In this document: positions 1-64,000 of the stretch, in pieces
Layout: every line of letters begins with the position of its first letter
Numbering within the stretch: the stretch's first letter is position 1
Assembly (NCBI GenBank): GCA_963692865.2
Contig: OY843592.1
Location: forward strand, 832,001 to 896,000
Direction of reading: 5' to 3'
DNA: 64,000 bases
Origin: a bacterium
Lineage (GTDB): Bacteria > UBA8248
The notes under the pieces: generated by a model
The model's input: the letters and a program-made list of their open reading frames with translations, nothing else
What the model was told of the DNA's origin: nothing
Database searches by the model: none
Translations under genes and position numbers: made by a program

Positions 1-869
1 AGGAAAACGCCGACCTGCTCGCGGCGGACGGCTGCGTCTGGGAGGACAACACCACGCGCGTTGACACCCCCGTGCTTTCGCTCGGCAACAAGGGGCTTTG
101 CTACATGGAGCTCACCTGCCGGACGGCGAACGTGGATTTCCACAGCTCGAACGCCCAGATATACGAGAACGCGGCCTGGCGGATGACGTGGGCGCTCTCG
201 ACCATGAAGGACCAGGACGAGAACGTGCTCGTCGAGGGGTTTTATGACGACGTGCTGCCGATCACCGAGATCGAGGACGAGCTCATCCGCCGCGTGCTGC
301 CCTACAACGGGGCGGAACGGGTCGAGAAGTTCGAGTTGCGAAAATTTCTCCTCGACATGAAGGACGAGGACCTCCCCCGCCGCCACCTCGCGAACCCGAC
401 CTTCAACATCGCCGGTTTCGACGGCGGCTACACCGGCGATGGGGTGAAGACCATCGTCTCCGCGCGCGCGCGGGCCAAGATAGACTGCCGCCTCGTGCCG
501 AACCAGGACCCTTACAAGATAAGGGACTGCGTGCGCGCGCACCTGGACAGGCACGGCTTCGAGGACATCGGCGTGGAGCTCCTGTTCACCTCCTACCCGG
601 CGAAGAGCGACCCCGAGGCCGACATCGTGAAGGCGTGCAACGCGGCGTCGCACAGACTCTACGGGGAAGACGCCATCATCAACCCCTTCGGCAACGGCAG
701 CACGCCGACGTATATCGTCTTGAAGCATCTGGGGGTTCCGCTTTCCTCCACCGGCGTGGGCCGCATCACCTCGCGCACGCACAGCGCGAACGAGAACCTG
801 AAAGTCGCGGACCTGATCGACGGGGCCAAGTGGATGGCCGCCATCTGCGAGGAGTTCAGCCGGTTATAG
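1..869 (+). CDS. M20/M25/M40 family metallopeptidase (dipeptidase-like), 5'-truncated by window edge
   Basis: Frame is open from the window start (ENADLLAADGCVWED...); motifs DFHSS, GGYTGDGVKTIV, KIDCRLVPNQDP, HSANENL. Confidence 0.85.
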   Translation, partial: ENADLLAADGCVWEDNTTRVDTPVLSLGNKGLCYMELTCRTANVDFHSSNAQIYENAAWRMTWALSTMKDQDENVLVEGFYDDVLPITEIEDELIRRVLPYNGAERVEKFELRKFLLDMKDEDLPRRHLANPTFNIAGFDGGYTGDGVKTIVSARARAKIDCRLVPNQDPYKIRDCVRAHLDRHGFEDIGVELLFTSYPAKSDPEADIVKACNAASHRLYGEDAIINPFGNGSTPTYIVLKHLGVPLSSTGVGRITSRTHSANENLKVADLIDGAKWMAAICEEFSRL

Positions 870-940
870 AGTGAGTTCATGGGGGCCGCGTCTGCGCGCC
901 CGTTTCTGGAATTGTGGAACCACGCACACAGGAGAAGAAG

Positions 941-1336
941 ATGCACGTTTTCGATCTGGAAAAGGAAAAGGAATTCAGCACCGAAAAGCACGTGGAGAAG
1001 ATTCTGGGCCGCTACGAGGAGGGCGACGTGACGGTGGCCTGCTGGGAGCCCGGCCAGGTGAGCCCCTACCACTGCCATCCCTACGCGACGGAGATCTATT
1101 TCTGCTACAAGGGCGGCGGCAGGATGAAGACCCCCACCGGCGAGGTCGACGTGATCCCCGGTTCCTTCATCGTCCATCCCCCGGGCGAGCTCCATGAGTA
1201 CACGAACGGCTCGGAGCGCACGCTCCTCTACCGGGTGCGCTACGGGGGAGACAAGGTCTCGCGCCACAAGGAATGGCCCACCAACCCGAACTGGAAGGCC
1301 AGGCCCGAGGACGAAGAGTATTTCAAGGGCGAGTAG
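941..1336 (+). CDS. Cupin domain protein
   Basis: Cupin motifs PYHCHPYATEIYF and HPPGELHEYTN; ATG 941 follows AGGAGAAG. Confidence 0.85.
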   Translation: MHVFDLEKEKEFSTEKHVEKILGRYEEGDVTVACWEPGQVSPYHCHPYATEIYFCYKGGGRMKTPTGEVDVIPGSFIVHPPGELHEYTNGSERTLLYRVRYGGDKVSRHKEWPTNPNWKARPEDEEYFKGE

Positions 1337-1339
1337 GCG

Positions 1340-1905
1340 TCCATGAATCGAAGGGGCGGTTCGAGAACGGTCCCTGCAAAACCCGCAAACCCTACCAATT
1401 GCCGATATGCGCGCGGAGTAGGGACAACCCCTCCTCGGGGTTGTCCTGCCCCCGTGGTTGTCCCTTGCAGAACGCACCATCGGACAGGCACGGGGGCCTG
1501 TCCCTACAAACGAGAGAAGGTCTTGATCGTCATTCCGGCCTTGAGCCGGAATCGATTTGCGGGTGCGGGTGAATGAACGACGGCGTTTCAATTCCCGCCG
1601 ATGTGCGGGAATCCTGACGAAAGGCAAAAGACATAAAATGGATTCCGGCTCAAGGCCGGAATGACGGCAATCCTGGCAATCCAGGGTTTTCAACAGTTCC
1701 TTGAGGGTTGCCGGCAACTGATGAAGAAGGAAGAATCATTCCCCCCTTGAGGGGGTCGGGCTTCCCGAGGGGAAAGCCCGACAGAGGCCGAGCGGTTTGT
1801 GCGAAGGCCGATGTGGTGGGGGACATACCACAGGGTAAAATCTCCCCCCACCAGTTCGCTTTCGGGCTTACGCCTTCAGCTCACTGTCGGCCTTCCCGAG
1901 GAGGA
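1340..1905. repeat. Intergenic cluster of nested palindromic repeats
   Basis: GTAGGGAC-type palindromes at 1418-1446 and 1481-1506; inverted CGTCATTCCGGC...GCCGGAAT pair at 1528-1553 and 1641-1667; CCCCCCTTGAGGGGG element from 1740. Confidence 0.8.
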
Positions 1906-2023
1906 AAGATGGGGTAATCGGGTTGGTCTGCGAACTACCGCGTGTGGCGGATGTTCCTCTGCCTTATGATTCGAGGCGAGGCCGGGATGGTCCGGTCTCT
2001 ACGCGCCCGCAGGAGGAGCAGTC

Positions 2024-3064
2024 ATGAACTACTTTGCAGGACTCGACGTGTCGTTGGAGTGGACGAGTGTGTGCGTGGTGGACGCGGAGGGCGGGATCGT
2101 CCGGGAGGCGAAGGTCGCGAGCGAACCCGCGGCCCTCGTGGCGTTCTTCACCGGACTGGCCTTCGGCGTAACGCGCATCTGCCTGGAGGCGGGGCCGCTG
2201 TCACAGTGGCTCCATGACGGTCTGGCCGAGGCCGGGTTCCCGGTGGTTTGCGCCGAGACGCGGCAACTGAAGGCGGTGCTCTCGGCGACGGTGAACAAGA
2301 GCGACCGCGACGACGCGCGCGGCATCGCCCAGTTGGTTCGCGCGAACCTGATTCGCCCGGTGCACGTGAAGACGGTGTCGAGCCAGGAAAAACGCATGCT
2401 CCTCGCCAACCGCAGGTTCATGCTGAAGCAGTTGTGCGACGCCGAGGCCCACATCCGGGGCACGCTGCGCAACTTCGGGCTGAAGATGGGCAAGGTCACC
2501 CGTCGCGGTTTGGAGGCGCGTGTAGGGTGTCTGGTCGCGGAGCGCCCGGAGTTGGCGCGCCTGGTGGCGCCGATGCTGCGGGCTCGCTCTGCGCTGCTGG
2601 CGGAATACGTCCGGCTGCACAGGATGATGCTGGAGGCGGCGCGAGCCGATCCGGTCTGCCGGCGCCTGATGACGGTTCCCGGCGTGGGTCCGGTGACGGC
2701 GCTCACCTTCCGGGCGAGCGTCGACGTGCCATCGCGTTTTGCGCGCTCGCGCTCGGTGGGCGCGCACTTCGGGCTTGTGCCTCGCAAATGGCAATCCGGA
2801 GAGGTCGACCGCACGGGAAGCATCTCCAAATGCGGCGACGCGATGATGCGCGCGGCGCTCTACGAAGCCGCCAACGTCTTGCTCGGGCGCACGACGCGGT
2901 GGTCATGGCTGAAAGCCTGGGCGATGGGTGTGGCGAAGCGTCGCGGCAAGTCGCGCGCGAAGGTTGCGCTCGCCCGCCGGCTCGGCGTCATCATGCACCG
3001 CATGTGGATGGATGGCAGTGAGTTCCGCTGGAAGCGCGACGGCGCGGATGCTTCGGCTGCCTGA
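2024..3064 (+). CDS. IS110-family DEDD transposase/recombinase
   Basis: YFAGLDVS...CLEAG...KSDRDDA (RuvC-like DEDD); TVPGVGPVTA and GLVPRKWQSG...ISKCGD (catalytic Ser domain); RBS AGGAGGAG. Confidence 0.95.
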   Translation: MNYFAGLDVSLEWTSVCVVDAEGGIVREAKVASEPAALVAFFTGLAFGVTRICLEAGPLSQWLHDGLAEAGFPVVCAETRQLKAVLSATVNKSDRDDARGIAQLVRANLIRPVHVKTVSSQEKRMLLANRRFMLKQLCDAEAHIRGTLRNFGLKMGKVTRRGLEARVGCLVAERPELARLVAPMLRARSALLAEYVRLHRMMLEAARADPVCRRLMTVPGVGPVTALTFRASVDVPSRFARSRSVGAHFGLVPRKWQSGEVDRTGSISKCGDAMMRAALYEAANVLLGRTTRWSWLKAWAMGVAKRRGKSRAKVALARRLGVIMHRMWMDGSEFRWKRDGADASAA

Positions 3065-3119
3065 GGTCGAGACACTGAAGAAGGAGGACCACAGACAAAC
3101 CCTGTAGCTTCCGCCTCGG

Positions 3120-3305
3120 CGGGGGATGCTCCCGTGGGGACGAGGGACGAAGTGAGTACGCTGTCGGCCTAGCCCCGCTGCGTCGGTGACGATGCGAGGG
3201 CGCAGGAAAGATTGTTCCACTTCGTTCTCCGATCCCATCCTGTTGACGGCCCCCGGCTCGGGAGTCGATCACGAAGAGAAGCGAGACCCCCATGGAGCGT
3301 CATCT
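3120..3305 (+). ncRNA. Predicted bridge RNA / seekRNA of the IS1111-type element
   Basis: Outer stem 3125-3139/3288-3301; target loop with GTCGGCCT (3163-3170) and AGGAAAG (3204-3210); donor loop with CCCATC (3234-3239) and AGAGAAG (3275-3281); boundaries approximate. Confidence 0.7.
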
Positions 3306-3492
3306 GCAGCCAAAGGCGGAACAGGTCTGACAGAACCAGGGGAGAGGAACTTGACTTGCCCTACCCGATTAGAGAAGGCCGACCCTCAAGGGGGGAGTGA
3401 TTTCCACTCTCGTCGGAAGGCAAGAACCCTCAAGGGGGGAGTGAATTTCTTCTCTACTCGGTCGGGTTCGGCCCCCCACCCGGAGTGCGCCC

Positions 3493-4281
3493 GTGAGCGA
3501 TACGATGGATTTCGATGAGCGCGCCTCGCGCCAGGCCGAGGTCATGTACCTGACGCCGGACTTGACCGAGGTGAGACGCCGGACGATAGAGGCGCTCGGT
3601 CTCACCTCCGGCGCGCGCGTCCTGGACGTGGGTTCCGGCCCCGGCCTCTTCGCCGACGAGATAGCGCAGACGGTCGGCCCGACGGGTTGCGTGCGCGGGG
3701 TGGATATCAGCGAGTCGATGATCGGGCTCGCCCGGGCGCGATGCGCCGATAAGCCCTGGGTCGACTTTCAAATCGCCGACGCCGTATCACTTCCCTTCGA
3801 AGATGAGTATTTCGACGCCTGCGTGAGCGTGCAGACGCTCGAGTTCGTGGCTGACTTGGATGCGGCCTTGCGCGAGATGCACCGCGTATTGAAGCCCGGT
3901 GGACGACTCGCGGTGAGCGACGCCGACTGGGGCGCCACGTCGTGGCGCTGTGAGGATGCGGCGCTCTGCGAGCGGGTGATGGCCAGCTGGCTTGCGGGCT
4001 TCGCCCACCTGAGGCTGCCGCTCACGCTCAAGCCCGGGATCGAGGCGGCGGGCTTCGCCGATGTTTCCGCCCGCGCGATCCCCGTTCTCAACACCGCCTG
4101 CGAACCCGAGAGCTTCAGTTTTCAATTCATTCGTCAGGTTCAGGGCGTCGTCCCCGCCAGGACGGACCTGACGCAAGAGGAAGTAGACGCATGGGCGAGT
4201 GAATTGCGCGGCCTGGACGAGAGGGGCGCATATTTTTTCTCGCAGACGAGATATCTGTTCTCAGCCGATAAGCCGCGCTGA
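3493..4281 (+). CDS. Class I SAM-dependent methyltransferase (UbiE/ArsM-like)
   Basis: VLDVGSGPG, GVDISESM, DAVSLPFEDEYFD, RVLKPGGRL. Confidence 0.9.
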   Translation: MSDTMDFDERASRQAEVMYLTPDLTEVRRRTIEALGLTSGARVLDVGSGPGLFADEIAQTVGPTGCVRGVDISESMIGLARARCADKPWVDFQIADAVSLPFEDEYFDACVSVQTLEFVADLDAALREMHRVLKPGGRLAVSDADWGATSWRCEDAALCERVMASWLAGFAHLRLPLTLKPGIEAAGFADVSARAIPVLNTACEPESFSFQFIRQVQGVVPARTDLTQEEVDAWASELRGLDERGAYFFSQTRYLFSADKPR

Positions 4282-4282
4282 A

Positions 4283-4999
4283 TCAACTCTCTTTCGGCTT
4301 AAACTTCTTGTAGACCACGGGGATGAGCGAGAGAACCGCGAGACCCACCAGGGCGATCATGACCTGGGGCGTCAGGATCCCCTTGGCGGAGAACTCGCCT
4401 CCCGCCTCGAATATGCTGCCGAGGCCCGCGCCCACCGAGGCGAAGACGAACGATCCGGGAATGATGCCCAACAACGTGCCGATAACGTAGACGCTCGGGG
4501 ACACCCCCAGAAAGGCGGGCACGAGGTTCACCACGAAAAAGGGGAACAGGGGCACGAGCCTTAAAACCAGCAGGTAGCTCAGCGCGTTTTCCTGAAAGCC
4601 TTCCTCCATCTTCTGGAGCCAGGGGCCGGCCTTCGCCCGCAGGGGGTCGCCGAGCGAGGTCTTGGCCGCGATGAAGAGAATCGTCGCCCCCGCCGTCGCG
4701 CCCACGACGATGTAGAGCGCGCCCCAGACGGTCCCGAACAGAAAACCGCCCGTGATGCTCATCACCGCCCCGCCGGGAAGGGAGAATATCGTCACCGCCG
4801 CGTAGACGAGCATGTAGGCGACCACGGCGAGCGCGCCGTTGGCGCGCACCCATGTCTTCAATGCCTCCTGGTTTTCCCGCAGGGTTTCGAAGGAGAGGTA
4901 GCGCCCCAGGCCCGAGTAGAAGAAGGCGACGATCACGAGGACCAGAATCAGCGGGATGATGAAGTTTTTATACGATAATTTTCTTTCGGATTCGCTCAT
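4283..4999 (-). CDS. TVP38/TMEM64 (DedA superfamily) membrane protein
   Basis: SLPGGAVMSITGGFLFG and LRLVPLFPFFVVN; real start MSESERK at 4999, the upstream ORF extension is repeat DNA. Confidence 0.9.
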   Translation of the reverse strand: MSESERKLSYKNFIIPLILVLVIVAFFYSGLGRYLSFETLRENQEALKTWVRANGALAVVAYMLVYAAVTIFSLPGGAVMSITGGFLFGTVWGALYIVVGATAGATILFIAAKTSLGDPLRAKAGPWLQKMEEGFQENALSYLLVLRLVPLFPFFVVNLVPAFLGVSPSVYVIGTLLGIIPGSFVFASVGAGLGSIFEAGGEFSAKGILTPQVMIALVGLAVLSLIPVVYKKFKPKES

Positions 5000-5139
5000 T
5001 TTCGGCCGGTTGCTTTCCAGGTTTGGGGTTGTGGCGCGAGAGGAGGCGGCTGCCTCGAATGGTTCCCGATCCGACGCATGGCGTCCGAACCGCGCTTCGC
5101 TTCTATCACATTTCGCGCGCGGGTGAAATCGCCCCGCGT

Positions 5140-5495
5140 TTTTGAGGGTTGTCGAAAAAGCCTCTCCTCGCTTGTAATTGACCACCACCGTCATTCCGGC
5201 AAATGTCGGAATCCAGAGCAGACGGGGACACCGAATCGCAGGACGACCCCTAAAAACGATAAAGCGAAAAGACAAATACAAAAGAAAAGTCCCTGGATTC
5301 CGGCATTTGCCGGAATGACGATCAAAAGCGAGGAGCAAAACCACCATCCCTCCTCGGTCGAGAGGGCATCCTTCGATACGGCGCTTACGCGCCTACTCAG
5401 GATGAGGCAGGTGGGGGGACGGCGAAGCCTGCCCTGAGCCTGTCGAAGGGCCGCTACTCAGGATGAGGCGGCGAAGGGTTTTTCAACAACCCCTT
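5140..5495. repeat. Intergenic repeat cluster
   Basis: Inverted ATTCCGGC pair at 5189-5215 and 5296-5320; CTTCGATACGGCGCTTACGCGCCTACTCAGGATGAGG at 5371-5407 recurs at about 36707-36743; TTTTCAACAACCCC end motif. Confidence 0.8.
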
Positions 5496-5563
5496 GTGCC
5501 AGGGGTGGCGATATCCGCGCGATTGCGAGAAAATGACCTTTTACGTCGATTGGGAGCGAATCG

Positions 5564-6028
5564 GTGAACCCGAGACTGAGGCCGTATCAGACATACGGAA
5601 TCACCCTGCTTCGCGTTTCTCTGGGCGTCTACTACGTTCTCCACGCCTATTACGGTTTTCTGGTGGTCGGCGTGGAGCGCTTAGCCGCCCTCAACGCGTC
5701 GATGGGCGTTCCTCTGCCGGCCTTCGGCGCGTGGGCCGTCGTGCTGGGTCATCTGGTCGGCGGAGCGCTGCTGATCATCGGGTTCTACGCCCGTCTCGGC
5801 GCCTTGATGAACGCTCTCATCATGGCGGGCGCGGCCTTGCTGGTGCATTTCGACCAGGGTTTTTTCATGCGCGGGATCGTCACGAACCCGAAGACCGGCG
5901 CCGCCGCCGCCGGGGGATACGAATACGCCCTCTTCCTTCTTCTCGCCACGGTCGCGGCGCTCTTCCTCGGAAGCGGCCCCCTCTCCCTCGACGCCGGCGC
6001 GAGAAGCAGAATGCGTATGGGGGAGTAG
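5564..6028 (+). CDS. DoxX family membrane protein
   Basis: LLRVSLG, GGALLIIGFYARLGA, GGYEYALFL, GSGPLSLD. Confidence 0.9.
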   Translation: MNPRLRPYQTYGITLLRVSLGVYYVLHAYYGFLVVGVERLAALNASMGVPLPAFGAWAVVLGHLVGGALLIIGFYARLGALMNALIMAGAALLVHFDQGFFMRGIVTNPKTGAAAAGGYEYALFLLLATVAALFLGSGPLSLDAGARSRMRMGE

Positions 6029-6117
6029 GAAACTACCCTAAGTTCAGAAGTCTCACATCACCGATGAAACTTTCGAGGGACATCGATTCGGGGCGGGAAG
6101 GCGGCCCTGGCGGCATT

Positions 6118-9248
<3,131 letters not shown>

Positions 9249-9252
<4 letters not shown>

Positions 9253-9899
9253 TCATCTTCTCCAATGCCTCCAGCGTGATTTCCCAAAAGCCGGATGCCT
9301 AAATCTCGATATGCGACCGGATCGATAGAGAATAGAAGTTCACTTGCGTAGTATTCTTCTTCGCAAACTTGAATTAATCCATATATGCCATCGATTGCGA
9401 TGTCGAAGCGTCGTTCGGGATTTGGAGATGCAGACTGCAACCTTGCGAGTATTTCTTTCTCAAGTTCTTCTTCCGCGTTTGGCACATCGAATAAAAAACC
9501 AAAAATCCAGAGCGAACTCTTGCGAATAATCTGCAATACTTGGATTTCAGGTGTACCCTTATGACCTCCGTGATATTGCTCGTTCCTATGTTCATGTGCC
9601 CAAATGACAGATGCTCGATCTATCCCTAACTGAACTGAGCGACTTTGGCATTCATGTTCTATGAAATCGAGCTTGGTATGATAGGTTTTCAACCATTGGT
9701 CAACTTGGGCGCGTTGATATTCACGATTGCTTCTCTGAATAGGATGCAATGAAAGATAAGTTGAGATCGCTACTTCAATAGCATTGTCAAAAGAGATTAG
9801 CGCAATGCGACGATCAAAGTCGTCACCATTTTGCAGATGGCCTTCTGCATGAAGCAGCAGTTCGAATGGCCCTTGGGCCCACGGATGAATAGTACTCAT
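9249..9899 (-). CDS. Hypothetical protein, HEPN-like (Rx4H)
   Basis: Likely start MSTIHPW at 9899; [10 protein letters not shown] helix and HRNEQYH motif; AT-rich; stop overlaps the hsdR ATG. Confidence 0.6.
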
Positions 9900-9951
9900 T
9901 GTAATATACTCAAAATTTATTGTTAAAGTAGCGTAAACACGGGTTTGATCA

Positions 9952-11193
9952 TCAGACCACCCTAGCGAGAAACGCCTCGGCATCTTTAATCTGCAATTCG
10001 CCCGACACCAGCTTCGGAAGTAACGCATCATGAAGGCTGGTTAGTATTTTCGTCTCGTTCTGAGCCTGCGCTAAACGTCGGAACAAAGATTCCAAAAACT
10101 TGCGAAATGTTTCAAGGATTGAATCAACTGGTGCGATTAAATTCATCGCACCCAAATCAGAGTTCGAGATAAAGGGTTGAGCTGCTCCCTTCTTGATCAA
10201 ATCTATATCCAAGTTTCTAAGAGAAAGTAATAACCATTCTCCCGAAATACCTTCATTTTGCGCAATAATTGAAGCATTGTTGTTGATCCATGCTCGTCCT
10301 TGGTATGAGAAAAACTGTCCACAATAGGCCCCAACCCTGCCAACTGTTATGACATCCCCATCGGCGTTGTAGTCATCTGTGTACCCCATTAGACCAGCAC
10401 CGCCGAATACCGGCACTGATCCATTGTCAACGAACTTATCTTTTGGAAGCTGCTTACCTCCTTTTATCGAAGCAAAATCCGACACGACTTTCACCTCCCA
10501 TCCCTCCGGTATCTTACCCAATTCGGAATCCACCAGCTGATCGGGGAAGAGGTCGGCGATGTGCCTGGGCAGTCCGGTGTCAAGGCCTGCCATTTTGGCG
10601 CGGACTGGGTCGAAATCCACGAACCACGACTTGAACAGCGCGCGCGCCGTCGACTCTAGGGTCTCATTTATCTGGTGATTAAGTTCTATTTTGTCGTCCA
10701 GCGTTCCGAGGACATGCGCGATGGCACGCTGTTCGGAGAGGGGAGGAAGGAGGAATCGCAATTCGTCGAGGGTTTGTAGGTTTATGTTGTCTTGTACACT
10801 GCCAGTCCCAACATTCTCCTGCTGAATCTTATTTCGGAGGAGACGAAATGTGTACTCTACAAACCGGACATCGCAAATGGATTCATTGGCAATGAACCCA
10901 ATTACACTATCAGGAAAACAAGCTGGGTAAGTAAGAATAGCCGTCTCGGCAATGTTAGCTGCAATGGTAATAACCATCGTGTTGATGGGCCATAGACGAC
11001 TCTGCGCCAGTCCAACTTCGTTGTAAGTTTGTTTATGAGAGGTGATTCTACCCCCAGAAGATTTGATATCACCCGTCTGAACGAAGGGGTACGGACCACC
11101 ATAAAGCTTGGGAGCATTTCTAGGGCGATGTCTCGATCGACCTCGATTTACTTCTCCCAACTCTCCAAGTTTTACCTCACGCCAATTGCTCAT
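9952..11193 (-). CDS. hsdS: Type I R-M specificity subunit S
   Basis: Two TRDs; conserved PPLSEQRAIAHVLGTLDDKIELN...LFKSWFVDF...IPEGW; C-terminal LLPKLVSGEL. Confidence 0.95.
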   Translation of the reverse strand: MSNWREVKLGELGEVNRGRSRHRPRNAPKLYGGPYPFVQTGDIKSSGGRITSHKQTYNEVGLAQSRLWPINTMVITIAANIAETAILTYPACFPDSVIGFIANESICDVRFVEYTFRLLRNKIQQENVGTGSVQDNINLQTLDELRFLLPPLSEQRAIAHVLGTLDDKIELNHQINETLESTARALFKSWFVDFDPVRAKMAGLDTGLPRHIADLFPDQLVDSELGKIPEGWEVKVVSDFASIKGGKQLPKDKFVDNGSVPVFGGAGLMGYTDDYNADGDVITVGRVGAYCGQFFSYQGRAWINNNASIIAQNEGISGEWLLLSLRNLDIDLIKKGAAQPFISNSDLGAMNLIAPVDSILETFRKFLESLFRRLAQAQNETKILTSLHDALLPKLVSGELQIKDAEAFLARVV

Positions 11194-11303
11194 CAACCCC
11201 GAATCCCACTTAGCGGACGATTTGTCCTTTCTTGTCAGCAACACATAATTCCTCTCTATCCCCTTCCGAAAAACTCTCGGACGCGCTCACCTAGTCCACG
11301 ACA

Positions 11304-11384
11304 TCAACCTTTCGGCTTCTTGCGTTCGAATATGACGTCATAGCGCCGAATGCCGTAGAAGTATTTCCCGGCTTCAAGACGCAT
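11304..11384 (-). pseudogene. Remnant of HepT/DUF86-like toxin
   Basis: ATG overlaps the MNT 3' end; 26-aa peptide MRLEAGKYFYGIRR... resembles DUF86 N-termini, then stops. Confidence 0.5.
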
Positions 11385-11682
11385 AGACGGGGGTCCTCGT
11401 CTTCTCTACCGACTCCAGGAAATACGGATTCCTGATGGCCGAGCCGATCACCAAATCGACCGGTTTTCCGAAGAGCCGCTCCAGGGACTCCAGCAAACCG
11501 AAATAAGCATCCGCATAGGTTGGAAGAACCTCCGGCCCGAACTCGACCACGAAGTCCAGGTCGCTCTCGCCCGCGTCGTACCGATCCGTCGAGGCCGACC
11601 CGAACAGGTCGAGCCGCTGCACGCCATGTCGGATGCACAGACGCTTCAGATCGTCCATTCTTTCCTCGACGGCGGGAATCAT
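11374..11682 (-). CDS. Minimal nucleotidyltransferase (MntA-like antitoxin)
   Basis: LDLFGSA...SDLDFVVEF, LFGKPVDLV, IRNPYF; start MIPAVEE after GGAGG. Confidence 0.9.
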   Translation of the reverse strand: MIPAVEERMDDLKRLCIRHGVQRLDLFGSASTDRYDAGESDLDFVVEFGPEVLPTYADAYFGLLESLERLFGKPVDLVIGSAIRNPYFLESVEKTRTPVYAS

Positions 11683-11702
11683 CGTTCCTCCCCCACGTTT
11701 CT

Positions 11703-11948
11703 TCAGTTGGACGTGCGGCGGAGAACCAGCGCCTCGACGACCTCGGCGCCCTCCGGGGTATCTTCCGCCGGATAGGGCGGGTCTCCGTGCCGACCCTCCC
11801 ACTCGTGCTTCCCCGTGTTCAGACTGATCTTCATCGTGGATATCCGATCCGGCGTCAGATCGTCGTAGCCTTCTTCGTAGCCGTTCACCACGACGCGCAG
11901 GTCTGCGGGGTATCGCCGAAGCGTTTCGATCAACTCGCTGACCAACAT
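11703..11948 (-). CDS. Small hypothetical protein (81 aa)
   Basis: MLVSELIETLRRYPADLRVVVNGYEEGYDD; RBS AGGAGAG; co-oriented within the R-M operon. Confidence 0.7.
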   Translation of the reverse strand: MLVSELIETLRRYPADLRVVVNGYEEGYDDLTPDRISTMKISLNTGKHEWEGRHGDPPYPAEDTPEGAEVVEALVLRRTSN

Positions 11949-11959
11949 GTATGCTCTCC

Positions 11960-13513
11960 TCACATCGGGTATCCCAACATCTTCAGGTTCCCGGCGATGG
12001 CGGCGTCCAGTTTCGCGCCCTCTTTCTGTTGCTCGCGAAGCTCGGCGGCGAGGCGCTTCATTTTTTCATCGAACGGCTCGGTATCTTCTTCCTGCGCCTC
12101 CGCGCCCACGTAGCGGCCGGGCGTCAGCACGCAGCCGTGCTTTCGCACCTCGTCAATGCTCGCGCTCTTGCAGAAGCCCGGAACGTCGGCGTATTCCTCG
12201 CCGCCGCGCCAGGCATGATAGGTATCGGCGATACGCGTGATGTCTTCTTCCGTCAACTCGCGGTGGGTGCGGTCGACCATGCGGCCCAGCTTGCGCGCGT
12301 CGATGAAGAGGATTTCGCCGCCTCGCTTCCTCTCCCGCGCTAGGAACCACAGGCAGGCGGGAATCTGCGTCGAATAGAAAAGCTGCCCCGGCAGGGCGAC
12401 CATGCAGTCCACGAGTCCCGCCTCGATCAGATTCTTGCGAATCCCGCCTTCGCCCGACTGGTTCGAGGACATCGAACCGTTGGCCAGGACGAAACCCGCG
12501 GCGCCGCCCGGCGCCAGATGATGAACCATGTGCTGCACCCAGGCGAAGTTGGCATTGCCCCTGGGCGGGACACCGTACCGCCAGCGCTTATCATCCGTGA
12601 GCCGCTCGCCGCCCCAGTCGGAGACGTTGAAAGGGGGATTGGCGAGTATGAAATCCGCCTTTAAGTCGGGATGGCGATCGTTGTGAAAGCTATCCCCATG
12701 AGTGATCTGCCCCTCGATGCCGCGAATGGCGAGGTTCATCTTCGCGAGTCGCCAGGTCGTGTAGTTCGACTCCTGGCCGTAGATGCTGATGTCGCCGCTT
12801 GCTCTGCCTCCATTGCCGTTGCCGCTGGCGTGCGCATCGATGAACTCGACCGACTGAACGAACATGCCCGAGGAGCCACAGCAAGGGTCGTAGACCCGGC
12901 CTTTGTAGGGCTCGAGCATTTCGACCAGGAGCTTTACGACGCAGCGCGGAGTGTAGAATTCCCCACCCTTCTTGCCCTCCGCGCTAGCAAATTGTGACAG
13001 AAAATACTCGTAGACACGACCAAGCACATCCTTGGATTGAGCGTCTGCATCATTGGCTTGGATGTTACTGATGCGATCAATCAACTGGCCGAGACGTTCC
13101 TTGTCGAGCGCGGGGCGGGCGTAGTCCTTGGGCAGCACGTCCTTGACAGCGGGGTTCTCACGCTCGATCGCCGCCATTGCGCCATCGACGATTTGGCCGA
13201 TGGTGGGCTGCCGCGCCTGGGCCTTGAGATTCGCCCAGCGCGCCTCTGGCGGAACCCAGAAGATGTTCTCGGCGATGTATTCGTCACGATCCTCTGCGGC
13301 GTTTTCACCCCATTCAGCGAGAATCTCCGCGCGGCGTCCCTCGAAAGCGTCGGAAATGTATTTTAAAAAGATGAGGCCCAGGACGACGTGCTTGTATTCG
13401 GCGGCATCCATTGAGCCGCGTAAGTTGTTAGCCATTTGCCAGAGTTCGTGCTCATAGCCCGTTACGGCTCCGCTGCCGGGTTCCTGGGTCTTTTTCGATG
13501 CTTTTCGCGCCAT
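11960..13513 (-). CDS. hsdM: Type I R-M methyltransferase subunit M
   Basis: [25 protein letters not shown] (m6A motif IV). Confidence 0.97.
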
Positions 13514-13743
13514 GGTTCCTTCATCCCTTTTGCCAAGCGTCGTCAATAGATATGCAATTCGCCCCCGCGCAGTTTACAAACCGGGGCGGTGGTTGTCATC
13601 CGGGGAATCGGGTGAGGCGGAAGCGGTATTGCTGGCTGAACGATTCCTGCTTTCATTGGATTGTTGAAAAAGTCCACTTTTCAGTAGGTAGAAGAGATGC
13701 CCCCCTCGGCTGGAAAAGCAACCCCCCCTACCCCCCTTTTTCA

Positions 13744-13952
13744 GGATTGTTGAAAAAGGCCATGTATCCCCTCGGTCGGCGATGTGATGATCCAGTAGGG
13801 ACAGGCCCCCGCGCCTGTCCTGCTACGCAAAACGTGATGGTATTGTAGGGGCCGTATAGTATGCGGCCCTGATTTTCGCCTCCACAAAGCGGGCCGCATA
13901 CTATGCGGCCCCTACGAACAAATTGTCTCTCTCCGGCTTTTTCAACAGCCCC
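13744..13952. mobile_element. MITE-like composite element carrying REP palindromes
   Basis: Ends GGATTGTTGAAAAAG and CTTTTTCAACAGCCCC; homologous reverse copy at 29238-29418; partial copy at 36939-37059. Confidence 0.7.
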
Positions 13953-14218
13953 GAGAAAGGAGCGTTTGCATCGAAGGGTTTGACCCTCCCTCCTCGGTCG
14001 GCATTAATTGCCGGAATGACGGCAATCTGCGGTTACGGGTTCGTAAGGACAGGCCGCGACCTCGGGCGGACACATGGGTCCGCCCCTACAAAGAGCATCC
14101 AAAATCGCCAACATCCCCTCCCCCGAGTGCATGCAACGCCCCGTTGCGATAGAGTTCTGCGCTGGTTCATGGGATGGACGCCGCCGAATCACGATCTCCC
14201 GACCGACAGGACGATTCG

Positions 14219-15019
14219 ATGAGCTTGCGCAGGTGGAAGGACAGGATGGCGGCGCGCCTTTTGACGCGCTATCCGGGGCTGGTGAAACGATGGGCGGGCG
14301 GCAGGGACTTCTCCGCCGAGATGGCCGGCCTGCGCGCGGGGCCCGCGTTCACGCCCTGGACGCCGCTCGTGAAGCCCGTGCGCGAGTGCAAGGTCGCGCT
14401 GGTGACGACCGGCGGGGTGCATCTCAGGACGCAAACGCCTTTCGACATGGAAAACCCCGACGGCGACCCGACGTTCCGCGAGATTCCGGGCGGCGCCGCG
14501 CGCGGGGCGCTCACGATAACGCACGACTACTACGACCACCGCGGGGCGGATGCGGATTTGAACGTCGTCTTCCCGCACGAGCGGCTCGCCGAGATGGCGG
14601 CCGAGGGCGCGATAGGCGGGGTCTCGCCCGTCCACCTGAGCTTCATGGGCCACATCGATAAGGATCTCGTCGAGCGGCTCGTGGAGGAGACGGCCCCGGC
14701 CGCGGCGCGGCGGCTGCGCGAGGCGGGGGCGGAGGCCGCGCTGCTCGCGCCCGCGTGAGGGCTGTGCAACCGCTCGGTCGGGCTGATTCAGAACGCGGTG
14801 GAGCGGGAGGGCATATCCACCGCCTCGGTGAGCATCGTGAAGGAGATAACGGCTGCGCTTGCGCCGCCGCGGGCGGTGTTCGTGCCCTGGCCGCTGGGCC
14901 ATCCCTTCGGCAAAGCGGGAAATCTTGAACAGCAGCGCGCCGTGCTGTATGATATGATCGCGTTGCTTGAGACGGCCGAGGCGCCCGGCGCGCTGGTCGA
15001 GCGGAACCATCCCTGGTGA
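14219..15019 (+). CDS. PrdB/GrdB-like (proline/glycine reductase selenoprotein B family) selenoprotein; Sec at UGA 14756-14758
   Basis: VALVTTGGVH, HDYYDH, DLNVVFP, SFMG, then LLAPA-UGA-GLCNRSVGLIQNAVEREGISTASV...PWPLGHPFG; ORFs 14174-14758 and 14798-15019 are in frame with only the UGA between them. Confidence 0.88.
14769..14799 (+). promoter_or_regulatory. Candidate bacterial SECIS hairpin
   Basis: ACCGC/GCGGT lower stem, TCGGT/GCTGA upper stem, G-containing apical loop about 21-23 nt after the UGA. Confidence 0.55.
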
Positions 15020-15138
15020 GTTTTCGGGGACCTTGAATAGGCGAATCGGGGGGAGCGAAGCCGCCCTTGAGCCTGCCCAAGGGGAGGAGTCAGCTTCGGG
15101 CCGAAGCGTCGGCGCCGGACCGGGCCTCGCGGAATCGT

Positions 15139-15319
15139 CCGGGACGGAGATGCCCGGACGAGCCTCACGGAGACTGAAGGCGGCGAGTCATCTTCAGCCG
15201 GAACCATCGGCGCCGGATTGTCCGGGACGGCGCTTGTGTTTCGGGGCGGGTTCATGCGGTTCCGGTCGCGGGGAAGGCGCCCGGGACGGAGACGCCCGGA
15301 CGAGCCTCATGGAGACCGA
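15139..15319 (+). repeat. 39-bp direct repeat (15139-15177 and 15281-15319)
   Basis: CCGGGACGGAGAYGCCCGGACGAGCCTCAYGGAGACYGA with 3 mismatches; partial third copy near 15221. Confidence 0.8.
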
Positions 15320-15370
15320 GGGAAGCGCCCGGGAATAATAAAAATTATCGATATCATGAAAATAGCAATT

Positions 15371-15419
15371 TCTGAAAATATGTATAAAATTGGATAAATT
15401 CACGGGGTTTTTCGATAAA
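15371..15419 (+). repeat. Left copy of a 49-bp AT-rich long-range inverted repeat
   Basis: TCTGAAAATATGTATAAAATTGGATAAATTCACGGGGTTTTTCGATAAA; 47/49 identical to the reverse complement of 28628-28676. Confidence 0.9.
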
Positions 15420-15484
15420 AAACGGGCAATTTATCTTATTGAATATGAAGGCGTTATCCCGATTTCAGCGATCAGGAGGCCGCC

Positions 15485-16069
15485 ATGGACACAGTTGCAA
15501 CCCCCATCACCCGCCTCGCGGAAGACCTTGCGGGCGTCTACGATCACGGCGCCCGCGGCCGGGAGTTCATCCGCGCCGCCGAACCCGCTCTCAAGCGCTT
15601 GCTGGGCGCGGGTTCCTTTCTCCCGCCCGAGGCGCTCGAACCCTCCGATGAAGGATATGCGCGTCATCTGTTGTACCGCGACCCCGGGGAGCGCTTCGTC
15701 GTGGCGGCCATGGTGTGGAAGCCCGGCCAGGGCACGCCGATTCACGATCATGACGGCGCCTGGGGAATGCTCGGCATGGTGGAGGGCGGTCTGGAAGTCG
15801 TTAATTATTTTGCGGATGCGGAGATTGCCGAGGGTGAAGTCACGCTCAGGAGCGATGCGCCCCACAACCCTTCGGCAGGCGCACGGGATTCGGTTTGCGG
15901 CTGCGCGGACATCCATACGGTGCGCAACCGGCGCGGCGACGTGGCGGTTTCCATTCACGTGTATCCGCGCGATTTGGAAGCGTGTCATTTCTTCGAACCC
16001 ATGGCCGGTGGAGAAAATCGCTTCCGCGCGCGCCGCGTCTCGATTTCCTACACGGGCGAGTCTTCCTGA
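15485..16069 (+). CDS. Cysteine/thiol dioxygenase family protein
   Basis: YARHLLY, WKPGQGTPIHDH, DIHTVRN, SIHVY. Confidence 0.85.
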   Translation: MDTVATPITRLAEDLAGVYDHGARGREFIRAAEPALKRLLGAGSFLPPEALEPSDEGYARHLLYRDPGERFVVAAMVWKPGQGTPIHDHDGAWGMLGMVEGGLEVVNYFADAEIAEGEVTLRSDAPHNPSAGARDSVCGCADIHTVRNRRGDVAVSIHVYPRDLEACHFFEPMAGGENRFRARRVSISYTGESS

Positions 16070-16286
16070 GCGATTTCCGAACTACGACCAAAAAGCCATA
16101 GAATCAGGTGGAAAATCGAGAAACGGGGTTTCTTTGCTCGCGCTTTGCGAGGTCTCAAGTCCGGTGGTTTGCCGAGCGGGCGGGGTGCGGCTTATCGGCC
16201 AATCCTTCAGCAGGAGAATGAAACATCGTTTTCCCGGATTGACAAGATTCCTTGCATAAATCCACTTCTCATCCAAAGAGGTTTAT

Positions 16287-17150
16287 ATGCGCGGCAAAGG
16301 CGGCTGGTATGCTGGTTTCGAGGCTGTATCGAATTTTCAAATGTTCTTTCGGGACTGGAGGCCGGCCGGGAAAGGCGTGTTTTTGCCCGTTATCGCATTG
16401 CATGGCTCGCTGAGCCAGAGCGGCATGTGGAACGCTGTGGCGGAAGGCGCGGTTTCGATACGCATGGTATGTCCGGATCAAAGAGGATACGGGAGAACGG
16501 ATGACCCGGGTGGAAGTGATGCCGCTGCGGATTTCGCCAGGGACGTGATTGGCCTCGCCGACGCGCTTTTGCTGGACCGTTTCGTGGTGATGGGGCATTC
16601 CTTCGCCGGTTCAATCGCCCTGGCCGTCGCGGCGAAACGTCCGGAGCGCGTCGCCGCGACCGTGTTGATGGATCCGGCGGTTGGCGTTGACTCGGACGCC
16701 GATGCGAACCTGGAAGCGGCGCGGAATCGGCCGATGGAGTTCAAGAATCTCGCGCAGGCGCAGAAATTTCTCACGGAGAATGAAGAAGGACATTGGCCGC
16801 CTGCCCGGACGAGGCGGTTCTTAAGCGATGTTTTGGCGTGCGATGGATCAAATGGCGTTTGCAGGGTTCCTTATGAGAAAGATAGATTTCTGAGGCTGCG
16901 GGAATTTCAGGCCTCCGCCGAGAACGATTACGACCCCGTTTCTTGGGCCGAGAGGACAAAGTGCCCTTCTCTGGTGTTTCGTGGAGGAGAAAGCAAGCGA
17001 TTCAGCGAGAAGTCGGAAAAATTACTGGTGAATGCGCTATCCGCGAAATCAAGAGTGGTCGTGTGTGCGAAAGCCGGTCATTTCCCGAGCGTTTCGGAGC
17101 CAACCATCGTGCAGCGAGAACTCAAGGCGTTTTTGGCAGATCTGAAATGA
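16287..17150 (+). CDS. Alpha/beta hydrolase
   Basis: LHG, PDQRGYG, GHSFAG nucleophile elbow, AGHF. Confidence 0.9.
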   Translation: MRGKGGWYAGFEAVSNFQMFFRDWRPAGKGVFLPVIALHGSLSQSGMWNAVAEGAVSIRMVCPDQRGYGRTDDPGGSDAAADFARDVIGLADALLLDRFVVMGHSFAGSIALAVAAKRPERVAATVLMDPAVGVDSDADANLEAARNRPMEFKNLAQAQKFLTENEEGHWPPARTRRFLSDVLACDGSNGVCRVPYEKDRFLRLREFQASAENDYDPVSWAERTKCPSLVFRGGESKRFSEKSEKLLVNALSAKSRVVVCAKAGHFPSVSEPTIVQRELKAFLADLK

Positions 17151-19357
17151 ACAAACGAAACGGCGACAATCTGCATATTGAGACCGAGCTCAGCCGGGAT
17201 TTAGGGCTCGCATCAGCACTATCTATCGGCGTCGGCACGATGATTGCGGCGGGTATTTTTACGTTATCCGGCCTTGCCGTCAGGGACGTCGGGTCATCGG
17301 CCGTCATCGCTTTTCTCCTTGCCGCGCTTGTCGCCGGGTTTACTGCGCTCACCTATTGCGAATTCTCATCTCTGTATCCGGAGTCCGGAGAAGGATATCT
17401 CTATGCGAGAAGAACGTTTCCTCCGCCACTTGCCTACCTTGTAGGGTGGACGTTGGTGCTCGGCTACACTTCTTCATGCGCCTTCTACATCAGCAGCCTT
17501 TCTTCTTATTTCAATGAATTTATCTGGCATTCGCCTTATGAGCAAATATCGGGAACCGTGGGACTCATCTGTCTCGTATTGCTTAATATCAAGGGAACGA
17601 AAGAATCGGCTCGTTTTCAAGTTCTCATTACCGCCGGAAAGGTCATCCTTTTGTTTTGGTTTGTTTATGGTGGGTTGGGGAATTTGGATACAAAAGCCCT
17701 TGTCGAGAGAATGACCACGGACATTCCAAGAATTGGCGCGACGGCTGGTTTGGTCTTCATTACTTTTTTCGGATTTTCGGCAATTGCGGCATCGGCAGGA
17801 GAAGTCGTGAATCCCACGAAGACAATTCCTCGCGCGATATTTCTATCTATGGCAATTGTGACTATTTTATATACTTTGGTGGTCTTCGTAATCATTACCG
17901 CCAACCTCACGGAATATACGGAAGCGGCGATGGGTAACGCGGCGCGTCTTTTCCTGGGTCCTATCGGCGGCATGGTGATCGTCGTAGGCGCGCTTTTCTC
18001 AATGATTTCCGCATCTAACGCATCGATTTTGGCGGGTTCGCGGGTTGTTTTGTCTATGGCGCAACTGGGACACTTGCCCTCTGGAATCGCCGCGATCAAT
18101 TCCGAAACGCGCACACCCATTATTTCACTTATTTTAGTAGGAGGAGCCATAGTTCTTTTTGCACAAAGTTTTCATTTGGAGAAACTAGCGCACTTCGCGG
18201 ACACTATTCTTTTGTTAGCGCTGATTTTGGTGAATCTGGCGCTCATCTATCACCGGAGGAAATTTCCAAACCTGCCGAGACCTTTCCGTGTTCCCTTCGT
18301 GCCGTTGTTGCCGCTTATGGGAATTACCGCAAATATATATTTACTCTCACTGATATTTCGGCACCCTGAGCCGGTTGTCATGGCCGCTCTATGGCTGATC
18401 GTGGGGATGCTCGGTTTCTTGGCCTGGAAAGGCTCTCAGGCCGAGGAGGAATTTCTGCCGGGTGAACCATCTCGCGTAGCGCAGGTCAACACTGAGGGGC
18501 AGGAGAGTGATTTCCGCGTATTGGTTCCCATTGCAAACCCGACAAACGTCGCCCCCCTGATAGATATGGCTTCGGCGATTGCCAAAGAAAATGACGGTGA
18601 AATCATCGCCATGCGGGTTGTATCTTTGCCTGAGCAGGCACCGACGAGTCGCGAGACTTCATACGTTGAACGAGAAAGAAGAATTTTGGAGCAGGCCCAT
18701 GTTCGCGCCAAAACGAATGGTGTCAAAATTAGTTCTTTAGTAACAATTGGGCGTAATCCGGCGCGCGCCATCCTGGAGACGGCGAGAGAGCGCTATTGCG
18801 ATCTGATTGTGCTTGGCTGGAAAGGTTATACTTCTACCGCAAATCGAATTTTGGGTGAAGTAGTGGATGATGTCGTGAATCTTGCGCGAGCGGACATCAT
18901 GTTGGTGAAACTTGTAGGTGAGATGAAACTAAAAAATATTCTTTTACCGACAACCGGGGGAATTCATGCGCGTTTGGCGGAGCGATACACGGCCCCGATC
19001 GCAAGCGCTTACAATGCCAGACTTGTTGTATCGACCGTTGTTTCTCCAGAAGCTGGAACAACTCATAAACATTCTATCGAACAAGGACTCAGTGAGGCGG
19101 TAGGGAGAATCAACGATGAGAGCAGCGTTCATGTGGAGAGCCGAATCATCACGCACAAATCTGTTTCCGTGGGAATTATCCAAGCGTCAGAAGAATATGA
19201 CGCCATTGCCATGGGTGCAGCTGGCGAGAGTTTCTATAAACAGATTCTTTTTGGTTCTATTCCTGAAAACGTTGCGAAACACACGGACAAAACCGTAATC
19301 GTGTATAAACAATATTCTCCAGTGAAAGCGTTGGTGGGACGAGTGATGGAAAGCTGA
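17147..19357 (+). CDS. APC-family amino acid permease fused to two universal stress protein domains
   Basis: IGVGTMIAAGIF, multiple TM segments, RPFRVPFVP; then VLVPIANP...DLIVLGW and ILLPT...GSIPENVA; ATGA overlap with the upstream gene. Confidence 0.9.
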   Translation: MNKRNGDNLHIETELSRDLGLASALSIGVGTMIAAGIFTLSGLAVRDVGSSAVIAFLLAALVAGFTALTYCEFSSLYPESGEGYLYARRTFPPPLAYLVGWTLVLGYTSSCAFYISSLSSYFNEFIWHSPYEQISGTVGLICLVLLNIKGTKESARFQVLITAGKVILLFWFVYGGLGNLDTKALVERMTTDIPRIGATAGLVFITFFGFSAIAASAGEVVNPTKTIPRAIFLSMAIVTILYTLVVFVIITANLTEYTEAAMGNAARLFLGPIGGMVIVVGALFSMISASNASILAGSRVVLSMAQLGHLPSGIAAINSETRTPIISLILVGGAIVLFAQSFHLEKLAHFADTILLLALILVNLALIYHRRKFPNLPRPFRVPFVPLLPLMGITANIYLLSLIFRHPEPVVMAALWLIVGMLGFLAWKGSQAEEEFLPGEPSRVAQVNTEGQESDFRVLVPIANPTNVAPLIDMASAIAKENDGEIIAMRVVSLPEQAPTSRETSYVERERRILEQAHVRAKTNGVKISSLVTIGRNPARAILETARERYCDLIVLGWKGYTSTANRILGEVVDDVVNLARADIMLVKLVGEMKLKNILLPTTGGIHARLAERYTAPIASAYNARLVVSTVVSPEAGTTHKHSIEQGLSEAVGRINDESSVHVESRIITHKSVSVGIIQASEEYDAIAMGAAGESFYKQILFGSIPENVAKHTDKTVIVYKQYSPVKALVGRVMES

Positions 19358-19433
19358 CCAAATCACACCGGTGTATTGACATGCAAATGCATGAGCATTT
19401 CGAGTAAGAGCAATTAAAATTTTTGTCGTTGAG

Positions 19434-20162
19434 GTGGTTCATTTGTCTAAAATGGTATCGAGTTCCATGGAAGCCGTTTCGGATATTCCCAGAGGCGCAT
19501 CGATTCTTATCGGCGGGTTTGGCATATGTGGAATGGCGCATAATTTGTGTAAAGCACTGAGCAAACGAAAAGGTGTCGGCGATTTCCATTTGATATCGAA
19601 TGCGGGTGGAATGGACGGTTGGGGCGTGGGCCTGATGTTTGAAAACCGTCAGATCCGCTCCATTATCGCCAGCCGTGTGGGTCCGGCGTGTAAGGCCTAT
19701 GAAGAGCAAGCCTTGGAAGGGAAAATCGAAGTTGAACTCTCGCCTCAAGGAACATTCACTGAACGAATTCGGGCAGGTGGAGCCGGCATCGGTGGTTTCT
19801 TTACACCAACGGGAGCAGGGACCGTCGTAGCAGAAGGAAAAGAAACGAGAATCATTGAAGGACGAGAACACATTTTTGAAGAACCTATTCGGGCGGATTA
19901 TGCTTTCATCAAGGCTTGGAGGGGAGACGAGAGAGGGAATCTGATATACAGAATGAGCGCGCGGAATTTTAATCCCATCATGGCCACTGCCGCCGAGGTG
20001 ACTATCGCTGAAGTAGAAGAAATTGTTTCCGTAGGTGAAATTGCGCCAGAAAATATACATACGCCAGGGATTTTTGTGCAACGGTTGGTTTTGGGCGAAG
20101 ACTTGGAGAAACCTATTGAAATTATGACGAATCGACCCCGAAGTAATCCTAGGGGGAGTTGA
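19434..20162 (+). CDS. 3-oxoacid CoA-transferase subunit A
   Basis: [49 protein letters not shown]. Confidence 0.93.
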
Positions 20163-20163
20163 A

Positions 20164-20826
20164 TTGCCTTTAAGTAGACACGATATTGCCAGGCGTGCAG
20201 CCATGGAAGTGCCCCGGGGGGGTTATGTAAATCTCGGGCTCGGCATACCCACGCTGGTGAGCAATTACATACCGGAAGAATACGGTGTCACCATCCACTC
20301 GGAAAACGGTGTCTTGGGTGTGGGCCCATTTCCATACGAAGGAGATGAAGACCCCGATTTGCTGAATGCCAGCAAAGAAACCGTGACGCTTATGCCTGGA
20401 GGTTCGTATTTTGACAGCGCTACGTCATTTTCCATGGTCAGGGGCGGGCATATAGACGTCACCATACTCGGTGCAATGGAAGTCGCTGGTAATGGCGACC
20501 TGGCGAATTGGGCGATACCAGGCAAGATGATATCTGGCATGGGCGGTGCTATGGATCTCGTCGTGGGCGCCCGAAAAGTTATCCTCACCATGGAACATGT
20601 TTCAAGGAGAGGGGCGCCTAAGATCGTAGAAGCGTGCACACTGCCCTTGACCGGCAAAGGCGTGGTGGATGTCATCATTACCGATCTAGCGGTTATTACG
20701 GTAGAGACTGGCGGACTCTTGCTGCGTGAACTCGCTCCTGGCGTGAATGAGAGTGAGGTGCGGGAAAAAACCGCTACGCCTTTACGTGCGGCTTCGAACT
20801 TGTGTGAAATGTTTGCGAATGTTTGA
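20164..20826 (+). CDS. 3-oxoacid CoA-transferase subunit B
   Basis: [15 protein letters not shown] (catalytic Glu), [16 protein letters not shown]. Confidence 0.93.
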
Positions 20827-20835
20827 GTTTCCATA

Positions 20836-21753
20836 ATGGTTGATCTTGAACAATACACTCGAGAATACCGGGGATTGATGCGCCAACACGCCTATCGACT
20901 CACAGGCAACGTTTTGGATGCAGATGATATCGTGCAAGATACAATGTTGCGAGCGATTGAAATGGGCTCGGCTCTCGAGAATATCGATGATCACCATGAG
21001 TGGCTCTATTCCGCATGTACAGAAGAGGCGCTTTCTCGATTACGAGAGAGAAAACCTTTGCAGTTGAATGAATTCGACCTTCCTGATTTGGTCCAGACTG
21101 CAGACTCAAGCACGAACGGAGAGATCCAATCCATAGAGGCTAGCTCTGCATGGCCAAGCGTTGCGATCGAGTTTTTATTCCCCCTCCAATACATGACGCC
21201 CGAACAGCGCGTTGTTGTCGTGCTCAGGGATGGGGTAGAGGATGGTGACCGGATTGCGGCATCCGCAATGGAAATCAAAATTCAAGAGGTTTTCAAAATT
21301 GCCGACAGTGCGGATAAAAAACGAGCTCAAATTCAAAAATACTGGGAGAGAAATGTTTTTTTCGCCTCCACCAAGAATCAGACCCAGGCAGCGCGAGTGT
21401 TCGAGCGATTCGTGGAGGCGCTTGGTTTTCGAGACAAAGTGTTGTTGCAAGGACTAATGGCGCCGGATGTAGAGCTTATCGTCCGAGATGAGCGGAGAAC
21501 GGGTGACGATTTTGTGGCTGTGGCTTGCACGGAGTTGCTCGGCCAGATGGGGGAAAAGCTGACATTCAGCCCTGTTTGGTTTAACGGTTGTCGGGGCGTT
21601 CTGATCTGGACGTGGCGAACAAGAAGAAACGAATGGCTAAAATGCGGCGCCGTCACGGTTTTAAGTGATAATTCGAACATAAAAGCAATGAAATGGTATT
21701 TGGATGGACATCTTTTGCGCGCTATTCATACCGAAGCGCCCCAAGCTTCTTGA
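20836..21753 (+). CDS. Divergent ECF sigma-70 factor with C-terminal SnoaL-like extension
   Basis: HAYRLTGNVLDADDIVQDTMLRA (region 2), LQYMTPEQRVVVVLRD (region 4), ERFVEA...LMAPDVEL...FNG tail. Confidence 0.7.
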   Translation: MVDLEQYTREYRGLMRQHAYRLTGNVLDADDIVQDTMLRAIEMGSALENIDDHHEWLYSACTEEALSRLRERKPLQLNEFDLPDLVQTADSSTNGEIQSIEASSAWPSVAIEFLFPLQYMTPEQRVVVVLRDGVEDGDRIAASAMEIKIQEVFKIADSADKKRAQIQKYWERNVFFASTKNQTQAARVFERFVEALGFRDKVLLQGLMAPDVELIVRDERRTGDDFVAVACTELLGQMGEKLTFSPVWFNGCRGVLIWTWRTRRNEWLKCGAVTVLSDNSNIKAMKWYLDGHLLRAIHTEAPQAS

Positions 21754-21905
21754 ATCTTGAAACTTCGCGTCGGGACAACAGAAGTCTTCAAACCAAGTGG
21801 TTGAGCAACCAAAAGCACTCATCTCTGTTGCGTAACCAAGATTTATATTGCGCCGTCCGACCTCTCTGGATTTTTCAACCATCCCTATCCAAACGGTAGG
21901 CATTA

Positions 21906-24161
21906 TTATTTGTTTTCAGTAATTTTTCCGAGCGCCTTGCATATGTGGTGCGGACCCACCGGGATCTCGAAAAATCGAATTCCCACCGCATCGGCGATGG
22001 CATTCATGATGGCCGCGGGAGCAGCGAGTATGGGTGGTTCACCGACGCCCCTCATGCCATAAGGCGTATCATCCGCTTTGTTCTCAATCATTACAGTTTT
22101 CAGTTCAGGAACATCCATGCTGGTGGGTAAAAGGTATTCATGGAGAGTTCCGCCATGGATATTGCCAGTCCGGTCACGAGGTTGTTCTTCCATTAGCACC
22201 AAACCGATTCCCTGAAGCATCCCGCCTTCCATTTGGCCGATCACCGAGATTGGATTCATCGCAAAACCCACATCCTGCGAACAAGTCAGCCTCAAAACTT
22301 TTACCTCGCCCGAATCCATGTTTACGGCCACTTCCGCTATCTGCGCCGTGTAGATGGGGCAAGGCTCCGGCGCCTGTGTTTCCCCTTGGCCCATGATATA
22401 ACCTGAAATCCCAGGGGCCGCTTTCGCTATTTCGTTTAGTGAAATGGTTCGTTCGGGTGTGGATTGCGAGAAAACGCGCCCTCCTTCAATCGTCAGATCA
22501 GCTGGATCGGCTTCAAGTTTCTCAGCGGCGATAACTCGAATTTTTTCTTTCAAGTTGTTTATGGCAACGATAACGGCGGCACCCATCGAGCGGGTTACCA
22601 TACTGCCTGCCGCGCGAACCGATTCAGGCGCGGTGTCGGTATCGCCGCTGTCGAAAGACACTCGCTCGATGTCGATATCCATTTCTTCCGCAGCAATTTG
22701 GCGCATTGAGGTTGTTGCTCCCGTGAGGTTCACGGAGCCACTGAGGAGTTGGACGCTTCCGTCCGCGTTCAGACGTGCTGTACATGCAGAAGCTCCGCCG
22801 TTTCCGCGCCAAAAGCTAACGGCAAGGCCTCGACCGAATTTCCAGCCGGAGCCTTCTAAATTCACGTTCGTCTTGATGGTGTCGCCCCAGTTTCCTTCTT
22901 TGGCGATGCTTTCCAAAACTTTGATCATACCGTCGTCTTTTTGCATCCCGAATAATCCGACGTCGCCTTTGCGGATGGCGTTTTTTCGCCTGATTTCAAG
23001 AGGGTCGATACCTAACTCGCGCGCAATGATGTCGAGATGCACTTCCGTTGCGAAGAAACACTGAGGGCCACATGGTCCTCTTACCGAGCCGCATATGGGC
23101 CCGTTGGTGTAGACGCTCACCATTTTCACGGAAGAATGAGGGATATTGTAGCAGCTAGTGAACATCGGAATGCGAGAACTCGCCTGAGTCGGAGCGCCGG
23201 GGCCATATGCGCCATGGTCGACAATGATGTCCGCTTCGCGCGCTATTATAGTGCCATCAGAGGTTACCCCTGTTTTTAATTTTATTCGCAATCCTTGTCT
23301 GGGGCTGATGCCATTATGGTCGTCTTCACGCGTCATCTCGTGGCGCACGGCTCGCCCGCTTTTGAGAGCAAGCAATGCAATGATGTGTTCGATAAACGAA
23401 TGAATTTTCCCTCCGAATCCACCACCGATTTCTGTGGGGATGACTCTGACTTGCGAGAGCGGAACGCCTAGCGCCTCGGCGACTTGTTCTCGGATAGCGA
23501 AAGGCGCTTGCGTTGTTGTCGAAATGGTGATTTTTCCATCGGCACCTGGTTCCGCCATGCAAGCATGGGGTTCGATATATCCAGAGTGCGCGTATGGAGT
23601 ATGAAATGTGTGTTCAAATATATGATCCGCCTTTTTCATTGCGGCATCCACATCGCCCATGGATTTTTCATAGCGACCAATCACATTTCCTTCTCCATTG
23701 GGACCTAAGCCTATTTTTTCCCAGTCTTCGTGAACAAGTGGGCCATTGCCATCGCGCGCCGCTAAAAGGTCCACCACGGGCTCAAGTACTTTGTAACGTA
23801 CTTCTATGGAGTCTAGCGCCGCTTGGGCGGCATCCATTGATTCCGCCGCAACCGCTGCAACAGGGTCTCCGATATATCGGACGTAACCATCACGGGCTAG
23901 CCAACAGATATCTTTGACCTCAAGCCCGAAATGGTGTGGGGGACAATCATTACCGATTAACACGGTCCGCACGCCGGGTATTTTTCTGGCTTTCTGCGTG
24001 TTTATGGAAATTATATTGGCATGTGGGTGTGGGCTTCTGAGTACCAAACTAACCAGGGGTTGGACGGTGGTAACGTCTGCCGCGAATTTGGCCGTGCCTA
24101 CAGCTTTATCTGGCAGATCATATCTGGGGATACTTTTGCCGGCTACTTTCAGTTCACTCAT
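21906..24161 (-). CDS. Xanthine dehydrogenase family molybdopterin-binding subunit
   Basis: LRSPHPHA, VRYIGDPVAAVAA, IGGGFGGK, GQMEGGMLQGIG, GVGEP. Confidence 0.93.
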   Translation of the reverse strand: MSELKVAGKSIPRYDLPDKAVGTAKFAADVTTVQPLVSLVLRSPHPHANIISINTQKARKIPGVRTVLIGNDCPPHHFGLEVKDICWLARDGYVRYIGDPVAAVAAESMDAAQAALDSIEVRYKVLEPVVDLLAARDGNGPLVHEDWEKIGLGPNGEGNVIGRYEKSMGDVDAAMKKADHIFEHTFHTPYAHSGYIEPHACMAEPGADGKITISTTTQAPFAIREQVAEALGVPLSQVRVIPTEIGGGFGGKIHSFIEHIIALLALKSGRAVRHEMTREDDHNGISPRQGLRIKLKTGVTSDGTIIAREADIIVDHGAYGPGAPTQASSRIPMFTSCYNIPHSSVKMVSVYTNGPICGSVRGPCGPQCFFATEVHLDIIARELGIDPLEIRRKNAIRKGDVGLFGMQKDDGMIKVLESIAKEGNWGDTIKTNVNLEGSGWKFGRGLAVSFWRGNGGASACTARLNADGSVQLLSGSVNLTGATTSMRQIAAEEMDIDIERVSFDSGDTDTAPESVRAAGSMVTRSMGAAVIVAINNLKEKIRVIAAEKLEADPADLTIEGGRVFSQSTPERTISLNEIAKAAPGISGYIMGQGETQAPEPCPIYTAQIAEVAVNMDSGEVKVLRLTCSQDVGFAMNPISVIGQMEGGMLQGIGLVLMEEQPRDRTGNIHGGTLHEYLLPTSMDVPELKTVMIENKADDTPYGMRGVGEPPILAAPAAIMNAIADAVGIRFFEIPVGPHHICKALGKITENK

Positions 24162-24373
24162 GGAGCCCTCAAAATGTATAGTGTATATGAGCGCTTCGTA
24201 TTTCGTGTTGACAATGTTGAGTCTTGTGGGATTTCAACCCCTAAAGAGATGCGATCATATCCCGATTGCGAATGGGTGCCGAAAACCCTAGTTTATCGTA
24301 TATATCGGAATAGCGACAGGTTGTGCACGCCAAGGACATATGACCAGAGGAAATGCCTTTAAGGAGAACACTT

Positions 24374-25252
24374 ATGCCTAATCCGATCCCACTGGGTGTT
24401 CTTGGGTATCCGGCAGGCCATATTTTGTCACCTGTATTACATAATAAAGCGGCTGAAGTTTTAGGCGTGAATTATCACTATCTTTCCTATGAAGTACACC
24501 CGGATTATTTAGAAGAAGCTGTGTGGGGAGCACGGGCGATGGGATTTCGCGGACTCACAATTACGATTCCGCACAAGGTGGCTGCCGCCAAGTTGATGGA
24601 TGAACTCAGCGAGGACGCCCGGTTGATGGGCGCTGTGAACACGATAGTTTTTGAAGAAGACGGACGCCTGATTGGTCACAACACGGATGGTGTCGGTTGG
24701 CTCCGATTTTTGGAGGAAACAACAGGAGAACATCCCAAGGGAAAAAAATGTCTTGTTTTGGGTGCGGGAGGGGCCGCGAGAGCCATTGCGGTCAAAATAG
24801 CTCAATGTGGAGCGACTCATCTCGAAATCAGAAATCGGACGCCTGAGAAAGCTTTGGAGTTAGCGCGCTTTGTGGAGAAAAGCATTCCTTCTTCTATAGC
24901 GACCGGCGGTGGCTTGAACGAGCTTTATTCGGCGGCTGATGGTTGTGGGATAATCGTGAATACAACAAGCCTCGGGATGTGGGGAGACACGGAACGTATG
25001 GCTACAAACCCTATTCCCGAAGACGCTATCCCGAAAGGTTGTATCTGTTCGGATGCAGTTTATATTCCACCTGATACGGAATTTCTAAAAGCAGCCGGAC
25101 GGTCTGGGGCTCAAATTGTTCGCGGAACGGGCTGGTTGGTGTATCAAGCAGCGGCTGCTTGGAAAATATGGACGGGAGTGGATATGCCTACGGATATAGT
25201 GATGGAAGTTCTACACGAAGCTTTGGAATCACGCCTAAGTGGCGAAGATTAG
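24374..25252 (+). CDS. aroE: Shikimate/quinate dehydrogenase (AroE family)
   Basis: LSPVLHN, TIPHK, GAVNT, HNTDG, LGAGGAARA, NTTSLGM; RBS AAGGAGA. Confidence 0.9.
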   Translation: MPNPIPLGVLGYPAGHILSPVLHNKAAEVLGVNYHYLSYEVHPDYLEEAVWGARAMGFRGLTITIPHKVAAAKLMDELSEDARLMGAVNTIVFEEDGRLIGHNTDGVGWLRFLEETTGEHPKGKKCLVLGAGGAARAIAVKIAQCGATHLEIRNRTPEKALELARFVEKSIPSSIATGGGLNELYSAADGCGIIVNTTSLGMWGDTERMATNPIPEDAIPKGCICSDAVYIPPDTEFLKAAGRSGAQIVRGTGWLVYQAAAAWKIWTGVDMPTDIVMEVLHEALESRLSGED

Positions 25253-25521
25253 CCGTCGAATGTTTGTCGCTTTTTTACACGTTCTTCACATGGTGTCGCC
25301 GCATCGTTGCCCAGCCACAAGTCCCATGCGCCGTGATGGCCGATATCCACGCCTTCTCTTTGAGCTTTTTGTTGTAGAGCGATTTGCAATTCATCCATGA
25401 ACTCGCTATCCATAAGCTCAAGATGTTCTCCAATATGGCGATGCAGTACTCTATATATTAGTTTCATATCCTCTACTGATGTCTCGAATGAATACGACTC
25501 GCCTTGTTCTGAGAAAGCCAT
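25249..25521 (-). CDS. Hypothetical protein (90 aa)
   Basis: ATG-initiated ORF with protein-like composition, downstream of mreB; no family recognised. Confidence 0.65.
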   Translation of the reverse strand: MAFSEQGESYSFETSVEDMKLIYRVLHRHIGEHLELMDSEFMDELQIALQQKAQREGVDIGHHGAWDLWLGNDAATPCEERVKKRQTFDG

Positions 25522-25692
25522 TTTTTTCCTGTGAAATAAAGGATTTTGAAATGGGGCGGATAAACCTATCCCATTTTAACTGATTATTGTTGATAATAAA
25601 ATCTCGCTACAGTGATTCTATGCGGGGAGGGCCGGGAGCCCGGTATTGCGCATGGGGCCGGGCCCCCGGCTGGGGGGTGGTGCTCGTGAAGA

Positions 25693-26730
25693 TCAGTTCA
25701 GACACACTTGCTTGAAATCTTTTAAGTGGTCTAGTACGTGGCCAGTTCCACGGACGACTGTGGTCAGTGGGTCTTTTACTCTATAAATTGGAAGGCCGGT
25801 CTCATCATGGAGCCTCGTTCCGAGTCCTTTTAAGAGTGAACCCCCGCCCGCTAACACGATTCCTCGTCGGTAAATATCCGAAGCGATCTCGGGACTCGTT
25901 TTGGCCAGAGCTTTTTTGATGGATTCAACCATGGCTTTTATGGGACCGTCGAGAGCTTCTCGCACCGATTCATCGGTCAGCTTGATGGTGCGGGGCAAGC
26001 CAGTGGAAACGTCTGCGCCTGAAACTTCCATTTGAAGCGGCTCGGAAAGCGGGGCTGCTGATCCAATCTCCATTTTGACGCGTTCGGCCTCGAATGAGCC
26101 GATCGATAGACCGTGGTGTCTTTTGATATAGCGTTGGATGCATTCGTCCATGGCGTCTCCCGCCATGCGCAGAGATTCCGAATATGCAATGACGTACTGG
26201 GAGATGACGGCCATTTCGGTTGTTCCTCCCCCGATATCGACTATCATGGAGCCTGCGATTTCATGAATCGGAAGTTTGCTTCCAATGGCCGCCGCCATGG
26301 GTTCTTCAATTAGATGGACCTTGCCGGCCCCGCATTGGGTAGCTGAATCGATCACGGCTTTCATTTCGACACTGGTAATTCCCGAGGGAACGCAGACCAT
26401 CATTGTAGGTCGGCTGAAAGACCTTTTGGGCACGATTGCTCGAACGAAATGGCGAATCATGGCTTTGGTAACGTCGAAATCGGCGATTACCCCGTCTTTC
26501 ATGGGGCGAATCGTCCGAATCGAGCCTGAAGTCCGACCGTACATTTCCTTGGCTTTTTTCCCCACCGCGAGAACGCCTCCCCCGTTTTTTGAGTTCAAGG
26601 CGACAACAGAGGGTTCATCAAGAACGATTCCGGCATTTTTTGTGTAAACCAGAGTGTTCGCCGTCCCGAGGTCCATAGCGATATTGGGCCCCATCCAGGA
26701 TCTGAGGCGCTTCAAAAAATGAAATTTCAT
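25693..26730 (-). CDS. mreB: Rod shape-determining protein MreB-like actin
   Basis: MDLGTANTL, PMKDGVIADF, IEEPMAAAIG, VDIGGGTTE, LAGGGSLL. Confidence 0.95.
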   Translation of the reverse strand: MKFHFLKRLRSWMGPNIAMDLGTANTLVYTKNAGIVLDEPSVVALNSKNGGGVLAVGKKAKEMYGRTSGSIRTIRPMKDGVIADFDVTKAMIRHFVRAIVPKRSFSRPTMMVCVPSGITSVEMKAVIDSATQCGAGKVHLIEEPMAAAIGSKLPIHEIAGSMIVDIGGGTTEMAVISQYVIAYSESLRMAGDAMDECIQRYIKRHHGLSIGSFEAERVKMEIGSAAPLSEPLQMEVSGADVSTGLPRTIKLTDESVREALDGPIKAMVESIKKALAKTSPEIASDIYRRGIVLAGGGSLLKGLGTRLHDETGLPIYRVKDPLTTVVRGTGHVLDHLKDFKQVCLN

Positions 26731-28181
26731 GATTCATCTCCCCCCACAAAGCAAAGTTGATTTATCGCGCTCCCCTTTTGGGCGAACCCTAGTGCTTCAA
26801 GAGATAACCTGATAAGGCTTTTTGGGCTTCGAGCAGTTTCGGGGAAACATGCAGCGCCTATTGAAATTGTGATTTCGAACTCTTTTCCGCCGAGATGGAA
26901 GGGAGTGTGATGAACGACGTTGATTATTCGTTGCGCAACGGCTTCCGCATATTCCTGGGAGGAATCTCGCAATAACAAGAGAAAACGCGGCCCCTCATGC
27001 CGCACCAAAATATCATCTCCGGCAGCGAATTGTTTAAGCGAATTCGAGAGCTGAAGAATGACTTCTTCTTCGGACGTATTCTTGAATTCCGATGAAGCGT
27101 CGGGGGCGATGCTCAGCAAGGCGAGTTGGCGTCCTTTTGCGTCCGCCTCGCAGATGATTTCATGAAGGCGAGAATATAGATATTGTGCATTTTGCTCGCC
27201 GGTAAGAGGATCGATTTCTAAACGCGCTTGCCATCGCAACTCGTTTTTCCGGTTTGCAACGGCATCCGCCACCAGAGCCGCGATGATTTCTCCGCGCTGG
27301 ATGGAAGAAGCGTCAAATTGGGCCCGGCGTTTGCTTGTAAATCCCAGACAACCGAGAATTTCACCTCTTGAAGCGAGGGGAATGCATGCTGCGGAACGCG
27401 CTTCGAACCGAGGCTCGTCCTGATGGAAGAGAGGCCGGGTTCCTTTTTTCCCTTTCAGGTCCGTGAGCCTTAAGCTTTCTTTTTTGCTTAATACGTATCC
27501 CGCCAGACTCGAGCGTTCGCTGATGACGACTTCGCCCAGGAAGAGCTCCCCGAACCCCGAGGTTCGAACGAGGCGGGGGACGCCTGCTTCCTCGTCGATG
27601 AGAACGAGGAAGCAGGCGTCGAAGGGAAGCAATTCGCGCGGCACCTGACATACCGCATTCAACAATTGATCTTCGTTTTCGCTTGCGCGAAGCGAAGTCA
27701 GGTATCTGCCGAAGGCGGGAACGCTCATGGAGCGCCGCTCCGTTTGAACGCTCCTCAAGGCGCCGTCTGCAAGATAGGCGAATTGCTGGGCGAACCCCGC
27801 GAGAATTTTTTGGTCTCTGGACGTGAAACACCAGCTTTTCTTGCTGTCGATGGCGAGCGCCCCTTTATTGATCGATGAGGGCAGGGGAGTCGCCATGAAG
27901 GACTTGATATCCTCGTTTCTGCTGTAATAGCCGAGAACCAGGGTGTCTTTGTCGAACTGGTTGACGCTTAAGGGTTCGTTGTTCTCCAGAACCCAGCCCA
28001 TGAAGCCCTGTCCCACGTCGACCGAGGCGTCCGTGAGTATGTAGGGGCTGAGGCTGTGGTATGTGGTGAGCTGGTAGGTCTTGCGGCGTTTGTTTTCAAG
28101 GAACAGGCAGGCGGAGTAGGCTTCCGTCACGTTGCTGACGAGCGTGATGAGGGAGAAAAGGTCTCTTTCCAGATTCGTCAT
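26727..28181 (-). CDS. GAF-GAF protein with degenerate GGDEF domain
   Basis: Two GAF-like blocks; DPLTGEQN and ITISIGAACFP, but the signature reads RHEGPRF; stop overlaps the mreB ATG. Confidence 0.8.
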   Translation of the reverse strand: MTNLERDLFSLITLVSNVTEAYSACLFLENKRRKTYQLTTYHSLSPYILTDASVDVGQGFMGWVLENNEPLSVNQFDKDTLVLGYYSRNEDIKSFMATPLPSSINKGALAIDSKKSWCFTSRDQKILAGFAQQFAYLADGALRSVQTERRSMSVPAFGRYLTSLRASENEDQLLNAVCQVPRELLPFDACFLVLIDEEAGVPRLVRTSGFGELFLGEVVISERSSLAGYVLSKKESLRLTDLKGKKGTRPLFHQDEPRFEARSAACIPLASRGEILGCLGFTSKRRAQFDASSIQRGEIIAALVADAVANRKNELRWQARLEIDPLTGEQNAQYLYSRLHEIICEADAKGRQLALLSIAPDASSEFKNTSEEEVILQLSNSLKQFAAGDDILVRHEGPRFLLLLRDSSQEYAEAVAQRIINVVHHTPFHLGGKEFEITISIGAACFPETARSPKSLIRLSLEALGFAQKGSAINQLCFVGGDES

Positions 28182-28430
28182 TGCCGGCACCCAATGGGAC
28201 GGATTGGGACGTTGCGGAATATACCAAGGCCGGGAAATATATTTCAAGTAGTTTTTTCATTAGCATTCGTATCTGATTGTATTTATTGATTTTATGAGAA
28301 TTAAAAAAATGAGCCCCCTGAACGGAATTAAAGTGGTTTCTGCAATAATTTTTATAAACTATTGATATTTAACGGATTACTATTATGAAATTGACTCGCG
28401 AATTGGTTTCCGCCTCGTTGCGGCGAGGAA

Positions 28431-28478
28431 AGCCCACCTGTTGTGTGGGAAATCTTTTTGTGGAACTACATGTTGTGG
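28431..28478. promoter_or_regulatory. Tandem NrdR-box-like sites
   Basis: AGCCCACCTGTTGTGT (28431-28446) and GAACTACATGTTGTGG (28463-28478), 10/16 and 11/16 to acaCwAtATaTwGtgt, starts 32 bp apart. Confidence 0.45.
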
Positions 28479-28627
28479 TGTCCGCGGACGCCGGGCCGGG
28501 CGCCCGCACGGGATTTCACCCCCGCAATTCCCCGCATTTGCCGTTGCGCGCCCGCCTGGGGCGTCGTGGTATCCTCGCCGTGTTCCCTTCGCCGGAGGGG
28601 GAGTTGCGCCTCCGGGCGGCGCGGAAA

Positions 28628-28676
28628 TTTATCGAAAAACCCCCTTAATTTATCCAATTTTATACATATTTTCAGA
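28628..28676 (-). repeat. Right copy of the 49-bp long-range inverted repeat
   Basis: Reverse complement TCTGAAAATATGTATAAAATTGGATAAATTAAGGGGGTTTTTCGATAAA. Confidence 0.9.
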
Positions 28677-28710
28677 TATTCTTTCGGGGGCGGCGAGAGG
28701 GTTTCCCGCC

Positions 28711-29064
28711 CTAGCGCTCATACGCCTTGGTGGCGCTCACGGGGATCATGCAGACGAACTCCATGGTCTCGTCCGAATCGTTGTGGAAGGTGTGGTTCTC
28801 GCCCGGCGCCACGAATACGGCCGCGCCCGGCGCGATGGCCTCGGTCTCGCCCTCGACTATCACCCGCCCCTCGCCCTTGAGCATGAACACCTGATGCTCC
28901 CAGGGATGGGCGTGGTCGGGCGTCTGCCCGCCCGCCTCAATCTCGATGACCCGCATCGCCATTCCGGTCTCGCCGTCGCGCTCGCTGAGCAGCCAGCGGA
29001 TGCCCGCGCCCCTGGCCGCCTTCTCCGCCTTCAGTTCCGCGTCCTTGTAGTTCATCACCTTCAT
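28711..29064 (-). CDS. Cupin domain protein
   Basis: GGQTPDHAHPWEHQVF, VAPGENHTFHN; RBS AGGAGG. Confidence 0.88.
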   Translation of the reverse strand: MKVMNYKDAELKAEKAARGAGIRWLLSERDGETGMAMRVIEIEAGGQTPDHAHPWEHQVFMLKGEGRVIVEGETEAIAPGAAVFVAPGENHTFHNDSDETMEFVCMIPVSATKAYER

Positions 29065-29237
29065 GGCGTCGCGCCTCCTATGGTTTGATTCGGCCTTTAC
29101 GTCCCCGGCCGGGAAGCGCGAATCTTACCACATCCCGGCTCAAGCGTGTCAAAACCGCCGCCGGGCGAGAAGAGAGAAACCACTCTCCTTTGAGGAGCAA
29201 TCGCGACCGATGAAGGAGTGATTGACGCGACCGCAGA

Positions 29238-29418
29238 GGGGCTGTTGAAAAAGCCGGAGAGAGGCAATTTGTTTGTAGGGGCCGCATGATCTGTCAGACA
29301 TATATGTCTGACCTACAATGCCATCGCGTTTTGCGTAGCAGGACAGGCACGGAGACCTGTCCCTACGGGATCATCACGTCGCCGACCGAGGGGATACATG
29401 GCCTTTTTCAACAACCCC
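29238..29418. mobile_element. MITE-like composite element, reverse copy of 13744-13952
   Basis: GGGGCTGTTGAAAAAG...CTTTTTCAACAACCCC with shared internal sequence. Confidence 0.7.
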
Positions 29419-29538
29419 CTCAAGGGGGGAGTGGTGCTCTTCTCTCTTGTCGGTCGGCAATGCCGTTCTGGGGCGAAGCCCACAGTCGCATCGGTAGGGT
29501 GTAAATCCGTTTCGATTTTTGCGTAGGGGTGTCGGGTT

Positions 29539-29943
29539 TCACCGTAGGGGCGGACCCATGTGTCCGCCCTGGTTTTGGTGTTGTTGATTTTCTGCATATC
29601 GTTGAGGTTCATCCGATTCACGATCTTCGCCTTTCGGGCGGACACATGGGTCTGTGGGACAGCCCCGAGGAGGGGCTGTCACTACGATGGCAACGACGCC
29701 GTGAATGTGATTCGGCATGAGGACATACGCACCCAATTCGACATGCGGAAATTTGCTTTCCGTCTTGCGCCACCAACGGTCGCCCATTTGCCCCGCCCGG
29801 TTCAGAACCATCCGGCCCGCGTCGATTTCACCGAACAAGCACTGCCTGCCCTGCGCGCAAACCGTCACGAAGTAGTGCCTCGCCCGCGAATAATCGTACC
29901 CCTTCAACCGGTTCGGTTTCCGCCGTCTTTCGCTCAAACCCAT
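29539..29943 (-). pseudogene. Truncated REP-associated tyrosine transposase (RAYT/TnpA-REP, HUH Y1)
   Basis: RKPNRLKGYDYS...YFVTVC...CLFGEI...VLMPNHIHG; similarity stops at a GTAG palindrome (about 29657-29685); C-terminal catalytic-Tyr half absent; REPs on both sides. Confidence 0.85.
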
Positions 29944-30192
29944 AATCCCGACATATTCTCCCCGTGGTCATGGTCTCGAACCATTGATGGCCTCCTGTAG
30001 GGGCGGACCCGCGTGTCCGCCCTGGTTTTTGTGCGGTTGACGTTCTCCCCGTCGTTGATCTCGCCCCTTGCGGTTCGCTCGATTTGCGATTTTCGCGTTT
30101 CGGGCGGACACATGGGTCCGCCCCTACGGGCGAATGCGGTTTTGTTCGTCATTCCGGCGGGCGGCGAACTCCGGGCGAGAAGGTTTCCCCCC

Positions 30193-31089
30193 CTACCGCC
30201 TCAACTTCGGATCGAGCGCGTCGCGCAGGCCGTCGCCCAGCAGGTTGAAGGAGAGCACCACCCCCATGAGGGCGAAGCCGGGGATGGCGAGCAGGTGCGG
30301 CGCCAGCGCCATGTAGGAGCGCGCGTCGGCGAGCATGGTGCCCCATTCGGGCGTGGGCGGCGGCACGCCGATGCCCAGGAAGCTCAGGCCCGCCGCCACG
30401 CGGATGGAGGTCGCGATGAGGAAGGTGGACTGCACGACGATGGGGCCGAGCGTCCCCGGAAAGATGTGGAGGAACAGGACGCGGCGGCTCGAGGCGCCCA
30501 TGGCTTGGGCCGCCTCCACGAATTCGGTCTCCTTCAGGACGAGGACCGAACTGCGCACCAGCCGGGCGTAGGTCGGGATGGCGAAGATGCCCACCGCCAG
30601 CATGATGTTCTCCATCCCCGTGCCGATGATGGCGATGAGGAGAATGGAGAGCAGGATGCGCGGGAAGGTGAGCATGATGTCCACCGTCCGCATGATGAGG
30701 TTGTCGATCCATCCCCCCAGGTATCCGCCGACGAGCCCCAGCAGCACGCCCCCGAACGCGGCGATGAGCACGGAGAACACCCCGATGAGCAGCGAGGTGC
30801 GCGCCCCGTAGATGATGCGGCTGAACACGTCGCGGCCGAAATGGTCCGTCCCGAAAGGATGCGCGAGGGAAGGAAACTTGAGCGCCGCCTGAAAGTTCGC
30901 CTCTACGGGATTGTATGGGCTTATGAGCGGCGCCAGCAGGGAGGCGGCGACGAAGATCGAGACGAATACGCACCCCACGACCGCGATGCGGTGCTTGAGC
31001 AGGCGGCGCCAGGTGTCCGTCCACATGCCGTAAATCGGCTCGCTTTCCATTTCATGGGAAACGGGTTCGACTTCGGCGGCCGGGCTCAT
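30193..31089 (-). CDS. Peptide/nickel ABC transporter permease (DppC-like)
   Basis: HPFGTDHFGRDVFSR, EFVEAAQAMG, LSFLGIG...PEWG, GDGLRDALDP. Confidence 0.95.
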   Translation of the reverse strand: MSPAAEVEPVSHEMESEPIYGMWTDTWRRLLKHRIAVVGCVFVSIFVAASLLAPLISPYNPVEANFQAALKFPSLAHPFGTDHFGRDVFSRIIYGARTSLLIGVFSVLIAAFGGVLLGLVGGYLGGWIDNLIMRTVDIMLTFPRILLSILLIAIIGTGMENIMLAVGIFAIPTYARLVRSSVLVLKETEFVEAAQAMGASSRRVLFLHIFPGTLGPIVVQSTFLIATSIRVAAGLSFLGIGVPPPTPEWGTMLADARSYMALAPHLLAIPGFALMGVVLSFNLLGDGLRDALDPKLRR

Positions 31090-32018
31090 TCCCTCGACCC
31101 CCCGTAGCGGATGCGCGGGTTGAAGACCGCGTAGAGGAGGTCGACCGTCAGGTTCACCACGGCGAACGTGAGCGCGAAGAACAGCAGCGAGCCCTGCACC
31201 GCGGCGTAGTCGCGCAGCTTGATGGCCTCGACGATGTAGCGTCCCAGGCCCGGCCAGGCGAACACCGATTCCGTGATCACGGAGCCGCCCAGCAGGTACC
31301 CCGACTGAAGCCCGACGACGGTGATGACGGGAAGCAGGGCGTTCTTGAGCGCGTGGACGTAATGGACCTTTCCGCTCGCCAGACCCTTCGAGCGCGCCGT
31401 GGTGATGTATTCGCTGCCCGTGATCTCGAGCATCGTGTTGCGCGTCATGCGCGCGATGAGGCCCGCGCCGGTCAGGCCGAGCGTGACCACCGGCATGATG
31501 AGGTGGGCCGCCGTGCCCTTGCCCCCCGCCGGGAGCCATCCGAGATAGACGGAGAAGAACCCCATGAGTATCAGGCCGAACCAGAACGAGGGCATGGATA
31601 TGCCGAGCAATGCGCCCGTCATGCTCCCGTAGTCGAACTTCGAATAGGGGTGTGTCGCAGACAACACGCCTGCCAGCAGACCCACAATGGTGGCGAGAAG
31701 CACGGCCCAGAAAGCGAGTTGAAGCGTGTTCAGGAAGCGGGTCCAGACTTCGCCCAGCACGGGCCTGTCGGAGAGGATCGAGCGGCCCAGGTCCCCCTGG
31801 AGGGCCCGCTTCATGAACATGCCGTACTGGACGTGGAGGGGCTGGTCCAGTCCGTATATCCGGCGTATTTCCGCAATGTACTCGTCGTCCGCGAACTCGC
31901 CCGCCAGGGCTTCCGCCGGGTCTCCCGGCACGAGGCGGATGGAGAGGAAGATGACGAGGGAGACGCCGATGAGAACCGGGATGAGAAGGAACACTCTCCG
32001 CAACAGGTATTCGAACAT
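31086..32018 (-). CDS. Peptide/nickel ABC transporter permease (DppB-like)
   Basis: LVPGDPA, GDLGRS, TARSKGL, HALKNALLP, ESVFAWPGLG. Confidence 0.95.
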   Translation of the reverse strand: MFEYLLRRVFLLIPVLIGVSLVIFLSIRLVPGDPAEALAGEFADDEYIAEIRRIYGLDQPLHVQYGMFMKRALQGDLGRSILSDRPVLGEVWTRFLNTLQLAFWAVLLATIVGLLAGVLSATHPYSKFDYGSMTGALLGISMPSFWFGLILMGFFSVYLGWLPAGGKGTAAHLIMPVVTLGLTGAGLIARMTRNTMLEITGSEYITTARSKGLASGKVHYVHALKNALLPVITVVGLQSGYLLGGSVITESVFAWPGLGRYIVEAIKLRDYAAVQGSLLFFALTFAVVNLTVDLLYAVFNPRIRYGGSRE

Positions 32019-32109
32019 GAGCGCGCCTTCCCGCCCGAAAGAGAGCCGAATCACGATGAAAGAGGATTCGATGCTATCATAACCGGGCCGAATGCACGAT
32101 CCGATCAGC

Positions 32110-32910
32110 CTTTCCCGGGTTGTTGAAAAGTCTGGATGAATGAGGGTTTGACTCGCCCGACGAGAGGGAAGGAACGACTTCCCATTGAAGGGGATGTTGA
32201 AAAGCTTTCCTGACGGAGTAAAGACAACCTCCTTGAGGGGGAAACCCCATAAAGGCACCCCCCCCTACCCCCCCTTGTCAGGGGTCAAACGCGAGTGAGG
32301 AACGAGCGTTTGCATAAGCCATCGATGAGAAATGCATCGGCCCGCAATTTCTCGCGCATCGCTCGAAATTGACCCCTGTCAAGGGGGGTTGATATATGCG
32401 GCCCTCCCGAAGGGATGGGAGGACACGCAGGTCCTCCCCTACGCAATACGCGATGGGGTTGTAGGGGCGGACCTGTGTGTCCGCCCGCTCGTGAAACAGG
32501 GTTTTTCAACAAGCCCCTTGTCAGGAGGGCTTTGATCTTACCCCCCTGTCAGGGGGGTGGTTTTCAAGGCGGGGGGAGGACGAGCAGGGACAGTCCCCCG
32601 TGCCTGTCCTATACCGGGGTGAATATGATCGACGGGGGGCCGCCCCTACGGGTGAATGCGGTTTCGTTCGTCATTCCGGCGCATGCCGGAATCCGGGGAC
32701 TTTGGTTTTCTGCCTTTGGTTTTTCTCCTTGCCCCTTATGAATGAAAGGGAAGAAAATGCCACCTTGTGATTGCTCTCATCGGCTCTGGATTCCGGCATT
32801 CGCCGGAATGACGGTGTGTAATCTCGATTGTAGTGGGCCGTTCGAAAACGGCCCACGTTCGAGAACGGTCCTTGTCCGATAAGGCGGGCGGTTCGCGAAC
32901 CGCCCCTACG
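32110..32910. repeat. Large intergenic repeat cluster
   Basis: GTAG REP at 32460-32486 shared (reverse) with about 43029-43081; inverted ATTCCGGC pair at 32669-32695 and 32788-32813; CCCCCC...TCAGGGG hairpins. Confidence 0.8.
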
Positions 32911-33097
32911 GATCAATGTGGGGTTGATCGGCGCTCTGCGAAGATGCCGTATCGTATTGCAAGTTCGCCGTGTAAATCCTACAATGCGGTTCAAGCCTTA
33001 CAGATCAGGCGTTGTTCCGGACGATGCAGGCGCTTTGCCGCCGAGGCCGGCGACCCGAGCCGCCGGATAGCGCGCTTTTGTTTCCATTCGAGGAGGG

Positions 33098-34642
33098 ATG
33101 TATATGCTGCGAACAAGTCCCAGGAAATTGATTTGCACCGGAGTAGTATTCATTGCCGCCATCGCCCTGACGTGGGGGCTTTCATGGGCGCAGTCCAAGG
33201 TCGTCTTCATCCACGGGGCGGAGCCGAAGAGTCTCGACAACGCCCTGCACCCGGCGGGCTCCGCCGACCTGAACGTCCAGACGAGCCTCTACGATTCACT
33301 GACCTATCACCGCCTCGACGGCAAGATCGAGGGGCGTCTCGCCACCTCCTGGAAGTTCAAGAACCCCACCACGCTCGTCTTCAAGCTGCGCAAGGGCGTG
33401 AAGTTCCACGACGGAACGCCCTTCAACGCCGCGGCCGTGAAGTTCAATCTCGACAGGACGCGAGGCCACAAGCGCGCCCGTCTGAGGAAGTGGATCGCCA
33501 TGATCAAGAACGTCAGCGTGATCGACGACCACACGGTCGAGATCGGGCTCAAGTATCCCTTCGCCCCCATCCTGCTGAACCTGGGGACGCCGGTCGCCGC
33601 CATCGGCAGCCCGACCGCCATCAAGAAGCACGGCAAGAATTTCAGGCGCAATCCGGTCGGAACCGGCCCGTTCATTTTCGAGAAATGGGTGGCGGGAGAA
33701 TACATCCGCTTCCGGGCCAACCCGAATTACTGGGACGGGAAACCCAAGATCGACGTTCTCGAATTCCGTCTGGTCCCCGAAGCCACGACGCGGGTATTGC
33801 AGCTTCGCTCCGGCCAGGCCCAACTGGCCATGTTCCTTCCGCCCGCCCAACTCGGCGAAGTGGACAAGGACCCCAAGCTCGACCTGGTGAAAGCGCCCCT
33901 GTTCCGCGTGATCTTCATCGGGATGAGCATGCTCCACAAGCCTTTCGACAACCCGGTCGTCCGCCAGGCGATGAACTACGCCATCGACACGAAGACCATC
34001 ATCGAGAAGGTGATGCTCGGCGTGGGGCGTCCGATTCGGGGTCCCTACGGGCCGACCGTTTGGGGCTACGACCCCGAGTTCGAGAAGATGGGCTACTCCT
34101 ACAATCCCGCCAAGGCGAAGGAGCTCCTGAAGAAGGCCGGGTATCCCAACGGGTTCAGCACCGAGTTCTGGCATCCCACGGGCAGGTACACGGCCGACAA
34201 GGTGGCCGCCGAGGCCATCCAGGCCCAGTTGTCGAAAGTGGGAATCAAGGCCAAGCTCCGCACCGGCTCCTGGGGACTCGTCGCTCCCTCCGTCCGGAAG
34301 GGCAAGGCGCCCATGTTCCTCTACGGCTGGGGCGTATCCACGGGCGACCCCGACATGGTGATGTACAACAAGTTCCACTCGGCCACCCACGGGCGTTCGG
34401 GCAACTATACCCGCTACAAGAACCCCGCGTATGAGAAGATCATCGACAGGGCGCGGCAGATCAACGACGACAAAGAGCGCAAGGCGCTCTACAAGAAGGC
34501 GGCGAAAATGCTGCTGGCCGATCCGCCCTGGGTCTTCTTCAAGCAGGAAGTCATGCTGGTCGGGAAATCCAAGAAACTCAAGGGCGTGATCGTCCACCCC
34601 GGCGAGCGGATTTACTGGCGCAAGGCGTATCTGGAAAAATAG
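33098..34642 (+). CDS. Peptide ABC transporter substrate-binding protein (DppA/family 5)
   Basis: Signal peptide; LATSW, LRKGVKFHDGTPFNAAAVKF, PVGTGPF, VRQAMNYAID. Confidence 0.95.
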   Translation: MYMLRTSPRKLICTGVVFIAAIALTWGLSWAQSKVVFIHGAEPKSLDNALHPAGSADLNVQTSLYDSLTYHRLDGKIEGRLATSWKFKNPTTLVFKLRKGVKFHDGTPFNAAAVKFNLDRTRGHKRARLRKWIAMIKNVSVIDDHTVEIGLKYPFAPILLNLGTPVAAIGSPTAIKKHGKNFRRNPVGTGPFIFEKWVAGEYIRFRANPNYWDGKPKIDVLEFRLVPEATTRVLQLRSGQAQLAMFLPPAQLGEVDKDPKLDLVKAPLFRVIFIGMSMLHKPFDNPVVRQAMNYAIDTKTIIEKVMLGVGRPIRGPYGPTVWGYDPEFEKMGYSYNPAKAKELLKKAGYPNGFSTEFWHPTGRYTADKVAAEAIQAQLSKVGIKAKLRTGSWGLVAPSVRKGKAPMFLYGWGVSTGDPDMVMYNKFHSATHGRSGNYTRYKNPAYEKIIDRARQINDDKERKALYKKAAKMLLADPPWVFFKQEVMLVGKSKKLKGVIVHPGERIYWRKAYLEK

Positions 34643-34659
34643 CCGCGGATCCGTTACAG

Positions 34660-34702
34660 GCAGCCTCCTGTCCGAACCGAGGGCGGGAGGCTGCTTTTCT
34701 TT
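34660..34702 (+). terminator. Rho-independent terminator
   Basis: GCAGCCTCCTGTCC...GGGCGGGAGGCTGC followed by TTTTCTTT, just after the dppA-like stop. Confidence 0.7.
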
Positions 34703-34753
34703 GCGCGCCCGTAAGCACCTCCTGGTGAAACAACTCGGAAAGGGAGAACCTCC

Positions 34754-35377
34754 ATGCCGGACTCCGAAAGACTCCAGAACATGCTCGACAAGTTCGAGAT
34801 TCAGGAAGTGGTCGCCGCCGCGTGTTACTCGCGGGACAAGGGCGATTGGCAGACGCTTCGGGACTGCTATCACCCGGATGGATGCGTGACGGTGAGCTGG
34901 CACTCCGGCCCGGTGGACGAGTTTATCGAACGCTCCGTGAAGATGATGGCGTCCCGAGACCCGCAGGAGTTCACCAAACACGTCAACGCGAACCCGAGGG
35001 TGCGGTTGAACGGGGAGCGCGCGATCATCGAGTACGACGTCATCCTGCACAACCGCCGCATCCTCGACGGGTACGCCTTCGATTTCCACACCTGGAGCTG
35101 CTACCTCGACCAGGTGGAAAAGCGCGCCGATAGATGGCGGATATTCAACCGCACGGCCATCTACGAGAAGGACCGCATGGACGCGCACAATCCGAGGGAA
35201 ATTCCGGATTCTTTCTACGAGGACATGAACCTGGAGCAGTATCCCCTGAACATCCGCTACCACTGCTGGCGCAACGCGCGGACCGGACAGACGCCTCCCG
35301 AGGGAATCACCATCGCAAGGTCCGAGAAGGAAGCCGAAGTGCGCGAGGCGGCCGAGCGTTGGCTGGCCGGCGGGTAG
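34754..35377 (+). CDS. SnoaL/NTF2-like family protein
   Basis: RDKGDWQTLRDCYHPDG, H.N.....NGERA, YLDQVEKRADRWRI...IYEKDRMD. Confidence 0.8.
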   Translation: MPDSERLQNMLDKFEIQEVVAAACYSRDKGDWQTLRDCYHPDGCVTVSWHSGPVDEFIERSVKMMASRDPQEFTKHVNANPRVRLNGERAIIEYDVILHNRRILDGYAFDFHTWSCYLDQVEKRADRWRIFNRTAIYEKDRMDAHNPREIPDSFYEDMNLEQYPLNIRYHCWRNARTGQTPPEGITIARSEKEAEVREAAERWLAGG

Positions 35378-35686
35378 GGGCAGAGGCGATCCGTATGGGG
35401 GTCAATCACTCTTACTTGTCCGGTAGGGTTTGGCGGTTTTGACGTCATTCCGGCGAAAGCCGGAATCCATTTGCGGATGCGGGTGAATACACGGCGGCGT
35501 TTCATTCCCCGCCGATGCGCGGAAGCCCTGACGAAAGGCAAAAGGCGTAAAATGGATTCCGGCTTTCGCCGGAATGACGGTGAACACTCTCGACCGGGGG
35601 GTCAAAAACCCGTTTTGGGGCTTTATCAACAGTCCCTATCCATGAGGGTGGATACGGGGTTCACCCCTATGACTCCCCCCCTTCCC

Positions 35687-36364
35687 TCACGAATAAAACC
35701 GCCGCACCAGCTCATCCAGGCTGAAGTCATCCGCGCGGATGGCGTCGAGGAGGTCGGCTTCTTTGGCGAGAACGCGCTCGGCGGCTTCGGGCGCCTCCGC
35801 CGCGATTTCGGTGGGCACCACGAGCGCGCCGCCCGAGTCCGCGTGGATCAGGTCGCCCGGAACCACGGCCATCCCGCCGACCGAGACGGGCGTGTTCACG
35901 GCCACCACGCGCACGTCGCCGCGCGAGACCGTGGTGCCCGCGCACCAGGTCTTGAAGCCCGCCGCGCGCATCTCTTCCAGATCGCGCACCACCCCGTCCG
36001 TCACCACGCCCTCCGCCCCCAGGCGCGAGAAGAGGTTCGACATGATCTCCCCCCAGAGGCACGCCGAGCGGGGCTTGGGGCCGACGTCCTGCTGCACGAG
36101 GACGCAGGGCTTGGGCGCGGCGGCCACGGCTTCGTAGAGCGCGATGCGCGATGCGTGGGTTCGCTCCTCGCCGGGGGCGTATTCGCTTGTCGTGAACGTA
36201 ACGGCGTAGCCGAGCGCCACGCCCATCTCGGGGAACATGCACTCGATGCTCGCGTCGGTGTGGCCGAGCGTCCTCGGGCGCACGCCGAACGATTCCACCG
36301 CGTTCGAGACCGTGGGCGTGTCGATCGCTTTCAGCTTCGCGAGCGTTTCGTCTGATAGCGTCAT
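35687..36364 (-). CDS. RraA family / HMG aldolase-like protein
   Basis: DTPTVSNA, GYAVT, WGEIM, VTDGVVRD, PGDLIHAD. Confidence 0.9.
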   Translation of the reverse strand: MTLSDETLAKLKAIDTPTVSNAVESFGVRPRTLGHTDASIECMFPEMGVALGYAVTFTTSEYAPGEERTHASRIALYEAVAAAPKPCVLVQQDVGPKPRSACLWGEIMSNLFSRLGAEGVVTDGVVRDLEEMRAAGFKTWCAGTTVSRGDVRVVAVNTPVSVGGMAVVPGDLIHADSGGALVVPTEIAAEAPEAAERVLAKEADLLDAIRADDFSLDELVRRFYS

Positions 36365-36539
36365 CTGTCGTCTCCTTATTGGATAAGAGGCCGCGCCGCG
36401 CGCGCCTCTCGTGAACCGGGAAGATCGTAACGGGTGGCCTGATTATATGATCGGGAGCGCGAGGAGAGTAGGGGGAGGGGATTTGAGACTGTTGGTAACG
36501 CCCGATGGGGCGCGATCCTCCTCCTCGTCTTGTGCAGCC

Positions 36540-37120
36540 GCCGCTCCGCCTCACCCTGAGTAGCGGCCCTTCGACAGGCCCAGGACAGGCTCCGCTGTCT
36601 CCCCACCTTCCTCACCCTGAGTAGCCGCCGAAGGTAAAACGCGACTGAGAAAGGAGCGTTTGTACCGAAGGGCGAAATTCGCGCTCGCCGGAGGGATGCC
36701 CCCATCCTTCGATACGGCGCTTACGCGCCTACTCAGGATGAGGGTTCGGGGCGCTTGCCCGGGATGAGGGCGTCAAGCGTTCCGCGAAGCCCGATGTCGC
36801 GCGGTGGTCGATTCCGACCGGTTTGCGCGAAGGCCGATTCGGTGGGGGGAGCTTTTTCTGTGGCATGTCCCCCCACCAACTCGCCTGCGGGCTTCGCCCT
36901 TGCCTCGTTGTCGGCCTTCCCGAGGAGGAAAGGTTTTTGTAGGGGCCGCATATCATGCGGCCCGCCTTGTGGAGGCGAAAATCAGGGTCGCATAATATGC
37001 CAGACATATATGTCTGACATACAAACAAATCGTCTCTCTCCGGCTTTTTCAACAGCCCCCTCATGGGGGGAGTGAAATTCGGCGTGTTCCTTCTGTGGAC
37101 TTTTTCAACAGCCCCGGATG
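36540..37120. repeat. Intergenic repeat cluster
   Basis: CTACTCAGG-type repeats, CCCCCCACC element, REPIN and MITE right end at 36939-37059. Confidence 0.8.
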
Positions 37121-37192
37121 AGGGAGGAATCGACCGACCGAGGAGTTTTTCAGCAATCCCGACTTCTGAACTCCGACTGGATCGGCCCGGCG

Positions 37193-37220
37193 TTGACTGG
37201 CATAACAATTATGTTATATT
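37193..37220 (+). promoter_or_regulatory. Sigma70-like promoter overlapped by a palindromic operator (TA autoregulation)
   Basis: TTGACT-16 bp-TATATT; palindrome ATAACA-atta-TGTTAT at 37202-37217. Confidence 0.6.
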
Positions 37221-37296
37221 CAATTGACGAGGGCCCACCCGGTATTCCTGCGAACGCTCGCCGCCGAATCACGAGGAGAAGGGATGCATTATTTCC

Positions 37297-37676
37297 GTGC
37301 AGCGCAACGGGCCGAAGACGCCCAGACCGATATGGTGGGTAGGCAGGAGCAAGGATGCGTTTGAGCAATTCCCCATGAGGTGCAGGAGGATGTGCTCTAC
37401 GCCTTGGAAGAAGCGCGATGGGGAGGTAAAGCCTTCTCCGCCAAGCCGCTGAAGGGTTTCAGGGGCGCCGGGGTATTAGAAATTGTTGAAAATCACGACG
37501 GTGACGCGTATCGGGCGATCTACACGGTGAGATTCAAAGAAGCCGTCTGTGTTCTGCACGCCTTTCAAAAGAAATCGAAAAGAGGAATCCAAACGCCTCG
37601 GCGGGAGATGCGGATTATCGAGGCCAATCTCAGGGGATTGATTGAATATATTAAAAATCAAGAAAGTGCGGAATGA
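37297..37676 (+). pseudogene. RelE/HigB-like (DUF891) toxin with a 1-nt frameshift
   Basis: N-terminus PIWWVGRSKDAFEQFP lies in a different frame from HEVQEDVLYAL...YRAIY...LHAFQKKS; the shift falls at TTCCCCATGAG (about 37369-37379). Confidence 0.7.
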
Positions 37677-37688
37677 GGAGGTCTATAG

Positions 37689-38024
37689 ATGGGCGAATTT
37701 GAAATTTACAAGGGCAGCGACAACGTCTTCAAAGACCTCGGGCTTCCGAACGCGGATGAGATACAGCTGAGGGCGGAACTCCTGAGAGAGGTATCGAATA
37801 CGATTGAGTCGAGAAAGCTGACGCAGAAAGACGTGATGCGGATTCTCGACATCAAGCAATCCGAGGCGTCCTATCTCATGAACGGGAAGCTCTCGCGCTT
37901 ATCCCGCGAGCGGCTGATCGACTACATGGTCAAGCTGGGCATGACGGTGGAGTTGCGGGTCAAGAAACCGAAGAAGAACGCCCCTCTCAAACCCGGCGCG
38001 CTTGTTTATGTGGGAGCGTCGTAA
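37689..38024 (+). CDS. XRE-family HTH antitoxin (HigA-like)
   Basis: GSDNVFKDLG, LTQKDVMRILDIKQSEASYLMNGK; RBS GAGGAGG. Confidence 0.9.
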   Translation: MGEFEIYKGSDNVFKDLGLPNADEIQLRAELLREVSNTIESRKLTQKDVMRILDIKQSEASYLMNGKLSRLSRERLIDYMVKLGMTVELRVKKPKKNAPLKPGALVYVGAS

Positions 38025-38271
38025 GAGGCCGAGGCGCCTGCGGGATACCATCGAAGAAGAAATTCACTCCCCCCATTGTTTGGATGTCAATGCGCGTGTA
38101 GGGGTCGCATATCATGCGACCCGTATTGTGAAAGCGAAAAGGCGGGGCCGCATGGTATGCGGCCCCTACAAAAGGAGCGGCAATAACGCCGGAATGACGG
38201 CATTGTGGACGGATTCGTCGATGGGGAAAACCTTCTGCGGTTGTCCCTGTTCGGACAGGTCGCGACCCCCC

Positions 38272-38775
38272 CTACCCCATCACGCTCTCCCGCCAGTCGC
38301 GCATGGCGGCGCGGGTGGTGTCGAAGGCGAGCTCGTCGAAGTCGATAGCGTCGGGCGCGACGAGCTTGACCTCGGTGGTCTCGGCGAGCGCGCGGGGGAC
38401 GCCCCCCGTCACGGCGCCCGTGTAGACGATGAGCACGGTGGCGTTTCCCTCGAAGGAGTACACCCCCAGGAGAGCGTCCACCGCCACCTCGACCCCCGCC
38501 TCTTCCATCGCCTCGCGAGCGGCGGCTTCGGATACCACCTCGCCCCGGTTCACGAAGCCGCCCGGGAACGTCCATAGCCCCTTGCCGGGGTTGTGAGCGC
38601 GCCGCACGAGCACGGCCTCGTCACCTACCGTCGCGACAACGCCCGCCGCCACCTTGGGGTCCAGGAAGTGGACGTGGCTGCAGGAGTCCGCGCTGCAGCA
38701 AAGCTGCATGGTGCCGTCCCCTTCCGTCCAGGGGCGGTAGACGAGCGCGCTCCCGCAGGAGACGCAGAATTTCAC
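38272..38775 (-). CDS. NUDIX hydrolase with N-terminal zinc ribbon
   Basis: FCVSCG...C...C; PGGFVNRGE...AAAREAMEEAG Nudix box. Confidence 0.9.
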   Translation of the reverse strand: MKFCVSCGSALVYRPWTEGDGTMQLCCSADSCSHVHFLDPKVAAGVVATVGDEAVLVRRAHNPGKGLWTFPGGFVNRGEVVSEAAAREAMEEAGVEVAVDALLGVYSFEGNATVLIVYTGAVTGGVPRALAETTEVKLVAPDAIDFDELAFDTTRAAMRDWRESVMG

Positions 38776-38816
38776 CCCGCCTCCCAGATGGGGGTGGGCC
38801 TGGGGGGCGTCGGTGC

Positions 38817-39479
38817 TCAGGTCAGAAATTGTTCGGCTCCGGGCCGGCAGAAGGGGTTGGTGGCTCGCTCGTGGCCGATGGTGGTCTCCGGCCCGTGGCC
38901 CGGATGCACGACGGTGTCGTCCGGCAGGGTGAGCAGTTGCGTCCGGATGCTGTTCAACAATACGCTTCCGTCGCCCATGTAGAGGTCGGTTCGCCCGACG
39001 GAACCCGCGAAGAGCGCGTCGCCGACGATGGCGTGCCCCGGCTCGCCTCCGCTCCCCGGCCGATAGAGCGTCACGTTGCCCGGCGCGTGCCCGTCGGTGA
39101 GCCTGATCTCGAATTCGAGGTTTCCCACAAGGATCGTCTCGCCCGGCACGAGGTGCGCGTCCATCTCGGGAACCGGCGGTTCGGGAAAGCCGTAGCCGCG
39201 CGCCGCGTTCGGCATGTTGCGCAGGTTGAAGAGTTCCGCCTCGTGGAGCAGGTAGGGGATACCGAGCTTTTCCTTGGCCTCCGCGACGCCTTCTGCGTGG
39301 TCGAGATGCGCGTGGGTGCCGATGAGTTTGGTGAGGGTGAGGCCGTGCGCGCGCGCCGCCGCGACCACGCGGTCCACCTCCGCGCCCGGGTCGACGTAGG
39401 CGGCCTCTTTGGTCTCCTCGCAGCCCACGACGTAGCTGTTCATCTGGAAGGGGCCGACGGGTATCCGCTCGAGGATCAA
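38817..39479 (-). CDS. MBL-fold metallohydrolase (glyoxalase II-like)
   Basis: THAHLDH, GHAPG, GDALFAGSVGRTD, PGHG. Confidence 0.92.
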   Translation of the reverse strand: MILERIPVGPFQMNSYVVGCEETKEAAYVDPGAEVDRVVAAARAHGLTLTKLIGTHAHLDHAEGVAEAKEKLGIPYLLHEAELFNLRNMPNAARGYGFPEPPVPEMDAHLVPGETILVGNLEFEIRLTDGHAPGNVTLYRPGSGGEPGHAIVGDALFAGSVGRTDLYMGDGSVLLNSIRTQLLTLPDDTVVHPGHGPETTIGHERATNPFCRPGAEQFLT

Positions 39480-39522
39480 GAAAACGTCCTTTCTCGGTAT
39501 GCTTCGCCGAAGCGCGCGCCCA

Positions 39523-40422
39523 CTAGGAATCGGAGGCGAAGATGACGATTTCGATCCTGCGGTTCGTCCGGCGCCCCTCGCGCGTGTCGTTGCTGGCTAT
39601 CGGGCGGAACTCGCCCATTCCCGTAGCCGAGACACGGCGCGGGTCGAGGTTTCCCACCTCGACGAAGTAGCGTAGCACCCGCGTGGCGCGCGCCGCGGAA
39701 AGCTCCCAGTTCGTCTCCCACCGCTCCGCCAGACGGTCGGATATCTGCACGTTGTCGGTGTGGCCCTGCACCTGCACCTCGCGGTTCGCGTAGCGGCGCA
39801 GAAGGCCGGCGAATTTCACGAGCAGGGCCTTGCTTTCGGAGCGGATTTTGGCGCTTCCCGACTTGAAGAGGATGGCGCTCGCGATGCTGATCGACACCCG
39901 GTCGCCCACGCGGCGCACCTCCACGATTCCGCGGCGGCGTTCTCTCGCGAGTTGCGCCTTCATGTCCTTTTCGAGCTGGATCTGAAAGCGAATCCGGTCC
40001 TCGAAGCGAAGGAGCTTCTTTTGCAGGCCGACGAGGTTTTTCTGAAGTTCGCGGACCCGCTTGAGGGCGTTTTCGTACGCGCGCTCGAAGCGTCTGGCCT
40101 TCTTTGCGCTTTCGGTTTGCTGCGTTTGCTGGGAGGTCATGCGCGCGCGCAGGTCGGCCACGCGCGTCTCTATCTGCTGGCCGTGGCGCCTGGCCATGGT
40201 GAGGGACTGGCTGAGTTCCTGATTATCGAGGTCTTTTTGTCTGATTTGCCCTTGGAGTTCGTCTATCTTCCCGTTCAGTTCGTCGATCCGCCTCTGGGAT
40301 TCCGAGAGTTCCTTCCTGAGGTCTGCGGCTTCATCCGTTTTTCGCTCATAGTCTTCGATGCCCACGCAGCCGGTGAGCAGGGCGGCGGCGAGGAAAAATA
40401 AAGCGAGGCGCTGCGTCTGCAT
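39523..40422 (-). CDS. OmpA/MotB-domain lipoprotein with long coiled coil
   Basis: Lipobox LTGC; GHTDN, NWELSAARA, NRRIEI. Confidence 0.9.
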   Translation of the reverse strand: MQTQRLALFFLAAALLTGCVGIEDYERKTDEAADLRKELSESQRRIDELNGKIDELQGQIRQKDLDNQELSQSLTMARRHGQQIETRVADLRARMTSQQTQQTESAKKARRFERAYENALKRVRELQKNLVGLQKKLLRFEDRIRFQIQLEKDMKAQLARERRRGIVEVRRVGDRVSISIASAILFKSGSAKIRSESKALLVKFAGLLRRYANREVQVQGHTDNVQISDRLAERWETNWELSAARATRVLRYFVEVGNLDPRRVSATGMGEFRPIASNDTREGRRTNRRIEIVIFASDS

Positions 40423-41463
40423 TTAATCCTCTCCTCTGGACATGAAGCGGGTGGCGTCGGCGACGTCGCGCTTGCTTCCGACGATAAAGGGAACGCGCTG
40501 GTGCAGCTTTTCGGGCTGGATATCCATCACCCGTCGGCGGCCGTCGCTCGCAGCGCCCCCCGCTTGTTCCGCGATGAAGGACATGGGGTTGCACTCATAC
40601 AGTAGGCGTAGCTTGCCGCTGGGGTTTTTCCTGTCGCCCGGGTAGAGGAAGATGCCGCCCTTCAAGAGGTTTCTGTGGAAGTCGGCCACCAGCGAGCCGA
40701 TGTAGCGCCCCGAATAGGGGCGGCCCGATTCGGCGTCCTCCTCTTTTAAGTATGTGATGTACCGGGAGGTGGATTCGTCCCATTTCGAGGAGTTGCCCTC
40801 GTTGATGCTGTATATCCTGCCCCGCTCGGGAATACGGATGTCGGGATGGGAGAGAAAGAACTCGCCCACCGAGGGGTCGAGCGTGAAGCCGTCGACGCCG
40901 TTGCCCGTGGTGTAGACCAGCATGGTGGATGAGCCGTAGATGACGTAGCCCGCGCAGACCTGCGCCGCGCCCGGCTGGAGGAAGTCGCCGATTTCCGTGG
41001 GTCCGCTCCCGCTCTTGCGGCGCAGGATGGAGAAAATCGAGCCGATGCTCACGTTCACGTCGATGTTCGAGGAGCCGTCCAGCGGGTCGTAGAGCACCAC
41101 GTACTCGCCCCCCTCGATGTATTTGCCGGGGACGGCGTAGACCTCCTCCATCTCCTCGCTCGCCAGGGCGGCCACCGAACCCGTGTGGTCGAGGGCCTTT
41201 CGCATCACGTCGTTGGCGTATTCGTCGAGTTTCTGGACTTCCTCGCCCTGCACGTTGAGTTCGCCGGTCAGGCCGAGAATGTCCACGAGGCCCGCCTTGT
41301 TGACCTCGGCGTTGATGATCTTGGCGGCCAGGGTGATCTGCGTGACGAGGCGGGTGAAGAGCCCCCGCGCGCCCGGGTGGTTCCGCTCCTCCTCGCGGAT
41401 GTGGCGCTCGAGCGTCATGCCCTTGAAGTTCGCGGCGCCGATGGCGGCGGCTTCCTGTTGCAT
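40423..41463 (-). CDS. fbp: Fructose-1,6-bisphosphatase class 1
   Basis: [41 protein letters not shown]. Confidence 0.96.
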
Positions 41464-41501
41464 CCTTACTCCTGTTCCCTGGCGGGCGGTTGCACGTCCG
41501 G

Positions 41502-42530
41502 CTACGCGGCGGCGACTTCTCCTTCCATCGCGTCCTCGTACGCTCCCGTGCGCGCGGCGCCGTTGCACTTGCACCGATGGAGGAAGAGCCTCTGGGCGAG
41601 GGGTACGTTCGCCGCATCCCCGCCCCAGCTCTTGAGCGCGGGCGCCTGCAGCGCGCGGCCGTAGGAGAAGCTGAGCTCCCAGGGGTGGGGCCCCATCGCG
41701 TTCATGGCGTTTAAGTGCGCGGTGGCGACGGCGTCGCTCTGCCCGCCCGAGAGGAAGCAGATGCCGGGCACGGCGGCGGGCACGTTTCTCGTGAGAGAGC
41801 GGACGGTGGCCTCGGCCACTTCCACCACGCCCGCCTGGGCCGGGCATTTCTTGCCCGAGATCACCATGTTGGGTTTCAGGATCATGCCCTCGAGCGAGAC
41901 GCGGTGTTGGTGCAGGGCGTGGAAGACGCTCTCGAGCGTATCGTTCGTCACCGCCTCGCAGACCTCGATGGTGTTGTCCGCGTCCATGAGCACCTCGGGC
42001 TCCACGATGGGCACGAGGCCCGCCTCCTGGGAGAGCGCGGCGTAGCGCGCGAGGCCGTGCGCGTTGGCGTCCATGCAATACGAAGACGGGATTCCCTCGC
42101 CGATGGTGATGACGGCGCGCCACTTCGTGAACTTGGCGCCGAGCGTGACGTACTCGCTAAGCCGTTCGCGCAGGCCGTCGAGGCCCTCGGTGACCTTCTC
42201 GCCCGGAGCGAAGGCGAGGTCCCTGGCGCCCTTGTCGACCTTGATGCCGGGGAGGATGCCGCGCGAGGCGAGCAGCGCGCCGAAGTTCGTCCCGTCCGCC
42301 GCGCTCTGGCGCAGCGTCTCGTCGAAGAGGATGACGCCGCTGATGTATTCCTCGATTCCCGCCGTCGTGAAGAGAAGTTCGCGATAGGCGCGCCGGTTCT
42401 CCTCGGTGGATTCGACGTTTATGCCGTCGAGGCGCTTTTGGATCGTGCCCGAACTCTCGTCCGCCGCGAGGATGCCTTTGCCGGGCGCCACCATCTGCTC
42501 CGCGATTGCCGCCAGGTCGTTCGTGCTCAT
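41502..42530 (-). CDS. Fructose-bisphosphate aldolase class I (glycolytic/eukaryote-type family)
   Basis: [52 protein letters not shown]. Confidence 0.96.
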
Positions 42531-42799
42531 GATTTTGCTCCTGCAAGAATTGCCGGTGAGGTGGAAAATTCAAGGGGAATTCCCCGTCCGGGGGGTTCCC
42601 GCACGCCGTCGCTTTTCGCTTTTGGATGCGTCGACGGGGTTTCGGGTTTCGGCTCCGAAGCGGCCCGCTCGCCGTTCGATCGTCCGGTTCGGAACAGGAC
42701 AATCCATCGCGCGTGAAGAATAGCAAAACCATGCCGAATTAGGAAACCGCCGCTCGGGTGGAAATCATTTTCCCGTCGTGGTCGAATGGGTTCTCCCGC

Positions 42800-43375
42800 C
42801 CGGGTGGTTGTTGAATAAGTCCCGGTAAATTAGGGTTCAACGCGACCGACGAGAACAAGAAAAACACTCCCCCCTTGAGGGGGAGTCAACGAGGCAAGGG
42901 CGTAGCCCGCAGGCGAGTTGGTGGTGGGGAGCTTTTTCAGTGGAATGTCCCCCCACCGAATCGGCCTTCGCACAATTCGCTCGGCCTCTTCGTCGGGCTT
43001 TCCCCTCGGGAAGCCCGACCCTCAACGGGTTGTTGAAAAAGCCTGTTTCACGAGCGGGCGGACACACAGGTCCGCCCCTACGCAAAACGAGATGGGGTTG
43101 TAGGGGCGGACCTGTGTGTCCGCCCGAATGGCCCGAAAGAACGAGGGCGGAGTGTAGGGGCCGCATACATGCGGCCCGTGTAGTGGGCGAAAAAAGGCCG
43201 GGACGCATATATGCGTCCCCTACACCCTCTCCTCAGAAGGACTTTTTCAACAGCCCCTCAAGGGGGGAGTTATTCTCTTCTCTCTCGTTGGCTGTCAATG
43301 CTGTACAAAGGTGAAGTCCGCAGCCACGCCAACGGTGGTCAACTCCGAGCGAGGAGGGACTTTTCAACAACCCCC
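42800..43375. repeat. Intergenic repeat cluster with a MITE nested in a CCCCCTTGAGGGGG element
   Basis: 42865-43025 is a reverse homologue of 1740-1900; GTTGTTGAAAAAG (43029) ... TTTTTCAACAGCCCC (about 43243-43257) encloses several GTAG palindromes. Confidence 0.8.
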
Positions 43376-43417
43376 GGAGGAGAGGTATCCGGTGTCTCGT
43401 TTTTTCCGGGCGCGTCC

Positions 43418-44572
43418 ATGAGCGCGCAAGCCCCAGGCGCGATCCCCTTCTGGCGGATGCCCGCGTTTTATTTCCTGCATTTTTTCGCAGTCGGCGTCAT
43501 GCTCCCGTTTCTGAACATCTTTTATCATTCAGTCGGCGTGAGCGGGTTCCAGCTCGGCCTGCTGAACGCGGCGCCGCGTCTCTCGAGCGCGCTGGCGCCG
43601 CCTCTGTTCGGAGCGCTCGCGGACAAGTTCCGCCTGGGCCGAAGCGTGGCCTTCACGTGCGCCGTCGCGAGTTCTTTGCTCGCGCTCCTCCTGTGGGGGG
43701 CGAGCGGTTTTTTGGCGCTCCTCACATTGATCATGCTCTTCTCCGCGCTCAGAGCCCCCCTCGTGCCGATAGCCGAGAACCTCTGCCTGCGCGAGATAGA
43801 GGCCACGGGCGCGCAGTACGGCCGGGTGCGCCTGTGGGGTTCGCTGGGCTTCATCGTCGCGGCGATGGGCGCGGGCCGCCTTGTGGAGACCACCGGGGTC
43901 GCCTCCATCTTTCCGTTCGTGGCGTGCGTGGGACTCGCGCTCGTTTTCGTCATCTTTCACCTGCCGAAGGAGACGGGCGCGGCAAGACCCCGCTTCCGGG
44001 CCGACCTGCGTCTCCTGCTCGGGAACGGCCCGTTGGCCGTCTTCCTCCTCACCACCACGTTCGCCTCGGTGTCCGCGGGGCCGTTCGGGATTTACTTCAG
44101 CATCAGGCTCAAGGAACTCGGGCTTTCGGCGGACCTGATCGCCCTGGCGTGGACGGTGGGCGTGGTGAGCGAAATCGTTTTTCTCGTCTACGCGCAGGCC
44201 ATCCAGAAAAGGTTCGGCCTCAAGTGGATGATAGCCGCCGGCATGATAGCCGCAGGACTCAGGTGGGAGTTCGTCGCCCTCACGACGGACGCTCTTCTGC
44301 TCATCCTCATCCAGCTCCTGCACGGCGTCGCCTTCGGCGTATTCCACGCGGGCGCGATCCAGTACGTCGACCGCCTGAGCGGCCCGGCGACCAAGAACAC
44401 CGCGCAGTCCCTCTACAGCGCCGCCACCTGGGGGGCTGGCTCCACAATCGGCGCGCTGCTGGCGGGCTGGCTGCTCCCGATATGGGGGTTCGTGGCGCTG
44501 CTCCACGTCGCCGCCGGGGTGGCGCTGTGCGCCGGGCTGGCCTTCGCCGTTTTGGGAGAAAACGTGGAGTGA
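43418..44572 (+). CDS. MFS transporter (MFS_1-like / HcaT type)
   Basis: FGALADKF, YGRVRLWGSLGF, QLLHGVAFG, AQSLY. Confidence 0.9.
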   Translation: MSAQAPGAIPFWRMPAFYFLHFFAVGVMLPFLNIFYHSVGVSGFQLGLLNAAPRLSSALAPPLFGALADKFRLGRSVAFTCAVASSLLALLLWGASGFLALLTLIMLFSALRAPLVPIAENLCLREIEATGAQYGRVRLWGSLGFIVAAMGAGRLVETTGVASIFPFVACVGLALVFVIFHLPKETGAARPRFRADLRLLLGNGPLAVFLLTTTFASVSAGPFGIYFSIRLKELGLSADLIALAWTVGVVSEIVFLVYAQAIQKRFGLKWMIAAGMIAAGLRWEFVALTTDALLLILIQLLHGVAFGVFHAGAIQYVDRLSGPATKNTAQSLYSAATWGAGSTIGALLAGWLLPIWGFVALLHVAAGVALCAGLAFAVLGENVE

Positions 44573-44628
44573 GGCCGCGCGCCTCTTTTTGTTGATACAG
44601 GGATGGACAGGAATTAGATGGAGGTTGA

Positions 44629-45120
44629 GTGGAAATGAAAGCGGAAACCCTAGTACTTAAAATGCCCGGTGAAATGCTGAAACGTGGTTTTTGGCTCTAC
44701 GTTTGGCGAATCAAGACTCCAAAAGGAGTGATGTTGTATGTAGGACGAACTGGCGATAGTTCATCACCTAATGCTAATCCACCTTATTTGCGTATGGGCC
44801 AGCATCTTGGGAATAACGAAAAGCAAAACGCTCTTCGTCGCCAACTCTTGAAAGTAGGTGTTAAACCTGAAGATTGTGATTCTTTCGAATTGATTTCACA
44901 CGGGCCGCTCTTTCCTGAAAAAAGCAACTTTGAAGCGCACAAGCGGCCAAGGGATATTGTAGCAGCGCTTGAAAAACGACTACGTGATAGCCTCTCTGAA
45001 GCTGGATACCAGATACTCAATACCGTGCACTGCCGAAAAGAATTGGATAAAAAGCGGTGGCGGGATGTTCACGCTGCTTTTAGTGAATACTTTCCGAAAA
45101 TGAAATCAGGAAAAGTTTAA
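44629..45120 (+). CDS. Hypothetical protein, GIY-YIG-like
   Basis: WLYVW...LYVGRTG...RMGQH pattern; AT-rich relative to neighbours. Confidence 0.55.
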   Translation: MEMKAETLVLKMPGEMLKRGFWLYVWRIKTPKGVMLYVGRTGDSSSPNANPPYLRMGQHLGNNEKQNALRRQLLKVGVKPEDCDSFELISHGPLFPEKSNFEAHKRPRDIVAALEKRLRDSLSEAGYQILNTVHCRKELDKKRWRDVHAAFSEYFPKMKSGKV

Positions 45121-45269
45121 TCGGCTCTGTCATCTGTAATCTTTTTGGAAGAAAGACATTGCCTCCGCCGGGAGCGCCCGTGCTGGACGGCCCCTCTCCT
45201 CGTGTGGGAGTATGGCGCGCGCTCCCTTATCGACGGCGCGAGGCGAACGGGAGAGGAGAGAGAGTAAGC

Positions 45270-45749
45270 GTGGCGAAAAAGACCCTGTATCTGGCGAGTC
45301 CCTATGGTTTTTCCTTACAGCAGCGCGAGGGACCCTTGAGAGCGCTCGTGGCGGCGCTCGAAGCCGCGGGCGCGGAGGTATGGGAGCCGTTCACGCGCAA
45401 CAACCAGCCCGAGATGCTCGCCCGCCCCGGCTGGGCCTACCGCGTCGGCCAGGACGACAAGCGCGACGTGCGCGAGGCGGCGGGCTTTTTCGGCGTGGTG
45501 AACGGCTGCCCGCCCGATGAGGGCGTCATGGTGGAACTCGGCATGGCGGTCGCCTGGGAAAAGCCGGTGTTCTTGTTCCGCGACGACTTCAGGCGCTCCA
45601 CCGATTGCGAGAGCTATCCGCTGAACCTCATGATCTTCACCGGCCTGCCCGAAGTGGGCTGGGAGAACTACTTCTATACCTCGCTCGATGAGATCGCAGA
45701 CCCCGAAAAGGCCCTCGCCCGCTGGCTCAGGGATGAGCCGCTGCCGTGA
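45270..45749 (+). CDS. Nucleoside 2-deoxyribosyltransferase-like protein
   Basis: LYLASPYGFS, PDEGVMVELGMAVAWEKPV, LNLMI. Confidence 0.85.
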   Translation: MAKKTLYLASPYGFSLQQREGPLRALVAALEAAGAEVWEPFTRNNQPEMLARPGWAYRVGQDDKRDVREAAGFFGVVNGCPPDEGVMVELGMAVAWEKPVFLFRDDFRRSTDCESYPLNLMIFTGLPEVGWENYFYTSLDEIADPEKALARWLRDEPLP

Positions 45750-46132
45750 GGAGTGTGCAAACACCACCCCTTCGGGGCTGTTGAAAAAGTTACGAATTCG
45801 AGATTCAGCACATGGAGCCGCCAAAGTAAGAAGGAGACAATACTCCCCCTGTGTAGAGCACTTAACAACCACTCCCCCCTTGAGGGTCTGGCTTCCCGAG
45901 GGGAAAGCCAGACGATGAAGCCGAGCGGTTTGTGCGAAGGCTGAATCGGTGGGGGGTGAATCGCGTTTTATTGCGTATTTCGAGTTATACCCCCCACCGG
46001 TTTGCTTGCGGGCTTGCGCCCTTAGCTCACCGACTCCCCCTCAAGGGGGGAGTGGTTCATCCCTACCCACACGGGGTTTTTCAACAACCCCCCTTCCGCC
46101 TGTTTTGATTCTTAGAGTTCCAGAATTGGTTT

Positions 46133-46819
46133 TTAAGCCTCGAAGATAAGCTCTCTATGGTGGTGGCCTTTGATCCGATAGACTCGTTCAACGTAATCCA
46201 TGATATCCGGGATGCTGTAGTCAACACATAGTTCAACGACACGTTCTCCACGTATTCTCTTTTTCTTTTTTCGCCAATATTCGTAAGGGTAGTCTGGAAT
46301 TCGTTGGAATGTATTTTCGTCTCTGGCTGCTGGCTTAGGGTATCTCGTGCAACCGCTATTGATCGGACAGAGCCATACTTTGTCAAAATATTTTTCTACA
46401 ATCCTACGCGTGTCAACAACTAATACTTCATGTTCGCTATCGCGATATGGAGCAGCATTTGTTATGCGATGCAGACGTTCCTCTGTCAGCCAAAAGAACA
46501 CTCTTGAGTTGAGTAGCCTATACCAATCAGAAGGTGAAATGCGGCTCGGAAGGCAACGCCGTAATCCTGGATCGTCCATCGGTTTCTGGTCCCGCATCAC
46601 AGCTCGGGGTAAGTTTGTATGTATAAGTTCTACACAAAAAGGTCGTCTTTGGGATTCAACTTTTTCACGCTTCGCTCCACTAATGCCGTAAAGGTCAAGT
46701 AGAGCTGACGTGCTCAGAAGGCCATTCTCGGTGATGCCTTTCCAGGATCCAGAATCCGCCGCATGGTAGAGTTTCGGGCAATCTGCGATCAGTTCTTCCA
46801 ACTCAACATTGGTCACCAT
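46133..46819 (-). CDS. DUF7002-like protein, possible DarT/ADP-ribosyltransferase fold
   Basis: LYH...I..NGLLS, RDQKPM, LNSRVFFW, INSG, VELCV; AT-rich. Confidence 0.6.
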   Translation of the reverse strand: MVTNVELEELIADCPKLYHAADSGSWKGITENGLLSTSALLDLYGISGAKREKVESQRRPFCVELIHTNLPRAVMRDQKPMDDPGLRRCLPSRISPSDWYRLLNSRVFFWLTEERLHRITNAAPYRDSEHEVLVVDTRRIVEKYFDKVWLCPINSGCTRYPKPAARDENTFQRIPDYPYEYWRKKKKRIRGERVVELCVDYSIPDIMDYVERVYRIKGHHHRELIFEA

Positions 46820-46922
46820 GCACTCCTATTTGACACACTGTTTGGCGGCGTATGTGTTCTTGTAAGCATTTAATTATTATGCAGTTATGAATCTTTTTTC
46901 CAAAATTCCACGTCTAAATTCC

Positions 46923-46958
46923 CGTTATTTGACACGTTATTTGACACGCTATTTGGCA
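46923..46958 (+). repeat. 12-bp tandem repeat x3
   Basis: CGTTATTTGACA CGTTATTTGACA CGCTATTTGGCA; related CTATTTGACA at 46826-46835. Confidence 0.8.
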
Positions 46959-47001
46959 GGATATTAAGGATTGTCAAAAAGCTTATCGAGACGTGGAGGT
47001 T

Positions 47002-47232
47002 TCACCCCTTCCTGATAACGACGCGCACGCGGCCATCCGGGTCCGGCGCCGCGCTCTCGACGGCGTGGCCCTCGGCGGCGGCGCTTTTGGGGACGCTGGT
47101 GGCGGCCTCGCCCGCGTCGAGCCATACTTCGAGGGTATCGCCCGGCGCCATCGCCTCGAGCGCGAGCTTGGTCCGCACCCAGTTCATGGGGCATATCTCG
47201 CCCGTGAGGTCGATGGTTTCGGCGCGGCGCAT
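47002..47232 (-). CDS. TusA/SirA family sulfurtransferase
   Basis: IDLTGEICPM...KLALE..APGDTLEV. Confidence 0.88.
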   Translation of the reverse strand: MRRAETIDLTGEICPMNWVRTKLALEAMAPGDTLEVWLDAGEAATSVPKSAAAEGHAVESAAPDPDGRVRVVIRKG

Positions 47233-47258
47233 TTTCGGCTCCTCATGAGGTTCGTCCG

Positions 47259-47993
47259 ATGTCCGATATTGCCATCTTTTTGACCGGAACGGGAACCGGC
47301 GTGGGAAAGACGGTGGCGGGCTGCGTCATCGCGGCCCGCTGGGCGGCCGAGAAGAGAAGCCCCAGGGTGATGAAGCCCGCCGAATCGGCCTGCGCGCTTG
47401 TGGATGGTCGCCTCGTTCCCCGCGACGCCCTCGCCCTCAAGACGGCGGCGGGCGACCCGCGGCCCTTGGAGGAGATTTGCCCCTACAGATACGAAGTTCC
47501 TCTGACCCCCGCCCATGCGGCGGAGCGCGAGGGCGCGCCGCCGGACGTAGATCGCATAATCGGCTCGATAAAAGCCCTGAAAAAAGAAGGTGGCCCCCTG
47601 CTCGTAGAAGGCGCGGGCGGTCTTCTCGCTCCCTTGGCCCAAGGCGTCTTGATGAGCGATTTGGCCTTGGCCGCGAATCTGCTTCTCGTGCTCGTCGCTC
47701 AGCTTGAGCTCGGGGCCATCAACCACACCCTGCTCACCGTGCGGGAGGCGAAGAGGCAGGGTCTTCGGATTCTGGGCGTCATTCTTTCCGACACGACGGG
47801 GGAGGCAACGCCTGCGGCGGAGCGAAACCCTGCGGCGGTCGCCGAGCTTTGCGGAGCGGATGCCCCGCTATTGGGCGTGATTCCTTATCTGGCGGAAGCG
47901 GATGAGACCATCGCGCGTGCAACACCGGGTTCTAAGGCCGCTGGCGGGCTCTTGCGCCTGGCGGAGGGTTTGAGACTGGGTGCCCTCGGGTAG
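47259..47993 (+). CDS. bioD: Dethiobiotin synthase
   Basis: TGTGTGVGKT, MKPAES, VEGAGGL, LGAINHTLLT. Confidence 0.93.
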   Translation: MSDIAIFLTGTGTGVGKTVAGCVIAARWAAEKRSPRVMKPAESACALVDGRLVPRDALALKTAAGDPRPLEEICPYRYEVPLTPAHAAEREGAPPDVDRIIGSIKALKKEGGPLLVEGAGGLLAPLAQGVLMSDLALAANLLLVLVAQLELGAINHTLLTVREAKRQGLRILGVILSDTTGEATPAAERNPAAVAELCGADAPLLGVIPYLAEADETIARATPGSKAAGGLLRLAEGLRLGALG

Positions 47994-48014
47994 CGGGGTG
48001 AAGCGGAAGGCTCG

Positions 48015-49004
48015 CTACTTCGCGTGAACGCGCCTGCGCAGGGATTCCACCTGCGGGGGCGTGCCCAGGGCGTAGAGGTGGTCTCCCGCCTGGATTTGAA
48101 AATCGGGGCCCGGGTTGAAGCGCATCTCCCCGCTGCTGTGGCGGATGGAGAGCAGGTACACGCCGGTCTCCTGGCTGATCTTCGATTCCCTGAGCGCCAT
48201 GCCGACGAGATTCGAACCCTCGGGCACGGTCACCTCGTCGAAGTCCAGGTCCGTCGTCGCGTGGCTGGTCACCTCGTCGAGAAAGCCTGCGAGCTTTGGC
48301 CTCAGAACGGACTGCGCCATGTGCATGCCGCCCATGATGTATGGGGAGACCACGCGGTCGGCGCCCGCCGCCTCCATCTTGCTGATGGAACTCGCCAGCG
48401 CAGCGCGGCTCAGGATGTAGAGGTTCGGGTTCAGCGCCCGCGCCGAGAGGGTGACGAACACGTTTTCCGCGTCCGTCGCCAGGGCGCAGACGAGGCTTTT
48501 GGCCTTCTCCACGTTCGCTTCGATGAGCGTTTCATCGCGCGTGGCGTCGCCGAGGATTACCAGTTTCTCCCCCTGATCGAGATGCGAGGCGATGGACTCG
48601 TCGCTCTCGATGATGACGCAGGGCAGCGATTCCCTGGCGTATTCCGCCGCGACGGTGGAGCCGATGCGCCCGTACCCGCAGATGATGTGATGGTTTTCGA
48701 GTTTGTTGAGTTCTTTCACCAGTTTTCGCCTCCCGAAAATCTGACGCACCCGCTCTTCGAACCTCACCTCGGCGATGATCGCGATTCCGTAGAACACGGC
48801 GCCCACGCCAAAGAGCATGAGCGCCACGGTGAACATGCGCCCCGCCGTGCTCAACTCACGCACCTCGTTGAAGCCAACGGTCGTGACGGTGATCATCGTC
48901 ATATAGAAAGACTCGCTGAGAGACCATCCCTCCAGCAGGGTATAGCCTGCCGTGCCGATGATGATGATGCCGACCAGAGATGCGGCGATGTAGGATACAC
49001 CCAA
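48015..49004 (-). CDS. Potassium channel with RCK (TrkA-N/TrkA-C) domains
   Basis: TVTTVGF filter, IICGYGRIG, GDAT, AGADRVVSP. Confidence 0.92.
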   Translation of the reverse strand: MGVSYIAASLVGIIIIGTAGYTLLEGWSLSESFYMTMITVTTVGFNEVRELSTAGRMFTVALMLFGVGAVFYGIAIIAEVRFEERVRQIFGRRKLVKELNKLENHHIICGYGRIGSTVAAEYARESLPCVIIESDESIASHLDQGEKLVILGDATRDETLIEANVEKAKSLVCALATDAENVFVTLSARALNPNLYILSRAALASSISKMEAAGADRVVSPYIMGGMHMAQSVLRPKLAGFLDEVTSHATTDLDFDEVTVPEGSNLVGMALRESKISQETGVYLLSIRHSSGEMRFNPGPDFQIQAGDHLYALGTPPQVESLRRRVHAK

Positions 49005-49126
49005 GGTTTTCCACGCCTTCTATGAATAACCCGTTCTTGATTCACGCTGCGCGAGGTAGATTGTAACCGCACTGGGCGCGCGATGGCGAGGAAGACCGGG
49101 CGAGGCCGCGGCGAAAAGGTTTGTCT

Positions 49127-50053
49127 CTATCTTCTGCTTGCCAGTTCGAACAGCGCGCTCCCGAGCCTCTCTCTCGCTTCGGCGCGGATGGGTTCCGTGG
49201 CCTCGGCGAACGCCGCGCGCTCGGCATCCGTCAGGTCCACGAAGGAGACCCCCTCTTCTTCGAGACTCCTGCGAATCGCAACCTCCCCCGCCTGCGCGGC
49301 CTCTCTTTGGTGGTCGATGGCTTCGCGGATGCTCGCGCGCGCCGCCTCCTGAACCTCGGCGGGCCAGGCGTCGAAGCTCTCGCGGTGGGCGAGCAGGGCG
49401 CGCGCCCCGTAGAAGTGGCCGCTCATCGTGATGCGTCTTTGGTGGTTCGTGACGCCGTAGGTCACGGTGTTGGAGAGCGGATTTTCCTGCGCGTTCACCT
49501 GGCCCGATTCGATCATGGCGATTCCCTCCTTGAGTTCCACCGGCACGGGCTCGGCCCCGAGGAGCTCGAAAGTCCTCACGTGCGTCTCGTTGGGCTGCAG
49601 GCGCACCCGAAGGCCGCGGCAATCCTCGGGCGTCCTCACGTCGCGGACGCTGTTCGAGAGGTGGCGGAAGCCGTTGTCCCAAAAGCCCAGGTTCCTGTAG
49701 CCGGTCTGCGCCTCGATTCGCTCGCTCAAGTGCGCGCCGAGCGCGCCGTCGAGCGCGCCGTAGGCGTGGGCGGAATCCTCGAAGGTGAAAGGCAGGTCGA
49801 CGATCTCAAGCTCCGGCACCCTGTCGGCGAGATAACTCGTCGAGAAATAGCACATTCCGAGCATCCCGCATTCCACCATGGCGAGAAGGTCGGGAGCGCC
49901 GTAGCCGAAATCCATCACGTTCCAGAAGATGTCTATCCTGACGTCATCGCCCAGCCGCTGGCCCATCTTCTCCCGGAAGAGAACCATCGCGCGGCTGTGG
50001 GAGGTATCGGGCGGGGAATAGCCCCCGATGCGGATGTGGACGGGCACGGCCAT
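49127..50053 (-). CDS. TRAP transporter substrate-binding protein (DctP-like)
   Basis: DLPFTF, WDNGFRH, PEDCRGLRVR, AQENPL. Confidence 0.88.
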   Translation of the reverse strand: MAVPVHIRIGGYSPPDTSHSRAMVLFREKMGQRLGDDVRIDIFWNVMDFGYGAPDLLAMVECGMLGMCYFSTSYLADRVPELEIVDLPFTFEDSAHAYGALDGALGAHLSERIEAQTGYRNLGFWDNGFRHLSNSVRDVRTPEDCRGLRVRLQPNETHVRTFELLGAEPVPVELKEGIAMIESGQVNAQENPLSNTVTYGVTNHQRRITMSGHFYGARALLAHRESFDAWPAEVQEAARASIREAIDHQREAAQAGEVAIRRSLEEEGVSFVDLTDAERAAFAEATEPIRAEARERLGSALFELASRR

Positions 50054-50262
50054 CTGAAATCGCTCCTTATCAAAGATTGAGGGTGATGCGCGCTTGAAAA
50101 GCGCGAGCGTATCACATATATCCTCCCTCGCCGAAGGGAACGCGGGCGCTCGCATGATTCTGATGCAGGCGATGAAAACGCCTCCCGGGGTCTTGACGCA
50201 TTCATTCCCCTGGGGCATGTTCCATCCTCTGATTTGTCCTTCCAAGCCGGGGAGATAGAGAA

Positions 50263-50868
50263 ATGTCTTCACTTCAAGCGCAGCTTTTCGTGGAAACCGC
50301 TTCCGTCACGCTGAGTCGCCTGACGAAAGACCTGCAAACCAGGTTCGAGCCCAAGAAGGGGGATCGGTTCAACGTCGAGGGCATCACTTACGAGATCGGC
50401 CCGCCGAAATTCGTGGACGCCGACAGGGCGATTCGCTTCGAGATCAGCTCGAAGATACCGGGTGAGGAACTGCCTACGTCCTATGACCACACCAAGTACT
50501 TCAAGCAAATCGAAAAGCGCAACGACTCGGCGAAAAAGCCCGTTTCCGCCGACATGGAGAACATCGTCCGCGAGACGCGCGACCAGGAGAGAAAAGAAAG
50601 AGACTACGTGAAGCTCACCTATCAGTACGGGGAGAACGAGCTCTATGACGACCGGGACATCCTCAAGGACATCGAGGAGTTGTCGAAAGGAGCGAGCGAG
50701 AAGAAAATGCCGGCCAAGATTCCGGGCGTCACCACCCTGGCGGGCCGCCTGATTCTCGAACGGGTGCAGTCTTCCCTGTATGAGGTGGCGAAAGGGAACG
50801 TCGAGTCGCTCATCGACGCGAACGCGAAAGTGCGCGCGGAACTGAAAAAAAGCGCAAAGAAGAAGTAG
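50263..50868 (+). CDS. Hypothetical protein (201 aa, charged)
   Basis: Host-like codon usage, RBS GGAGA, first gene of a tight operon with nagA. Confidence 0.8.
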   Translation: MSSLQAQLFVETASVTLSRLTKDLQTRFEPKKGDRFNVEGITYEIGPPKFVDADRAIRFEISSKIPGEELPTSYDHTKYFKQIEKRNDSAKKPVSADMENIVRETRDQERKERDYVKLTYQYGENELYDDRDILKDIEELSKGASEKKMPAKIPGVTTLAGRLILERVQSSLYEVAKGNVESLIDANAKVRAELKKSAKKK

Positions 50869-50877
50869 GCCCGCGCC

Positions 50878-52095
50878 ATGGCCCTGCGCCTCGCGGGTGC
50901 GACGGCGTATACGCCGCTCGAGAGAATAACGGACGCCCTCCTCGTCATCGAGGAGGGCGTTTTTTCGTACGTGGGGCCGCGCGGCGCGCGTCCGCAGGCT
51001 CCCGGAGACGAGACGCTCGACCTGGGAGACGCGCTTGCGTGCCCCGGCTTCGTGGATATTCAGGTGAACGGCCTGGGGGCGGATGCGCTGCTCACGACGG
51101 ACGCAGCTGGCGTGCGGCGAATCGCCCGGGAACTGGCGAGGCGCGGAACGAGCGCTTTTTTGCCCACCCTCACCACGGCCGCGCGAGGCGATTTGATGCG
51201 CGCGGCCCGCGCGGTGAGCGAGGCGTGGGCGCTTCAGGAAAAAGAAGGCGGCGCGGAAGCGCGCATCTTGGGCGTTCATCTGGAGGGCCCCTATCTGGAG
51301 CCGGAGATGAGGGGAGCGCATCCGCAAGAGCACGTCCGCGCGCCCTCGAAAGAAGAGGTCGAGGCGATCGCGCGCGCCGCCGGGGGGTTGGGCGTGGGCG
51401 GCGCGCCGGGACTGGCGATGGTGACGCTCTCGCCGGGCGTGCCGGGCGCCGCGGACCTGGCCCGTTGGCTGGCGGAGAGGGGCGTCGTTCCCGCGATGGG
51501 GCACACCCGGGCTTCGGCCGACTGCGTGGAGGCGTTTCTGGAGGCGGGCGGCGCGTTCGCGGTTCATGCGTTCAATCGCTACGGGCATCCGGAGAGCCCG
51601 GCGCACAGGAGCGCCTCGCCCATGGACTTCGTGAAAAACGACGCGAGGCTTTCCGCCGGGCTGATAGCGGACGGCGCGCACGTGGCGCAACACCCGCTCG
51701 CATCGTTCGTAAGCGCCAGGGGCTGGGAGCGCACGGTCCTCACCTCGGACCTGGTGGCCGACGGAGGCTTGAGATCCCGGATCGGCGAGGATGAAACGAG
51801 CAACGATACGCCGGGCGGCGCGGTGATGCGTGAGGGCGTATTGACCGGCAGCCGTCTCGCGCTCTCGGAGATGCTTCCCAGGCTTCGGGAGTGGTGCGGG
51901 CTCGATACCGCCCGCGCCCTGGCGACGGCCACGCGAAACCCCGCGCGCGTCCTTGGCCTGGAATCCGCCCGGGGCCGTCTCGCCCCGGGTCTGCGCGCGG
52001 ATTTTTGCGTTCTCGATTCCGATTCCCTGGAGCTGATCGCCGTCATGGCGGGCGGAAAGTGGGCGTCGGGCGCGCCGCCGATTGCAGGCGGATGA
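50878..52095 (+). CDS. nagA: N-acetylglucosamine-6-phosphate deacetylase
   Basis: PGFVDIQVNG, FLPTL, GVHLEGPYL, GAHP, IADGAHV, ATRNPA. Confidence 0.88.
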   Translation: MALRLAGATAYTPLERITDALLVIEEGVFSYVGPRGARPQAPGDETLDLGDALACPGFVDIQVNGLGADALLTTDAAGVRRIARELARRGTSAFLPTLTTAARGDLMRAARAVSEAWALQEKEGGAEARILGVHLEGPYLEPEMRGAHPQEHVRAPSKEEVEAIARAAGGLGVGGAPGLAMVTLSPGVPGAADLARWLAERGVVPAMGHTRASADCVEAFLEAGGAFAVHAFNRYGHPESPAHRSASPMDFVKNDARLSAGLIADGAHVAQHPLASFVSARGWERTVLTSDLVADGGLRSRIGEDETSNDTPGGAVMREGVLTGSRLALSEMLPRLREWCGLDTARALATATRNPARVLGLESARGRLAPGLRADFCVLDSDSLELIAVMAGGKWASGAPPIAGG

Positions 52096-52161
52096 AGATT
52101 CGCCCATAATTCTTTTTGCTGCTATTTTCGACGGTCCAGCAGAATCCGCCCCGGGCAGCCC

Positions 52162-53772
52162 ATGATGTATGACGTCATATTTCACCACGCCATGATATTC
52201 GACGGTCTGGGCGAACCCCCGTATGAAGGCGCGCTCGCCGTTCGCGGAGACGCCATCGCGGAGGTCGGCCCCGAGGTGAGCGGCTCCGCTCATCGAGAGA
52301 TCGACGCGCGGGGCTTGGCCCTGAGCCCCGGGTTCGTCGATATCCACGGTCATTCGGACTATTACCTCCTCATCAATCCCGAGGCGCACGCGAAGGTCCG
52401 CCAGGGGGTGACGACCGACGTGGGCGGCAACTGCGGCTACGCCGCCTCTCCGATTCGCGGGGCCGAGGCCGAGGAGCGCAGGAAATGGTATCGGGAGCAA
52501 TTCGACCTCGACCTCCCTTTTCAGAGCGTCGGCGAGCACTTGGGTCACGTGGATAGGGTGGGCGTATCGATCAACTACGCCCATCTGGTGGGGCACAACA
52601 CGATTCGCGCGAGCGTGATGGGCGGCGAGGCGCGCGCGGCCCGCGCGGAGGAACTCGGCGCGATGGAGGAGATGCTCTCCGTCGGGATGGAGGAGGGGGC
52701 GTTCGGTCTGTCCACCGGCCTGGTCTATGCGCCGGCCTGTTTCGCGGATAAAGAAGAACTCGCCGCCCTTTGCCGGGTCTCGGCGCGAGGAGGAGGGTTG
52801 CTGGCCACCCACATGCGCAGCGAGGGAGACGCGCTTCTCGAGGCGATGGACGAGGTGATGGGCGCGGCCGCATCGGCGGGGCTGCCGCTTCAGATCAGCC
52901 ACCTGAAGACGGCGGGCGCGCGCAACTGGGACAAGCTCGATGCGGCCTTCGCCCGCATCGAGCGCGCGCGGAACAGGGGCGAGGACGTGACATGCGACCG
53001 CTATCCCTACACGGCCTCGAACACCCACCTGAGCGCCCTGCTGCCCGATTGGGTCCATGACGGCGCTCTCGACGAGAAGATAGGGCGTCTCGCGGACGCG
53101 GAAACCAGAGCGAGGATAAGGGGCGAAATCATGAGCGCGCACCCCGGGCCCTCCTACTGGGAGAACGTTTTGATCAGCCGGGTGTTCACGGAGGCGAACC
53201 GGGTCTGTGAGGGTCTTACCCTCGCGAGTCTGGGCGAGGTCCGCGGCGCGGCCCCCGTGGACGCGATGCTCGATTTGCTGATCGAGGAGAGGATGAACGT
53301 CGAGATTCTCATTTTCATGATGAGCGCGGAGAACATGCGGCGCATTCTCGGCAAGCCCTACGTCATGGTGGGTTCGGACGCGGGCGCGCTCACGCACGAG
53401 CCGCCCCTGGGCGGGGGCAGGCCGCACCCCAGGAATTTCGGGACTTTCCCCTTCGTCCTGGGCGCGCTGGCGCGGGACGAGGGGCTCTTCCCGATGGCCG
53501 AGGCGGTCCGCAAGATGACTTCCGCCCCCTGCGATCGGTTGGGCATGTCGGATCGGGGGCGTCTCGCGGCCGGAATGAAGGCCGACCTCGTACTGTTCGA
53601 CCCCGGCGAGATACGCGATGAGTGCACTTATGAGCGCCCCATAGCCTACCCGTCGGGCATCGAGATGGTTCTCGTGAACGGAGCGGTCGTCGTGGAAGGT
53701 GGAAGCCATACCGGAGCGCGTCCCGGCCGCGCGTTGCGCAAACACTCGCGGCGGGAGGTGGCGAATGTTTGA
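52162..53772 (+). CDS. N-acyl-D-amino-acid deacylase (D-aminoacylase)
   Basis: PGFVDIHGHSD, GNCG, STGLVY, HMRSEG, SHLK, GSD, HPRNFGTFP. Confidence 0.93.
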   Translation: MMYDVIFHHAMIFDGLGEPPYEGALAVRGDAIAEVGPEVSGSAHREIDARGLALSPGFVDIHGHSDYYLLINPEAHAKVRQGVTTDVGGNCGYAASPIRGAEAEERRKWYREQFDLDLPFQSVGEHLGHVDRVGVSINYAHLVGHNTIRASVMGGEARAARAEELGAMEEMLSVGMEEGAFGLSTGLVYAPACFADKEELAALCRVSARGGGLLATHMRSEGDALLEAMDEVMGAAASAGLPLQISHLKTAGARNWDKLDAAFARIERARNRGEDVTCDRYPYTASNTHLSALLPDWVHDGALDEKIGRLADAETRARIRGEIMSAHPGPSYWENVLISRVFTEANRVCEGLTLASLGEVRGAAPVDAMLDLLIEERMNVEILIFMMSAENMRRILGKPYVMVGSDAGALTHEPPLGGGRPHPRNFGTFPFVLGALARDEGLFPMAEAVRKMTSAPCDRLGMSDRGRLAAGMKADLVLFDPGEIRDECTYERPIAYPSGIEMVLVNGAVVVEGGSHTGARPGRALRKHSRREVANV

Positions 53773-56191
53773 AATGGCTACCTGGAAGACGGTGTTCGGC
53801 GTGGTGGGAGTGCTCGCCCTTTTGGGCATTCCCGTCGTTATATGGATGCGCCGCCGCGCCTCGAGGCGCGCGAGAGGTTCGGCGCCGGGGTGGGGCGGTA
53901 TTTCGGAAGGCGGGTCCGGGGGCGGCGCGCCCGACGTCTGGGAGGATGTTTCCTCGCGTTTCATTGATGATTTCATTCCCGAGGTCCCCGACGTGGAGGA
54001 GGAGAAAAAGGAAGCGGCGCATGGCGGAGGCGTCCGCGAGACGGCCGTGAATCCTCCAGACTCGCTGGACGGCGCGGAGGAAGGCGTACGGGTAATCGAA
54101 GAGGGGAGTCGCGAGGTTGTTGCCGAAGATGAGGTTTCCCCTGCCGAAGTCGGGGCTCCGCCTGAAGACGACGAGGAGCCTTCGTCCGGCGTGGATGATG
54201 TGCCCACCGCGCAGGCGGGTGATGCGTGGTGGGAGGCATTGCCCGCGCTCGAGGGTGCGGAACGCCGCAGCGCAGCGGATGAGGTGATGGACGCCGCCCC
54301 GAACGAACCCCTCGGGTCGCCCGTGGAAGGCGAGCCTTATCATCATCCAACGGGAGCAGACGCCCGGGCCGCAGCCGGATTCGTTCGTGAAGCGCAGTTC
54401 GCGGATGAAGGCGTCCTCGCCGATGATGACGAGGCTCCGGGAGCCGTCGAAACGAGCGAAGGCGCGGACGCTCCCCTGCGCGTGCGGATTCCCGCCGTCA
54501 GCGAGGCGCGCGACAACGCGGACTCCGGCGGCGATGCGCCTGACAACGAGGAGGAGGGCGAGGTTCTCCATCTCACGTACGAGGGTGAAGACGTGGCCGA
54601 TGCGCCCGCGGAGCCCGCGCGTGAGGACCGGGAAAACGTGGATGATGAAGCCTTGAAAGCCGAGCGGGAATCACCGCCGGAACCACAACTCGAAGCGCGC
54701 GATGACGGGCCTCCGCCGTCTCTGGCCGAGGGGTTGAGCCCCGCGGAAGATGAACCAGGTGAGGTTTCTGTTGATCCACAAGCCCTAGAACCCGATGAGG
54801 CGCCTTCGCTTCCGGAGCCGGAAGAGAAAGCGGCCCGGGCGCTTGTTGCCGAAGAAGATGTTATCTCCCTCATTCAGCGCGAACGCGCGGAGGATGACGC
54901 TTTATCGCAAAGCGCCGCCGGGCATGAGAAGGCCGAGGCGGAAGAAGACGCCGAGGCGCTTGGTTTCCCGCTGGAAGATGATGAGGAACTCGTTCCCGGC
55001 GCCGCGCCGCCGCCGGCCGCCGCGCACGAGGCTCCGGCGAACACGCCCTCCGAGTTGATACGTGAACTCGTGGCGGATGTTTGTCCGGGGGATTTGCTCG
55101 TGGCGGAAGACATGGAGCACAAACTTCCCGCCTGGACCCCCGGCGTGGTGAACGCCGCCGGCATCGATCTCGGCCAGCGCGAGAGAGCCCGGCAGACGCC
55201 CGCTTCCGAGGAGTATCTGCGTCTGGCCATTCTCGAGATGATTCTGGGGCGCGACGAAGATGCGACGGGTCACCTCAAGGAATCGCTGCGGCGCGCGAGT
55301 CGGCTCGCGCCCGTTCTCAACGCGCTGGCCGTGGCTTCCTATCTGCGGGAAAAGGTGGAGCCCGCGATTTCCTATTCCCGCGAGGCATTCCGCGAAGCGG
55401 GCCGGGACGTTTCGATACAGGCGGTGGTCTCCAGGAATCTGGGGTATTTCTACCAGCGCAAGGGCGATGACGAGAAGGCGGCGGAATCCTACGAGAAGGC
55501 GATCGGGTATATCGGCCCGGAGGGAGAACTCAGACAACTCTCCACCTTGCGCATGCGGGTCGGTCGATTGTTCCGCCGTCTGGGGGACAAGGAAAAAGCC
55601 GGGGAGCACCTCTCCGAGGCGGCGCACCTGTTCCACAGATCGGGAGACAAACGCAACGAGGCGCGGGCGCACACCGCGCTGGCCTCCGTCCTGAACGAGG
55701 CGAGCGAATACGAAGCGGCGCAGGCGAGTCTGGACGAGGCGCTGAACCTCTGCCAGAAAATCGGTGACAAGGCGGGTGAAGCGCTCGTGTACTCTCACAT
55801 GGGGGTGAGCTTTGCGGCGCAGGAGCAGTTTACGCGCGCGCTTCGGTATTACGAGAACGCCTTGCGCCTGAATCGCGGACTCGAAAACAGGAAAGGCGAG
55901 GCGGCGAACCTGAACGGCATGGGGAACATTCATTACGCGCGGGGCGATTTGCTCGAAGCGCGCGAAGCGTACGAAGCGGCCCTGGAGGTCAGCCGCGAAC
56001 AGGGGAATATTCTCACTCAGGGCGTCATATCAGGGAGTCTGGGCCGGGTGTATTTCGAGGGAAGCGAATGGGAGGCCTCGCGCGCGCGCTTGAGCGAGGC
56101 GCGGCGCATTTTTCAGGACCTCGGCGCGGAGGAAGCCCTCGACAGCGTCATGGAGACGCTCCGGGCGCTGGAAAAGCGCGGCGGAGAGTGA
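53765..56191 (+). CDS. Membrane-anchored protein with long acidic linker and C-terminal TPR repeats
   Basis: N-terminal TM then RRR; E/D/P/A-rich region; TPRs such as NLGYFY...A.ESYEKA and GEAANLNGMGNIH. Confidence 0.85.
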   Translation: MFEMATWKTVFGVVGVLALLGIPVVIWMRRRASRRARGSAPGWGGISEGGSGGGAPDVWEDVSSRFIDDFIPEVPDVEEEKKEAAHGGGVRETAVNPPDSLDGAEEGVRVIEEGSREVVAEDEVSPAEVGAPPEDDEEPSSGVDDVPTAQAGDAWWEALPALEGAERRSAADEVMDAAPNEPLGSPVEGEPYHHPTGADARAAAGFVREAQFADEGVLADDDEAPGAVETSEGADAPLRVRIPAVSEARDNADSGGDAPDNEEEGEVLHLTYEGEDVADAPAEPAREDRENVDDEALKAERESPPEPQLEARDDGPPPSLAEGLSPAEDEPGEVSVDPQALEPDEAPSLPEPEEKAARALVAEEDVISLIQRERAEDDALSQSAAGHEKAEAEEDAEALGFPLEDDEELVPGAAPPPAAAHEAPANTPSELIRELVADVCPGDLLVAEDMEHKLPAWTPGVVNAAGIDLGQRERARQTPASEEYLRLAILEMILGRDEDATGHLKESLRRASRLAPVLNALAVASYLREKVEPAISYSREAFREAGRDVSIQAVVSRNLGYFYQRKGDDEKAAESYEKAIGYIGPEGELRQLSTLRMRVGRLFRRLGDKEKAGEHLSEAAHLFHRSGDKRNEARAHTALASVLNEASEYEAAQASLDEALNLCQKIGDKAGEALVYSHMGVSFAAQEQFTRALRYYENALRLNRGLENRKGEAANLNGMGNIHYARGDLLEAREAYEAALEVSREQGNILTQGVISGSLGRVYFEGSEWEASRARLSEARRIFQDLGAEEALDSVMETLRALEKRGGE

Positions 56192-56200
56192 TGAAGGCGG

Positions 56201-57388
56201 TTACGGCGAGTCTTCGCCCAGCGCGAATTTCTCGATCAGCCTGCCGTATACGCGGGCGGCTTTTTTCAGCGAATCCACCTCGATGAATTCATCGGGCGTG
56301 TGGGCCTGTTCGATGTTTCCGGGCCCCAGGAGAAAGCAGCTTCGGCTTCCGGTCTGGGCCGCGGCCATGCCCGCGTCCGAATAATAGCTCACCCCCGCGG
56401 GCTCGGGTGCGGCGCCCAGGATCTCCTCCAGCGTCTCCATGATGAGCCTCGCCCCCGCGCCGCCGGTGTCCGCCGTCACGGGCGGGCGGTCCGCAATGGT
56501 GGCGCGCAGCGAGAATTCCACACCGCTCACCAGGGCGCAGGCCTCAGCGGCTTTTTCGTGAATGATTCCCTGGATGTCGGCCGTCCGCAGGGGCGGGACG
56601 AAGCGCGAATCTATCTGCATCGCGCATCTTTCGGATACCACGTTGGTCTTGTGGCCTCCTTCGATCATGGTCGTGACCATGGTGCATCGCCCCAGCAGGG
56701 GGTCTTCGTAGGGGAGTTGCGCCACCGCTTCCTGGAGCGCCGCCACGGTGAGGGACGCGGCGTGGATGGCGTCCGCGCCCATGTGGGGCGCCGCGGCGTG
56801 CGCGCTCTTTCCCCGGAAGACGAGTTCGAACCACATCGCGCCTTTTTGCGCCGTCACCAGGGCGAGGTCGGTCGGCTCGCAGGAGATCACGACGTCATCT
56901 GAGCCGAGGTGTCCGCTCGCGATGGCCGCCTCCGTGCCGGTCATGTGGCCGCTCTCCTCATCCACCACCATGCAGCAGCGAACCGTGCGTTGCGCCTTTG
57001 CGCCGCCGTCGATTCGGCGCTTGAGGTTCTCCATCGCCGCGAGGCCTGCGGCGATGCCTCCCTTCATGTCGCAGCTGCCCCGGCCCCATATCTTTCCAGC
57101 CTCCTCGGCCGCGAGAAACGGCTCGCGCGTCCATCCCTCGCCCGCCGGCACGGTGTCCATGTGATTGAGAAAGACGAGGGCGGGGCCGCTCCCCGAGCCC
57201 GTAATCTCGGCCGTCACGTTCTCGCGCCTCTCGGCGACGCGCTCGCGCGCGGCGTCCAGGCCGATGCCCCGGAAGAACGCCTCCATCCGGTCCGCCATGG
57301 CGGACTCATCGCCCGTGGGGTTCTCGCTGGGAATCGCAATCAACTCCTTGGTGAGCGAGACGGTTTGCGTCTCGATGGCCGCATCCAC
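56201..57388 (-). CDS. ArgE/DapE-like M20 deacylase
   Basis: HMDTVP, GRGSCDMKGG, DEE, CEPT, GKSAHA, GPG...AHTPDE. Confidence 0.92.
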   Translation of the reverse strand: MDAAIETQTVSLTKELIAIPSENPTGDESAMADRMEAFFRGIGLDAARERVAERRENVTAEITGSGSGPALVFLNHMDTVPAGEGWTREPFLAAEEAGKIWGRGSCDMKGGIAAGLAAMENLKRRIDGGAKAQRTVRCCMVVDEESGHMTGTEAAIASGHLGSDDVVISCEPTDLALVTAQKGAMWFELVFRGKSAHAAAPHMGADAIHAASLTVAALQEAVAQLPYEDPLLGRCTMVTTMIEGGHKTNVVSERCAMQIDSRFVPPLRTADIQGIIHEKAAEACALVSGVEFSLRATIADRPPVTADTGGAGARLIMETLEEILGAAPEPAGVSYYSDAGMAAAQTGSRSCFLLGPGNIEQAHTPDEFIEVDSLKKAARVYGRLIEKFALGEDSP

Positions 57389-57449
57389 TTGTTCTCTCCC
57401 GTTGGTTGATGGTCGAGAGGGCATGATGCCGCATCTTGAGTCGTTTGTG

Positions 57450-57730
57450 TATGGGGTTGTTGAAAAAGTCCCTCGACGCGGGAAAACCACCGTCATTCCG
57501 GCGAAAGCCGGAATCCATTTTGGCTTTTCCACCGGGCGGAGCGGCCGCGACTTCGTTGCCGCGCAACGCCTGAATGCGGTATCTGCGCGGGGGGAATGAC
57601 GGTGCATGGTCGATTCCATCGGCTTTCGCCGGAATGACGACGGTGGTCGATTTCGACCGGTGAGGAAGGTCGAATCCGATTGATGAATGAGGGTCCGACC
57701 AAGCGGGGCCGGCTTTTTCAGCAGCCCCGT
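57450..57730. repeat. Intergenic repeat cluster
   Basis: GGGGTTGTTGAAAAAG...CTTTTTCAGCAGCCCC enclosing an inverted ATTCCGGC pair (57491-57517 and about 57612-57640). Confidence 0.75.
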
Positions 57731-57740
57731 ATGAGCCGCC

Positions 57741-58955
57741 TCACGCGGAATGGAGGAAACGCCTCATCAGGGAAGCGAAATTCCGCCCCGGCGTGATGTT
57801 GCCGAGGCATACCGCCTCTTTCGCGCCCGTGACGTCCGGCAGGTTGTTCGCCTGGCCACTCAGCGTGCCCCACGCCAGCAACGCGAAACAGACGGCCTCC
57901 ACCGCATCGGGCGAGACGCCCCGCGCGCCGCTTTCTATGAGCGGGAGACCGCCCAGGGCGTCGCGCAGGCGGCGCATCAAGGTCTTGTTGTGGACGCCGC
58001 CCCCGCCGACCACCACTTCGGCGAGCGGAGGGTCGATTGGAAGGAAATCCCGAATCGCGTCCGCGACGCACGAAGCGGAAAAGGCGGTGAGCGTGGCGAT
58101 GGCGTCTTTCGGGCCGCCCCCGCGCGAAGCCGTGCGTTCAATGGCGTCATCGACGAACGCCTCGCCGAACGTCTCCCTGCCCGTGCTTTTGGGTGGTTTT
58201 CGTTTCAGGTAGGGGCGCCGGCGGAGCTCGGCCAGGGTATCGGGGCATACGCGGCCCGCCGCCGCAAGAGCGCCGTCCGCGTCGTGGGATTTCTCCCCGT
58301 TCGTGATCCGCCGCGCGAGGGCGTCGAGCGGCATGTTCGCGGGTCCGCAATCGAAGCCGAAAACCCCATCCTCACCCGCCGGAGGGAGATAGGTGACGTT
58401 CGAGATGCCGCCCAGGTTCAGGAAGGCGGATGCGGTGTCCTCGCGGCTGAAGAGAATCCGGTGCGCCCAGGGGGTCAGCGGAGCGCCCGCGCCGCCCGCA
58501 GCCACGTCCCGCGAGCGGAAATCGCTCACGCAGGTGATTCCCGTGCGCTCGGTGATGAAGGCGGGGTCGCCAATCTGGAGGGTGGATGGGAGCAGCGGCC
58601 CGCGCTCTCCTTCCGCGCCCTCCGGCAGGTGGCGCACCGTCTGCCCGTGGCTGCCGATAAAGTCGATTTCCCGGGGCCCGGTTCCGGTTTGCGCGGCGGC
58701 TGCGATCGCGGCTTCGGCGAAGGCTTCGCCCACCTCCCGGCGCAGCGAGCATATCTCCTCCGTCCGCGCGCCCTCCTCGCCCCCGGCGAAGAGGAGTCGT
58801 TCTCTTAAGTTCCCCGGGTAGGGAGCGGCGTGAAAGCCCAGCGTTTCGACTTGCGCCCGCTCGCCGGGGAGAATCCGCACCAGGGCGGCGTCCACGCCAT
58901 CGGCGGAGGTTCCCGACATGAGGCCGATGGCCAGGAGGGGGCGCTGGCTGCTCAT
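57741..58955 (-). CDS. anmK: Anhydro-N-acetylmuramic acid kinase
   Basis: IGLMSGTSADGVD, GSHGQT, DFRSRDVAAGGAGAPL, NLGGISN, FDCGPAN, PKSTGRE. Confidence 0.95.
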   Translation of the reverse strand: MSSQRPLLAIGLMSGTSADGVDAALVRILPGERAQVETLGFHAAPYPGNLRERLLFAGGEEGARTEEICSLRREVGEAFAEAAIAAAAQTGTGPREIDFIGSHGQTVRHLPEGAEGERGPLLPSTLQIGDPAFITERTGITCVSDFRSRDVAAGGAGAPLTPWAHRILFSREDTASAFLNLGGISNVTYLPPAGEDGVFGFDCGPANMPLDALARRITNGEKSHDADGALAAAGRVCPDTLAELRRRPYLKRKPPKSTGRETFGEAFVDDAIERTASRGGGPKDAIATLTAFSASCVADAIRDFLPIDPPLAEVVVGGGGVHNKTLMRRLRDALGGLPLIESGARGVSPDAVEAVCFALLAWGTLSGQANNLPDVTGAKEAVCLGNITPGRNFASLMRRFLHSA

Positions 58956-61201
58956 GAGGGGGGCGCACCCCCCCGCTTCGGGCGTTTCGACTTCCCGTAG
59001 ATTCTCTTGTATTCGTGGTAGTAGCCCAGAACCCTTTTCACGTAGTTTTTCGTTTCCTGGTAGGGAATTTCCTCGATGAAGATTTCCACGGGCTTGCCGC
59101 GTCCGGCCTTCCACCATCTTTTGACGGGGCTTCGGCCCGCGTTGTAGCTCGCTATGGCGGGGACGAGCGCGCCGCCGAACTCGCGGATGAGCGCGCCCAA
59201 ATGCCTCGCGCCCAGCCGGGTGTTGATCCCGGGGTCGAAGAAGTCGTTCTTGGACTTGATTCGGATTTTGTGCTTTCTCGCGAGCCTGCGCCCGGTCGAG
59301 GGCATGAGTTGCATCAGCCCCATCGCGCCGGCGGGGGAGAACGCGCGCGGGTCGAAGGCGCTCTCCGCCCGGATGACGGCGTTCACCAGATAGGGGTCCG
59401 CCCCTCCAGGCTCCCTGCGCTTGACGGCGAGGGGATAGACGATCTCCCAGAACTCCCTCGGCAGGTCGCTTCCGCCCGCCCGCACCGCGTCCCAGAAGGA
59501 TGCGTTGACGAGGTAGATGGCGCGGTGGCTCTGGCCCGCCTTCGTGAATGCGCGCGCCGCGTGGTAGCGCGAATAGGGCGATGCGCCGAGGCGGCGGTAC
59601 TCCTTGGCGGCGAGTTCATGAAAACCCATGGAGGCGAGCAGCGCGGCCGCCTCCCGGACCGGAGCGCTTTTCGCTGGAGGCCGCAGCCACTTGCGGTAGC
59701 CCGCTTCGCCCAAAGGGGGTGGTTTCGGCGCGTCCGGATCTCCAGCGCGCGCGAGACGAGCGATGGCGCGCAGGGCGAGTTGGCCGTAATAGCGGCGGCG
59801 GTGTTCCCCGGCGCAGGCGCGGTAGTGGGCGAGCGCGCTCTTCCTGTCCCCCGTTCTCTCCGCCGATACGGCGGCCCAGTAGAGGGCGGAGGAGACCAGC
59901 CAGTGGTCGGGGTAAGCGCTCTTCATCTTCGAGAATCCCCGCTGCGCGCCTCGGAAGTCTCTGGATTGAAAGCGAATCCAGGCGAGTTGGAACAGCGCCT
60001 TGGGCGCGAGGGGCGAGCGCGGGTGGTTGGCGATCACCTCCCGGAAATGGCGCGCGGACTTTTTGTAGTTGCGGTCGTCCTCGTAGACGCGGGCGAGCAG
60101 GTAGCGCGTCTTCGCCGCCCATTTCCCCTTTCGCTTCTCCTTGAGCAGAAGCCTGGCCTGTTTCTCGAAGGCGCTCTGGTTTCCTTTGCGCAGGTGGTTT
60201 CTGGCCAGGAAATACCGCGCCTCCGCGCGCTGTTTATCACCCGGGGAGAAGTGCCTGATGGCGTGCCTGAGCGCGGGGTCCGCCTGTTTCGTCTTGCGCA
60301 GGGAAAACAGCGCGAGCGCCTCGTTGAAGACGGTGCCCCTGTGGTAGGGGGCCTTTGGAAACAGGCGCTTCAAATCCCCGAACCCTCGCAGCGCCTTTTT
60401 GAAGTGGTAGCGTTTTCTCAAGAGCCGGGCGCGTTCGTAGTGGTCTTTGGGTCCCGGTTTCTTGAGCGGAGGCGAGAGGGAGGCGCCGATTTTGAGCGAG
60501 CGTCTGAGCGCCCGCCGCGCGTAGGGATGCTCGGGGTGGCGCCGCCACAACTCCCGGTAGGCGAGCGCGGCCTGCTTGTTCCGCCTTGCGGCGCGAAGGG
60601 CCTTGGCGCGTCTGAGCAGAAAATCGGGCGCCTCGTAGCTTTTGGGATACAGGAGAAGATAGCGCCCGGCGACTTTCGCCGCGCGCAGGGGCTGCTTCTC
60701 CTCCCGGCGTATGCGTATCAACTCCTCGTATACGAAAGGAGGCTCGGGCGCGTTTCTTCCTTTTTTGACGAGCCTTTCAAGCGCGCCTCGGGCGGTGGAG
60801 TCATCCTTCGCTCCGATTGCGGCTTTCGCCAGAAACAGGAGCGAGTAGTTCTCGAGCGCGGGAGTTTCCTTGAGCGCTTTTTGGAACGATTCGACCGCCG
60901 GGCGGAACCGCTCGAGCTTCAGGTGGGCGTGCCCCAGCAGGAAAGAACGCCTGCCGCCCAGGAGCGTTTTCTCCCGGCGCAGCGTGCGGATGAGTTCCTC
61001 GTACCGCTCCTCGGCCAGGAGCTTCTCGATTCTTGCGGTAAGGGCCGGGCGCGCGGCTTCTTTCTTGTGCGATGGTTTCGCCGCGCGTGAAGAAGGCGCC
61101 TTGGCCGCAGGCGATGCGAGCGCGGGAAGCAGGAACATACAGAAGATGGCGATAATGCAGGCTCGCGGTTTCATATCGGTTTTTCGTTTGTTGATTTTCA
61201 T
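58952..61201 (-). CDS. Slt-family lytic transglycosylase with TPR-like repeats
   Basis: IRAESAF, GAMGLMQLMP, ASYNAG, IPYQETKNYV; signal peptide; the start may be the downstream Met (MKPRAC). Confidence 0.92.
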   Translation of the reverse strand: MKINKRKTDMKPRACIIAIFCMFLLPALASPAAKAPSSRAAKPSHKKEAARPALTARIEKLLAEERYEELIRTLRREKTLLGGRRSFLLGHAHLKLERFRPAVESFQKALKETPALENYSLLFLAKAAIGAKDDSTARGALERLVKKGRNAPEPPFVYEELIRIRREEKQPLRAAKVAGRYLLLYPKSYEAPDFLLRRAKALRAARRNKQAALAYRELWRRHPEHPYARRALRRSLKIGASLSPPLKKPGPKDHYERARLLRKRYHFKKALRGFGDLKRLFPKAPYHRGTVFNEALALFSLRKTKQADPALRHAIRHFSPGDKQRAEARYFLARNHLRKGNQSAFEKQARLLLKEKRKGKWAAKTRYLLARVYEDDRNYKKSARHFREVIANHPRSPLAPKALFQLAWIRFQSRDFRGAQRGFSKMKSAYPDHWLVSSALYWAAVSAERTGDRKSALAHYRACAGEHRRRYYGQLALRAIARLARAGDPDAPKPPPLGEAGYRKWLRPPAKSAPVREAAALLASMGFHELAAKEYRRLGASPYSRYHAARAFTKAGQSHRAIYLVNASFWDAVRAGGSDLPREFWEIVYPLAVKRREPGGADPYLVNAVIRAESAFDPRAFSPAGAMGLMQLMPSTGRRLARKHKIRIKSKNDFFDPGINTRLGARHLGALIREFGGALVPAIASYNAGRSPVKRWWKAGRGKPVEIFIEEIPYQETKNYVKRVLGYYHEYKRIYGKSKRPKRGGAPPS

Positions 61202-62382
61202 TCCCCCCGTCGCTCGAATTCGGCCAGAACGGCCTGGCGCGCTTCTTCATCGAGAAGCAGGTCCGCCCCCGTCATCGCGAGCGCCTTGGCGCCGGTGAGC
61301 AGGACGCGCCTGCCCTCCGCACTCGCCGATGCCTGGGCGAACTCGGGCGTATGCGCTGAAACGCCGGGGGGAACCATCTGGATTTGCGGATGAATGGTGG
61401 GCGTTTGCCGGCTCACGTTCCCTACGTCGGACGATCCCATCCGCAGGGGCGGCGCCGAGTCGGGTTCATGAACGCCGAGGCGGTTCAGGTTTTTCAGGAA
61501 CAACGCCGCCAGGGGGTGGTTGACCCGCATGGGGGCGTAGGTGATGGGGTTTTTCTGCGTTTCGAGTTCCGTCCCCGTGGCCAGGGCCGCGCCTTCCGCG
61601 CAGGCGGCGACCCGCGCGAGCAGCGCGTCGAGTCCCTCCATCGTTTCGCTCCTCACGAAAAACCATGCGGAGGCTTTGTCGGGGATGATGTTGGGCGCCT
61701 CCCCGCCCTCGGTGATGACGCCGTGCACGCGGTCGCCGGACGGCAGTTGCTGGCGAAGCAGGGAGACGGCGCTGAACGTGGCGATGAGGGCGTCGAGCGC
61801 GTTTACGCCTTGCTCCGGCGCTGCGGAAGCGTGAGCGGCGCGTCCCCGGAAGTGGAAGCGAAGCTCCGAAAGAGCGAGAAAGTCGACGTCCACCCTGGTC
61901 TCGTCCGATGGGTGCATCATCATGGCGGCGTCCACGTCCCGGAACACGCCGGCCTGCGCCATCAGCACCTTGCCGCCGCCGCCCTCTTCTCCGGGCGTGC
62001 CGAAAACGGTGACGCCGCCGTATTCGGGGCCGAGCGCTTCTTTGAGCGCGACGCCCGCGGCCGCGCCGGCGACCCCGATGATGTTGTGCCCGCAGGCGTG
62101 GCCGAGGCCGGGCAGCGCGTCGTATTCGGAGAGAAACGATACGGAAGGCTTTTCCCCGTCCGCGGCGGGCCTGTCCGCGCGGAACGCGGTGGGCAGTTTC
62201 GCCACGCCCCGGGTGAGGGAGAAACCGTTGTTCTCCAGGTAGGCGCACAGGCGCTCGGCCGCGCGGTGTTCTTCCAGGCTCGTCTCCGGGTCCGCGTGAA
62301 TCGCGAGAGAAAGCGCCCACAGCGCGTCCGCCTCATCGTCGATCAGCTTCGATATGGCGGTTTTGGCCTCGTGAATGTCCAC
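61198..62382 (-). CDS. M20 family amidohydrolase (ACY1L2/PM20D2-like)
   Basis: EYDALPGLGHACGHN, GTPGEEGGGGK, GSSDVGNVS. Confidence 0.92.
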   Translation of the reverse strand: MDIHEAKTAISKLIDDEADALWALSLAIHADPETSLEEHRAAERLCAYLENNGFSLTRGVAKLPTAFRADRPAADGEKPSVSFLSEYDALPGLGHACGHNIIGVAGAAAGVALKEALGPEYGGVTVFGTPGEEGGGGKVLMAQAGVFRDVDAAMMMHPSDETRVDVDFLALSELRFHFRGRAAHASAAPEQGVNALDALIATFSAVSLLRQQLPSGDRVHGVITEGGEAPNIIPDKASAWFFVRSETMEGLDALLARVAACAEGAALATGTELETQKNPITYAPMRVNHPLAALFLKNLNRLGVHEPDSAPPLRMGSSDVGNVSRQTPTIHPQIQMVPPGVSAHTPEFAQASASAEGRRVLLTGAKALAMTGADLLLDEEARQAVLAEFERRGE

Positions 62383-62599
62383 TGCGGACTGCGCCTCCAG
62401 GGGCGGGCGGGAGGCTCATTATCACCAGCGTTTGGAGGAGATGTCAACGATTTCCATCGGCTCGTTTGGTTTGACGAGGACCATGAAAGGGGCGATACTG
62501 CAGGCTCCGCCCAGAAGGAGAATCGCATTGCTCCCGTTTTTGGCCGCGGTCGCCTCGCCGGTGGGTGATTCGTCGCCGATCGCACCGACTCAAGAAGAA

Positions 62600-63289
62600 A
62601 TGGACATCATCACCCTCGCCACCCAATCGGGCGGCATGGTGTTTTTCGTTCTGCTGGTGCTCGTTTTCTTCTCGCTCTCTTCCTGGGCCATCATCATCTG
62701 GAAGTTCTGGGAGCTTAGAGGAGCGAGGCGCCGCTCGGCGTCGTTCGTCGATGCGTTCTGGCGCTCCAAGCGCCTCGACAGGCTGTACGCGGAACTCGAC
62801 GCGCACGAGAGCAGTCCGGTGGGCGAGGTATTCGCCGCGGGCTATCAGGAAGCCGAGCAGGTGCTGAAGACGCGCTCTCGGGAAGGGAACGAGGATTCGA
62901 GCGTTCTCACCTCGGAGATGACGGGGGTGGAGAGCGTCGAGCGCGCGCTGAGGCGCGCCGCGAACGAGCAGGTGAGCAGACTCGAGCGCATGCTGACCTT
63001 TCTGGCCACCACGGCGAGCGCCACGCCGTTCATCGGGCTCTTCGGCACGGTGTGGGGCATCATGAATTCGTTTCGCGAGATTGGCGCCAGGGGTTCCGCC
63101 GGGCTGGCCGTCGTCGCGCCGGGCATCAGCGAAGCGCTCATCGCCACGGCGCTCGGGCTGCTGGCGGCCATTCCCGCCGTGATCGCCTATAACCACTACC
63201 AGGGCCGCGTGAAGGTGATCGCGGATGAAATCGAAAACTTTACGGCGGATTTCCTCAACCTGGTCGACCGCCATTTCATGCGTTTATGA
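62600..63289 (+). CDS. tolQ: TolQ
   Basis: FLATTASATPFIGLFGTVWGIMNSF, VAPGISEALIATA.GL.AAIPAV.AYN. Confidence 0.93.
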   Translation: MDIITLATQSGGMVFFVLLVLVFFSLSSWAIIIWKFWELRGARRRSASFVDAFWRSKRLDRLYAELDAHESSPVGEVFAAGYQEAEQVLKTRSREGNEDSSVLTSEMTGVESVERALRRAANEQVSRLERMLTFLATTASATPFIGLFGTVWGIMNSFREIGARGSAGLAVVAPGISEALIATALGLLAAIPAVIAYNHYQGRVKVIADEIENFTADFLNLVDRHFMRL

Positions 63290-63304
63290 CGAGCGGAGCT
63301 TCCC

Positions 63305-63745
63305 GTGGCCGTTAAGCTGAACCGTGGTTCGAGCATCTCGGACATCAACGTCACGCCGCTCGTGGACGTGATGCTGGTGCTGCTGGTGATCTTCATGGTC
63401 ACGGCGCCTCTGCTGGAGACGCAGAACCAGGCCGTGAACGTGGATTTGCCCCAGGTGCAGGCGGCGAAGGCGAACGTGGCCGAGGATGCCGTCGTCATCA
63501 CGTTGGACAAAAAACGCGACATGTATATAAATGATAATCCGCTGGCCGCCTCCGAGCTGAAGGAGAAGCTCACGGCGCTCTTCAGGGACAGGAGGCGCAA
63601 GGAAATCTTTCTCAGGGCGGACCGCGCGGTTCCCTATGGCGAGGTGGTGGAGGTCATGGCCATCATTCGCGCGGCGGGCATCAACCGCCTCAATATGGTG
63701 ACCGACCCCCTGGAACCCTCTCGGGGCGGGCGGCGCAGACGCTGA
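63305..63745 (+). CDS. tolR: TolR
   Basis: INVTPLVDVMLVLLVIFMVTAP, LRADRAVPYG. Confidence 0.93.
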   Translation: MAVKLNRGSSISDINVTPLVDVMLVLLVIFMVTAPLLETQNQAVNVDLPQVQAAKANVAEDAVVITLDKKRDMYINDNPLAASELKEKLTALFRDRRRKEIFLRADRAVPYGEVVEVMAIIRAAGINRLNMVTDPLEPSRGGRRRR

Positions 63746-63760
63746 GAAATCGGTGGTCTC

Positions 63761-64000
63761 ATGAATAACAAACCGCAGTTCTCGCAAGATTCCAATCCCG
63801 CCGACGTGGGTTCACCCCGTTCGGGCGCAGGCTTCGGGGAAGCGAACGGCAAGACGGGCGGGTTGCTTCGCGACCGCCGGTTTCTCAGGGCGCTGGCGGC
63901 TTCGGTTGTTTTGCACGCCGCGCTCTTCGTTTGGGTGAGCCTGGCGCCCTCTCAGCCGAAGTACCGGTTTTTCGGAAGCGGAACGGCCGTCAGCCTGGTG
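63761..64000 (+). CDS. TolA/TonB-like protein, 3'-truncated by window edge
   Basis: Open frame from ATG 63761 with TM ALAASVVLHAALF (SxxxH motif), directly after tolR. Confidence 0.7.
   Translation, partial: MNNKPQFSQDSNPADVGSPRSGAGFGEANGKTGGLLRDRRFLRALAASVVLHAALFVWVSLAPSQPKYRFFGSGTAVSLV

Follow-up and report, generated by a model that had tools for sequence, protein, structure and literature searches.

An IS1111-group insertion sequence, very probably RNA-guided, at the end hairpin of a composite host repeat

Close to the beginning of the window, the stretch of 64,000 nucleotides of bacterial DNA analysed here, a short hairpin is interrupted by an insertion sequence, and the locus raises the question of what brings such an element to such a site. 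A first-pass annotation, made from the sequence letters without database searches, proposed an IS1111-type element whose own bridge RNA is aimed at a host repeat hairpin. Our analysis leads to a similar answer: positions 1909-3377 very probably represent an IS1111-group (IS110 family) insertion sequence with a recombinase that is guided by an RNA of its own right end. In the available parts of the published reports, RNA-guided targeting by IS110 and IS1111 elements, with the RNA downstream of the gene in IS1111 members, is established (PMC11208160, PMC11187229), as is the fact that ISPpu9 and ISPpu10 target extragenic palindromes and use AG as the crossover (PMC12288879).

Boundaries, copies and target sites of the element

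The left flank of the element reads ...GTCGGCCTTCCCGAGGAGGAAAG up to 1908 and the 5' end begins at 1909 with ATGGGG (ATGGGGTAATCGGG). The 3' end, at 3377, reads ...TTAGAGAAG (in a longer form, ...CCCGATTAGAGAAG), and from 3378 the right flank continues with GCCGAC (GCCGACCCTCAAGGGGGG). AAG is common to both junctions, which leaves the boundary with an ambiguity of three bases. The first-pass annotation had delimited the element in the same way and had proposed that its excision restores a hairpin, which is directly visible at locus L060, the orthologous locus of the same genus that lacks the element. There, between flanks that are 85-91% identical, the empty site reads ...CTCACTGTCGGTCTTCCCGAGGAGGAAAG/ACCGACCCTCAAGGGGGGAGTGATTTCC... 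(a slash marks the junction), the hairpin is uninterrupted, and the join falls exactly at AGGAAAG/ACCGAC. The L060 site and the flanks of the six copies described below show that insertion is site-specific, with no terminal inverted repeats and no duplication beyond the shared crossover bases. A deletion scar in the genome, GTCGGCCTTCCCGA-TTAGAGAAG-GCCGAC, retains the last 9 nt of the element and would allow a boundary shifted by 9 nt. This shift was rejected: TTAGAGAAG stays with the element in the off-target copy and in all relatives, and the L060 empty site has GGAGGAAAG. The features of the locus are collected in Table 1.

Table 1. Coordinates of the element, its flanking repeat and its internal features within the window
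Feature	Positions	Strand	Evidence or remark
Left part of composite host repeat: outer motif CCCCCCTTGAGGG, 28-nt hairpin (1755-1782), variable middle, left half of target hairpin	1740..1908	+	blastn of restored unit against own genome; intact copies elsewhere
Left half of 29-nt target hairpin; left target AGGAAAG 1902-1908, AG crossover 1907-1908	1886..1908	+	flanks of six copies; L060 empty site
IS1111-group insertion sequence, 1469 bp	1909..3377	+	six genome copies, 100% identical; L060 empty site
Left subterminal inverted repeat TAATCGGGTTGG	1915..1926	+	6 nt from end; pairs with 3360-3371 at 11/12 positions
Ribosome-binding site AGGAGG	2011..2016	+	read from sequence; 7 nt upstream of ATG
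Recombinase gene, 346 aa; DEDD_Tnp_IS110 and Transposase_20 domains	2024..3064	+	Pfam, NCBIfam, alignment to IS621
Predicted bridge/seek RNA scaffold; outer stem 3125-3139 with 3288-3301	3124..3301	+	RNAalifold; covariance model R1; pair counts
Predicted target-binding arm: stem, internal loop (strands 3161-3171, 3202-3212), inner stem-loop	3141..3231	+	RNAalifold; loop columns most variable
Putative 5' target guide GTCGGCCT	3163..3170	+	complementary to top strand AG+GCCGAC (crossover and right target)
Putative 3' target guide AGGAAAG	3204..3210	+	identical to left target and crossover; would pair with bottom strand
Putative 5' donor guide	3232..3239	+	CCCATC (3234-3239) complementary to G+ATGGG of left end
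Putative 3' donor guide AGAGAAG	3275..3281	+	identical to right end including crossover
TTGACT, outward-facing, candidate -35 box of a junction promoter	3351..3356	+	TTGAC at fixed distance in relatives
Right subterminal inverted repeat CCTACCCGATTA	3360..3371	+	6 nt from end
Right target GCCGAC and outer motif CCTCAAGGGGGGAGTGA of composite repeat	3378..3400	+	flanks of six copies; intact repeats; L060

The genome contains the full 1469-bp sequence six times, with zero differences among the copies and with open frames. Overall, the genome holds six recombinase genes of the family and six RNA scaffolds, with no solo copy of the RNA. Within the genus, 6 of 23 genomes carry full-length copies, and the copy number varies. 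All sequencing runs were present as contigs. In X1, a single contig joins 1905 to 3375 and skips 1469 bases; the shorter side of this join is only 21 letters, and the contig is a weak hint that the hairpin is empty somewhere in that sample. The closest records carry the label Nitrospinota, and the runs that hold the element are labelled sponge metagenome.

The host repeat is a composite unit of ~190 bp. It opens with an outer motif, which recurs in inverted orientation at the other end; in between lie, in this order, the 28-nt hairpin (GTCGGGCTTCCCGAGGGGAAAGCCCGAC) and the 29-nt hairpin, separated by a variable middle. The 29-nt hairpin, GTCGG(C/T)CTTCCCGAGGNGGAAAG(G/A)CCGAC, is the right-hand hairpin of the composite repeat and a rare variant, and it is the only one used by the element's hairpin insertions. 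The common 28-nt hairpin of GGGC type is found at 88 places, none of which is occupied by the element, and it departs from the target at two guide positions, namely the base beside the crossover and the outermost left position. The related hairpins that the first-pass annotation had listed at 1755-1782, 42992-43019, and 45886-45913 do exist, but they belong to this common 28-nt type and not to the 29-nt target.

The flanks of the six copies, which the first-pass annotation had suggested checking for AGGAAAG/GCCGAC, bear out in part its proposal that the element is aimed at a host repeat hairpin. Four copies lie within the 29-nt hairpin, three of them exactly at AGGAAAG/GCCGAC and one at AGGAAAG/ACCGAC, and a fifth follows the left half of the hairpin, but its right flank (CGCCCC...) is foreign and does not match the guide. 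The remaining copy is off-target, at AGGGAAG/GTCGAT in non-repeat DNA, where 3 of the 13 positions differ and two of these differences would be G-T wobbles against the guide. No empty copy of the exact 13-mer target is left in the genome, which does contain near-target sites (11 with one mismatch, 201 with up to two). There is also an empty half site at 36910-36932, whose resemblance to the repeat breaks off precisely at the crossover. It is conceivable, although we hold it to be doubtful, that the half-hairpin copy with foreign DNA, this half site, and the 9-nt scar are natural footprints of RNA-guided rearrangement and not of simple insertion alone. Should this be true, then with target loops that appear re-aimed among elements 90-97% identical within one genus, a bridge recombinase would be reshaping a symbiont genome at repeat anchors. 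An origin of the hybrid copy by exchange with the off-target copy was considered and rejected because the flanks of the two copies do not complement each other.

Recombinase gene, element ends, and RNA scaffold

The recombinase matches PF01548 in its N-terminal, DEDD/RuvC-like domain (E = 7e-13) and PF02371 in its C-terminal Transposase_20 domain (E = 3e-21), and it scores 237 bits against the NCBIfam model of IS110 RNA-guided transposases, NF033542, which has a cut-off of 140. The solved IS621 and ISCro4 proteins align to it with E values of about 1e-14 (IS621, 3e-14, mainly in the C-terminal domain). In the alignment, residues D8, E55, D94, D97, and S258 line up with GID, IEA, TDxxD, and ESG of IS621 chain 8wt6_A. 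S258 is located within GLVPRKWQSG, which fits the motif GL-P----S/TG. The IS621 counterparts of D8, E55, D94, D97, and S258 are presumably its catalytic positions. As far as can be judged from sequence, the aligned residues, the open frames, and the six identical copies suggest an intact element, in agreement with the first-pass annotation; that it is both intact and recently active is very probable as part of the best explanation as a whole. A tblastn search of 72,556 plasmid records gave a best match of only 61% protein identity, and the products found were labelled just 'IS110 family transposase', with no named insertion sequence among them.

The gene is bordered by non-coding ends of unequal length, 115 nt on the left and 313 nt on the right, the longer one being downstream of the gene. 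Near both ends are subterminal inverted repeats of 12 bp, the two sides of which change jointly in L014, L018, L019, and L033. The available part of PMC11187229 describes the IS1111 group by subterminal inverted repeats of 7-17 bp, a long downstream non-coding region, a protein of 330-350 aa, and the motif GL-P----S/TG, and the accessible text of PMC11208160 also lists features that separate the group. The locus has the subterminal inverted repeats, the long downstream end, the protein length, and the motif, which upholds the earlier assignment to the IS1111 type.

The right end also contains a candidate for half of a promoter. Of the 26 distinct right ends, 18 have TTGAC at 26-28 nt from the terminus, even beside diverged sequence. 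If the element were excised as a circle, its junction would read TTGACT-17 nt-GAAG/AT; the integrated copy ends in the hexamer GAAGGC instead. A junction promoter of this form, a concept found in the accessible parts of PMC11208160 and PMC12288879, would exist only in the excised circle. A consensus promoter scan of the integrated element returned no site; such a junction promoter would not be visible in the linear sequence.

To describe the structure of the right end, seven right ends of relatives (79-97% protein identity) were aligned by MAFFT and folded by RNAalifold. The predicted architecture comprises a small hairpin, an outer stem, a first arm that would bind the target, and a second region with an inner hairpin between the strands 3232-3243 and 3272-3287. 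The two stem-enclosed loops of the first-pass annotation are recovered in part: loop 1 is a true stem-enclosed internal loop, but loop 2 has no closing stem of its own and belongs to a three-way junction, the outer stem of which closes it. A covariance model, R1, was built on this structure and searched against 52 related loci. It matches 42 of them, and every match is on the strand of the gene and directly downstream of it. In the R1 alignment, 90.5% of cells are paired, compared to 34-47% with the partners slid, two-sided (compensatory) changes are seen in 39 of 52 pairs, and none of 500 shuffles reaches any of these measures, although the pair counts lean towards the model because the alignment was fitted to it. 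The MAFFT-based fold is an independent check and yields the same architecture. The scaffold is conserved by this folding and covariation across homologous elements, which is the check that had been suggested for it. By comparison, the single-sequence fold of the right end is unremarkable (z about -1.3) and uninformative alone. No Rfam family matches the right end, and two sub-threshold matches both lie in the flanking repeat and have no bearing on the RNA. The RNA contigs of X22 and X23 cover 2635-2904 only, with 6-8 differences, and are derived from a relative.

Guide words across relatives and rival explanations

The four words that the first-pass annotation had read as guides (GTCGGCCT, AGGAAAG, CCCATC, and AGAGAAG) are present at the positions it had given. 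The most variable columns of the alignments (A1, A3) coincide precisely with both strands of loop 1, while the strands of loop 2 and the element ends are conserved. The AT that follows the 3' target guide is near-invariant in the family, and the 5' donor guide reaches 8 pairs if one U-G wobble is counted.

To relate loops to insertion sites, the flank of every element was compared with the loop of every element, so that cognate pairs could be set against non-cognate ones. The right end was placed by the donor word in 31 of 40 loci; the other nine were excluded, and identical guide sets were counted once. On the right side, with 22 distinct 5' guides, the longest word that AG plus the right flank has in common with the reverse-complemented guide has a mean of 7.27 nt for cognate pairs and 3.42 nt for non-cognate pairs. 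Words of at least 7 nt are shared by 13/22 cognate and 10/462 non-cognate pairs, and words of at least 6 nt by 18/22 and 24/462, respectively. On the left side, with 11 distinct 3' guides, at least 6 nt are shared by 6/11 cognate and 3/110 non-cognate pairs. Several of the high non-cognate values stem from related guides.

Clear cognate pairs with unrelated, non-palindromic targets are found in L013, L016, L018, L021, L033, and L044, and L018 and L016 are one base apart in guide and flank alike. A genus-wide search added G027, which has the left flank GATGCGAG with the guide ATGCGAG and the right flank GGCAGGAAG with the guide complement GGGCAGGAAG. It also added G026, in which three of four copies sit in (C/T)GAGAG/AGCCGACAG and the fourth in TAAGAG/AGCCGAGAG, each in agreement with that element's own loop; the register of the G026 5' guide relative to AG is seemingly shifted by one base. 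The donor words follow the element ends in the same manner. The donor word and the right end are jointly altered in L025 (ACAGAAG) and L035 (AAAGAAG), and in L009 and L012 a change in the 5' donor word is accompanied by one at base 5 of the left end. There are also misfits: L011 and L012/L069 disagree with their own guides, and L008/L068 has a single right-side mismatch. The earlier reading of a bridge RNA with readable guides is in keeping with the structural covariation and with the co-variation of guides with flanks and ends across relatives. Among relatives that are 90-97% identical, the target loops appear to have been re-aimed in nature, and it is solely from this natural re-aiming that reprogrammability would follow.

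Three rival explanations were weighed against RNA guidance. The words in the right end might not be guides, but rather a captured fragment of the host hairpin or chance matches that are favoured by a palindromic target. In favour of this, GTCGGCCT and AGGAAAG occur in the same order in the left half of the hairpin, where GTCGGCCT makes up the first 8 nt of the left arm. To control for chance, the region 3065-3340 was subjected to 20000 dinucleotide shuffles, scored for junction-anchored matches as long as those of the element (7, 7, 6, and 7 nt). Singly, the matches are each reached by 3.8-8.4% of the shuffles, but the four are reached jointly by 0/20000 and their sum by 10/20000. Moreover, the scaffold is conserved around the words, whereas the words themselves are replaced in relatives so that they match those relatives' own non-palindromic flanks (L071 in addition to the six loci named above), and the 5' word of these relatives corresponds to their right flank in reverse complement and does not copy the left one. 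At the level of sequence, the comparison of cognate with non-cognate pairs largely refutes a captured fragment or chance, and we consider either to be extremely improbable. Alternatively, the recombinase protein could read the DNA hairpin itself while the right-end RNA merely regulates transposase expression, comparable to Ssr9/Asr9 of ISPpu9. Most targets, both here and in close relatives, are indeed at the foot of a hairpin, and ISPpu9 has regulatory small RNAs according to the available part of PMC12288879. Yet near-identical proteins, from elements that are 90-97% identical, are found in quite different sequences that each match their own loop, the one copy outside a hairpin still occupies a site that resembles the guides, and the 88 common hairpins, though of like shape, are never occupied. 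Recognition of the hairpin by the protein is thus highly improbable.

The third rival concerns activity rather than targeting. The element could be a true family member that is no longer mobile here, with the six copies left by one past burst and the odd flanks by later rearrangements. Neither a circle junction nor a transcript was seen among the contigs, the genome lacks a perfect empty site, and both a deletion scar and a half site are present, all of which would fit an immobile element. Against this, six copies show no difference over 1469 bp and keep open frames, copy number differs among the genomes of the genus, and contigs are unable to show rare circles. We regard a loss of mobility as unlikely and favour an RNA-guided recombinase in an element that has moved recently.

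Proposed mechanism and relation to known systems

In the mechanism that we propose, the 313-nt right end would specify a structured RNA that guides a DEDD/serine recombinase. The 5' strand of the target loop, GUCGGCCU, would pair with the top strand of AG+GCCGAC, and the 3' strand, AGGAAAG, with the left target and AG on the bottom strand. The CCCAUC and AGAGAAG strands would read the joined ends of a circle, ...TTAGAGAAG/ATGGGG.... By analogy with the systems in the available parts of PMC11208160, PMC11187229, and PMC12288879, excision would yield a circle joined at AG. Transcription might then start from the promoter rebuilt at the circle junction, and the right-end RNA would be processed from the transcript. 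A recombinase tetramer, bound to this RNA, would bridge donor and target via the two loops, and strand exchange at the shared AG would insert the element without duplication. The preferred site would be the 3' foot of the rare 29-nt hairpin that ends the ~190-bp composite host repeat.

A literature search on IS110 elements in Nitrospinota found nothing pertinent, and the comparison that follows draws on the accessible text of the papers. The closest parallels are ISEc11, ISPa11, ISKpn4, and ISPst6 (Siddiquee et al. 2024, PMC11187229). As far as the available part of that report extends, their guide RNA is encoded downstream of the gene, as here, and in the IS1111-type seekRNA the top-strand match precedes the bottom-strand match in the 5' to 3' direction and overlaps with it in the target, which is the same order as here. 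The element shares their subterminal inverted repeats, protein length of 330-350 aa, and GL-P----S/TG motif, and its target arm of ~90 nt resembles in size the 82-96-nt RNAs that co-purified with those IS1111 transposases. It differs from them in sequence and target, and it is known from sequence alone.

More distant is IS621 (Durrant et al. 2024, PMC11208160; 8wt6). In the accessible text, IS621 likewise has a target and a donor loop, each of which reads the two strands around a common crossover dinucleotide, as well as a DEDD and serine recombinase and a promoter rebuilt across the circle junction, the last of which is proposed here. In contrast to the present element, however, the IS621 RNA is encoded upstream of the gene, within the left end, its guides come in reversed order, the crossover is CT rather than AG, and the subterminal repeats are short (2-3 bp rather than 12 bp). 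The IS621 protein is only distantly similar to the recombinase described here.

With respect to the target, the element resembles ISPpu9 and ISPpu10 of Pseudomonas putida, which, in the available part of PMC12288879, are multicopy elements that insert in repetitive extragenic palindromes at AG. ISPpu10 has a junction promoter, as we propose for this element. Unlike the element here, both belong to the IS110 group, are without subterminal repeats, and have their guide RNA upstream of the gene. Judging from the title of a further cited work, there is also an IS1111-group element that targets the terminal repeat of a different repeated or mobile unit; the corresponding site here is the hairpin at the end of the composite repeat, and the host repeat differs in being a short non-coding composite unit that is not known as a transposon.

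The element leaves what is known of the mechanism unchanged and adds a well-delimited IS1111-group member from an uncultured lineage. What makes it useful is the combination of an orthologous empty site, six identical copies, and relatives with differing target loops on a near-constant scaffold and protein. If RNA guidance is correct, these relatives already provide a natural set of guides re-aimed on a single scaffold, which could help to define the specificity-setting positions in the IS1111 architecture, less studied than that of IS621.

Host repeat families

The composite host repeat whose right-hand hairpin is the target of the IS1111-group element is a MITE-like unit of ~190 bp, bounded by inverted repeats, that recurs at many sites in the genome. 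Its 28-nt hairpin is found in 88 places, and its outer motif, CCCTCAAGGGGGGAGTG, gives 326 matches when up to two mismatches are allowed. Composite units are often adjoined by members of another palindromic family, with GGGGCCGCATATCATGCGGCCC-like sequences.

Coordinates of the repeats, sites and element copies (Genome column: positions on G000:C1 of the same genome)
Feature	Window	Genome
Composite unit, interrupted by the element	1740-1908 and 3378-3400	
Target left half, CCCGAGGAGGAAAG	1895-1908	
Element right end, CCCGATTAGAGAAG	3364-3377	
Half site	36910-36932	
Second palindromic repeat	36941-36965	
Candidate scar (outside the window)		3606989-3607017
Atypical copy		3895393-3896861
Atypical copy		1823985-1825453

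Candidate scar, half site and atypical copies

One target-type hairpin reads GTCGGCCTTCCCGA-TTAGAGAAG-GCCGAC, in which the terminal 9 nt of the element stand in place of GGAGGAAAG. The hairpin has the appearance of a scar left by a seventh copy, which would have been lost when the DNA between a CCCGA word of the target and another in the right end of the element was deleted. The right end and the target left half are alike at 11 of 14 positions, which may be due to chance or may be a trace of donor/target reading.

At the half site, the left half of the target hairpin is perfect (…GAGGAGGAAAG); the sequence then continues with GTTTTTGTAGGGGCCGC…, and the resemblance to the repeat family ends precisely at the crossover point. 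The half site may have been left behind by a rearrangement that the element mediated, or it may be a repeat that was truncated. Two of the six element copies have atypical flanks: one keeps the left half of the hairpin (AGGGAAG) next to an unrelated right flank (CGCCCCTACGGG), and the other occupies the site AGGGAAG|GTCGAT within AT-rich, non-repeat DNA.

Related elements and a shared repeated unit

At L009 and L010, loci in the genome of a relative, the element has been re-aimed at …GAGAG|AGCCGAC. An inverted, intact copy of the sequence targeted by the sister element L008 lies ~30 nt away from it, in the stretch ~30-75 nt upstream, and thus relatives with different aims use adjacent parts of one repeated unit.

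Follow-up and report, generated by a model that had tools for sequence, protein, structure and literature searches.

An apparently intact IS1111-group insertion sequence with a readable predicted bridge RNA in a variant hairpin of a host composite repeat

The element described here lies on the forward strand of a 64,000-nucleotide stretch of DNA (the window; contig OY843592.1 of assembly GCA_963692865.2, GTDB lineage UBA8248) and is, with a probability of roughly 92%, an active or very recently active, RNA-guided insertion sequence of the IS110 family, IS1111 group. This reading is carried by its boundaries, copy number and protein family, by the structure of the RNA encoded in its right end, and by the covariation of the RNA guides with the targets and, less clearly, with the element ends. 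The element is a further bridge-RNA recombinase, with clear limits and apparently intact, from a little-studied lineage, and all four of its guide segments can be read.

Boundaries, copies and architecture

Six copies of the element are present in the genome, and the copy search and flank alignment found them to be 100% identical over exactly positions 1-1469 and divergent beyond. In addition, a contig assembled from one DNA run skips exactly 1469 bases at the 1909-3377 site. The left junction reads ...GTCGGCCTTCCCGAGGAGGAAAG (ending at 1908) / ATGGGG (from 1909) and the right junction ...TTAGAGAAG (ending at 3377) / GCCGAC (3378-3383), the slash marking here and below the insertion point or element limit. 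The main features of the element are:

1909-3377, + strand: complete insertion sequence, 1469 bp
1909-1914, + strand: left terminal extension ATGGGG, which in the circle junction would make up the right side of the donor
1915-1923, + strand: left subterminal inverted repeat TAATCGGGT, reverse complement of 3363-3371
2024-3064, + strand: recombinase gene, 346 aa, matching PF01548, PF02371 and NF033542
3363-3371, + strand: right subterminal inverted repeat ACCCGATTA; the right extension GAGAAG comes after it at 3372-3377

The subterminal inverted repeat is perfect over 9 bp and sits 6 nt inside each element end, a placement shared by the repeats of 8-15 bp found in relatives. The non-coding ends measure 115 nt on the left and 313 nt on the right. 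An AG core at both the left target and the right end was recovered in 24/24 related elements with defined ends, AG being the sole constant part of the left flank in this set.

The recombinase scored 49 bits against PF01548 (cut-off 29), 76 bits against PF02371 (cut-off 21.3) and 237.2 bits against NF033542, 'IS110 family RNA-guided transposase' (cut-off 140). On these profile matches and its motifs the protein is assigned to the IS110 family, with a predicted DEDD RuvC-like domain and a Tnp domain bearing a Ser-Gly motif. The candidate residues D8, E55, D94, D97 and S258, which we take to be catalytic as in the literature on the family, occur in the motifs GLD, CLEA, KSDRDDA and WQSG, with S258 falling within GLVPRKWQSG at residues 250-259. 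All five align with the matching motifs of the IS621 and ISCro4 chains, the N-terminal alignment being weak when taken alone; against the IS621 chain significance was reached for the C-terminal domain only (domain E-value 2.4e-11, as opposed to 25 for the N-terminal part). By tblastn the protein is about 25-26% identical to IS5075 and IS4321, the named IS1111 members recovered, both on plasmids; the closest relatives reside in metagenome-assembled genomes (MAGs) that carry the label Nitrospinota, and Alphaproteobacteria hold more distant ones. In each of the six copies the frame is open over the entire family match, with no internal stop.

An earlier reading of the window, made from its letters (the sequence-only reading), had proposed an intact IS1111-type element with these same limits. 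The six identical copies and the contig without exactly 1469 bases bear out the limits, the open frames bear out the integrity, and the IS1111-type identity is upheld by protein family and architecture, by the compensatory changes in the RNA, and by guides that vary along with targets and, less clearly, with ends, as set out below.

A predicted guide RNA in the right end

The right non-coding end is predicted to encode an RNA with one target-binding and one donor-binding stem-loop inside an outer stem; its parts are:

3124-3301, + strand: predicted bridge/seek RNA, delimited from folds, covariance model R1 and pair counts
3163-3170, + strand: target loop 5' guide GUCGGCCU (DNA word GTCGGCCT), able to pair with the top strand over core and right target (AG+GCCGAC)
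3204-3210, + strand: target loop 3' guide AGGAAAG, with the letters of the top strand over left target and core and thus able to pair with the bottom strand
3232-3239, + strand: donor loop 5' guide AUCCCAUC, able to form 7 Watson-Crick pairs and 1 G-U pair with G+ATGGGGT of the left end
3275-3281, + strand: donor loop 3' guide AGAGAAG, the same word as the right IS end with the core

All four words named in the sequence-only reading were found at the positions it gave. The minimum-free-energy fold sets the four words on the two sides of two stem-enclosed internal loops, as the sequence-only reading had claimed for the right non-coding end. The donor loop 5' guide reads the reverse complement of the ATGGGG extension (1909-1914) and includes CCCATC at 3234-3239; within the RNA the word that matches the top strand precedes, in the 5' to 3' direction, the one that matches the bottom strand. 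Of 200,000 mononucleotide shuffles made from the non-coding region, none contained all four words in order; singly, the words appeared 1144, 4540, 12911 and 4345 times. The fold energy itself was not better than that of shuffled sequences (z = -1.16, 15/100 as good; z = -1.37, 21/200). An Rfam search returned no family matching the non-coding end; two sub-threshold candidates, cold-seep-1 (20.2 bits against 125.8) and whalefall-1 (16.5 against 37), both fall in the host repeat left of the element and were rejected.

Covariation across homologous elements had been suggested as a check on the right-end fold, and compensatory changes were indeed found. A sequence-only MAFFT alignment misplaces the 3' strands, and for this reason a covariance model was adopted; RNAalifold on the plain MAFFT alignment of 22 RNA regions gave a weak consensus of only 12 pairs at -3.13 kcal/mol. 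The model, R1, found one match each in 35 of 38 related loci, always on the gene strand and 3' of the gene. In this genome it matched the six element copies only, with all six RNA matches intact and no solo RNA copy outside them. Changes on both sides were seen at 35 of the 50 base pairs (shuffled mean 24.3, with 0/500 shuffles reaching 35; slid controls 9-15), and 89.2% of the cells were paired versus 73.2% in shuffled and 37-52% in slid controls, all these counts being taken from the model-fitted alignment and therefore leaning towards that structure. Many of the pairs are G-U, which fits the + strand. Helix 7, the stem of the donor loop, has 7 of its 10 pairs changed on both sides.

Target guides and flanks among relatives

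For 16 representative elements, the cognate guide-target matches summed to 211/256 compared with a permuted mean of 122.3, and 0 of 100,000 permutations reached 211. Matches were scored position by position, because an exact-word matrix passed over elements whose match includes a single mismatch or a G-U pair. The cognate target was the single best for 12 of the 16; three representatives (L011, L012 and L040) match their own flanks poorly and L017 ties with the target of L040. Across elements the guides thus covary with the target flanks. Relatives whose proteins are 87-97% identical carry differing guide words that match their own flanks: L009 and L010 combine the guides UGUCGGCUC and AUGAGAG with a target ...ATGAGAG/AGCCGACA, L013 combines AUCCAGCCU and CGAAAG with ...CGAAAG/GCTGGAT, and the guide ACGGAAG of L008 recurs in its flank ...ACGGAAG/. 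Right junctions unused for boundary setting also fit the 5' guide, at 9/9 positions in L016 and 8/9 in L027, and in L046 every position is pairable, one G-U included. The sequence-only reading had called the recombinase probably reprogrammable; what supports this is the natural retargeting among these relatives.

The same comparison bears on the least probable of the alternatives that we weighed, namely that the words are DNA-level features without an RNA, either partial internal copies of the ends or of the target repeat or protein-binding sites. Such a view could draw on the contigs of two RNA runs, which over the element are confined to 2635-2904 of the gene at 95-97% likeness (90-97% with some repeat flank included), and on the palindromic nature of the target, through which GTCGGCCT also equals the left arm of the host hairpin. 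In relatives whose targets are unrelated and not palindromic, matching words nevertheless stand in the same loop columns, the stems still pair after two-sided changes, and the frequent G-U pairs would be A-C on the other strand. Furthermore, guidance by RNA has been established by experiment for the family, according to the available text of PMC11208160 and PMC11187229.

Donor guides and element ends among relatives

The donor-loop words follow the ends in 4 of the 5 relatives with differing ends. L025 has the ends ATCCCG and ...ACAGAAG with the loop words ACAGGAUC and ACAGAAG, L035 has ATGAGG and ...AAAGAAG with GCCUCAAC and AAAGAAG, L040 pairs the end CATGCG with the loop word ACACAUGC, and in L012 the end ATGGGA is matched by AUCCCAUC at 8/8. 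The best-scoring word of L033 is elsewhere in the RNA, its loop word matching at 7/8 by reading of the alignment. The ends of L013 differ from its donor words at 2 + 2 positions, and L034 and L042 show a donor-word change without counterpart in the right end. Since the ends vary little, the margins of guide-end matching amount to 1-3 matches only; most relatives show almost no change in donor words or ends, so that the covariation rests on few variant classes.

These limits lend support to a second alternative, in which the RNA is a seekRNA with one functional loop serving target choice only, the protein reads the ends through the subterminal repeats, and the end matches in the second loop are conserved for other reasons. 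The three elements that break the donor-word rule agree with it, and the available part of PMC11187229 stresses target matches in short RNAs of 82-96 nt and raises the possibility of a different end recognition in IS1111 elements. Against it, the loop words of L025, L035, L040 and L012 track variant ends, the second loop shares the geometry of the first and has a compensated stem in helix 7, and loops complementary to the donor are described for IS1111 members by Durrant et al. in the available text of PMC11208160. We regard this alternative as very unlikely, if the least improbable of those considered, and retain the reading of a two-loop RNA that would guide the recombinase to both target and donor.

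The host repeat and the supply of target sites

The insertion point falls in the right arm of a variant hairpin, itself part of a composite host repeat that measures about 190 bp when restored:

1733-1908, + strand: left part of the host composite repeat, from six-copy flank alignment and blastn of the restored repeat against the genome; it holds a common hairpin (1755-1782) and the left arm of the target hairpin (1886-1908)
1902-1908, + strand: AGGAAAG, the left target together with the core (AG, 1907-1908); the RNA has the same word at 3204-3210
3378-3402, + strand: right target GCCGAC (3378-3383) and right end of the composite repeat CCTCAAGGGGGGAGTGA, from flank alignment and blastn

Three hairpins cited in the sequence-only reading as the family of the restored target do exist, at 1755-1782, 42992-43019 and 45886-45913; they turned out to be of the common variant (GGGAAAG/CCCGAC) or of a GCCAGAC form, to be without an IS copy, and not to be the true target. 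The common variant differs from the target of the element at 2 of 13 guide-read positions, one of them adjoining the core, and the 45886 form differs further. Accordingly, the idea of a dispersed intergenic repeat as landing site is retained in that a repeat hairpin is used, the one used being a rare minor variant inside the composite repeat.

Whether other genomic copies sit at AGGAAAG/GCCGAC had been proposed as a check. Three of the six own copies lie at exactly this site and one at AGGAAAG/ACCGAC, which places 4/6 at the same site or one base off. Of the remaining two, one occupies the non-repeat near-cognate site AGGGAAG/GTCGAT, where all 8 right-side positions are pairable given two G-T wobbles, and the other resembles the cognate site on its left, with a right flank that is unrelated. 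The genome-wide site search found no perfect empty target site left in this genome, compared with 37 intact copies of the two-mismatch common variant; 11 near-cognate sites within one mismatch remain.

Reading frames over the restored junctions include many chance frames, the DNA being GC-rich, and the one of note is a small ORF beside the non-repeat copy. The landing site, described as safe from the sequence, is not absolutely so: one copy was placed 10 nt ahead of the ATG of a small ORF.

Activity

A third alternative is that the element is a recent but now inactive relic, with copies that are identical through recent spread or gene conversion. In its favour, no perfect empty target site is left in the genome, the promoter scan found no sigma-70-like promoter in 1800-3500, and no circle junction was seen in the contigs of the sequencing runs. 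One promoter-like motif, computed from the window, is placed at the right end:

3351-3356, + strand: -35-like TTGACT

TTGAC is conserved at this right-end position in relatives, and in a circle junction TTGACT would lie 17 nt before GAAGAT, which would span the joint. Six copies with intact frames and intact RNA matches nonetheless speak against a relic, as do the near-cognate sites still available. The contig without exactly 1469 bases would likewise fit presence/absence variation, although it has 21 letters on its shorter side and a paralogous repeat of another strain is a possible source. We judge a relic highly improbable, somewhat less so than the DNA-level explanation above and more so than the one-loop RNA, and favour an active or very recently active element.

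Proposed mechanism and significance

The recombinase would be guided by the RNA encoded in the 313-nt right non-coding end. The 5' side of the target loop is expected to pair with the top strand of core AG and right target, and the 3' side with the bottom strand of left target and core; the donor loop would read in the same way the joined ends of the excised circle, ...AGAGAAG + ATGGGG.... Recombination at the AG core would then yield insertion between AGGAAAG and GCCGAC. The circular intermediate, the binding of the RNA by the protein and the chemistry of strand exchange are here modelled on what is published for IS621, ISEc11 and their relatives.

The current picture of IS110/IS1111 biology is unchanged, and our finding is a clean but expected example. 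Bridge RNAs are already predicted in 93% of catalogued IS1111 elements, as given in the available text of PMC11208160. Two aspects are of interest beyond this: close relatives show guides changing together with targets in nature, and within one genome the element is tightly tied to a single variant of a host repeat, as the contrast between no perfect empty sites and the 37 common-variant copies indicates. Relatives at 87-97% identity, mostly from Nitrospinota MAGs, have differing target words and differing sites, and therefore the lineage may be a natural retargeting series on a near-constant recombinase and RNA scaffold, which in this genome would have filled all perfect sites, the supply of hairpins capping its copy number. 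We put this forward tentatively, as a possibility that we would not bet on. If true, the lineage would come with a natural collection of guide variants, would be a case of an element held back by the number of its own targets, and would provide a small recombinase, with an AG core and guides of about 7 and 8 nt, that might operate independently of those already studied.

Comparison with known systems

The closest architectural parallels are the IS1111-group elements ISEc11, ISPa11, ISKpn4 and ISPst6, which carry a seekRNA or bridge RNA in the right end (Siddiquee et al. 2024, PMC11187229, in the part available). The same source gives for the group proteins of 330-350 aa with the motif GL-P----S(t)G, and for its seekRNAs a top-strand match placed 5' to the bottom-strand one; the available text of PMC11208160 gives a length of 7-17 bp for the subterminal inverted repeats. 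Our element resembles these members in its long non-coding region downstream of the gene, subterminal repeats and short terminal extensions, in a protein of 346 aa with a GL-P----SG motif, in the order of strand matches, and in having a target particular to each element or lineage. It differs from the studied IS1111 elements in its host, its AG core and the low identity of its protein to IS5075/IS4321.

With IS621 (Durrant et al. 2024, PMC11208160; 8wt6 and related structures) it shares, as far as the available text goes, a DEDD plus Tnp-domain recombinase, a donor that here would be made of the joined ends, a two-loop RNA with two guide segments per loop that read both strands around a 2-nt core, and natural targets that are repetitive palindromic sequences. 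Unlike IS621, it has its RNA in the right end and not the left, the reverse order of strand matches, longer subterminal repeats, the core AG (CT in IS621) and an outer stem around both loops, and only the C-terminal domain of its recombinase aligns significantly.

In its choice of target the element comes close to the REP-targeting members of the IS110 family, ISPpu9, ISPpu10 and ISPa11 (Tobes and Pareja 2006, as cited in the available part of PMC11208160; for ISPpu9, that of PMC12288879). As in these, several copies sit at one position of a repeated extragenic palindrome and the RNA gene lies downstream of the transposase gene. The RNA of ISPpu9, Ssr9, has extra copies according to the available text of PMC12288879, whereas here the RNA occurs within the element copies; and unlike the REP-targeting elements, this one takes as its target a minor variant hairpin within a larger composite repeat.

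Element boundaries, copies and recombinase

The sequence-only reading of this locus as an IS1111-type element with a guide RNA is supported by protein family, RNA fold and guide-target covariation, and is corrected here as to the identity of the target hairpin. Its coordinates were all correct when checked against the window sequence.

1909-3377: insertion sequence, 1469 bp
1915-1923 and 3363-3371: subterminal inverted repeat, 9 bp, inset by 6-nt extensions
2024-3064: recombinase gene
3124-3301, plus strand: predicted bridge RNA, in the right non-coding end

At the left junction GGAGGAAAG is followed by the element start at 1909, and at the right the element end TTAGAGAAG at 3377 is followed by GCCGAC. 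The six copies in the genome are 100% identical across exactly 1469 bases and their flanks part ways exactly at the boundaries corresponding to 1909 and 3377. A contig from DNA run X3 omits exactly 1469 bases at the site (1905 joined to 3375, 3 letters being ambiguous). As it extends over only 21 letters on the shorter side, several repeat copies or strains could be its source; it may reflect presence/absence variation or else come from a co-occurring strain whose paralogous repeat is empty. Depth in the same run was 37.9 for this contig vs 218.7 for the element's own contig.

The sole long frame (2024-3064) encodes a 346-aa protein with profile matches to PF01548 and PF02371, scoring 237.2 bits (cut-off 140) against NF033542 ('IS110 family RNA-guided transposase'). 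Its motifs GLD (D8), CLEA (E55), KSDRDDA (D94, D97) and GLVPRKWQSG (S258) line up with those of the solved proteins of IS621 and ISCro4, the alignment to these being significant for the C-terminal domain only. The non-coding ends measure 115 nt (left) and 313 nt (right) and, together with the repeats and extensions, match the marks of the IS1111 group given in published accounts (PMC11208160; PMC11187229).

Structure of the predicted RNA

The four guide words were found where the sequence-only reading had placed them, at 3163-3170 and 3204-3210 (target loop) and at 3234-3239 and 3275-3281 (donor loop), and their occurrence in this order was matched by none of 200,000 shuffled versions of the non-coding region. 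In the fold of 3100-3300 an outer stem (about 3125-3139 paired with 3288-3301) encloses two stem-loops, each holding one internal loop, and two of the four words face each other across each of these loops. The fold energy revealed no excess stability over shuffles (z = -1.16 and -1.37). An extra hairpin, CUUCCGCC ... GGCGGGGG, lies at 3108-3125, immediately 5' of the modelled RNA; because relatives carry a similar CCGCC...GGCGG stem at this position, the RNA may start further upstream.

With each species represented by a single genome, a scan retrieved 52 related loci, the closest in MAGs labelled Nitrospinota (87-97% protein identity) and the remoter ones mostly in Alphaproteobacteria (about 42-79%, full-length matches). 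The ends of 24 of these elements (25 with the window's own) were set independently of the RNA by requiring AG, a 6-nt extension and the subterminal repeat on the left, and the repeat with an extension that ends in AG on the right, with extensions of 7 nt in L013 and 5 nt in L025; L043, whose ends are doubtful, was excluded from later steps. The right junction of L036 has five letters fewer than that of its near-twin L033 (...GGTTAG/ACCGGTTAAC vs ...GGTTAGAGAAG/ACCGGTTAAC; the slash marks the junction here and below).

The consensus that RNAalifold drew from a plain MAFFT alignment of 22 relatives was poor; single-sequence folds, judged by eye and uncounted, show the same layout in most relatives. 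Of 38 sources, 35 yielded a single match to a covariance model built from seven close relatives on the window fold, omitting pairs between guide words; every match lay immediately 3' of the gene and shared its strand. In the element's own genome the model matched the six copies only. In the model-derived alignment 89.2% of cells pair, vs 73.2% in shuffles and 37-52% with partners slid. The compensatory changes that the sequence-only reading had proposed to look for across homologous elements were seen in 35 of 50 pairs (shuffle mean 24.3, with 0 of 500 shuffles reaching 35; 9-15 with partners slid), in an alignment fitted to the model and hence biased toward that structure. Since slid controls and independent folds support it, we argue that the structure signal is genuine. 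G-U pairs are frequent in the alignment, consistent with a plus-strand RNA.

Guide words follow the targets of related elements

Close relatives differ from the window RNA almost exclusively in the guide columns, and these differences track the flanks of each element.

Target guides and targets in related elements
L009/L010: guides UGUCGGCUC and AUGAGAG; target ...ATGAGAG/AGCCGACA
L013: guides AUCCAGCCU and CGAAAG; target ...CGAAAG/GCTGGAT
L008: guide ACGGAAG; target ...ACGGAAG/

Each guide and target class was represented by one element, 16 in all. Scored over 9 + 7 positions, cognate combinations in this set totalled 180 in a fixed register (permuted mean 109) and 211 of 256 with one base of register freedom (permuted mean 122), totals reached by 0 of 100,000 permutations in either case. 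The own target was the sole best in 12 of the 16; L017 tied with the similar target of L040, and in L011, L012 and L040 the guides failed against their own flanks. For L011 and L012, both short contigs from MAGs, off-target insertion and chimeric assembly are equally possible readings. Three loci outside this scoring had right junctions fitting the 5' guide at 9/9 (L016) and 8/9 (L027) positions, or at all positions with one as G-U (L046).

Two sets of elements deviate from this simple pattern. In one (L026, L028, L029, L030 and L032) both target guides have U at the core-reading positions (...GAAGUU and GGUCGUG or GGUCUUG) and the flanks keep AG; the core may be mismatched deliberately, or the crossover may lie elsewhere. 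The 5' target guide fits the right flank a few bases off the core in L019, L045, L047 and L034/L042/L050, the last three being broken genes.

Guide words and element ends

The ends ATGGGG and ...AGAGAAG, with matching loop words, are common to most relatives, and this near-uniformity leaves the donor-guide test little power.

Donor words fitting the element ends
L012: 8/8 positions
L025: ACAGGAUC and ACAGAAG; ends ATCCCG and ...ACAGAAG
L035: GCCUCAAC and AAAGAAG; ends ATGAGG and ...AAAGAAG
L040: ACACAUGC; end CATGCG

In L033 the best-scoring word lies outside the loop, the aligned loop word matching at 7/8 when read by eye. L013 shows 2 + 2 mismatches, and the broken copies L034 and L042 carry a donor-word change (AGAUAAG) without counterpart in the right end. 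Because of the little power and these three misfits, reading of the donor by the RNA is likely and less firmly shown than reading of the target. The L050 locus stops before its right end is readable.

The host repeat and the six insertion sites

The host sequence interrupted here is a composite, palindromic repeat some 190 bp long. Its ends are inverted (CACTCCCCCCTTGAGGG ... CCCTCAAGGGGGGAGTG) and it contains two hairpins, one of a common kind and the other, the second, occupied by the element. The family amounts to 117 merged loci genome-wide, of which 36 reach at least 150 nt.

Composite repeat in the window
1733-1908 and 3378-3402: interrupted by the element
36814-36933
42891-43046
45876-45959

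Rfam returned only weak sub-threshold matches for this repeat (whalefall-1 and cold-seep-1); the repeat may be either mobile (MITE-like) or a REP-type element. The three hairpins which had been cited as members of the target family are of the common kind or a further variant thereof, and none holds an insertion; the common form, GGGAAAG/CCCGAC, occurs 37 times in the genome with two mismatches to the target.

Of the six copies, checked for insertion at AGGAAAG/GCCGAC, three were found in this exact 13-mer. A fourth copy lies at AGGAAAG/ACCGAC. L001 (G000:C1:3895393-3896861, minus strand) is bordered by the left half of the repeat (AGGGAAG) on its left but by an unrelated right flank (CGCCCC...), where only 4/8 guide positions pair by hand count; adjacent deletion, rearrangement or off-target insertion could account for it. 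L003 (G000:C1:1823985-1825453, minus strand) occupies a non-repeat near-cognate site, AGGGAAG/GTCGAT, with 8/8 right-side positions pairable if two G-T wobbles count. With its insertion just past a purine-rich stretch and 10 nt ahead of the start codon (ATG) of a small ORF (about 64 aa), L003 may separate this ORF from its ribosome-binding site. The empty 13-mer is absent from the genome (chance expectation 0.18), which holds 11 sites within one mismatch of it, three of them in repeats.

Proposed mechanism and comparison with known elements

By analogy with IS621 and with ISEc11 and its relatives, the element would leave its site as a circle in which ...GAGAAG is joined to ATGGGG..., the RNA would bridge circle donor and target, and the recombinase would exchange strands at the AG core. 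A -35-like TTGACT (3351-3356), kept as TTGAC in relatives, would in the circle (3351-3377 joined to 1909-1914) be followed 17 nt on by GAAGAT, which would straddle the joint; the pair is a possible junction promoter. Since this promoter-like pair spans the joint and a promoter scan of the integrated element found no promoter-like site, the arrangement fits, weakly, with expression being switched on once the circle has formed.

Palindromic repeats are known targets of IS1111-type elements. The plasmid-borne IS5075 and IS4321 differ from this element in protein, with only about 25-26% identity to the recombinase. A bridge RNA had already been predicted for 93% of catalogued IS1111 elements (PMC11208160). 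The element described here is one more case of the already known IS1111 bridge-RNA type.

Follow-up and report, generated by a model that had tools for sequence, protein, structure and literature searches.

What does a near-perfect inverted repeat mark when it encloses 13.3 kb of housekeeping-like genes at lowered GC content? The pair considered here lies in the metagenome-assembled genome of an uncultured member of the Nitrospinota (G000; main contig, C1), within a window of 64,000 nucleotides, the whole stretch that was analysed and whose positions are used below. A sequence-only reading had offered three options: a replication terminus or otherwise protein-bound chromosomal domain delimited by polar sites, an invertible segment, or a pair of inward-facing promoters.

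The bracketed block and its ancestry

The inverted repeat is as first described, with 47/49 bases identical between 15371-15419 (+) and 28628-28676 (-). A repeat search of the window extends the arms to 53 nt at 94% identity (15367-15419 / 28628-28680), and the first 30 bases of the arm occur twice in the window compared with 0 expected. The features of the locus are as follows.

13732..13952, plus strand: outer GC-rich REP-type mosaic repeats, inverted relative to 29238-29429 (matches of 118 nt at 89% and 50 nt at 96%)
15366..15419, plus strand: left AT-rich phased-A-tract element (nhmmer family profile score 56; previously drawn as 15371-15419)
15420..28623, no strand: bracketed segment: a trough in GC (0.516), repeat poor and ancestral
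15485..16069, plus strand: cysteine-dioxygenase-like (CDO-like) cupin gene (PF05995, E 9.6e-10), 65 nt downstream of the left element
16287..17150, plus strand: alpha/beta hydrolase gene (PF00561, PF12697)
16943..19357, plus strand: amino-acid permease fused to two Usp domains (PF13520, PF00582), drawn from the longest start; the real start is probably later
19434..20826, plus strand: CoA-transferase subunits A (19434-20162) and B (20164-20826), PF01144 in both
20836..21753, plus strand: sigma-70 region 2 protein (PF04542), the final plus-strand gene before the convergence point
21906..24161, minus strand: molybdenum hydroxylase (aldehyde/xanthine oxidoreductase-type) large subunit (PF02738, PF20256, PF01315)
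24353..25252, plus strand: shikimate dehydrogenase, aroE-like (PF08501, PF18317, PF01488)
25249..25521, minus strand: 90-aa ORF with 0 family matches
25693..26730, minus strand: MreB/Mbl gene (PF06723, E 2e-128)
26727..28247, minus strand: GAF-GGDEF gene (PF13185, PF00990)
28519..28545, minus strand: second 10-bp array type, of AATGCGGGG / AATTGCGGGG units, about 100 nt inward of the right element
28624..28680, minus strand: right AT-rich phased-A-tract element, inverted (profile score 49; previously drawn as 28628-28676)
28711..29064, minus strand: cupin gene flanking the right element (PF07883), its stop codon about 30 nt from the element
29238..29429, minus strand: partner of the outer REP-type repeats (the same two inverted matches, 118 nt and 50 nt)

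Protein-family searches recovered the housekeeping-like cargo anticipated earlier, including MreB, shikimate dehydrogenase, and CoA-transferase, and the genes do converge, lying on the plus strand up to 21753 and mostly on the minus strand from 21906. The left edge gene, however, is the CDO-like gene, in which AGGAGG precedes the ATG, and not the hydrolase as had been stated. Interior GC is lower, as described (0.516 versus 0.598 and 0.614 in the 10-kb flanks), and its fall is indeed gradual, spread over about 2 kb at each block edge. The description of the interior as repeat free was nearly right: repeated 14-mers, defined as present at least 4 times in the genome, occupy 64/13,207 positions compared with 4,487/50,680 in the remaining window. 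The one exception (28520-28545) is the AATGCGGGG / AATTGCGGGG array, the sole dispersed repeat within the block and of a type also found after other members of the 49-mer family. Other repeat families are plentiful in the genome. Pairing of the outer REP-type repeats may be due to chance, these repeats being from abundant families.

The 13.3-kb block is ancestral and stable, and its arms are vertically inherited. It is collinear in 22/22 congeners (72-86% identity), among them genomes that lack the repeat, and is never inverted relative to its left flank, the left junction being collinear in all 22. The left element is kept at the orthologous site in 9/10 repeat-bearing relatives examined (degenerate in G005), with an array of 11-bp units in its place in G004; the right element is likewise kept in 9/10, and G002 is rearranged there. 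This collinearity, extending to repeat-lacking congeners, upholds the earlier judgement that the segment is not a typical island and contradicts a recent block transfer absent from relatives.

That the block is mobile (a transposon or island with terminal inverted repeats) or flipped by a recombinase acting in trans is very improbable. Terminal repeats in inverted orientation, 47/49 identical and enclosing DNA of lower GC, would suit such an element, but every congener, repeat-lacking ones included, has the block and its left junction in collinear order, and the low GC of the block is in-place drift of ancestral genes. Transposase and integrase families have no match among the 11 interior ORFs (0/11; the earlier reading saw none either) or among 134 ORFs in and around 12 other brackets of the same kind, and inspection of the sequence bore out the lack of a target duplication at the outer edges of the repeat pair. 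The invertible-segment option is unsupported on the same grounds, with the left junction collinear in 22/22 genomes and no recombinase present; the public runs are short-read contigs broken at the repeats and hence blind to orientation. The terminus option fares no better. Cumulative GC skew on C1 has its minimum at ~0.70 Mb and its maximum at ~2.52 Mb, and it climbs without a switch across the window; the block, at 0.85 Mb, lies ~1.7 Mb from the maximum. Opposed polar sites and converging genes would be expected at a replication terminus or fork trap with polar Ter-like sites, but these skew positions, and a geometry that recurs at no fewer than 13 chromosomal sites without one of them falling on the skew maximum, leave this reading with next to no chance of being correct. 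Since the block is ancestral, collinear, never inverted, and ~1.7 Mb from the skew terminus, the island, transposon, invertible-segment, and terminus readings are rejected.

A genus-specific array family with inward-facing pairs

Contrary to the sequence-only reading, the 49-mer is not private to the block: a genome-wide search places it at about 65 loci, which in that respect goes against the reading, and it is found in 16/22 congeners. With up to 3 mismatches, the 30-mer matches 10 places in the genome versus 0 for its reversed control; with up to 12 substitutions, the 49-mer matches 63; and a profile search returns 65 copies scoring at least 33, 62 of them on C1. The array family is genus specific, its 26-mer core occurring in 16/22 congeners and in 0/18 genomes searched outside the genus (reversed controls, 0). 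Each member is an AT-rich array, 55-100 bp long, whose phased A-tract units measure 10-11 bp (TCGATAAATT and GGATAAATTC are examples). Exact TCGATAAATT occurs 37 times in the genome, 30 of these in or adjoining elements (reversed control, 0), and is present in 27/65 elements, including the right element of the window (28624..28680). Orthologous copies share core identities of 0.84-0.90 in 7/9 comparisons versus 0.69-0.79 for third codon positions in the neighbouring gene, indicating constraint or homogenisation.

The copies are arranged in a strikingly uniform geometry. In G000, 13/14 adjacent pairs less than 25 kb apart face inward (+-), the window pair included (binomial test at p = 0.25, ~1.6e-7, hand calculation), as do 9/10 of those less than 15 kb apart (orientation-shuffle P = 5e-5), and the paired copies bracket segments of 4-25 kb. 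Inward pairs likewise make up 10/11 adjacent pairs below 25 kb in G020 and 10/10 below 40 kb in G019, and the -+ orientation is absent from the close pairs of all three genomes; these genomes are related and their brackets largely orthologous, so they are not independent replicates. Two observations complicate the picture. At the pairing threshold used, 36/62 copies on C1 are unpaired, which counts against a boundary role, and in 4/13 pairs each mate is the other's best match and identity runs far into the flanks, which could reflect inverted duplication or gene conversion instead of function.

The arrays may instead be selfish or neutral dispersed repeats, REP/BIME- or MITE-like, without host function and occupying tolerated intergenic sites, a possibility of some weight that we nonetheless regard as unlikely. 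Their inward geometry and lineage-specific units would then be products of history (inverted duplication, gene conversion, and homogenisation), as the long flank identity in those 4/13 pairs would suggest. REP-type elements are biased toward convergent gene ends, and here 24/62 copies lie between such ends compared with 231/1,490 intergenic regions of at least 120 nt, a gene-context statistic that rests on crude gene calls. Copies are also found joined to other repeat modules in mosaic composites, the genome holds many other repeat families, and the cupin gene flanking the right element (28711..29064) sits elsewhere in G002, G013, and G016, breaking synteny at that element as recombinogenic repeats do. 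However, the elements have no hairpin, palindrome, terminal inverted repeat, or target duplication, G000 has no Y1/RAYT transposase, and element positions are orthologously stable between species. History alone also leaves unexplained the 13/14, 10/11, and 10/10 +- pairs and the zero -+ pairs.

A role in transcription, as curved upstream activating modules of promoters or as terminator-region elements of strongly expressed housekeeping operons, is improbable. For the window pair it would mean two inward-facing regulatory regions, the paired-promoter option of the earlier reading, and gene directions at this locus agree with this. Both copies lie upstream of inward operons, one 65 nt from the CDO-like gene and the other ~380-440 nt from an AT-rich promoter-like region of the GAF-GGDEF gene, which has a promoter-like site at 28247-28218. 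It is established that phased A-tracts can activate promoters from upstream, genes neighbouring the copies include groESL, nusA-infB, recA, rho, clpB, and the atp operon, and the entire gap between two stop codons is taken up by the element at several convergent gene pairs. The family as a whole, however, speaks against paired promoters, both in its enrichment at convergent ends and in its orientation: again with crude gene calls, the inner side of the element looks toward 39 gene ends but only 23 gene starts, tandem contexts split 15 versus 10, and element strand in intergenic DNA is independent of neighbouring gene direction. Neither window copy holds a sigma-70-like promoter or a terminator-like hairpin with a T-run, RNA folding of elements gave no signal (z-scores of +0.6, 0.0, -0.9, and -1.0), and an Rfam search of elements gave no match. 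Moreover, a pure promoter or terminator role predicts neither inward pairs nor interior GC troughs.

GC troughs and a changed motif

The 13 bracketed segments, which contain mostly housekeeping genes, have a mean interior GC of 0.571 versus 0.611 +/- 0.009 in random segments (P = 1e-4). Their GC meta-profile is U-shaped and graded with flat flanks, GC being 0.062 lower 2-5 kb inside than 2-5 kb outside (17/20 ends; Wilcoxon P = 0.0008), and depletion is confined to the side toward which the arrays point. Housekeeping genes average 0.630 beside unpaired copies (11 genes) and 0.573 within brackets (18 genes). Repeat density is also low, at 1.3% versus 4.5%, a value reached by 0/5000 random sets. 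Against a boundary role, 3/13 brackets show no trough, the groESL and gatAB brackets of G000 being within 0.01 of genome GC, and the nusA-infB block is already 0.067 under genome GC in G007, a congener without arrays.

The troughs are derived. In G007, 4/5 orthologous blocks lack a trough, lying within 0.02 of genome GC, whereas 5/5 in G019 lie 0.06-0.09 below it, genome GC being estimated for each from three 20-kb samples. For the window block, ortholog GC is 0.705 in G007, 0.561 in G019, and 0.49-0.51 in G020, G011, and G008. In G019 the arrays themselves have changed: (GGGAAAACCC)5-6, with a 10-bp unit, stands at both orthologous ends of 5/5 brackets tested, its A-rich strand pointing inward with the same polarity as the G000 arrays, and the family has 116 matches in that genome versus 4 control matches. 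Bracket positions are thus conserved while the unit sequence changed and polarity was kept. Neutral dispersed repeats would require the troughs to be unrelated to the arrays, belonging to gene clusters that are flanked by chance, and would leave unexplained both the occupation of identical sites by a different unit in unchanged polarity and the restriction of GC depletion to the array-facing side.

Alternatively, the arrays may be polar, Chi-like recombination-control signals, array-built and recognised by an end-processing enzyme as it travels out of the bracket, which we consider quite unlikely. Recombination and GC-biased gene conversion would begin outside and decay inward, and the cold interior would drift to AT. 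Such a process would suit the graded U-shaped troughs with flat flanks, the polar, paired geometry, troughs that are derived relative to array-less G007, and a motif that differs between lineages, as the Chi motif differs between species. Known Chi sites, however, are single short words that occur often and follow the direction of replication, whereas the arrays are rare and without replichore bias (12+/18- on one and 15+/17- on the other, hand count), and this reading is wholly inferential.

Boundary arrays and known systems

We tentatively propose, at somewhat below an even chance, that the arrays are polar docking or boundary sites delimiting chromosomal domains. The descriptive part of this explanation (family, pairing, troughs, and conserved positions) is near certain. 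As a hypothesis for mechanism, the arrays would act in cis as sites for a sequence-specific, oligomerising DNA-binding protein marking both domain ends, perhaps aided by the arrays' intrinsic curvature. Two inverted arrays may be bridged into a loop, a DNA-tracking machine may be blocked in one direction, or the arrays may form a topological barrier; mutation or recombination would then proceed differently in the interior, which would drift toward AT. Co-evolution of motif and protein would account for one shared unit per genome that differs between lineages. The earlier domain option therefore gains indirect support in its wide, protein-bound form from inward-facing pairing, GC troughs, and bracket positions conserved under a changed motif, and loses its terminus part. 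As for candidate proteins, G000 lacks H-NS (PF00816), the number of HU/IHF copies (3-10) shows no relation to array presence, and no recurrent DNA-binding gene lies beside the 36 unpaired copies. Curvature alone is non-polar, so array polarity is without a demonstrated physical basis. If true, the proposal may describe a previously undescribed way in which bacteria mark chromosome domains.

Among known systems, Tus-Ter and RTP-Ter share polar protein-binding sites in opposed orientation, but those fork traps flank a single terminus and here at least 13 local brackets occur, all of them away from the skew maximum. Composite transposons and invertible segments are also multi-gene segments bounded by inverted repeats, but the brackets lack a transposase, recombinase, or target duplication, and the 22 congeners show no presence/absence or orientation polymorphism. 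REP/BIME elements of enterobacteria, proposed gyrase/IHF binding sites, resemble the arrays, as do REPIN-RAYT systems, in being short dispersed intergenic repeats of tens to hundreds of copies with species-specific sequence, enrichment at gene 3' ends, and proposed protein binding. However, REPs are hairpin-forming imperfect palindromes, the arrays are non-palindromic phased A-tracts without a folding signal, and the RAYT gene is absent here; REPs are not known to enclose GC troughs as pairs that face inward across kilobases.

Nucleation sites of H-NS and the loops it bridges in Escherichia coli offer a further parallel: a preprint (10.1101/738146) quotes TCGATAAATT as the 10-mer high-affinity nucleation site of E. 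coli H-NS; the exact 10-mer recurs in the elements, the flanked DNA is AT-enriched, and a model of nucleation followed by spreading or bridging would suit a domain between two sites. Yet G000 has no H-NS domain protein, the sites here are multi-unit polar arrays enclosing housekeeping and not foreign genes, and the G019 unit is not TCGATAAATT-like. Periodic A/T clusters (PATCs) of Caenorhabditis elegans, described as curvature-encoding 10-bp periodic tracts and proposed as mechanical insulators, that is, boundaries acting through DNA mechanics (10.64898/2026.08.08.743475), are similar in kind. Those clusters belong to a eukaryote, extend over kilobases, and originate from Helitron minisatellites; the arrays here span 50-100 bp, with conserved G/C positions and strict pairing and polarity. 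Finally, convergent CTCF sites at loop anchors and the TrmBL2 roadblocks of Smc-ScpAB in Thermococcus kodakarensis are polar or paired protein-bound sites that define domains, but the segments here are 4-25 kb. G000 also encodes an SMC. In the archaeon (PMC11840125), TrmBL2 binding is described as structurally symmetric, with the main boundary at dif, and stalling of Smc at TrmBL2 roadblocks correlates with A-tract content.

The 13.3-kb block and its arms

The 13.3-kb block at 15371–28676 is securely one instance of a genus-wide class of conserved segments bracketed by convergent phased arrays. The structure described in the sequence-only reading was confirmed. The two arms are inverted copies that differ at 2 of 49 positions, the pair extends to 53 nt at 94% identity, and the arm's first 30 bases occur in 2 exact copies in the window versus 0 expected. 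GC is 0.516 between the arms versus 0.598 and 0.614 in the 10-kb flanks, falling gradually inward over ~2 kb at each edge, and the interior is nearly repeat-free, where 64 of 13,207 positions carry a 14-mer found in at least 4 genome copies, versus 4,487 of the window's other 50,680 positions. Pfam matches identified the cargo as a CDO-like cupin, an alpha/beta hydrolase, an amino-acid permease-Usp fusion, CoA-transferase subunits A and B, a sigma-70 region 2 protein, a Mo-hydroxylase large subunit, shikimate dehydrogenase, MreB, and a GAF-GGDEF protein. None of the 11 interior ORFs matched a transposase or integrase family, and the outer flanks of the two arms differ, leaving no target duplication. 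Rfam yielded 0 matches within 13–31 kb of the window (E up to 1) and one tRNA only in 114 kb of other loci.

Features in and around the block
11960–13546: HsdM gene, type I restriction-modification (PF02384, PF12161)
15371–15419, + strand: left arm
20836–21753: sigma-70 region 2 protein, 305 aa; match in the first 73 residues only, long C-terminal part without assignment
28519–28545: 10-bp array of the second type
28628–28676, − strand: right arm

Several other features lie nearby. Every 14-mer in a 1.5-kb stretch at 1885–3404 has at least 4 genome copies, and the stretch is probably an insertion sequence or multi-copy gene. Within 9000–13546, a stretch low in GC (0.48–0.49 at 9–11 kb) adjoins the HsdM gene; it looks more like a true acquired island than the 13.3-kb block does. 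GC dips again, to 0.457, at 46–47 kb. The block is also enclosed by an outer inverted-repeat pair at 13732–13952 and 29238–29429 (118 nt at 89%; 50 nt at 96%), built from REP-type mosaic modules rich in GC.

The block is neither an island, nor a terminus, nor an invertible element. The sequence-only reading was right to call it no typical island: a DNA search recovered the block in 22 of 22 congeners, collinear at 72–86% identity, and its left flank adjoins it on the same strand in all 22; these include six genomes without the repeat type of the source genome, and none of the relatives has an empty site. A transposon or island with terminal inverted repeats was accordingly rejected: the inverted repeats are present, but transposase, target duplication, and presence/absence variation are not. 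The proposal of an invertible segment failed as well, since the left junction has one orientation in 22 of 22 genomes, never reversed, and no invertase lies in or beside the block. The four DNA runs consist of short-read contigs that end at repeats (e.g., 15395–15401 and 28647) and neither bridge nor invert the junctions; many "joints" in these contigs stem from repeat families. Inside the block contig depth exceeds that of the flanks, but depth there tracks GC and copy number is not readable from it. The suggested replication terminus is contradicted by cumulative GC skew on the main contig, C1, which reaches its minimum at ~0.70 Mb and its maximum at ~2.52 Mb, with the block at 0.85 Mb; within the window skew rises steadily, with no switch near 21.8 kb. 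Element strand has no replichore bias, as counted from the copy listing and the skew extremes on C1.

A dispersed family of phased A-tract elements

The 49-mer also occurs well beyond this block. A genome-wide search placed it, with up to 12 substitutions, at 63 places in the assembly (4.15 Mb in 8 contigs, of which C1 is 3.94 Mb). Occurrence at many unrelated loci was the criterion that the sequence-only reading had itself set for refutation, and a unique bracket is ruled out by it. The 30-mer with at most 3 mismatches occurs at 10 places versus 0 for a reversed control. A family profile built from the 49-mer copies gave 78 matches at E up to 1, of which 65 score at least 33, 62 of them on C1; the two copies in the window fall in a near-identical subgroup of six. 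When copies are stacked, the outer edge is sharp and the core consists of 10–11-bp units, GGATAAATTC, GTATAAAATT, then CACGGGGTTTTTCGATAAA. The inner extensions past the core take several alternative forms, some with a second 10-bp array type (AATGCGCGG/AATTGCGGGG units) that lies ~100–150 nt inside many elements (e.g., C1 1539270–1539460 and, in the window, 28519–28545); core and second array together form a ~190-nt composite module of about 10 copies. In another inner extension, with ~9 copies, TTGTAA ... TATAAAT form a promoter-like pair with good spacing, and a conserved ~40-nt leader comes after it (e.g., C1 1546690–1546790, locus L014 9190–9290, where the extension is aimed at a gpsA-like gene's 3' end).

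The shared property of the elements is phasing. A/T tracts of 3–5 bp recur every 10–11 bp over at least 4 turns, as read from the sequence, with tract-centre spacing of ~9–12 bp (mean ~10.2) in the source-genome copies. Phased A/T tracts at ~10–11 bp give intrinsic curvature, and by this phasing criterion the elements are predicted to be intrinsically curved DNA. The exact unit TCGATAAATT occurs in 27 of 65 elements and 37 times in the genome (0 in the reversed control), 30 of these in or beside elements, and all 65 elements contain at least 2 such units within 2 substitutions. A generic phased-A-tract detector returned 19+19 hits versus 17+18 in a reversed-sequence control, i.e., no gain, and low-threshold TRF was discarded for defining array families owing to excessive noise. 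Between orthologous copies, core identity is 0.84–0.90 in 7 of 9 comparisons, versus 0.69–0.79 for third codon positions of the adjacent gene, indicating either constraint or homogenization.

Elements fold no better than shuffles as RNA (z = +0.6, 0.0, −0.9, and −1.0), and consensus promoters or terminators were not found within them. A sigma-54 or sigma-70 reading was rejected for a spacing misfit by eye and no consensus match inside the elements. According to our own codon-usage gene calls, the 62 copies on C1 comprise 24 in convergent, 13 in divergent, and 25 in tandem gene context, versus 231, 419, and 840 genome-wide, and are thus enriched between gene 3' ends; 42 lie outside called genes and 20 overlap called ORFs, some of which are probably spurious, AT-rich elements being a source of stop codons. 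Element strand is unrelated to the direction of either neighbouring gene.

Copies that lie close together face inward. Of the ten adjacent pairs less than 15 kb apart on C1, nine read + then − (orientation shuffle, P = 5e-5), where random placement expects 3.2 such pairs (P = 0.002). Extending the distance to 25 kb gives 13 of 14, the sole exception being − −, and no − + pair is closer than 33.8 kb. The same geometry holds in two single-contig congeners, for 10 of 11 adjacent pairs under 25 kb in G020 and, among the 100 matches listed of 116, for 10 of 10 under 40 kb in G019. Weaker source-genome matches (scores 13–15) add three more + − pairs within 27 kb, and hand-listed profile pairs from that genome held no counter-example. 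The 13 inward-facing pairs define what we call brackets, the 13.3-kb block with its array pair at C1:847366/860624 included; 36 of the 62 copies on C1 are unpaired.

The main rival explanation, which we regard as somewhat unlikely, is a REP-like repeat family whose geometry is a product of history. The elements resemble REP/BIME/REPIN sequences in being dispersed, intergenic, and multi-copy (65 copies), but the REP unit is palindromic and hairpin-forming, whereas the elements have no folding signal. RAYT transposases (Y1 type, PF01797) gave 0 matches in the source genome, with positive controls in 6 of 14 genomes. Four of the 13 pairs are mutual best matches with long flank identity; the members of the window's pair rank 8th and 4th for one another. 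Two brackets, C1:1369181–1383041 and 2043232–2057179, are flanked by long near-identical inverted duplications that reach well past the element, with scores of 265 and 149 in alignments over 300 nt. Pfam searches of 134 crudely called ORFs within or next to the other 12 brackets matched no transposase or integrase; IS1595-type and IS110-type transposases were seen beside other element copies. Many core genes are present there (gatA, gatB, groES, groEL, selA, selB, serS, tyrS, the plsX-fabH-fabD-fabF-rnc-smc-ftsY and nusA-infB-truB-pnp clusters, ksgA, lepB, lepA, eno, tkt, obg, proB, and aroA).

Bracket composition and conservation among congeners

Brackets are depleted in GC and poor in repeats. 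These whole-genome statistics are for the source genome, and its kin do not serve as independent replicates.

Composition of brackets in the source genome (measure; value; comparison; test)
Mean interior GC, 13 brackets; 0.571; random same-length segments 0.611 +/- 0.009; P = 1e-4
Meta-profile GC, U-shaped; bracket centre 0.546–0.551; flanks about 0.59–0.63
GC 2–5 kb inside relative to 2–5 kb outside; −0.062; lower inside at 17 of 20 ends; Wilcoxon P = 0.0008
GC of the centre third relative to the flanks; −0.060; lower in 10 of 13 brackets; P = 0.003
Repeated 14-mers; brackets 1.3%; genome-wide 4.5%; 0 of 5000 random sets equally low

The trough is specific to paired copies. Over all copies, element orientation is not associated with GC (Wilcoxon P = 0.75), and the 36 unpaired copies have no one-sided trough (mean difference −0.011; 20 negative versus 16 positive). 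Housekeeping genes average 0.630 GC beside unpaired copies (11 genes) versus 0.573 inside brackets (18 genes). Three of the 13 brackets are without a trough. The graded trough could also be explained by a Chi-like recombination signal, through less GC-biased conversion in the bracket interior, an account to which we assign little probability.

Orthologous sites in the relatives, which by name are uncultured Nitrospinota MAGs, showed that geometry outlasts the motif. A profile search found an element at both orthologous block ends, always + then −, in eight of them (G020, G011, G008, G005, whose left copy is degenerate, G022, G013, G014, and G006). In G002 the second match lies beyond a rearrangement, and G004 has one element copy at the block plus an array of other 11-bp units. 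That array, at the left block site (L032), is GTGAAAAATAG-like and replaces the element, making a third unit type at one site; common-core matches in G004 number only 6. G019 is without the source-genome family, and both its block ends carry 5–6 exact 10-bp GGGAAAACCC units with the A-rich strand inward, a unit that forms its own dispersed family there (116 pattern matches versus 4 in the control). All four further brackets mapped to G019 (groESL, gatAB, lepA, and nusA-infB) are flanked by G019-type arrays in + ... − geometry. With five brackets thus bearing arrays in both genomes, bracket positions are conserved, and the unit is homogeneous within each genome and differs between lineages. A terminator reading of the G019 arrays, as CCCGGG-UUUU hairpins, was rejected: folding z is only ~−2, and unit variants break the palindrome with no compensation. 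The hairpin is lacking in the source-genome family.

A third congener, G007, has neither arrays nor AT-rich DNA at either end of the 13.3-kb block, the groESL bracket, or the gatAB bracket. G001 and G009 are array-less too, against 17 genomes plus G019 that bear arrays. In the comparison below, the genome references are ~0.686 for G007 and ~0.646 for G019, from three 20-kb pieces each, and 0.611 for the whole source assembly.

GC of orthologous brackets minus genome GC (bracket; G007, no arrays; G019; source genome)
13.3-kb block; +0.02; −0.085; −0.095
nusA-infB; −0.067; −0.069; −0.084
lepA; −0.017; −0.091; −0.087
groESL; −0.011; −0.058; −0.009
gatAB; +0.004; −0.072; −0.006

The low GC of the block thus reflects in-place drift of ancestral genes in array-bearing lineages rather than foreign origin, and the association of array with trough across the three genomes is imperfect. 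In G002, G013, and G016, synteny with the window stops exactly at the right element, the cupin gene lying hundreds of kb away or on another contig, and elements therefore coincide with rearrangement breakpoints. G007, which lacks arrays, has the lepA bracket (C1:2218674–2231909 versus L020) inverted in place over its second half, with one breakpoint mid-bracket and the other at the position of the source-genome right array.

Candidate boundary function and known systems

Three features, namely polarity, position conserved despite a changed motif, and a one-sided graded change in composition, do not readily follow from selfish spread or from promoters or terminators. Our tentative interpretation, to which we give rather less than even credence, is that the arrays are cis-acting docking or boundary sites for a putative protein. 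A broader proposal, which we consider doubtful, is that about a dozen domains of 4–25 kb are marked by convergent polar protein-binding arrays in the manner of convergent CTCF sites or insulators. Under it, a protein would bind the phased arrays and bring both ends together, or else act as a one-way barrier to SMC translocation or to the diffusion of supercoils. Motif and protein would co-evolve (units of the TCGATAAATT type in most species, GGGAAAACCC in G019), and the enclosed loop, under a distinct mutation or recombination climate, would have its GC trough carved over evolutionary time. Counting against a boundary function, no array-binding protein was found among H-NS, HU/IHF, and the ORFs flanking unpaired copies, 36 of 62 copies are unpaired, 3 of 13 brackets are troughless, and curvature is not polar. 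No DNA-binding family recurs among the 108 ORFs flanking the 36 unpaired copies, and HU/IHF copy number is uninformative as to the binder.

Eukaryotic genome folding relies centrally on polar domain boundaries set by sequence. In archaea such boundaries have barely come into view, and in bacteria the limits of domains are usually ascribed to highly expressed genes rather than to dedicated sites. Here three genomic signatures coincide: convergent array pairs, fixed bracket positions under a lineage-varying motif, and, confined to the side to which the arrays point, a graded GC trough with repeat exclusion. If the arrays are boundary elements, the genus would offer a natural and comparatively tractable system, in which each genome has ~13 brackets, the motif comes in two variants, and sister species without arrays serve as controls; it would give insight into how segments are insulated in bacteria and how base composition is in turn shaped by folding. 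If they are selfish repeats only, strict polarity and one-sided GC depletion would still call for explanation and would bear on models of repeat dynamics and GC evolution. In a non-exhaustive literature check, paired polar arrays were not described for any bacterium, and the titles and abstracts examined on Nitrospinota and sponge symbiont genomes do not mention such repeats.

Two known systems invite comparison. TCGATAAATT is quoted as an Escherichia coli H-NS high-affinity nucleation site (10.1101/738146), and 27 of the 65 source-genome elements share this exact 10-mer with the sites of xenogeneic silencing; searches for the H-NS family (PF00816) gave 0 matches in the source genome, with a positive E. 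coli control. Published analogies for a boundary are distant. In an archaeon, A-tracts correlate with the stalling of Smc where TrmBL2 binds (PMC11840125), and in Caenorhabditis elegans a role as mechanical insulators is proposed for 10-bp periodic A/T clusters (10.64898/2026.08.08.743475). The likeness of the brackets to CTCF-like or TrmBL2-like boundaries lies in convergent site pairs around a segment, the arrangement of 13 of 14 neighbouring pairs in the source genome, 10 of 11 in G020 and, among the matches listed, 10 of 10 in G019.
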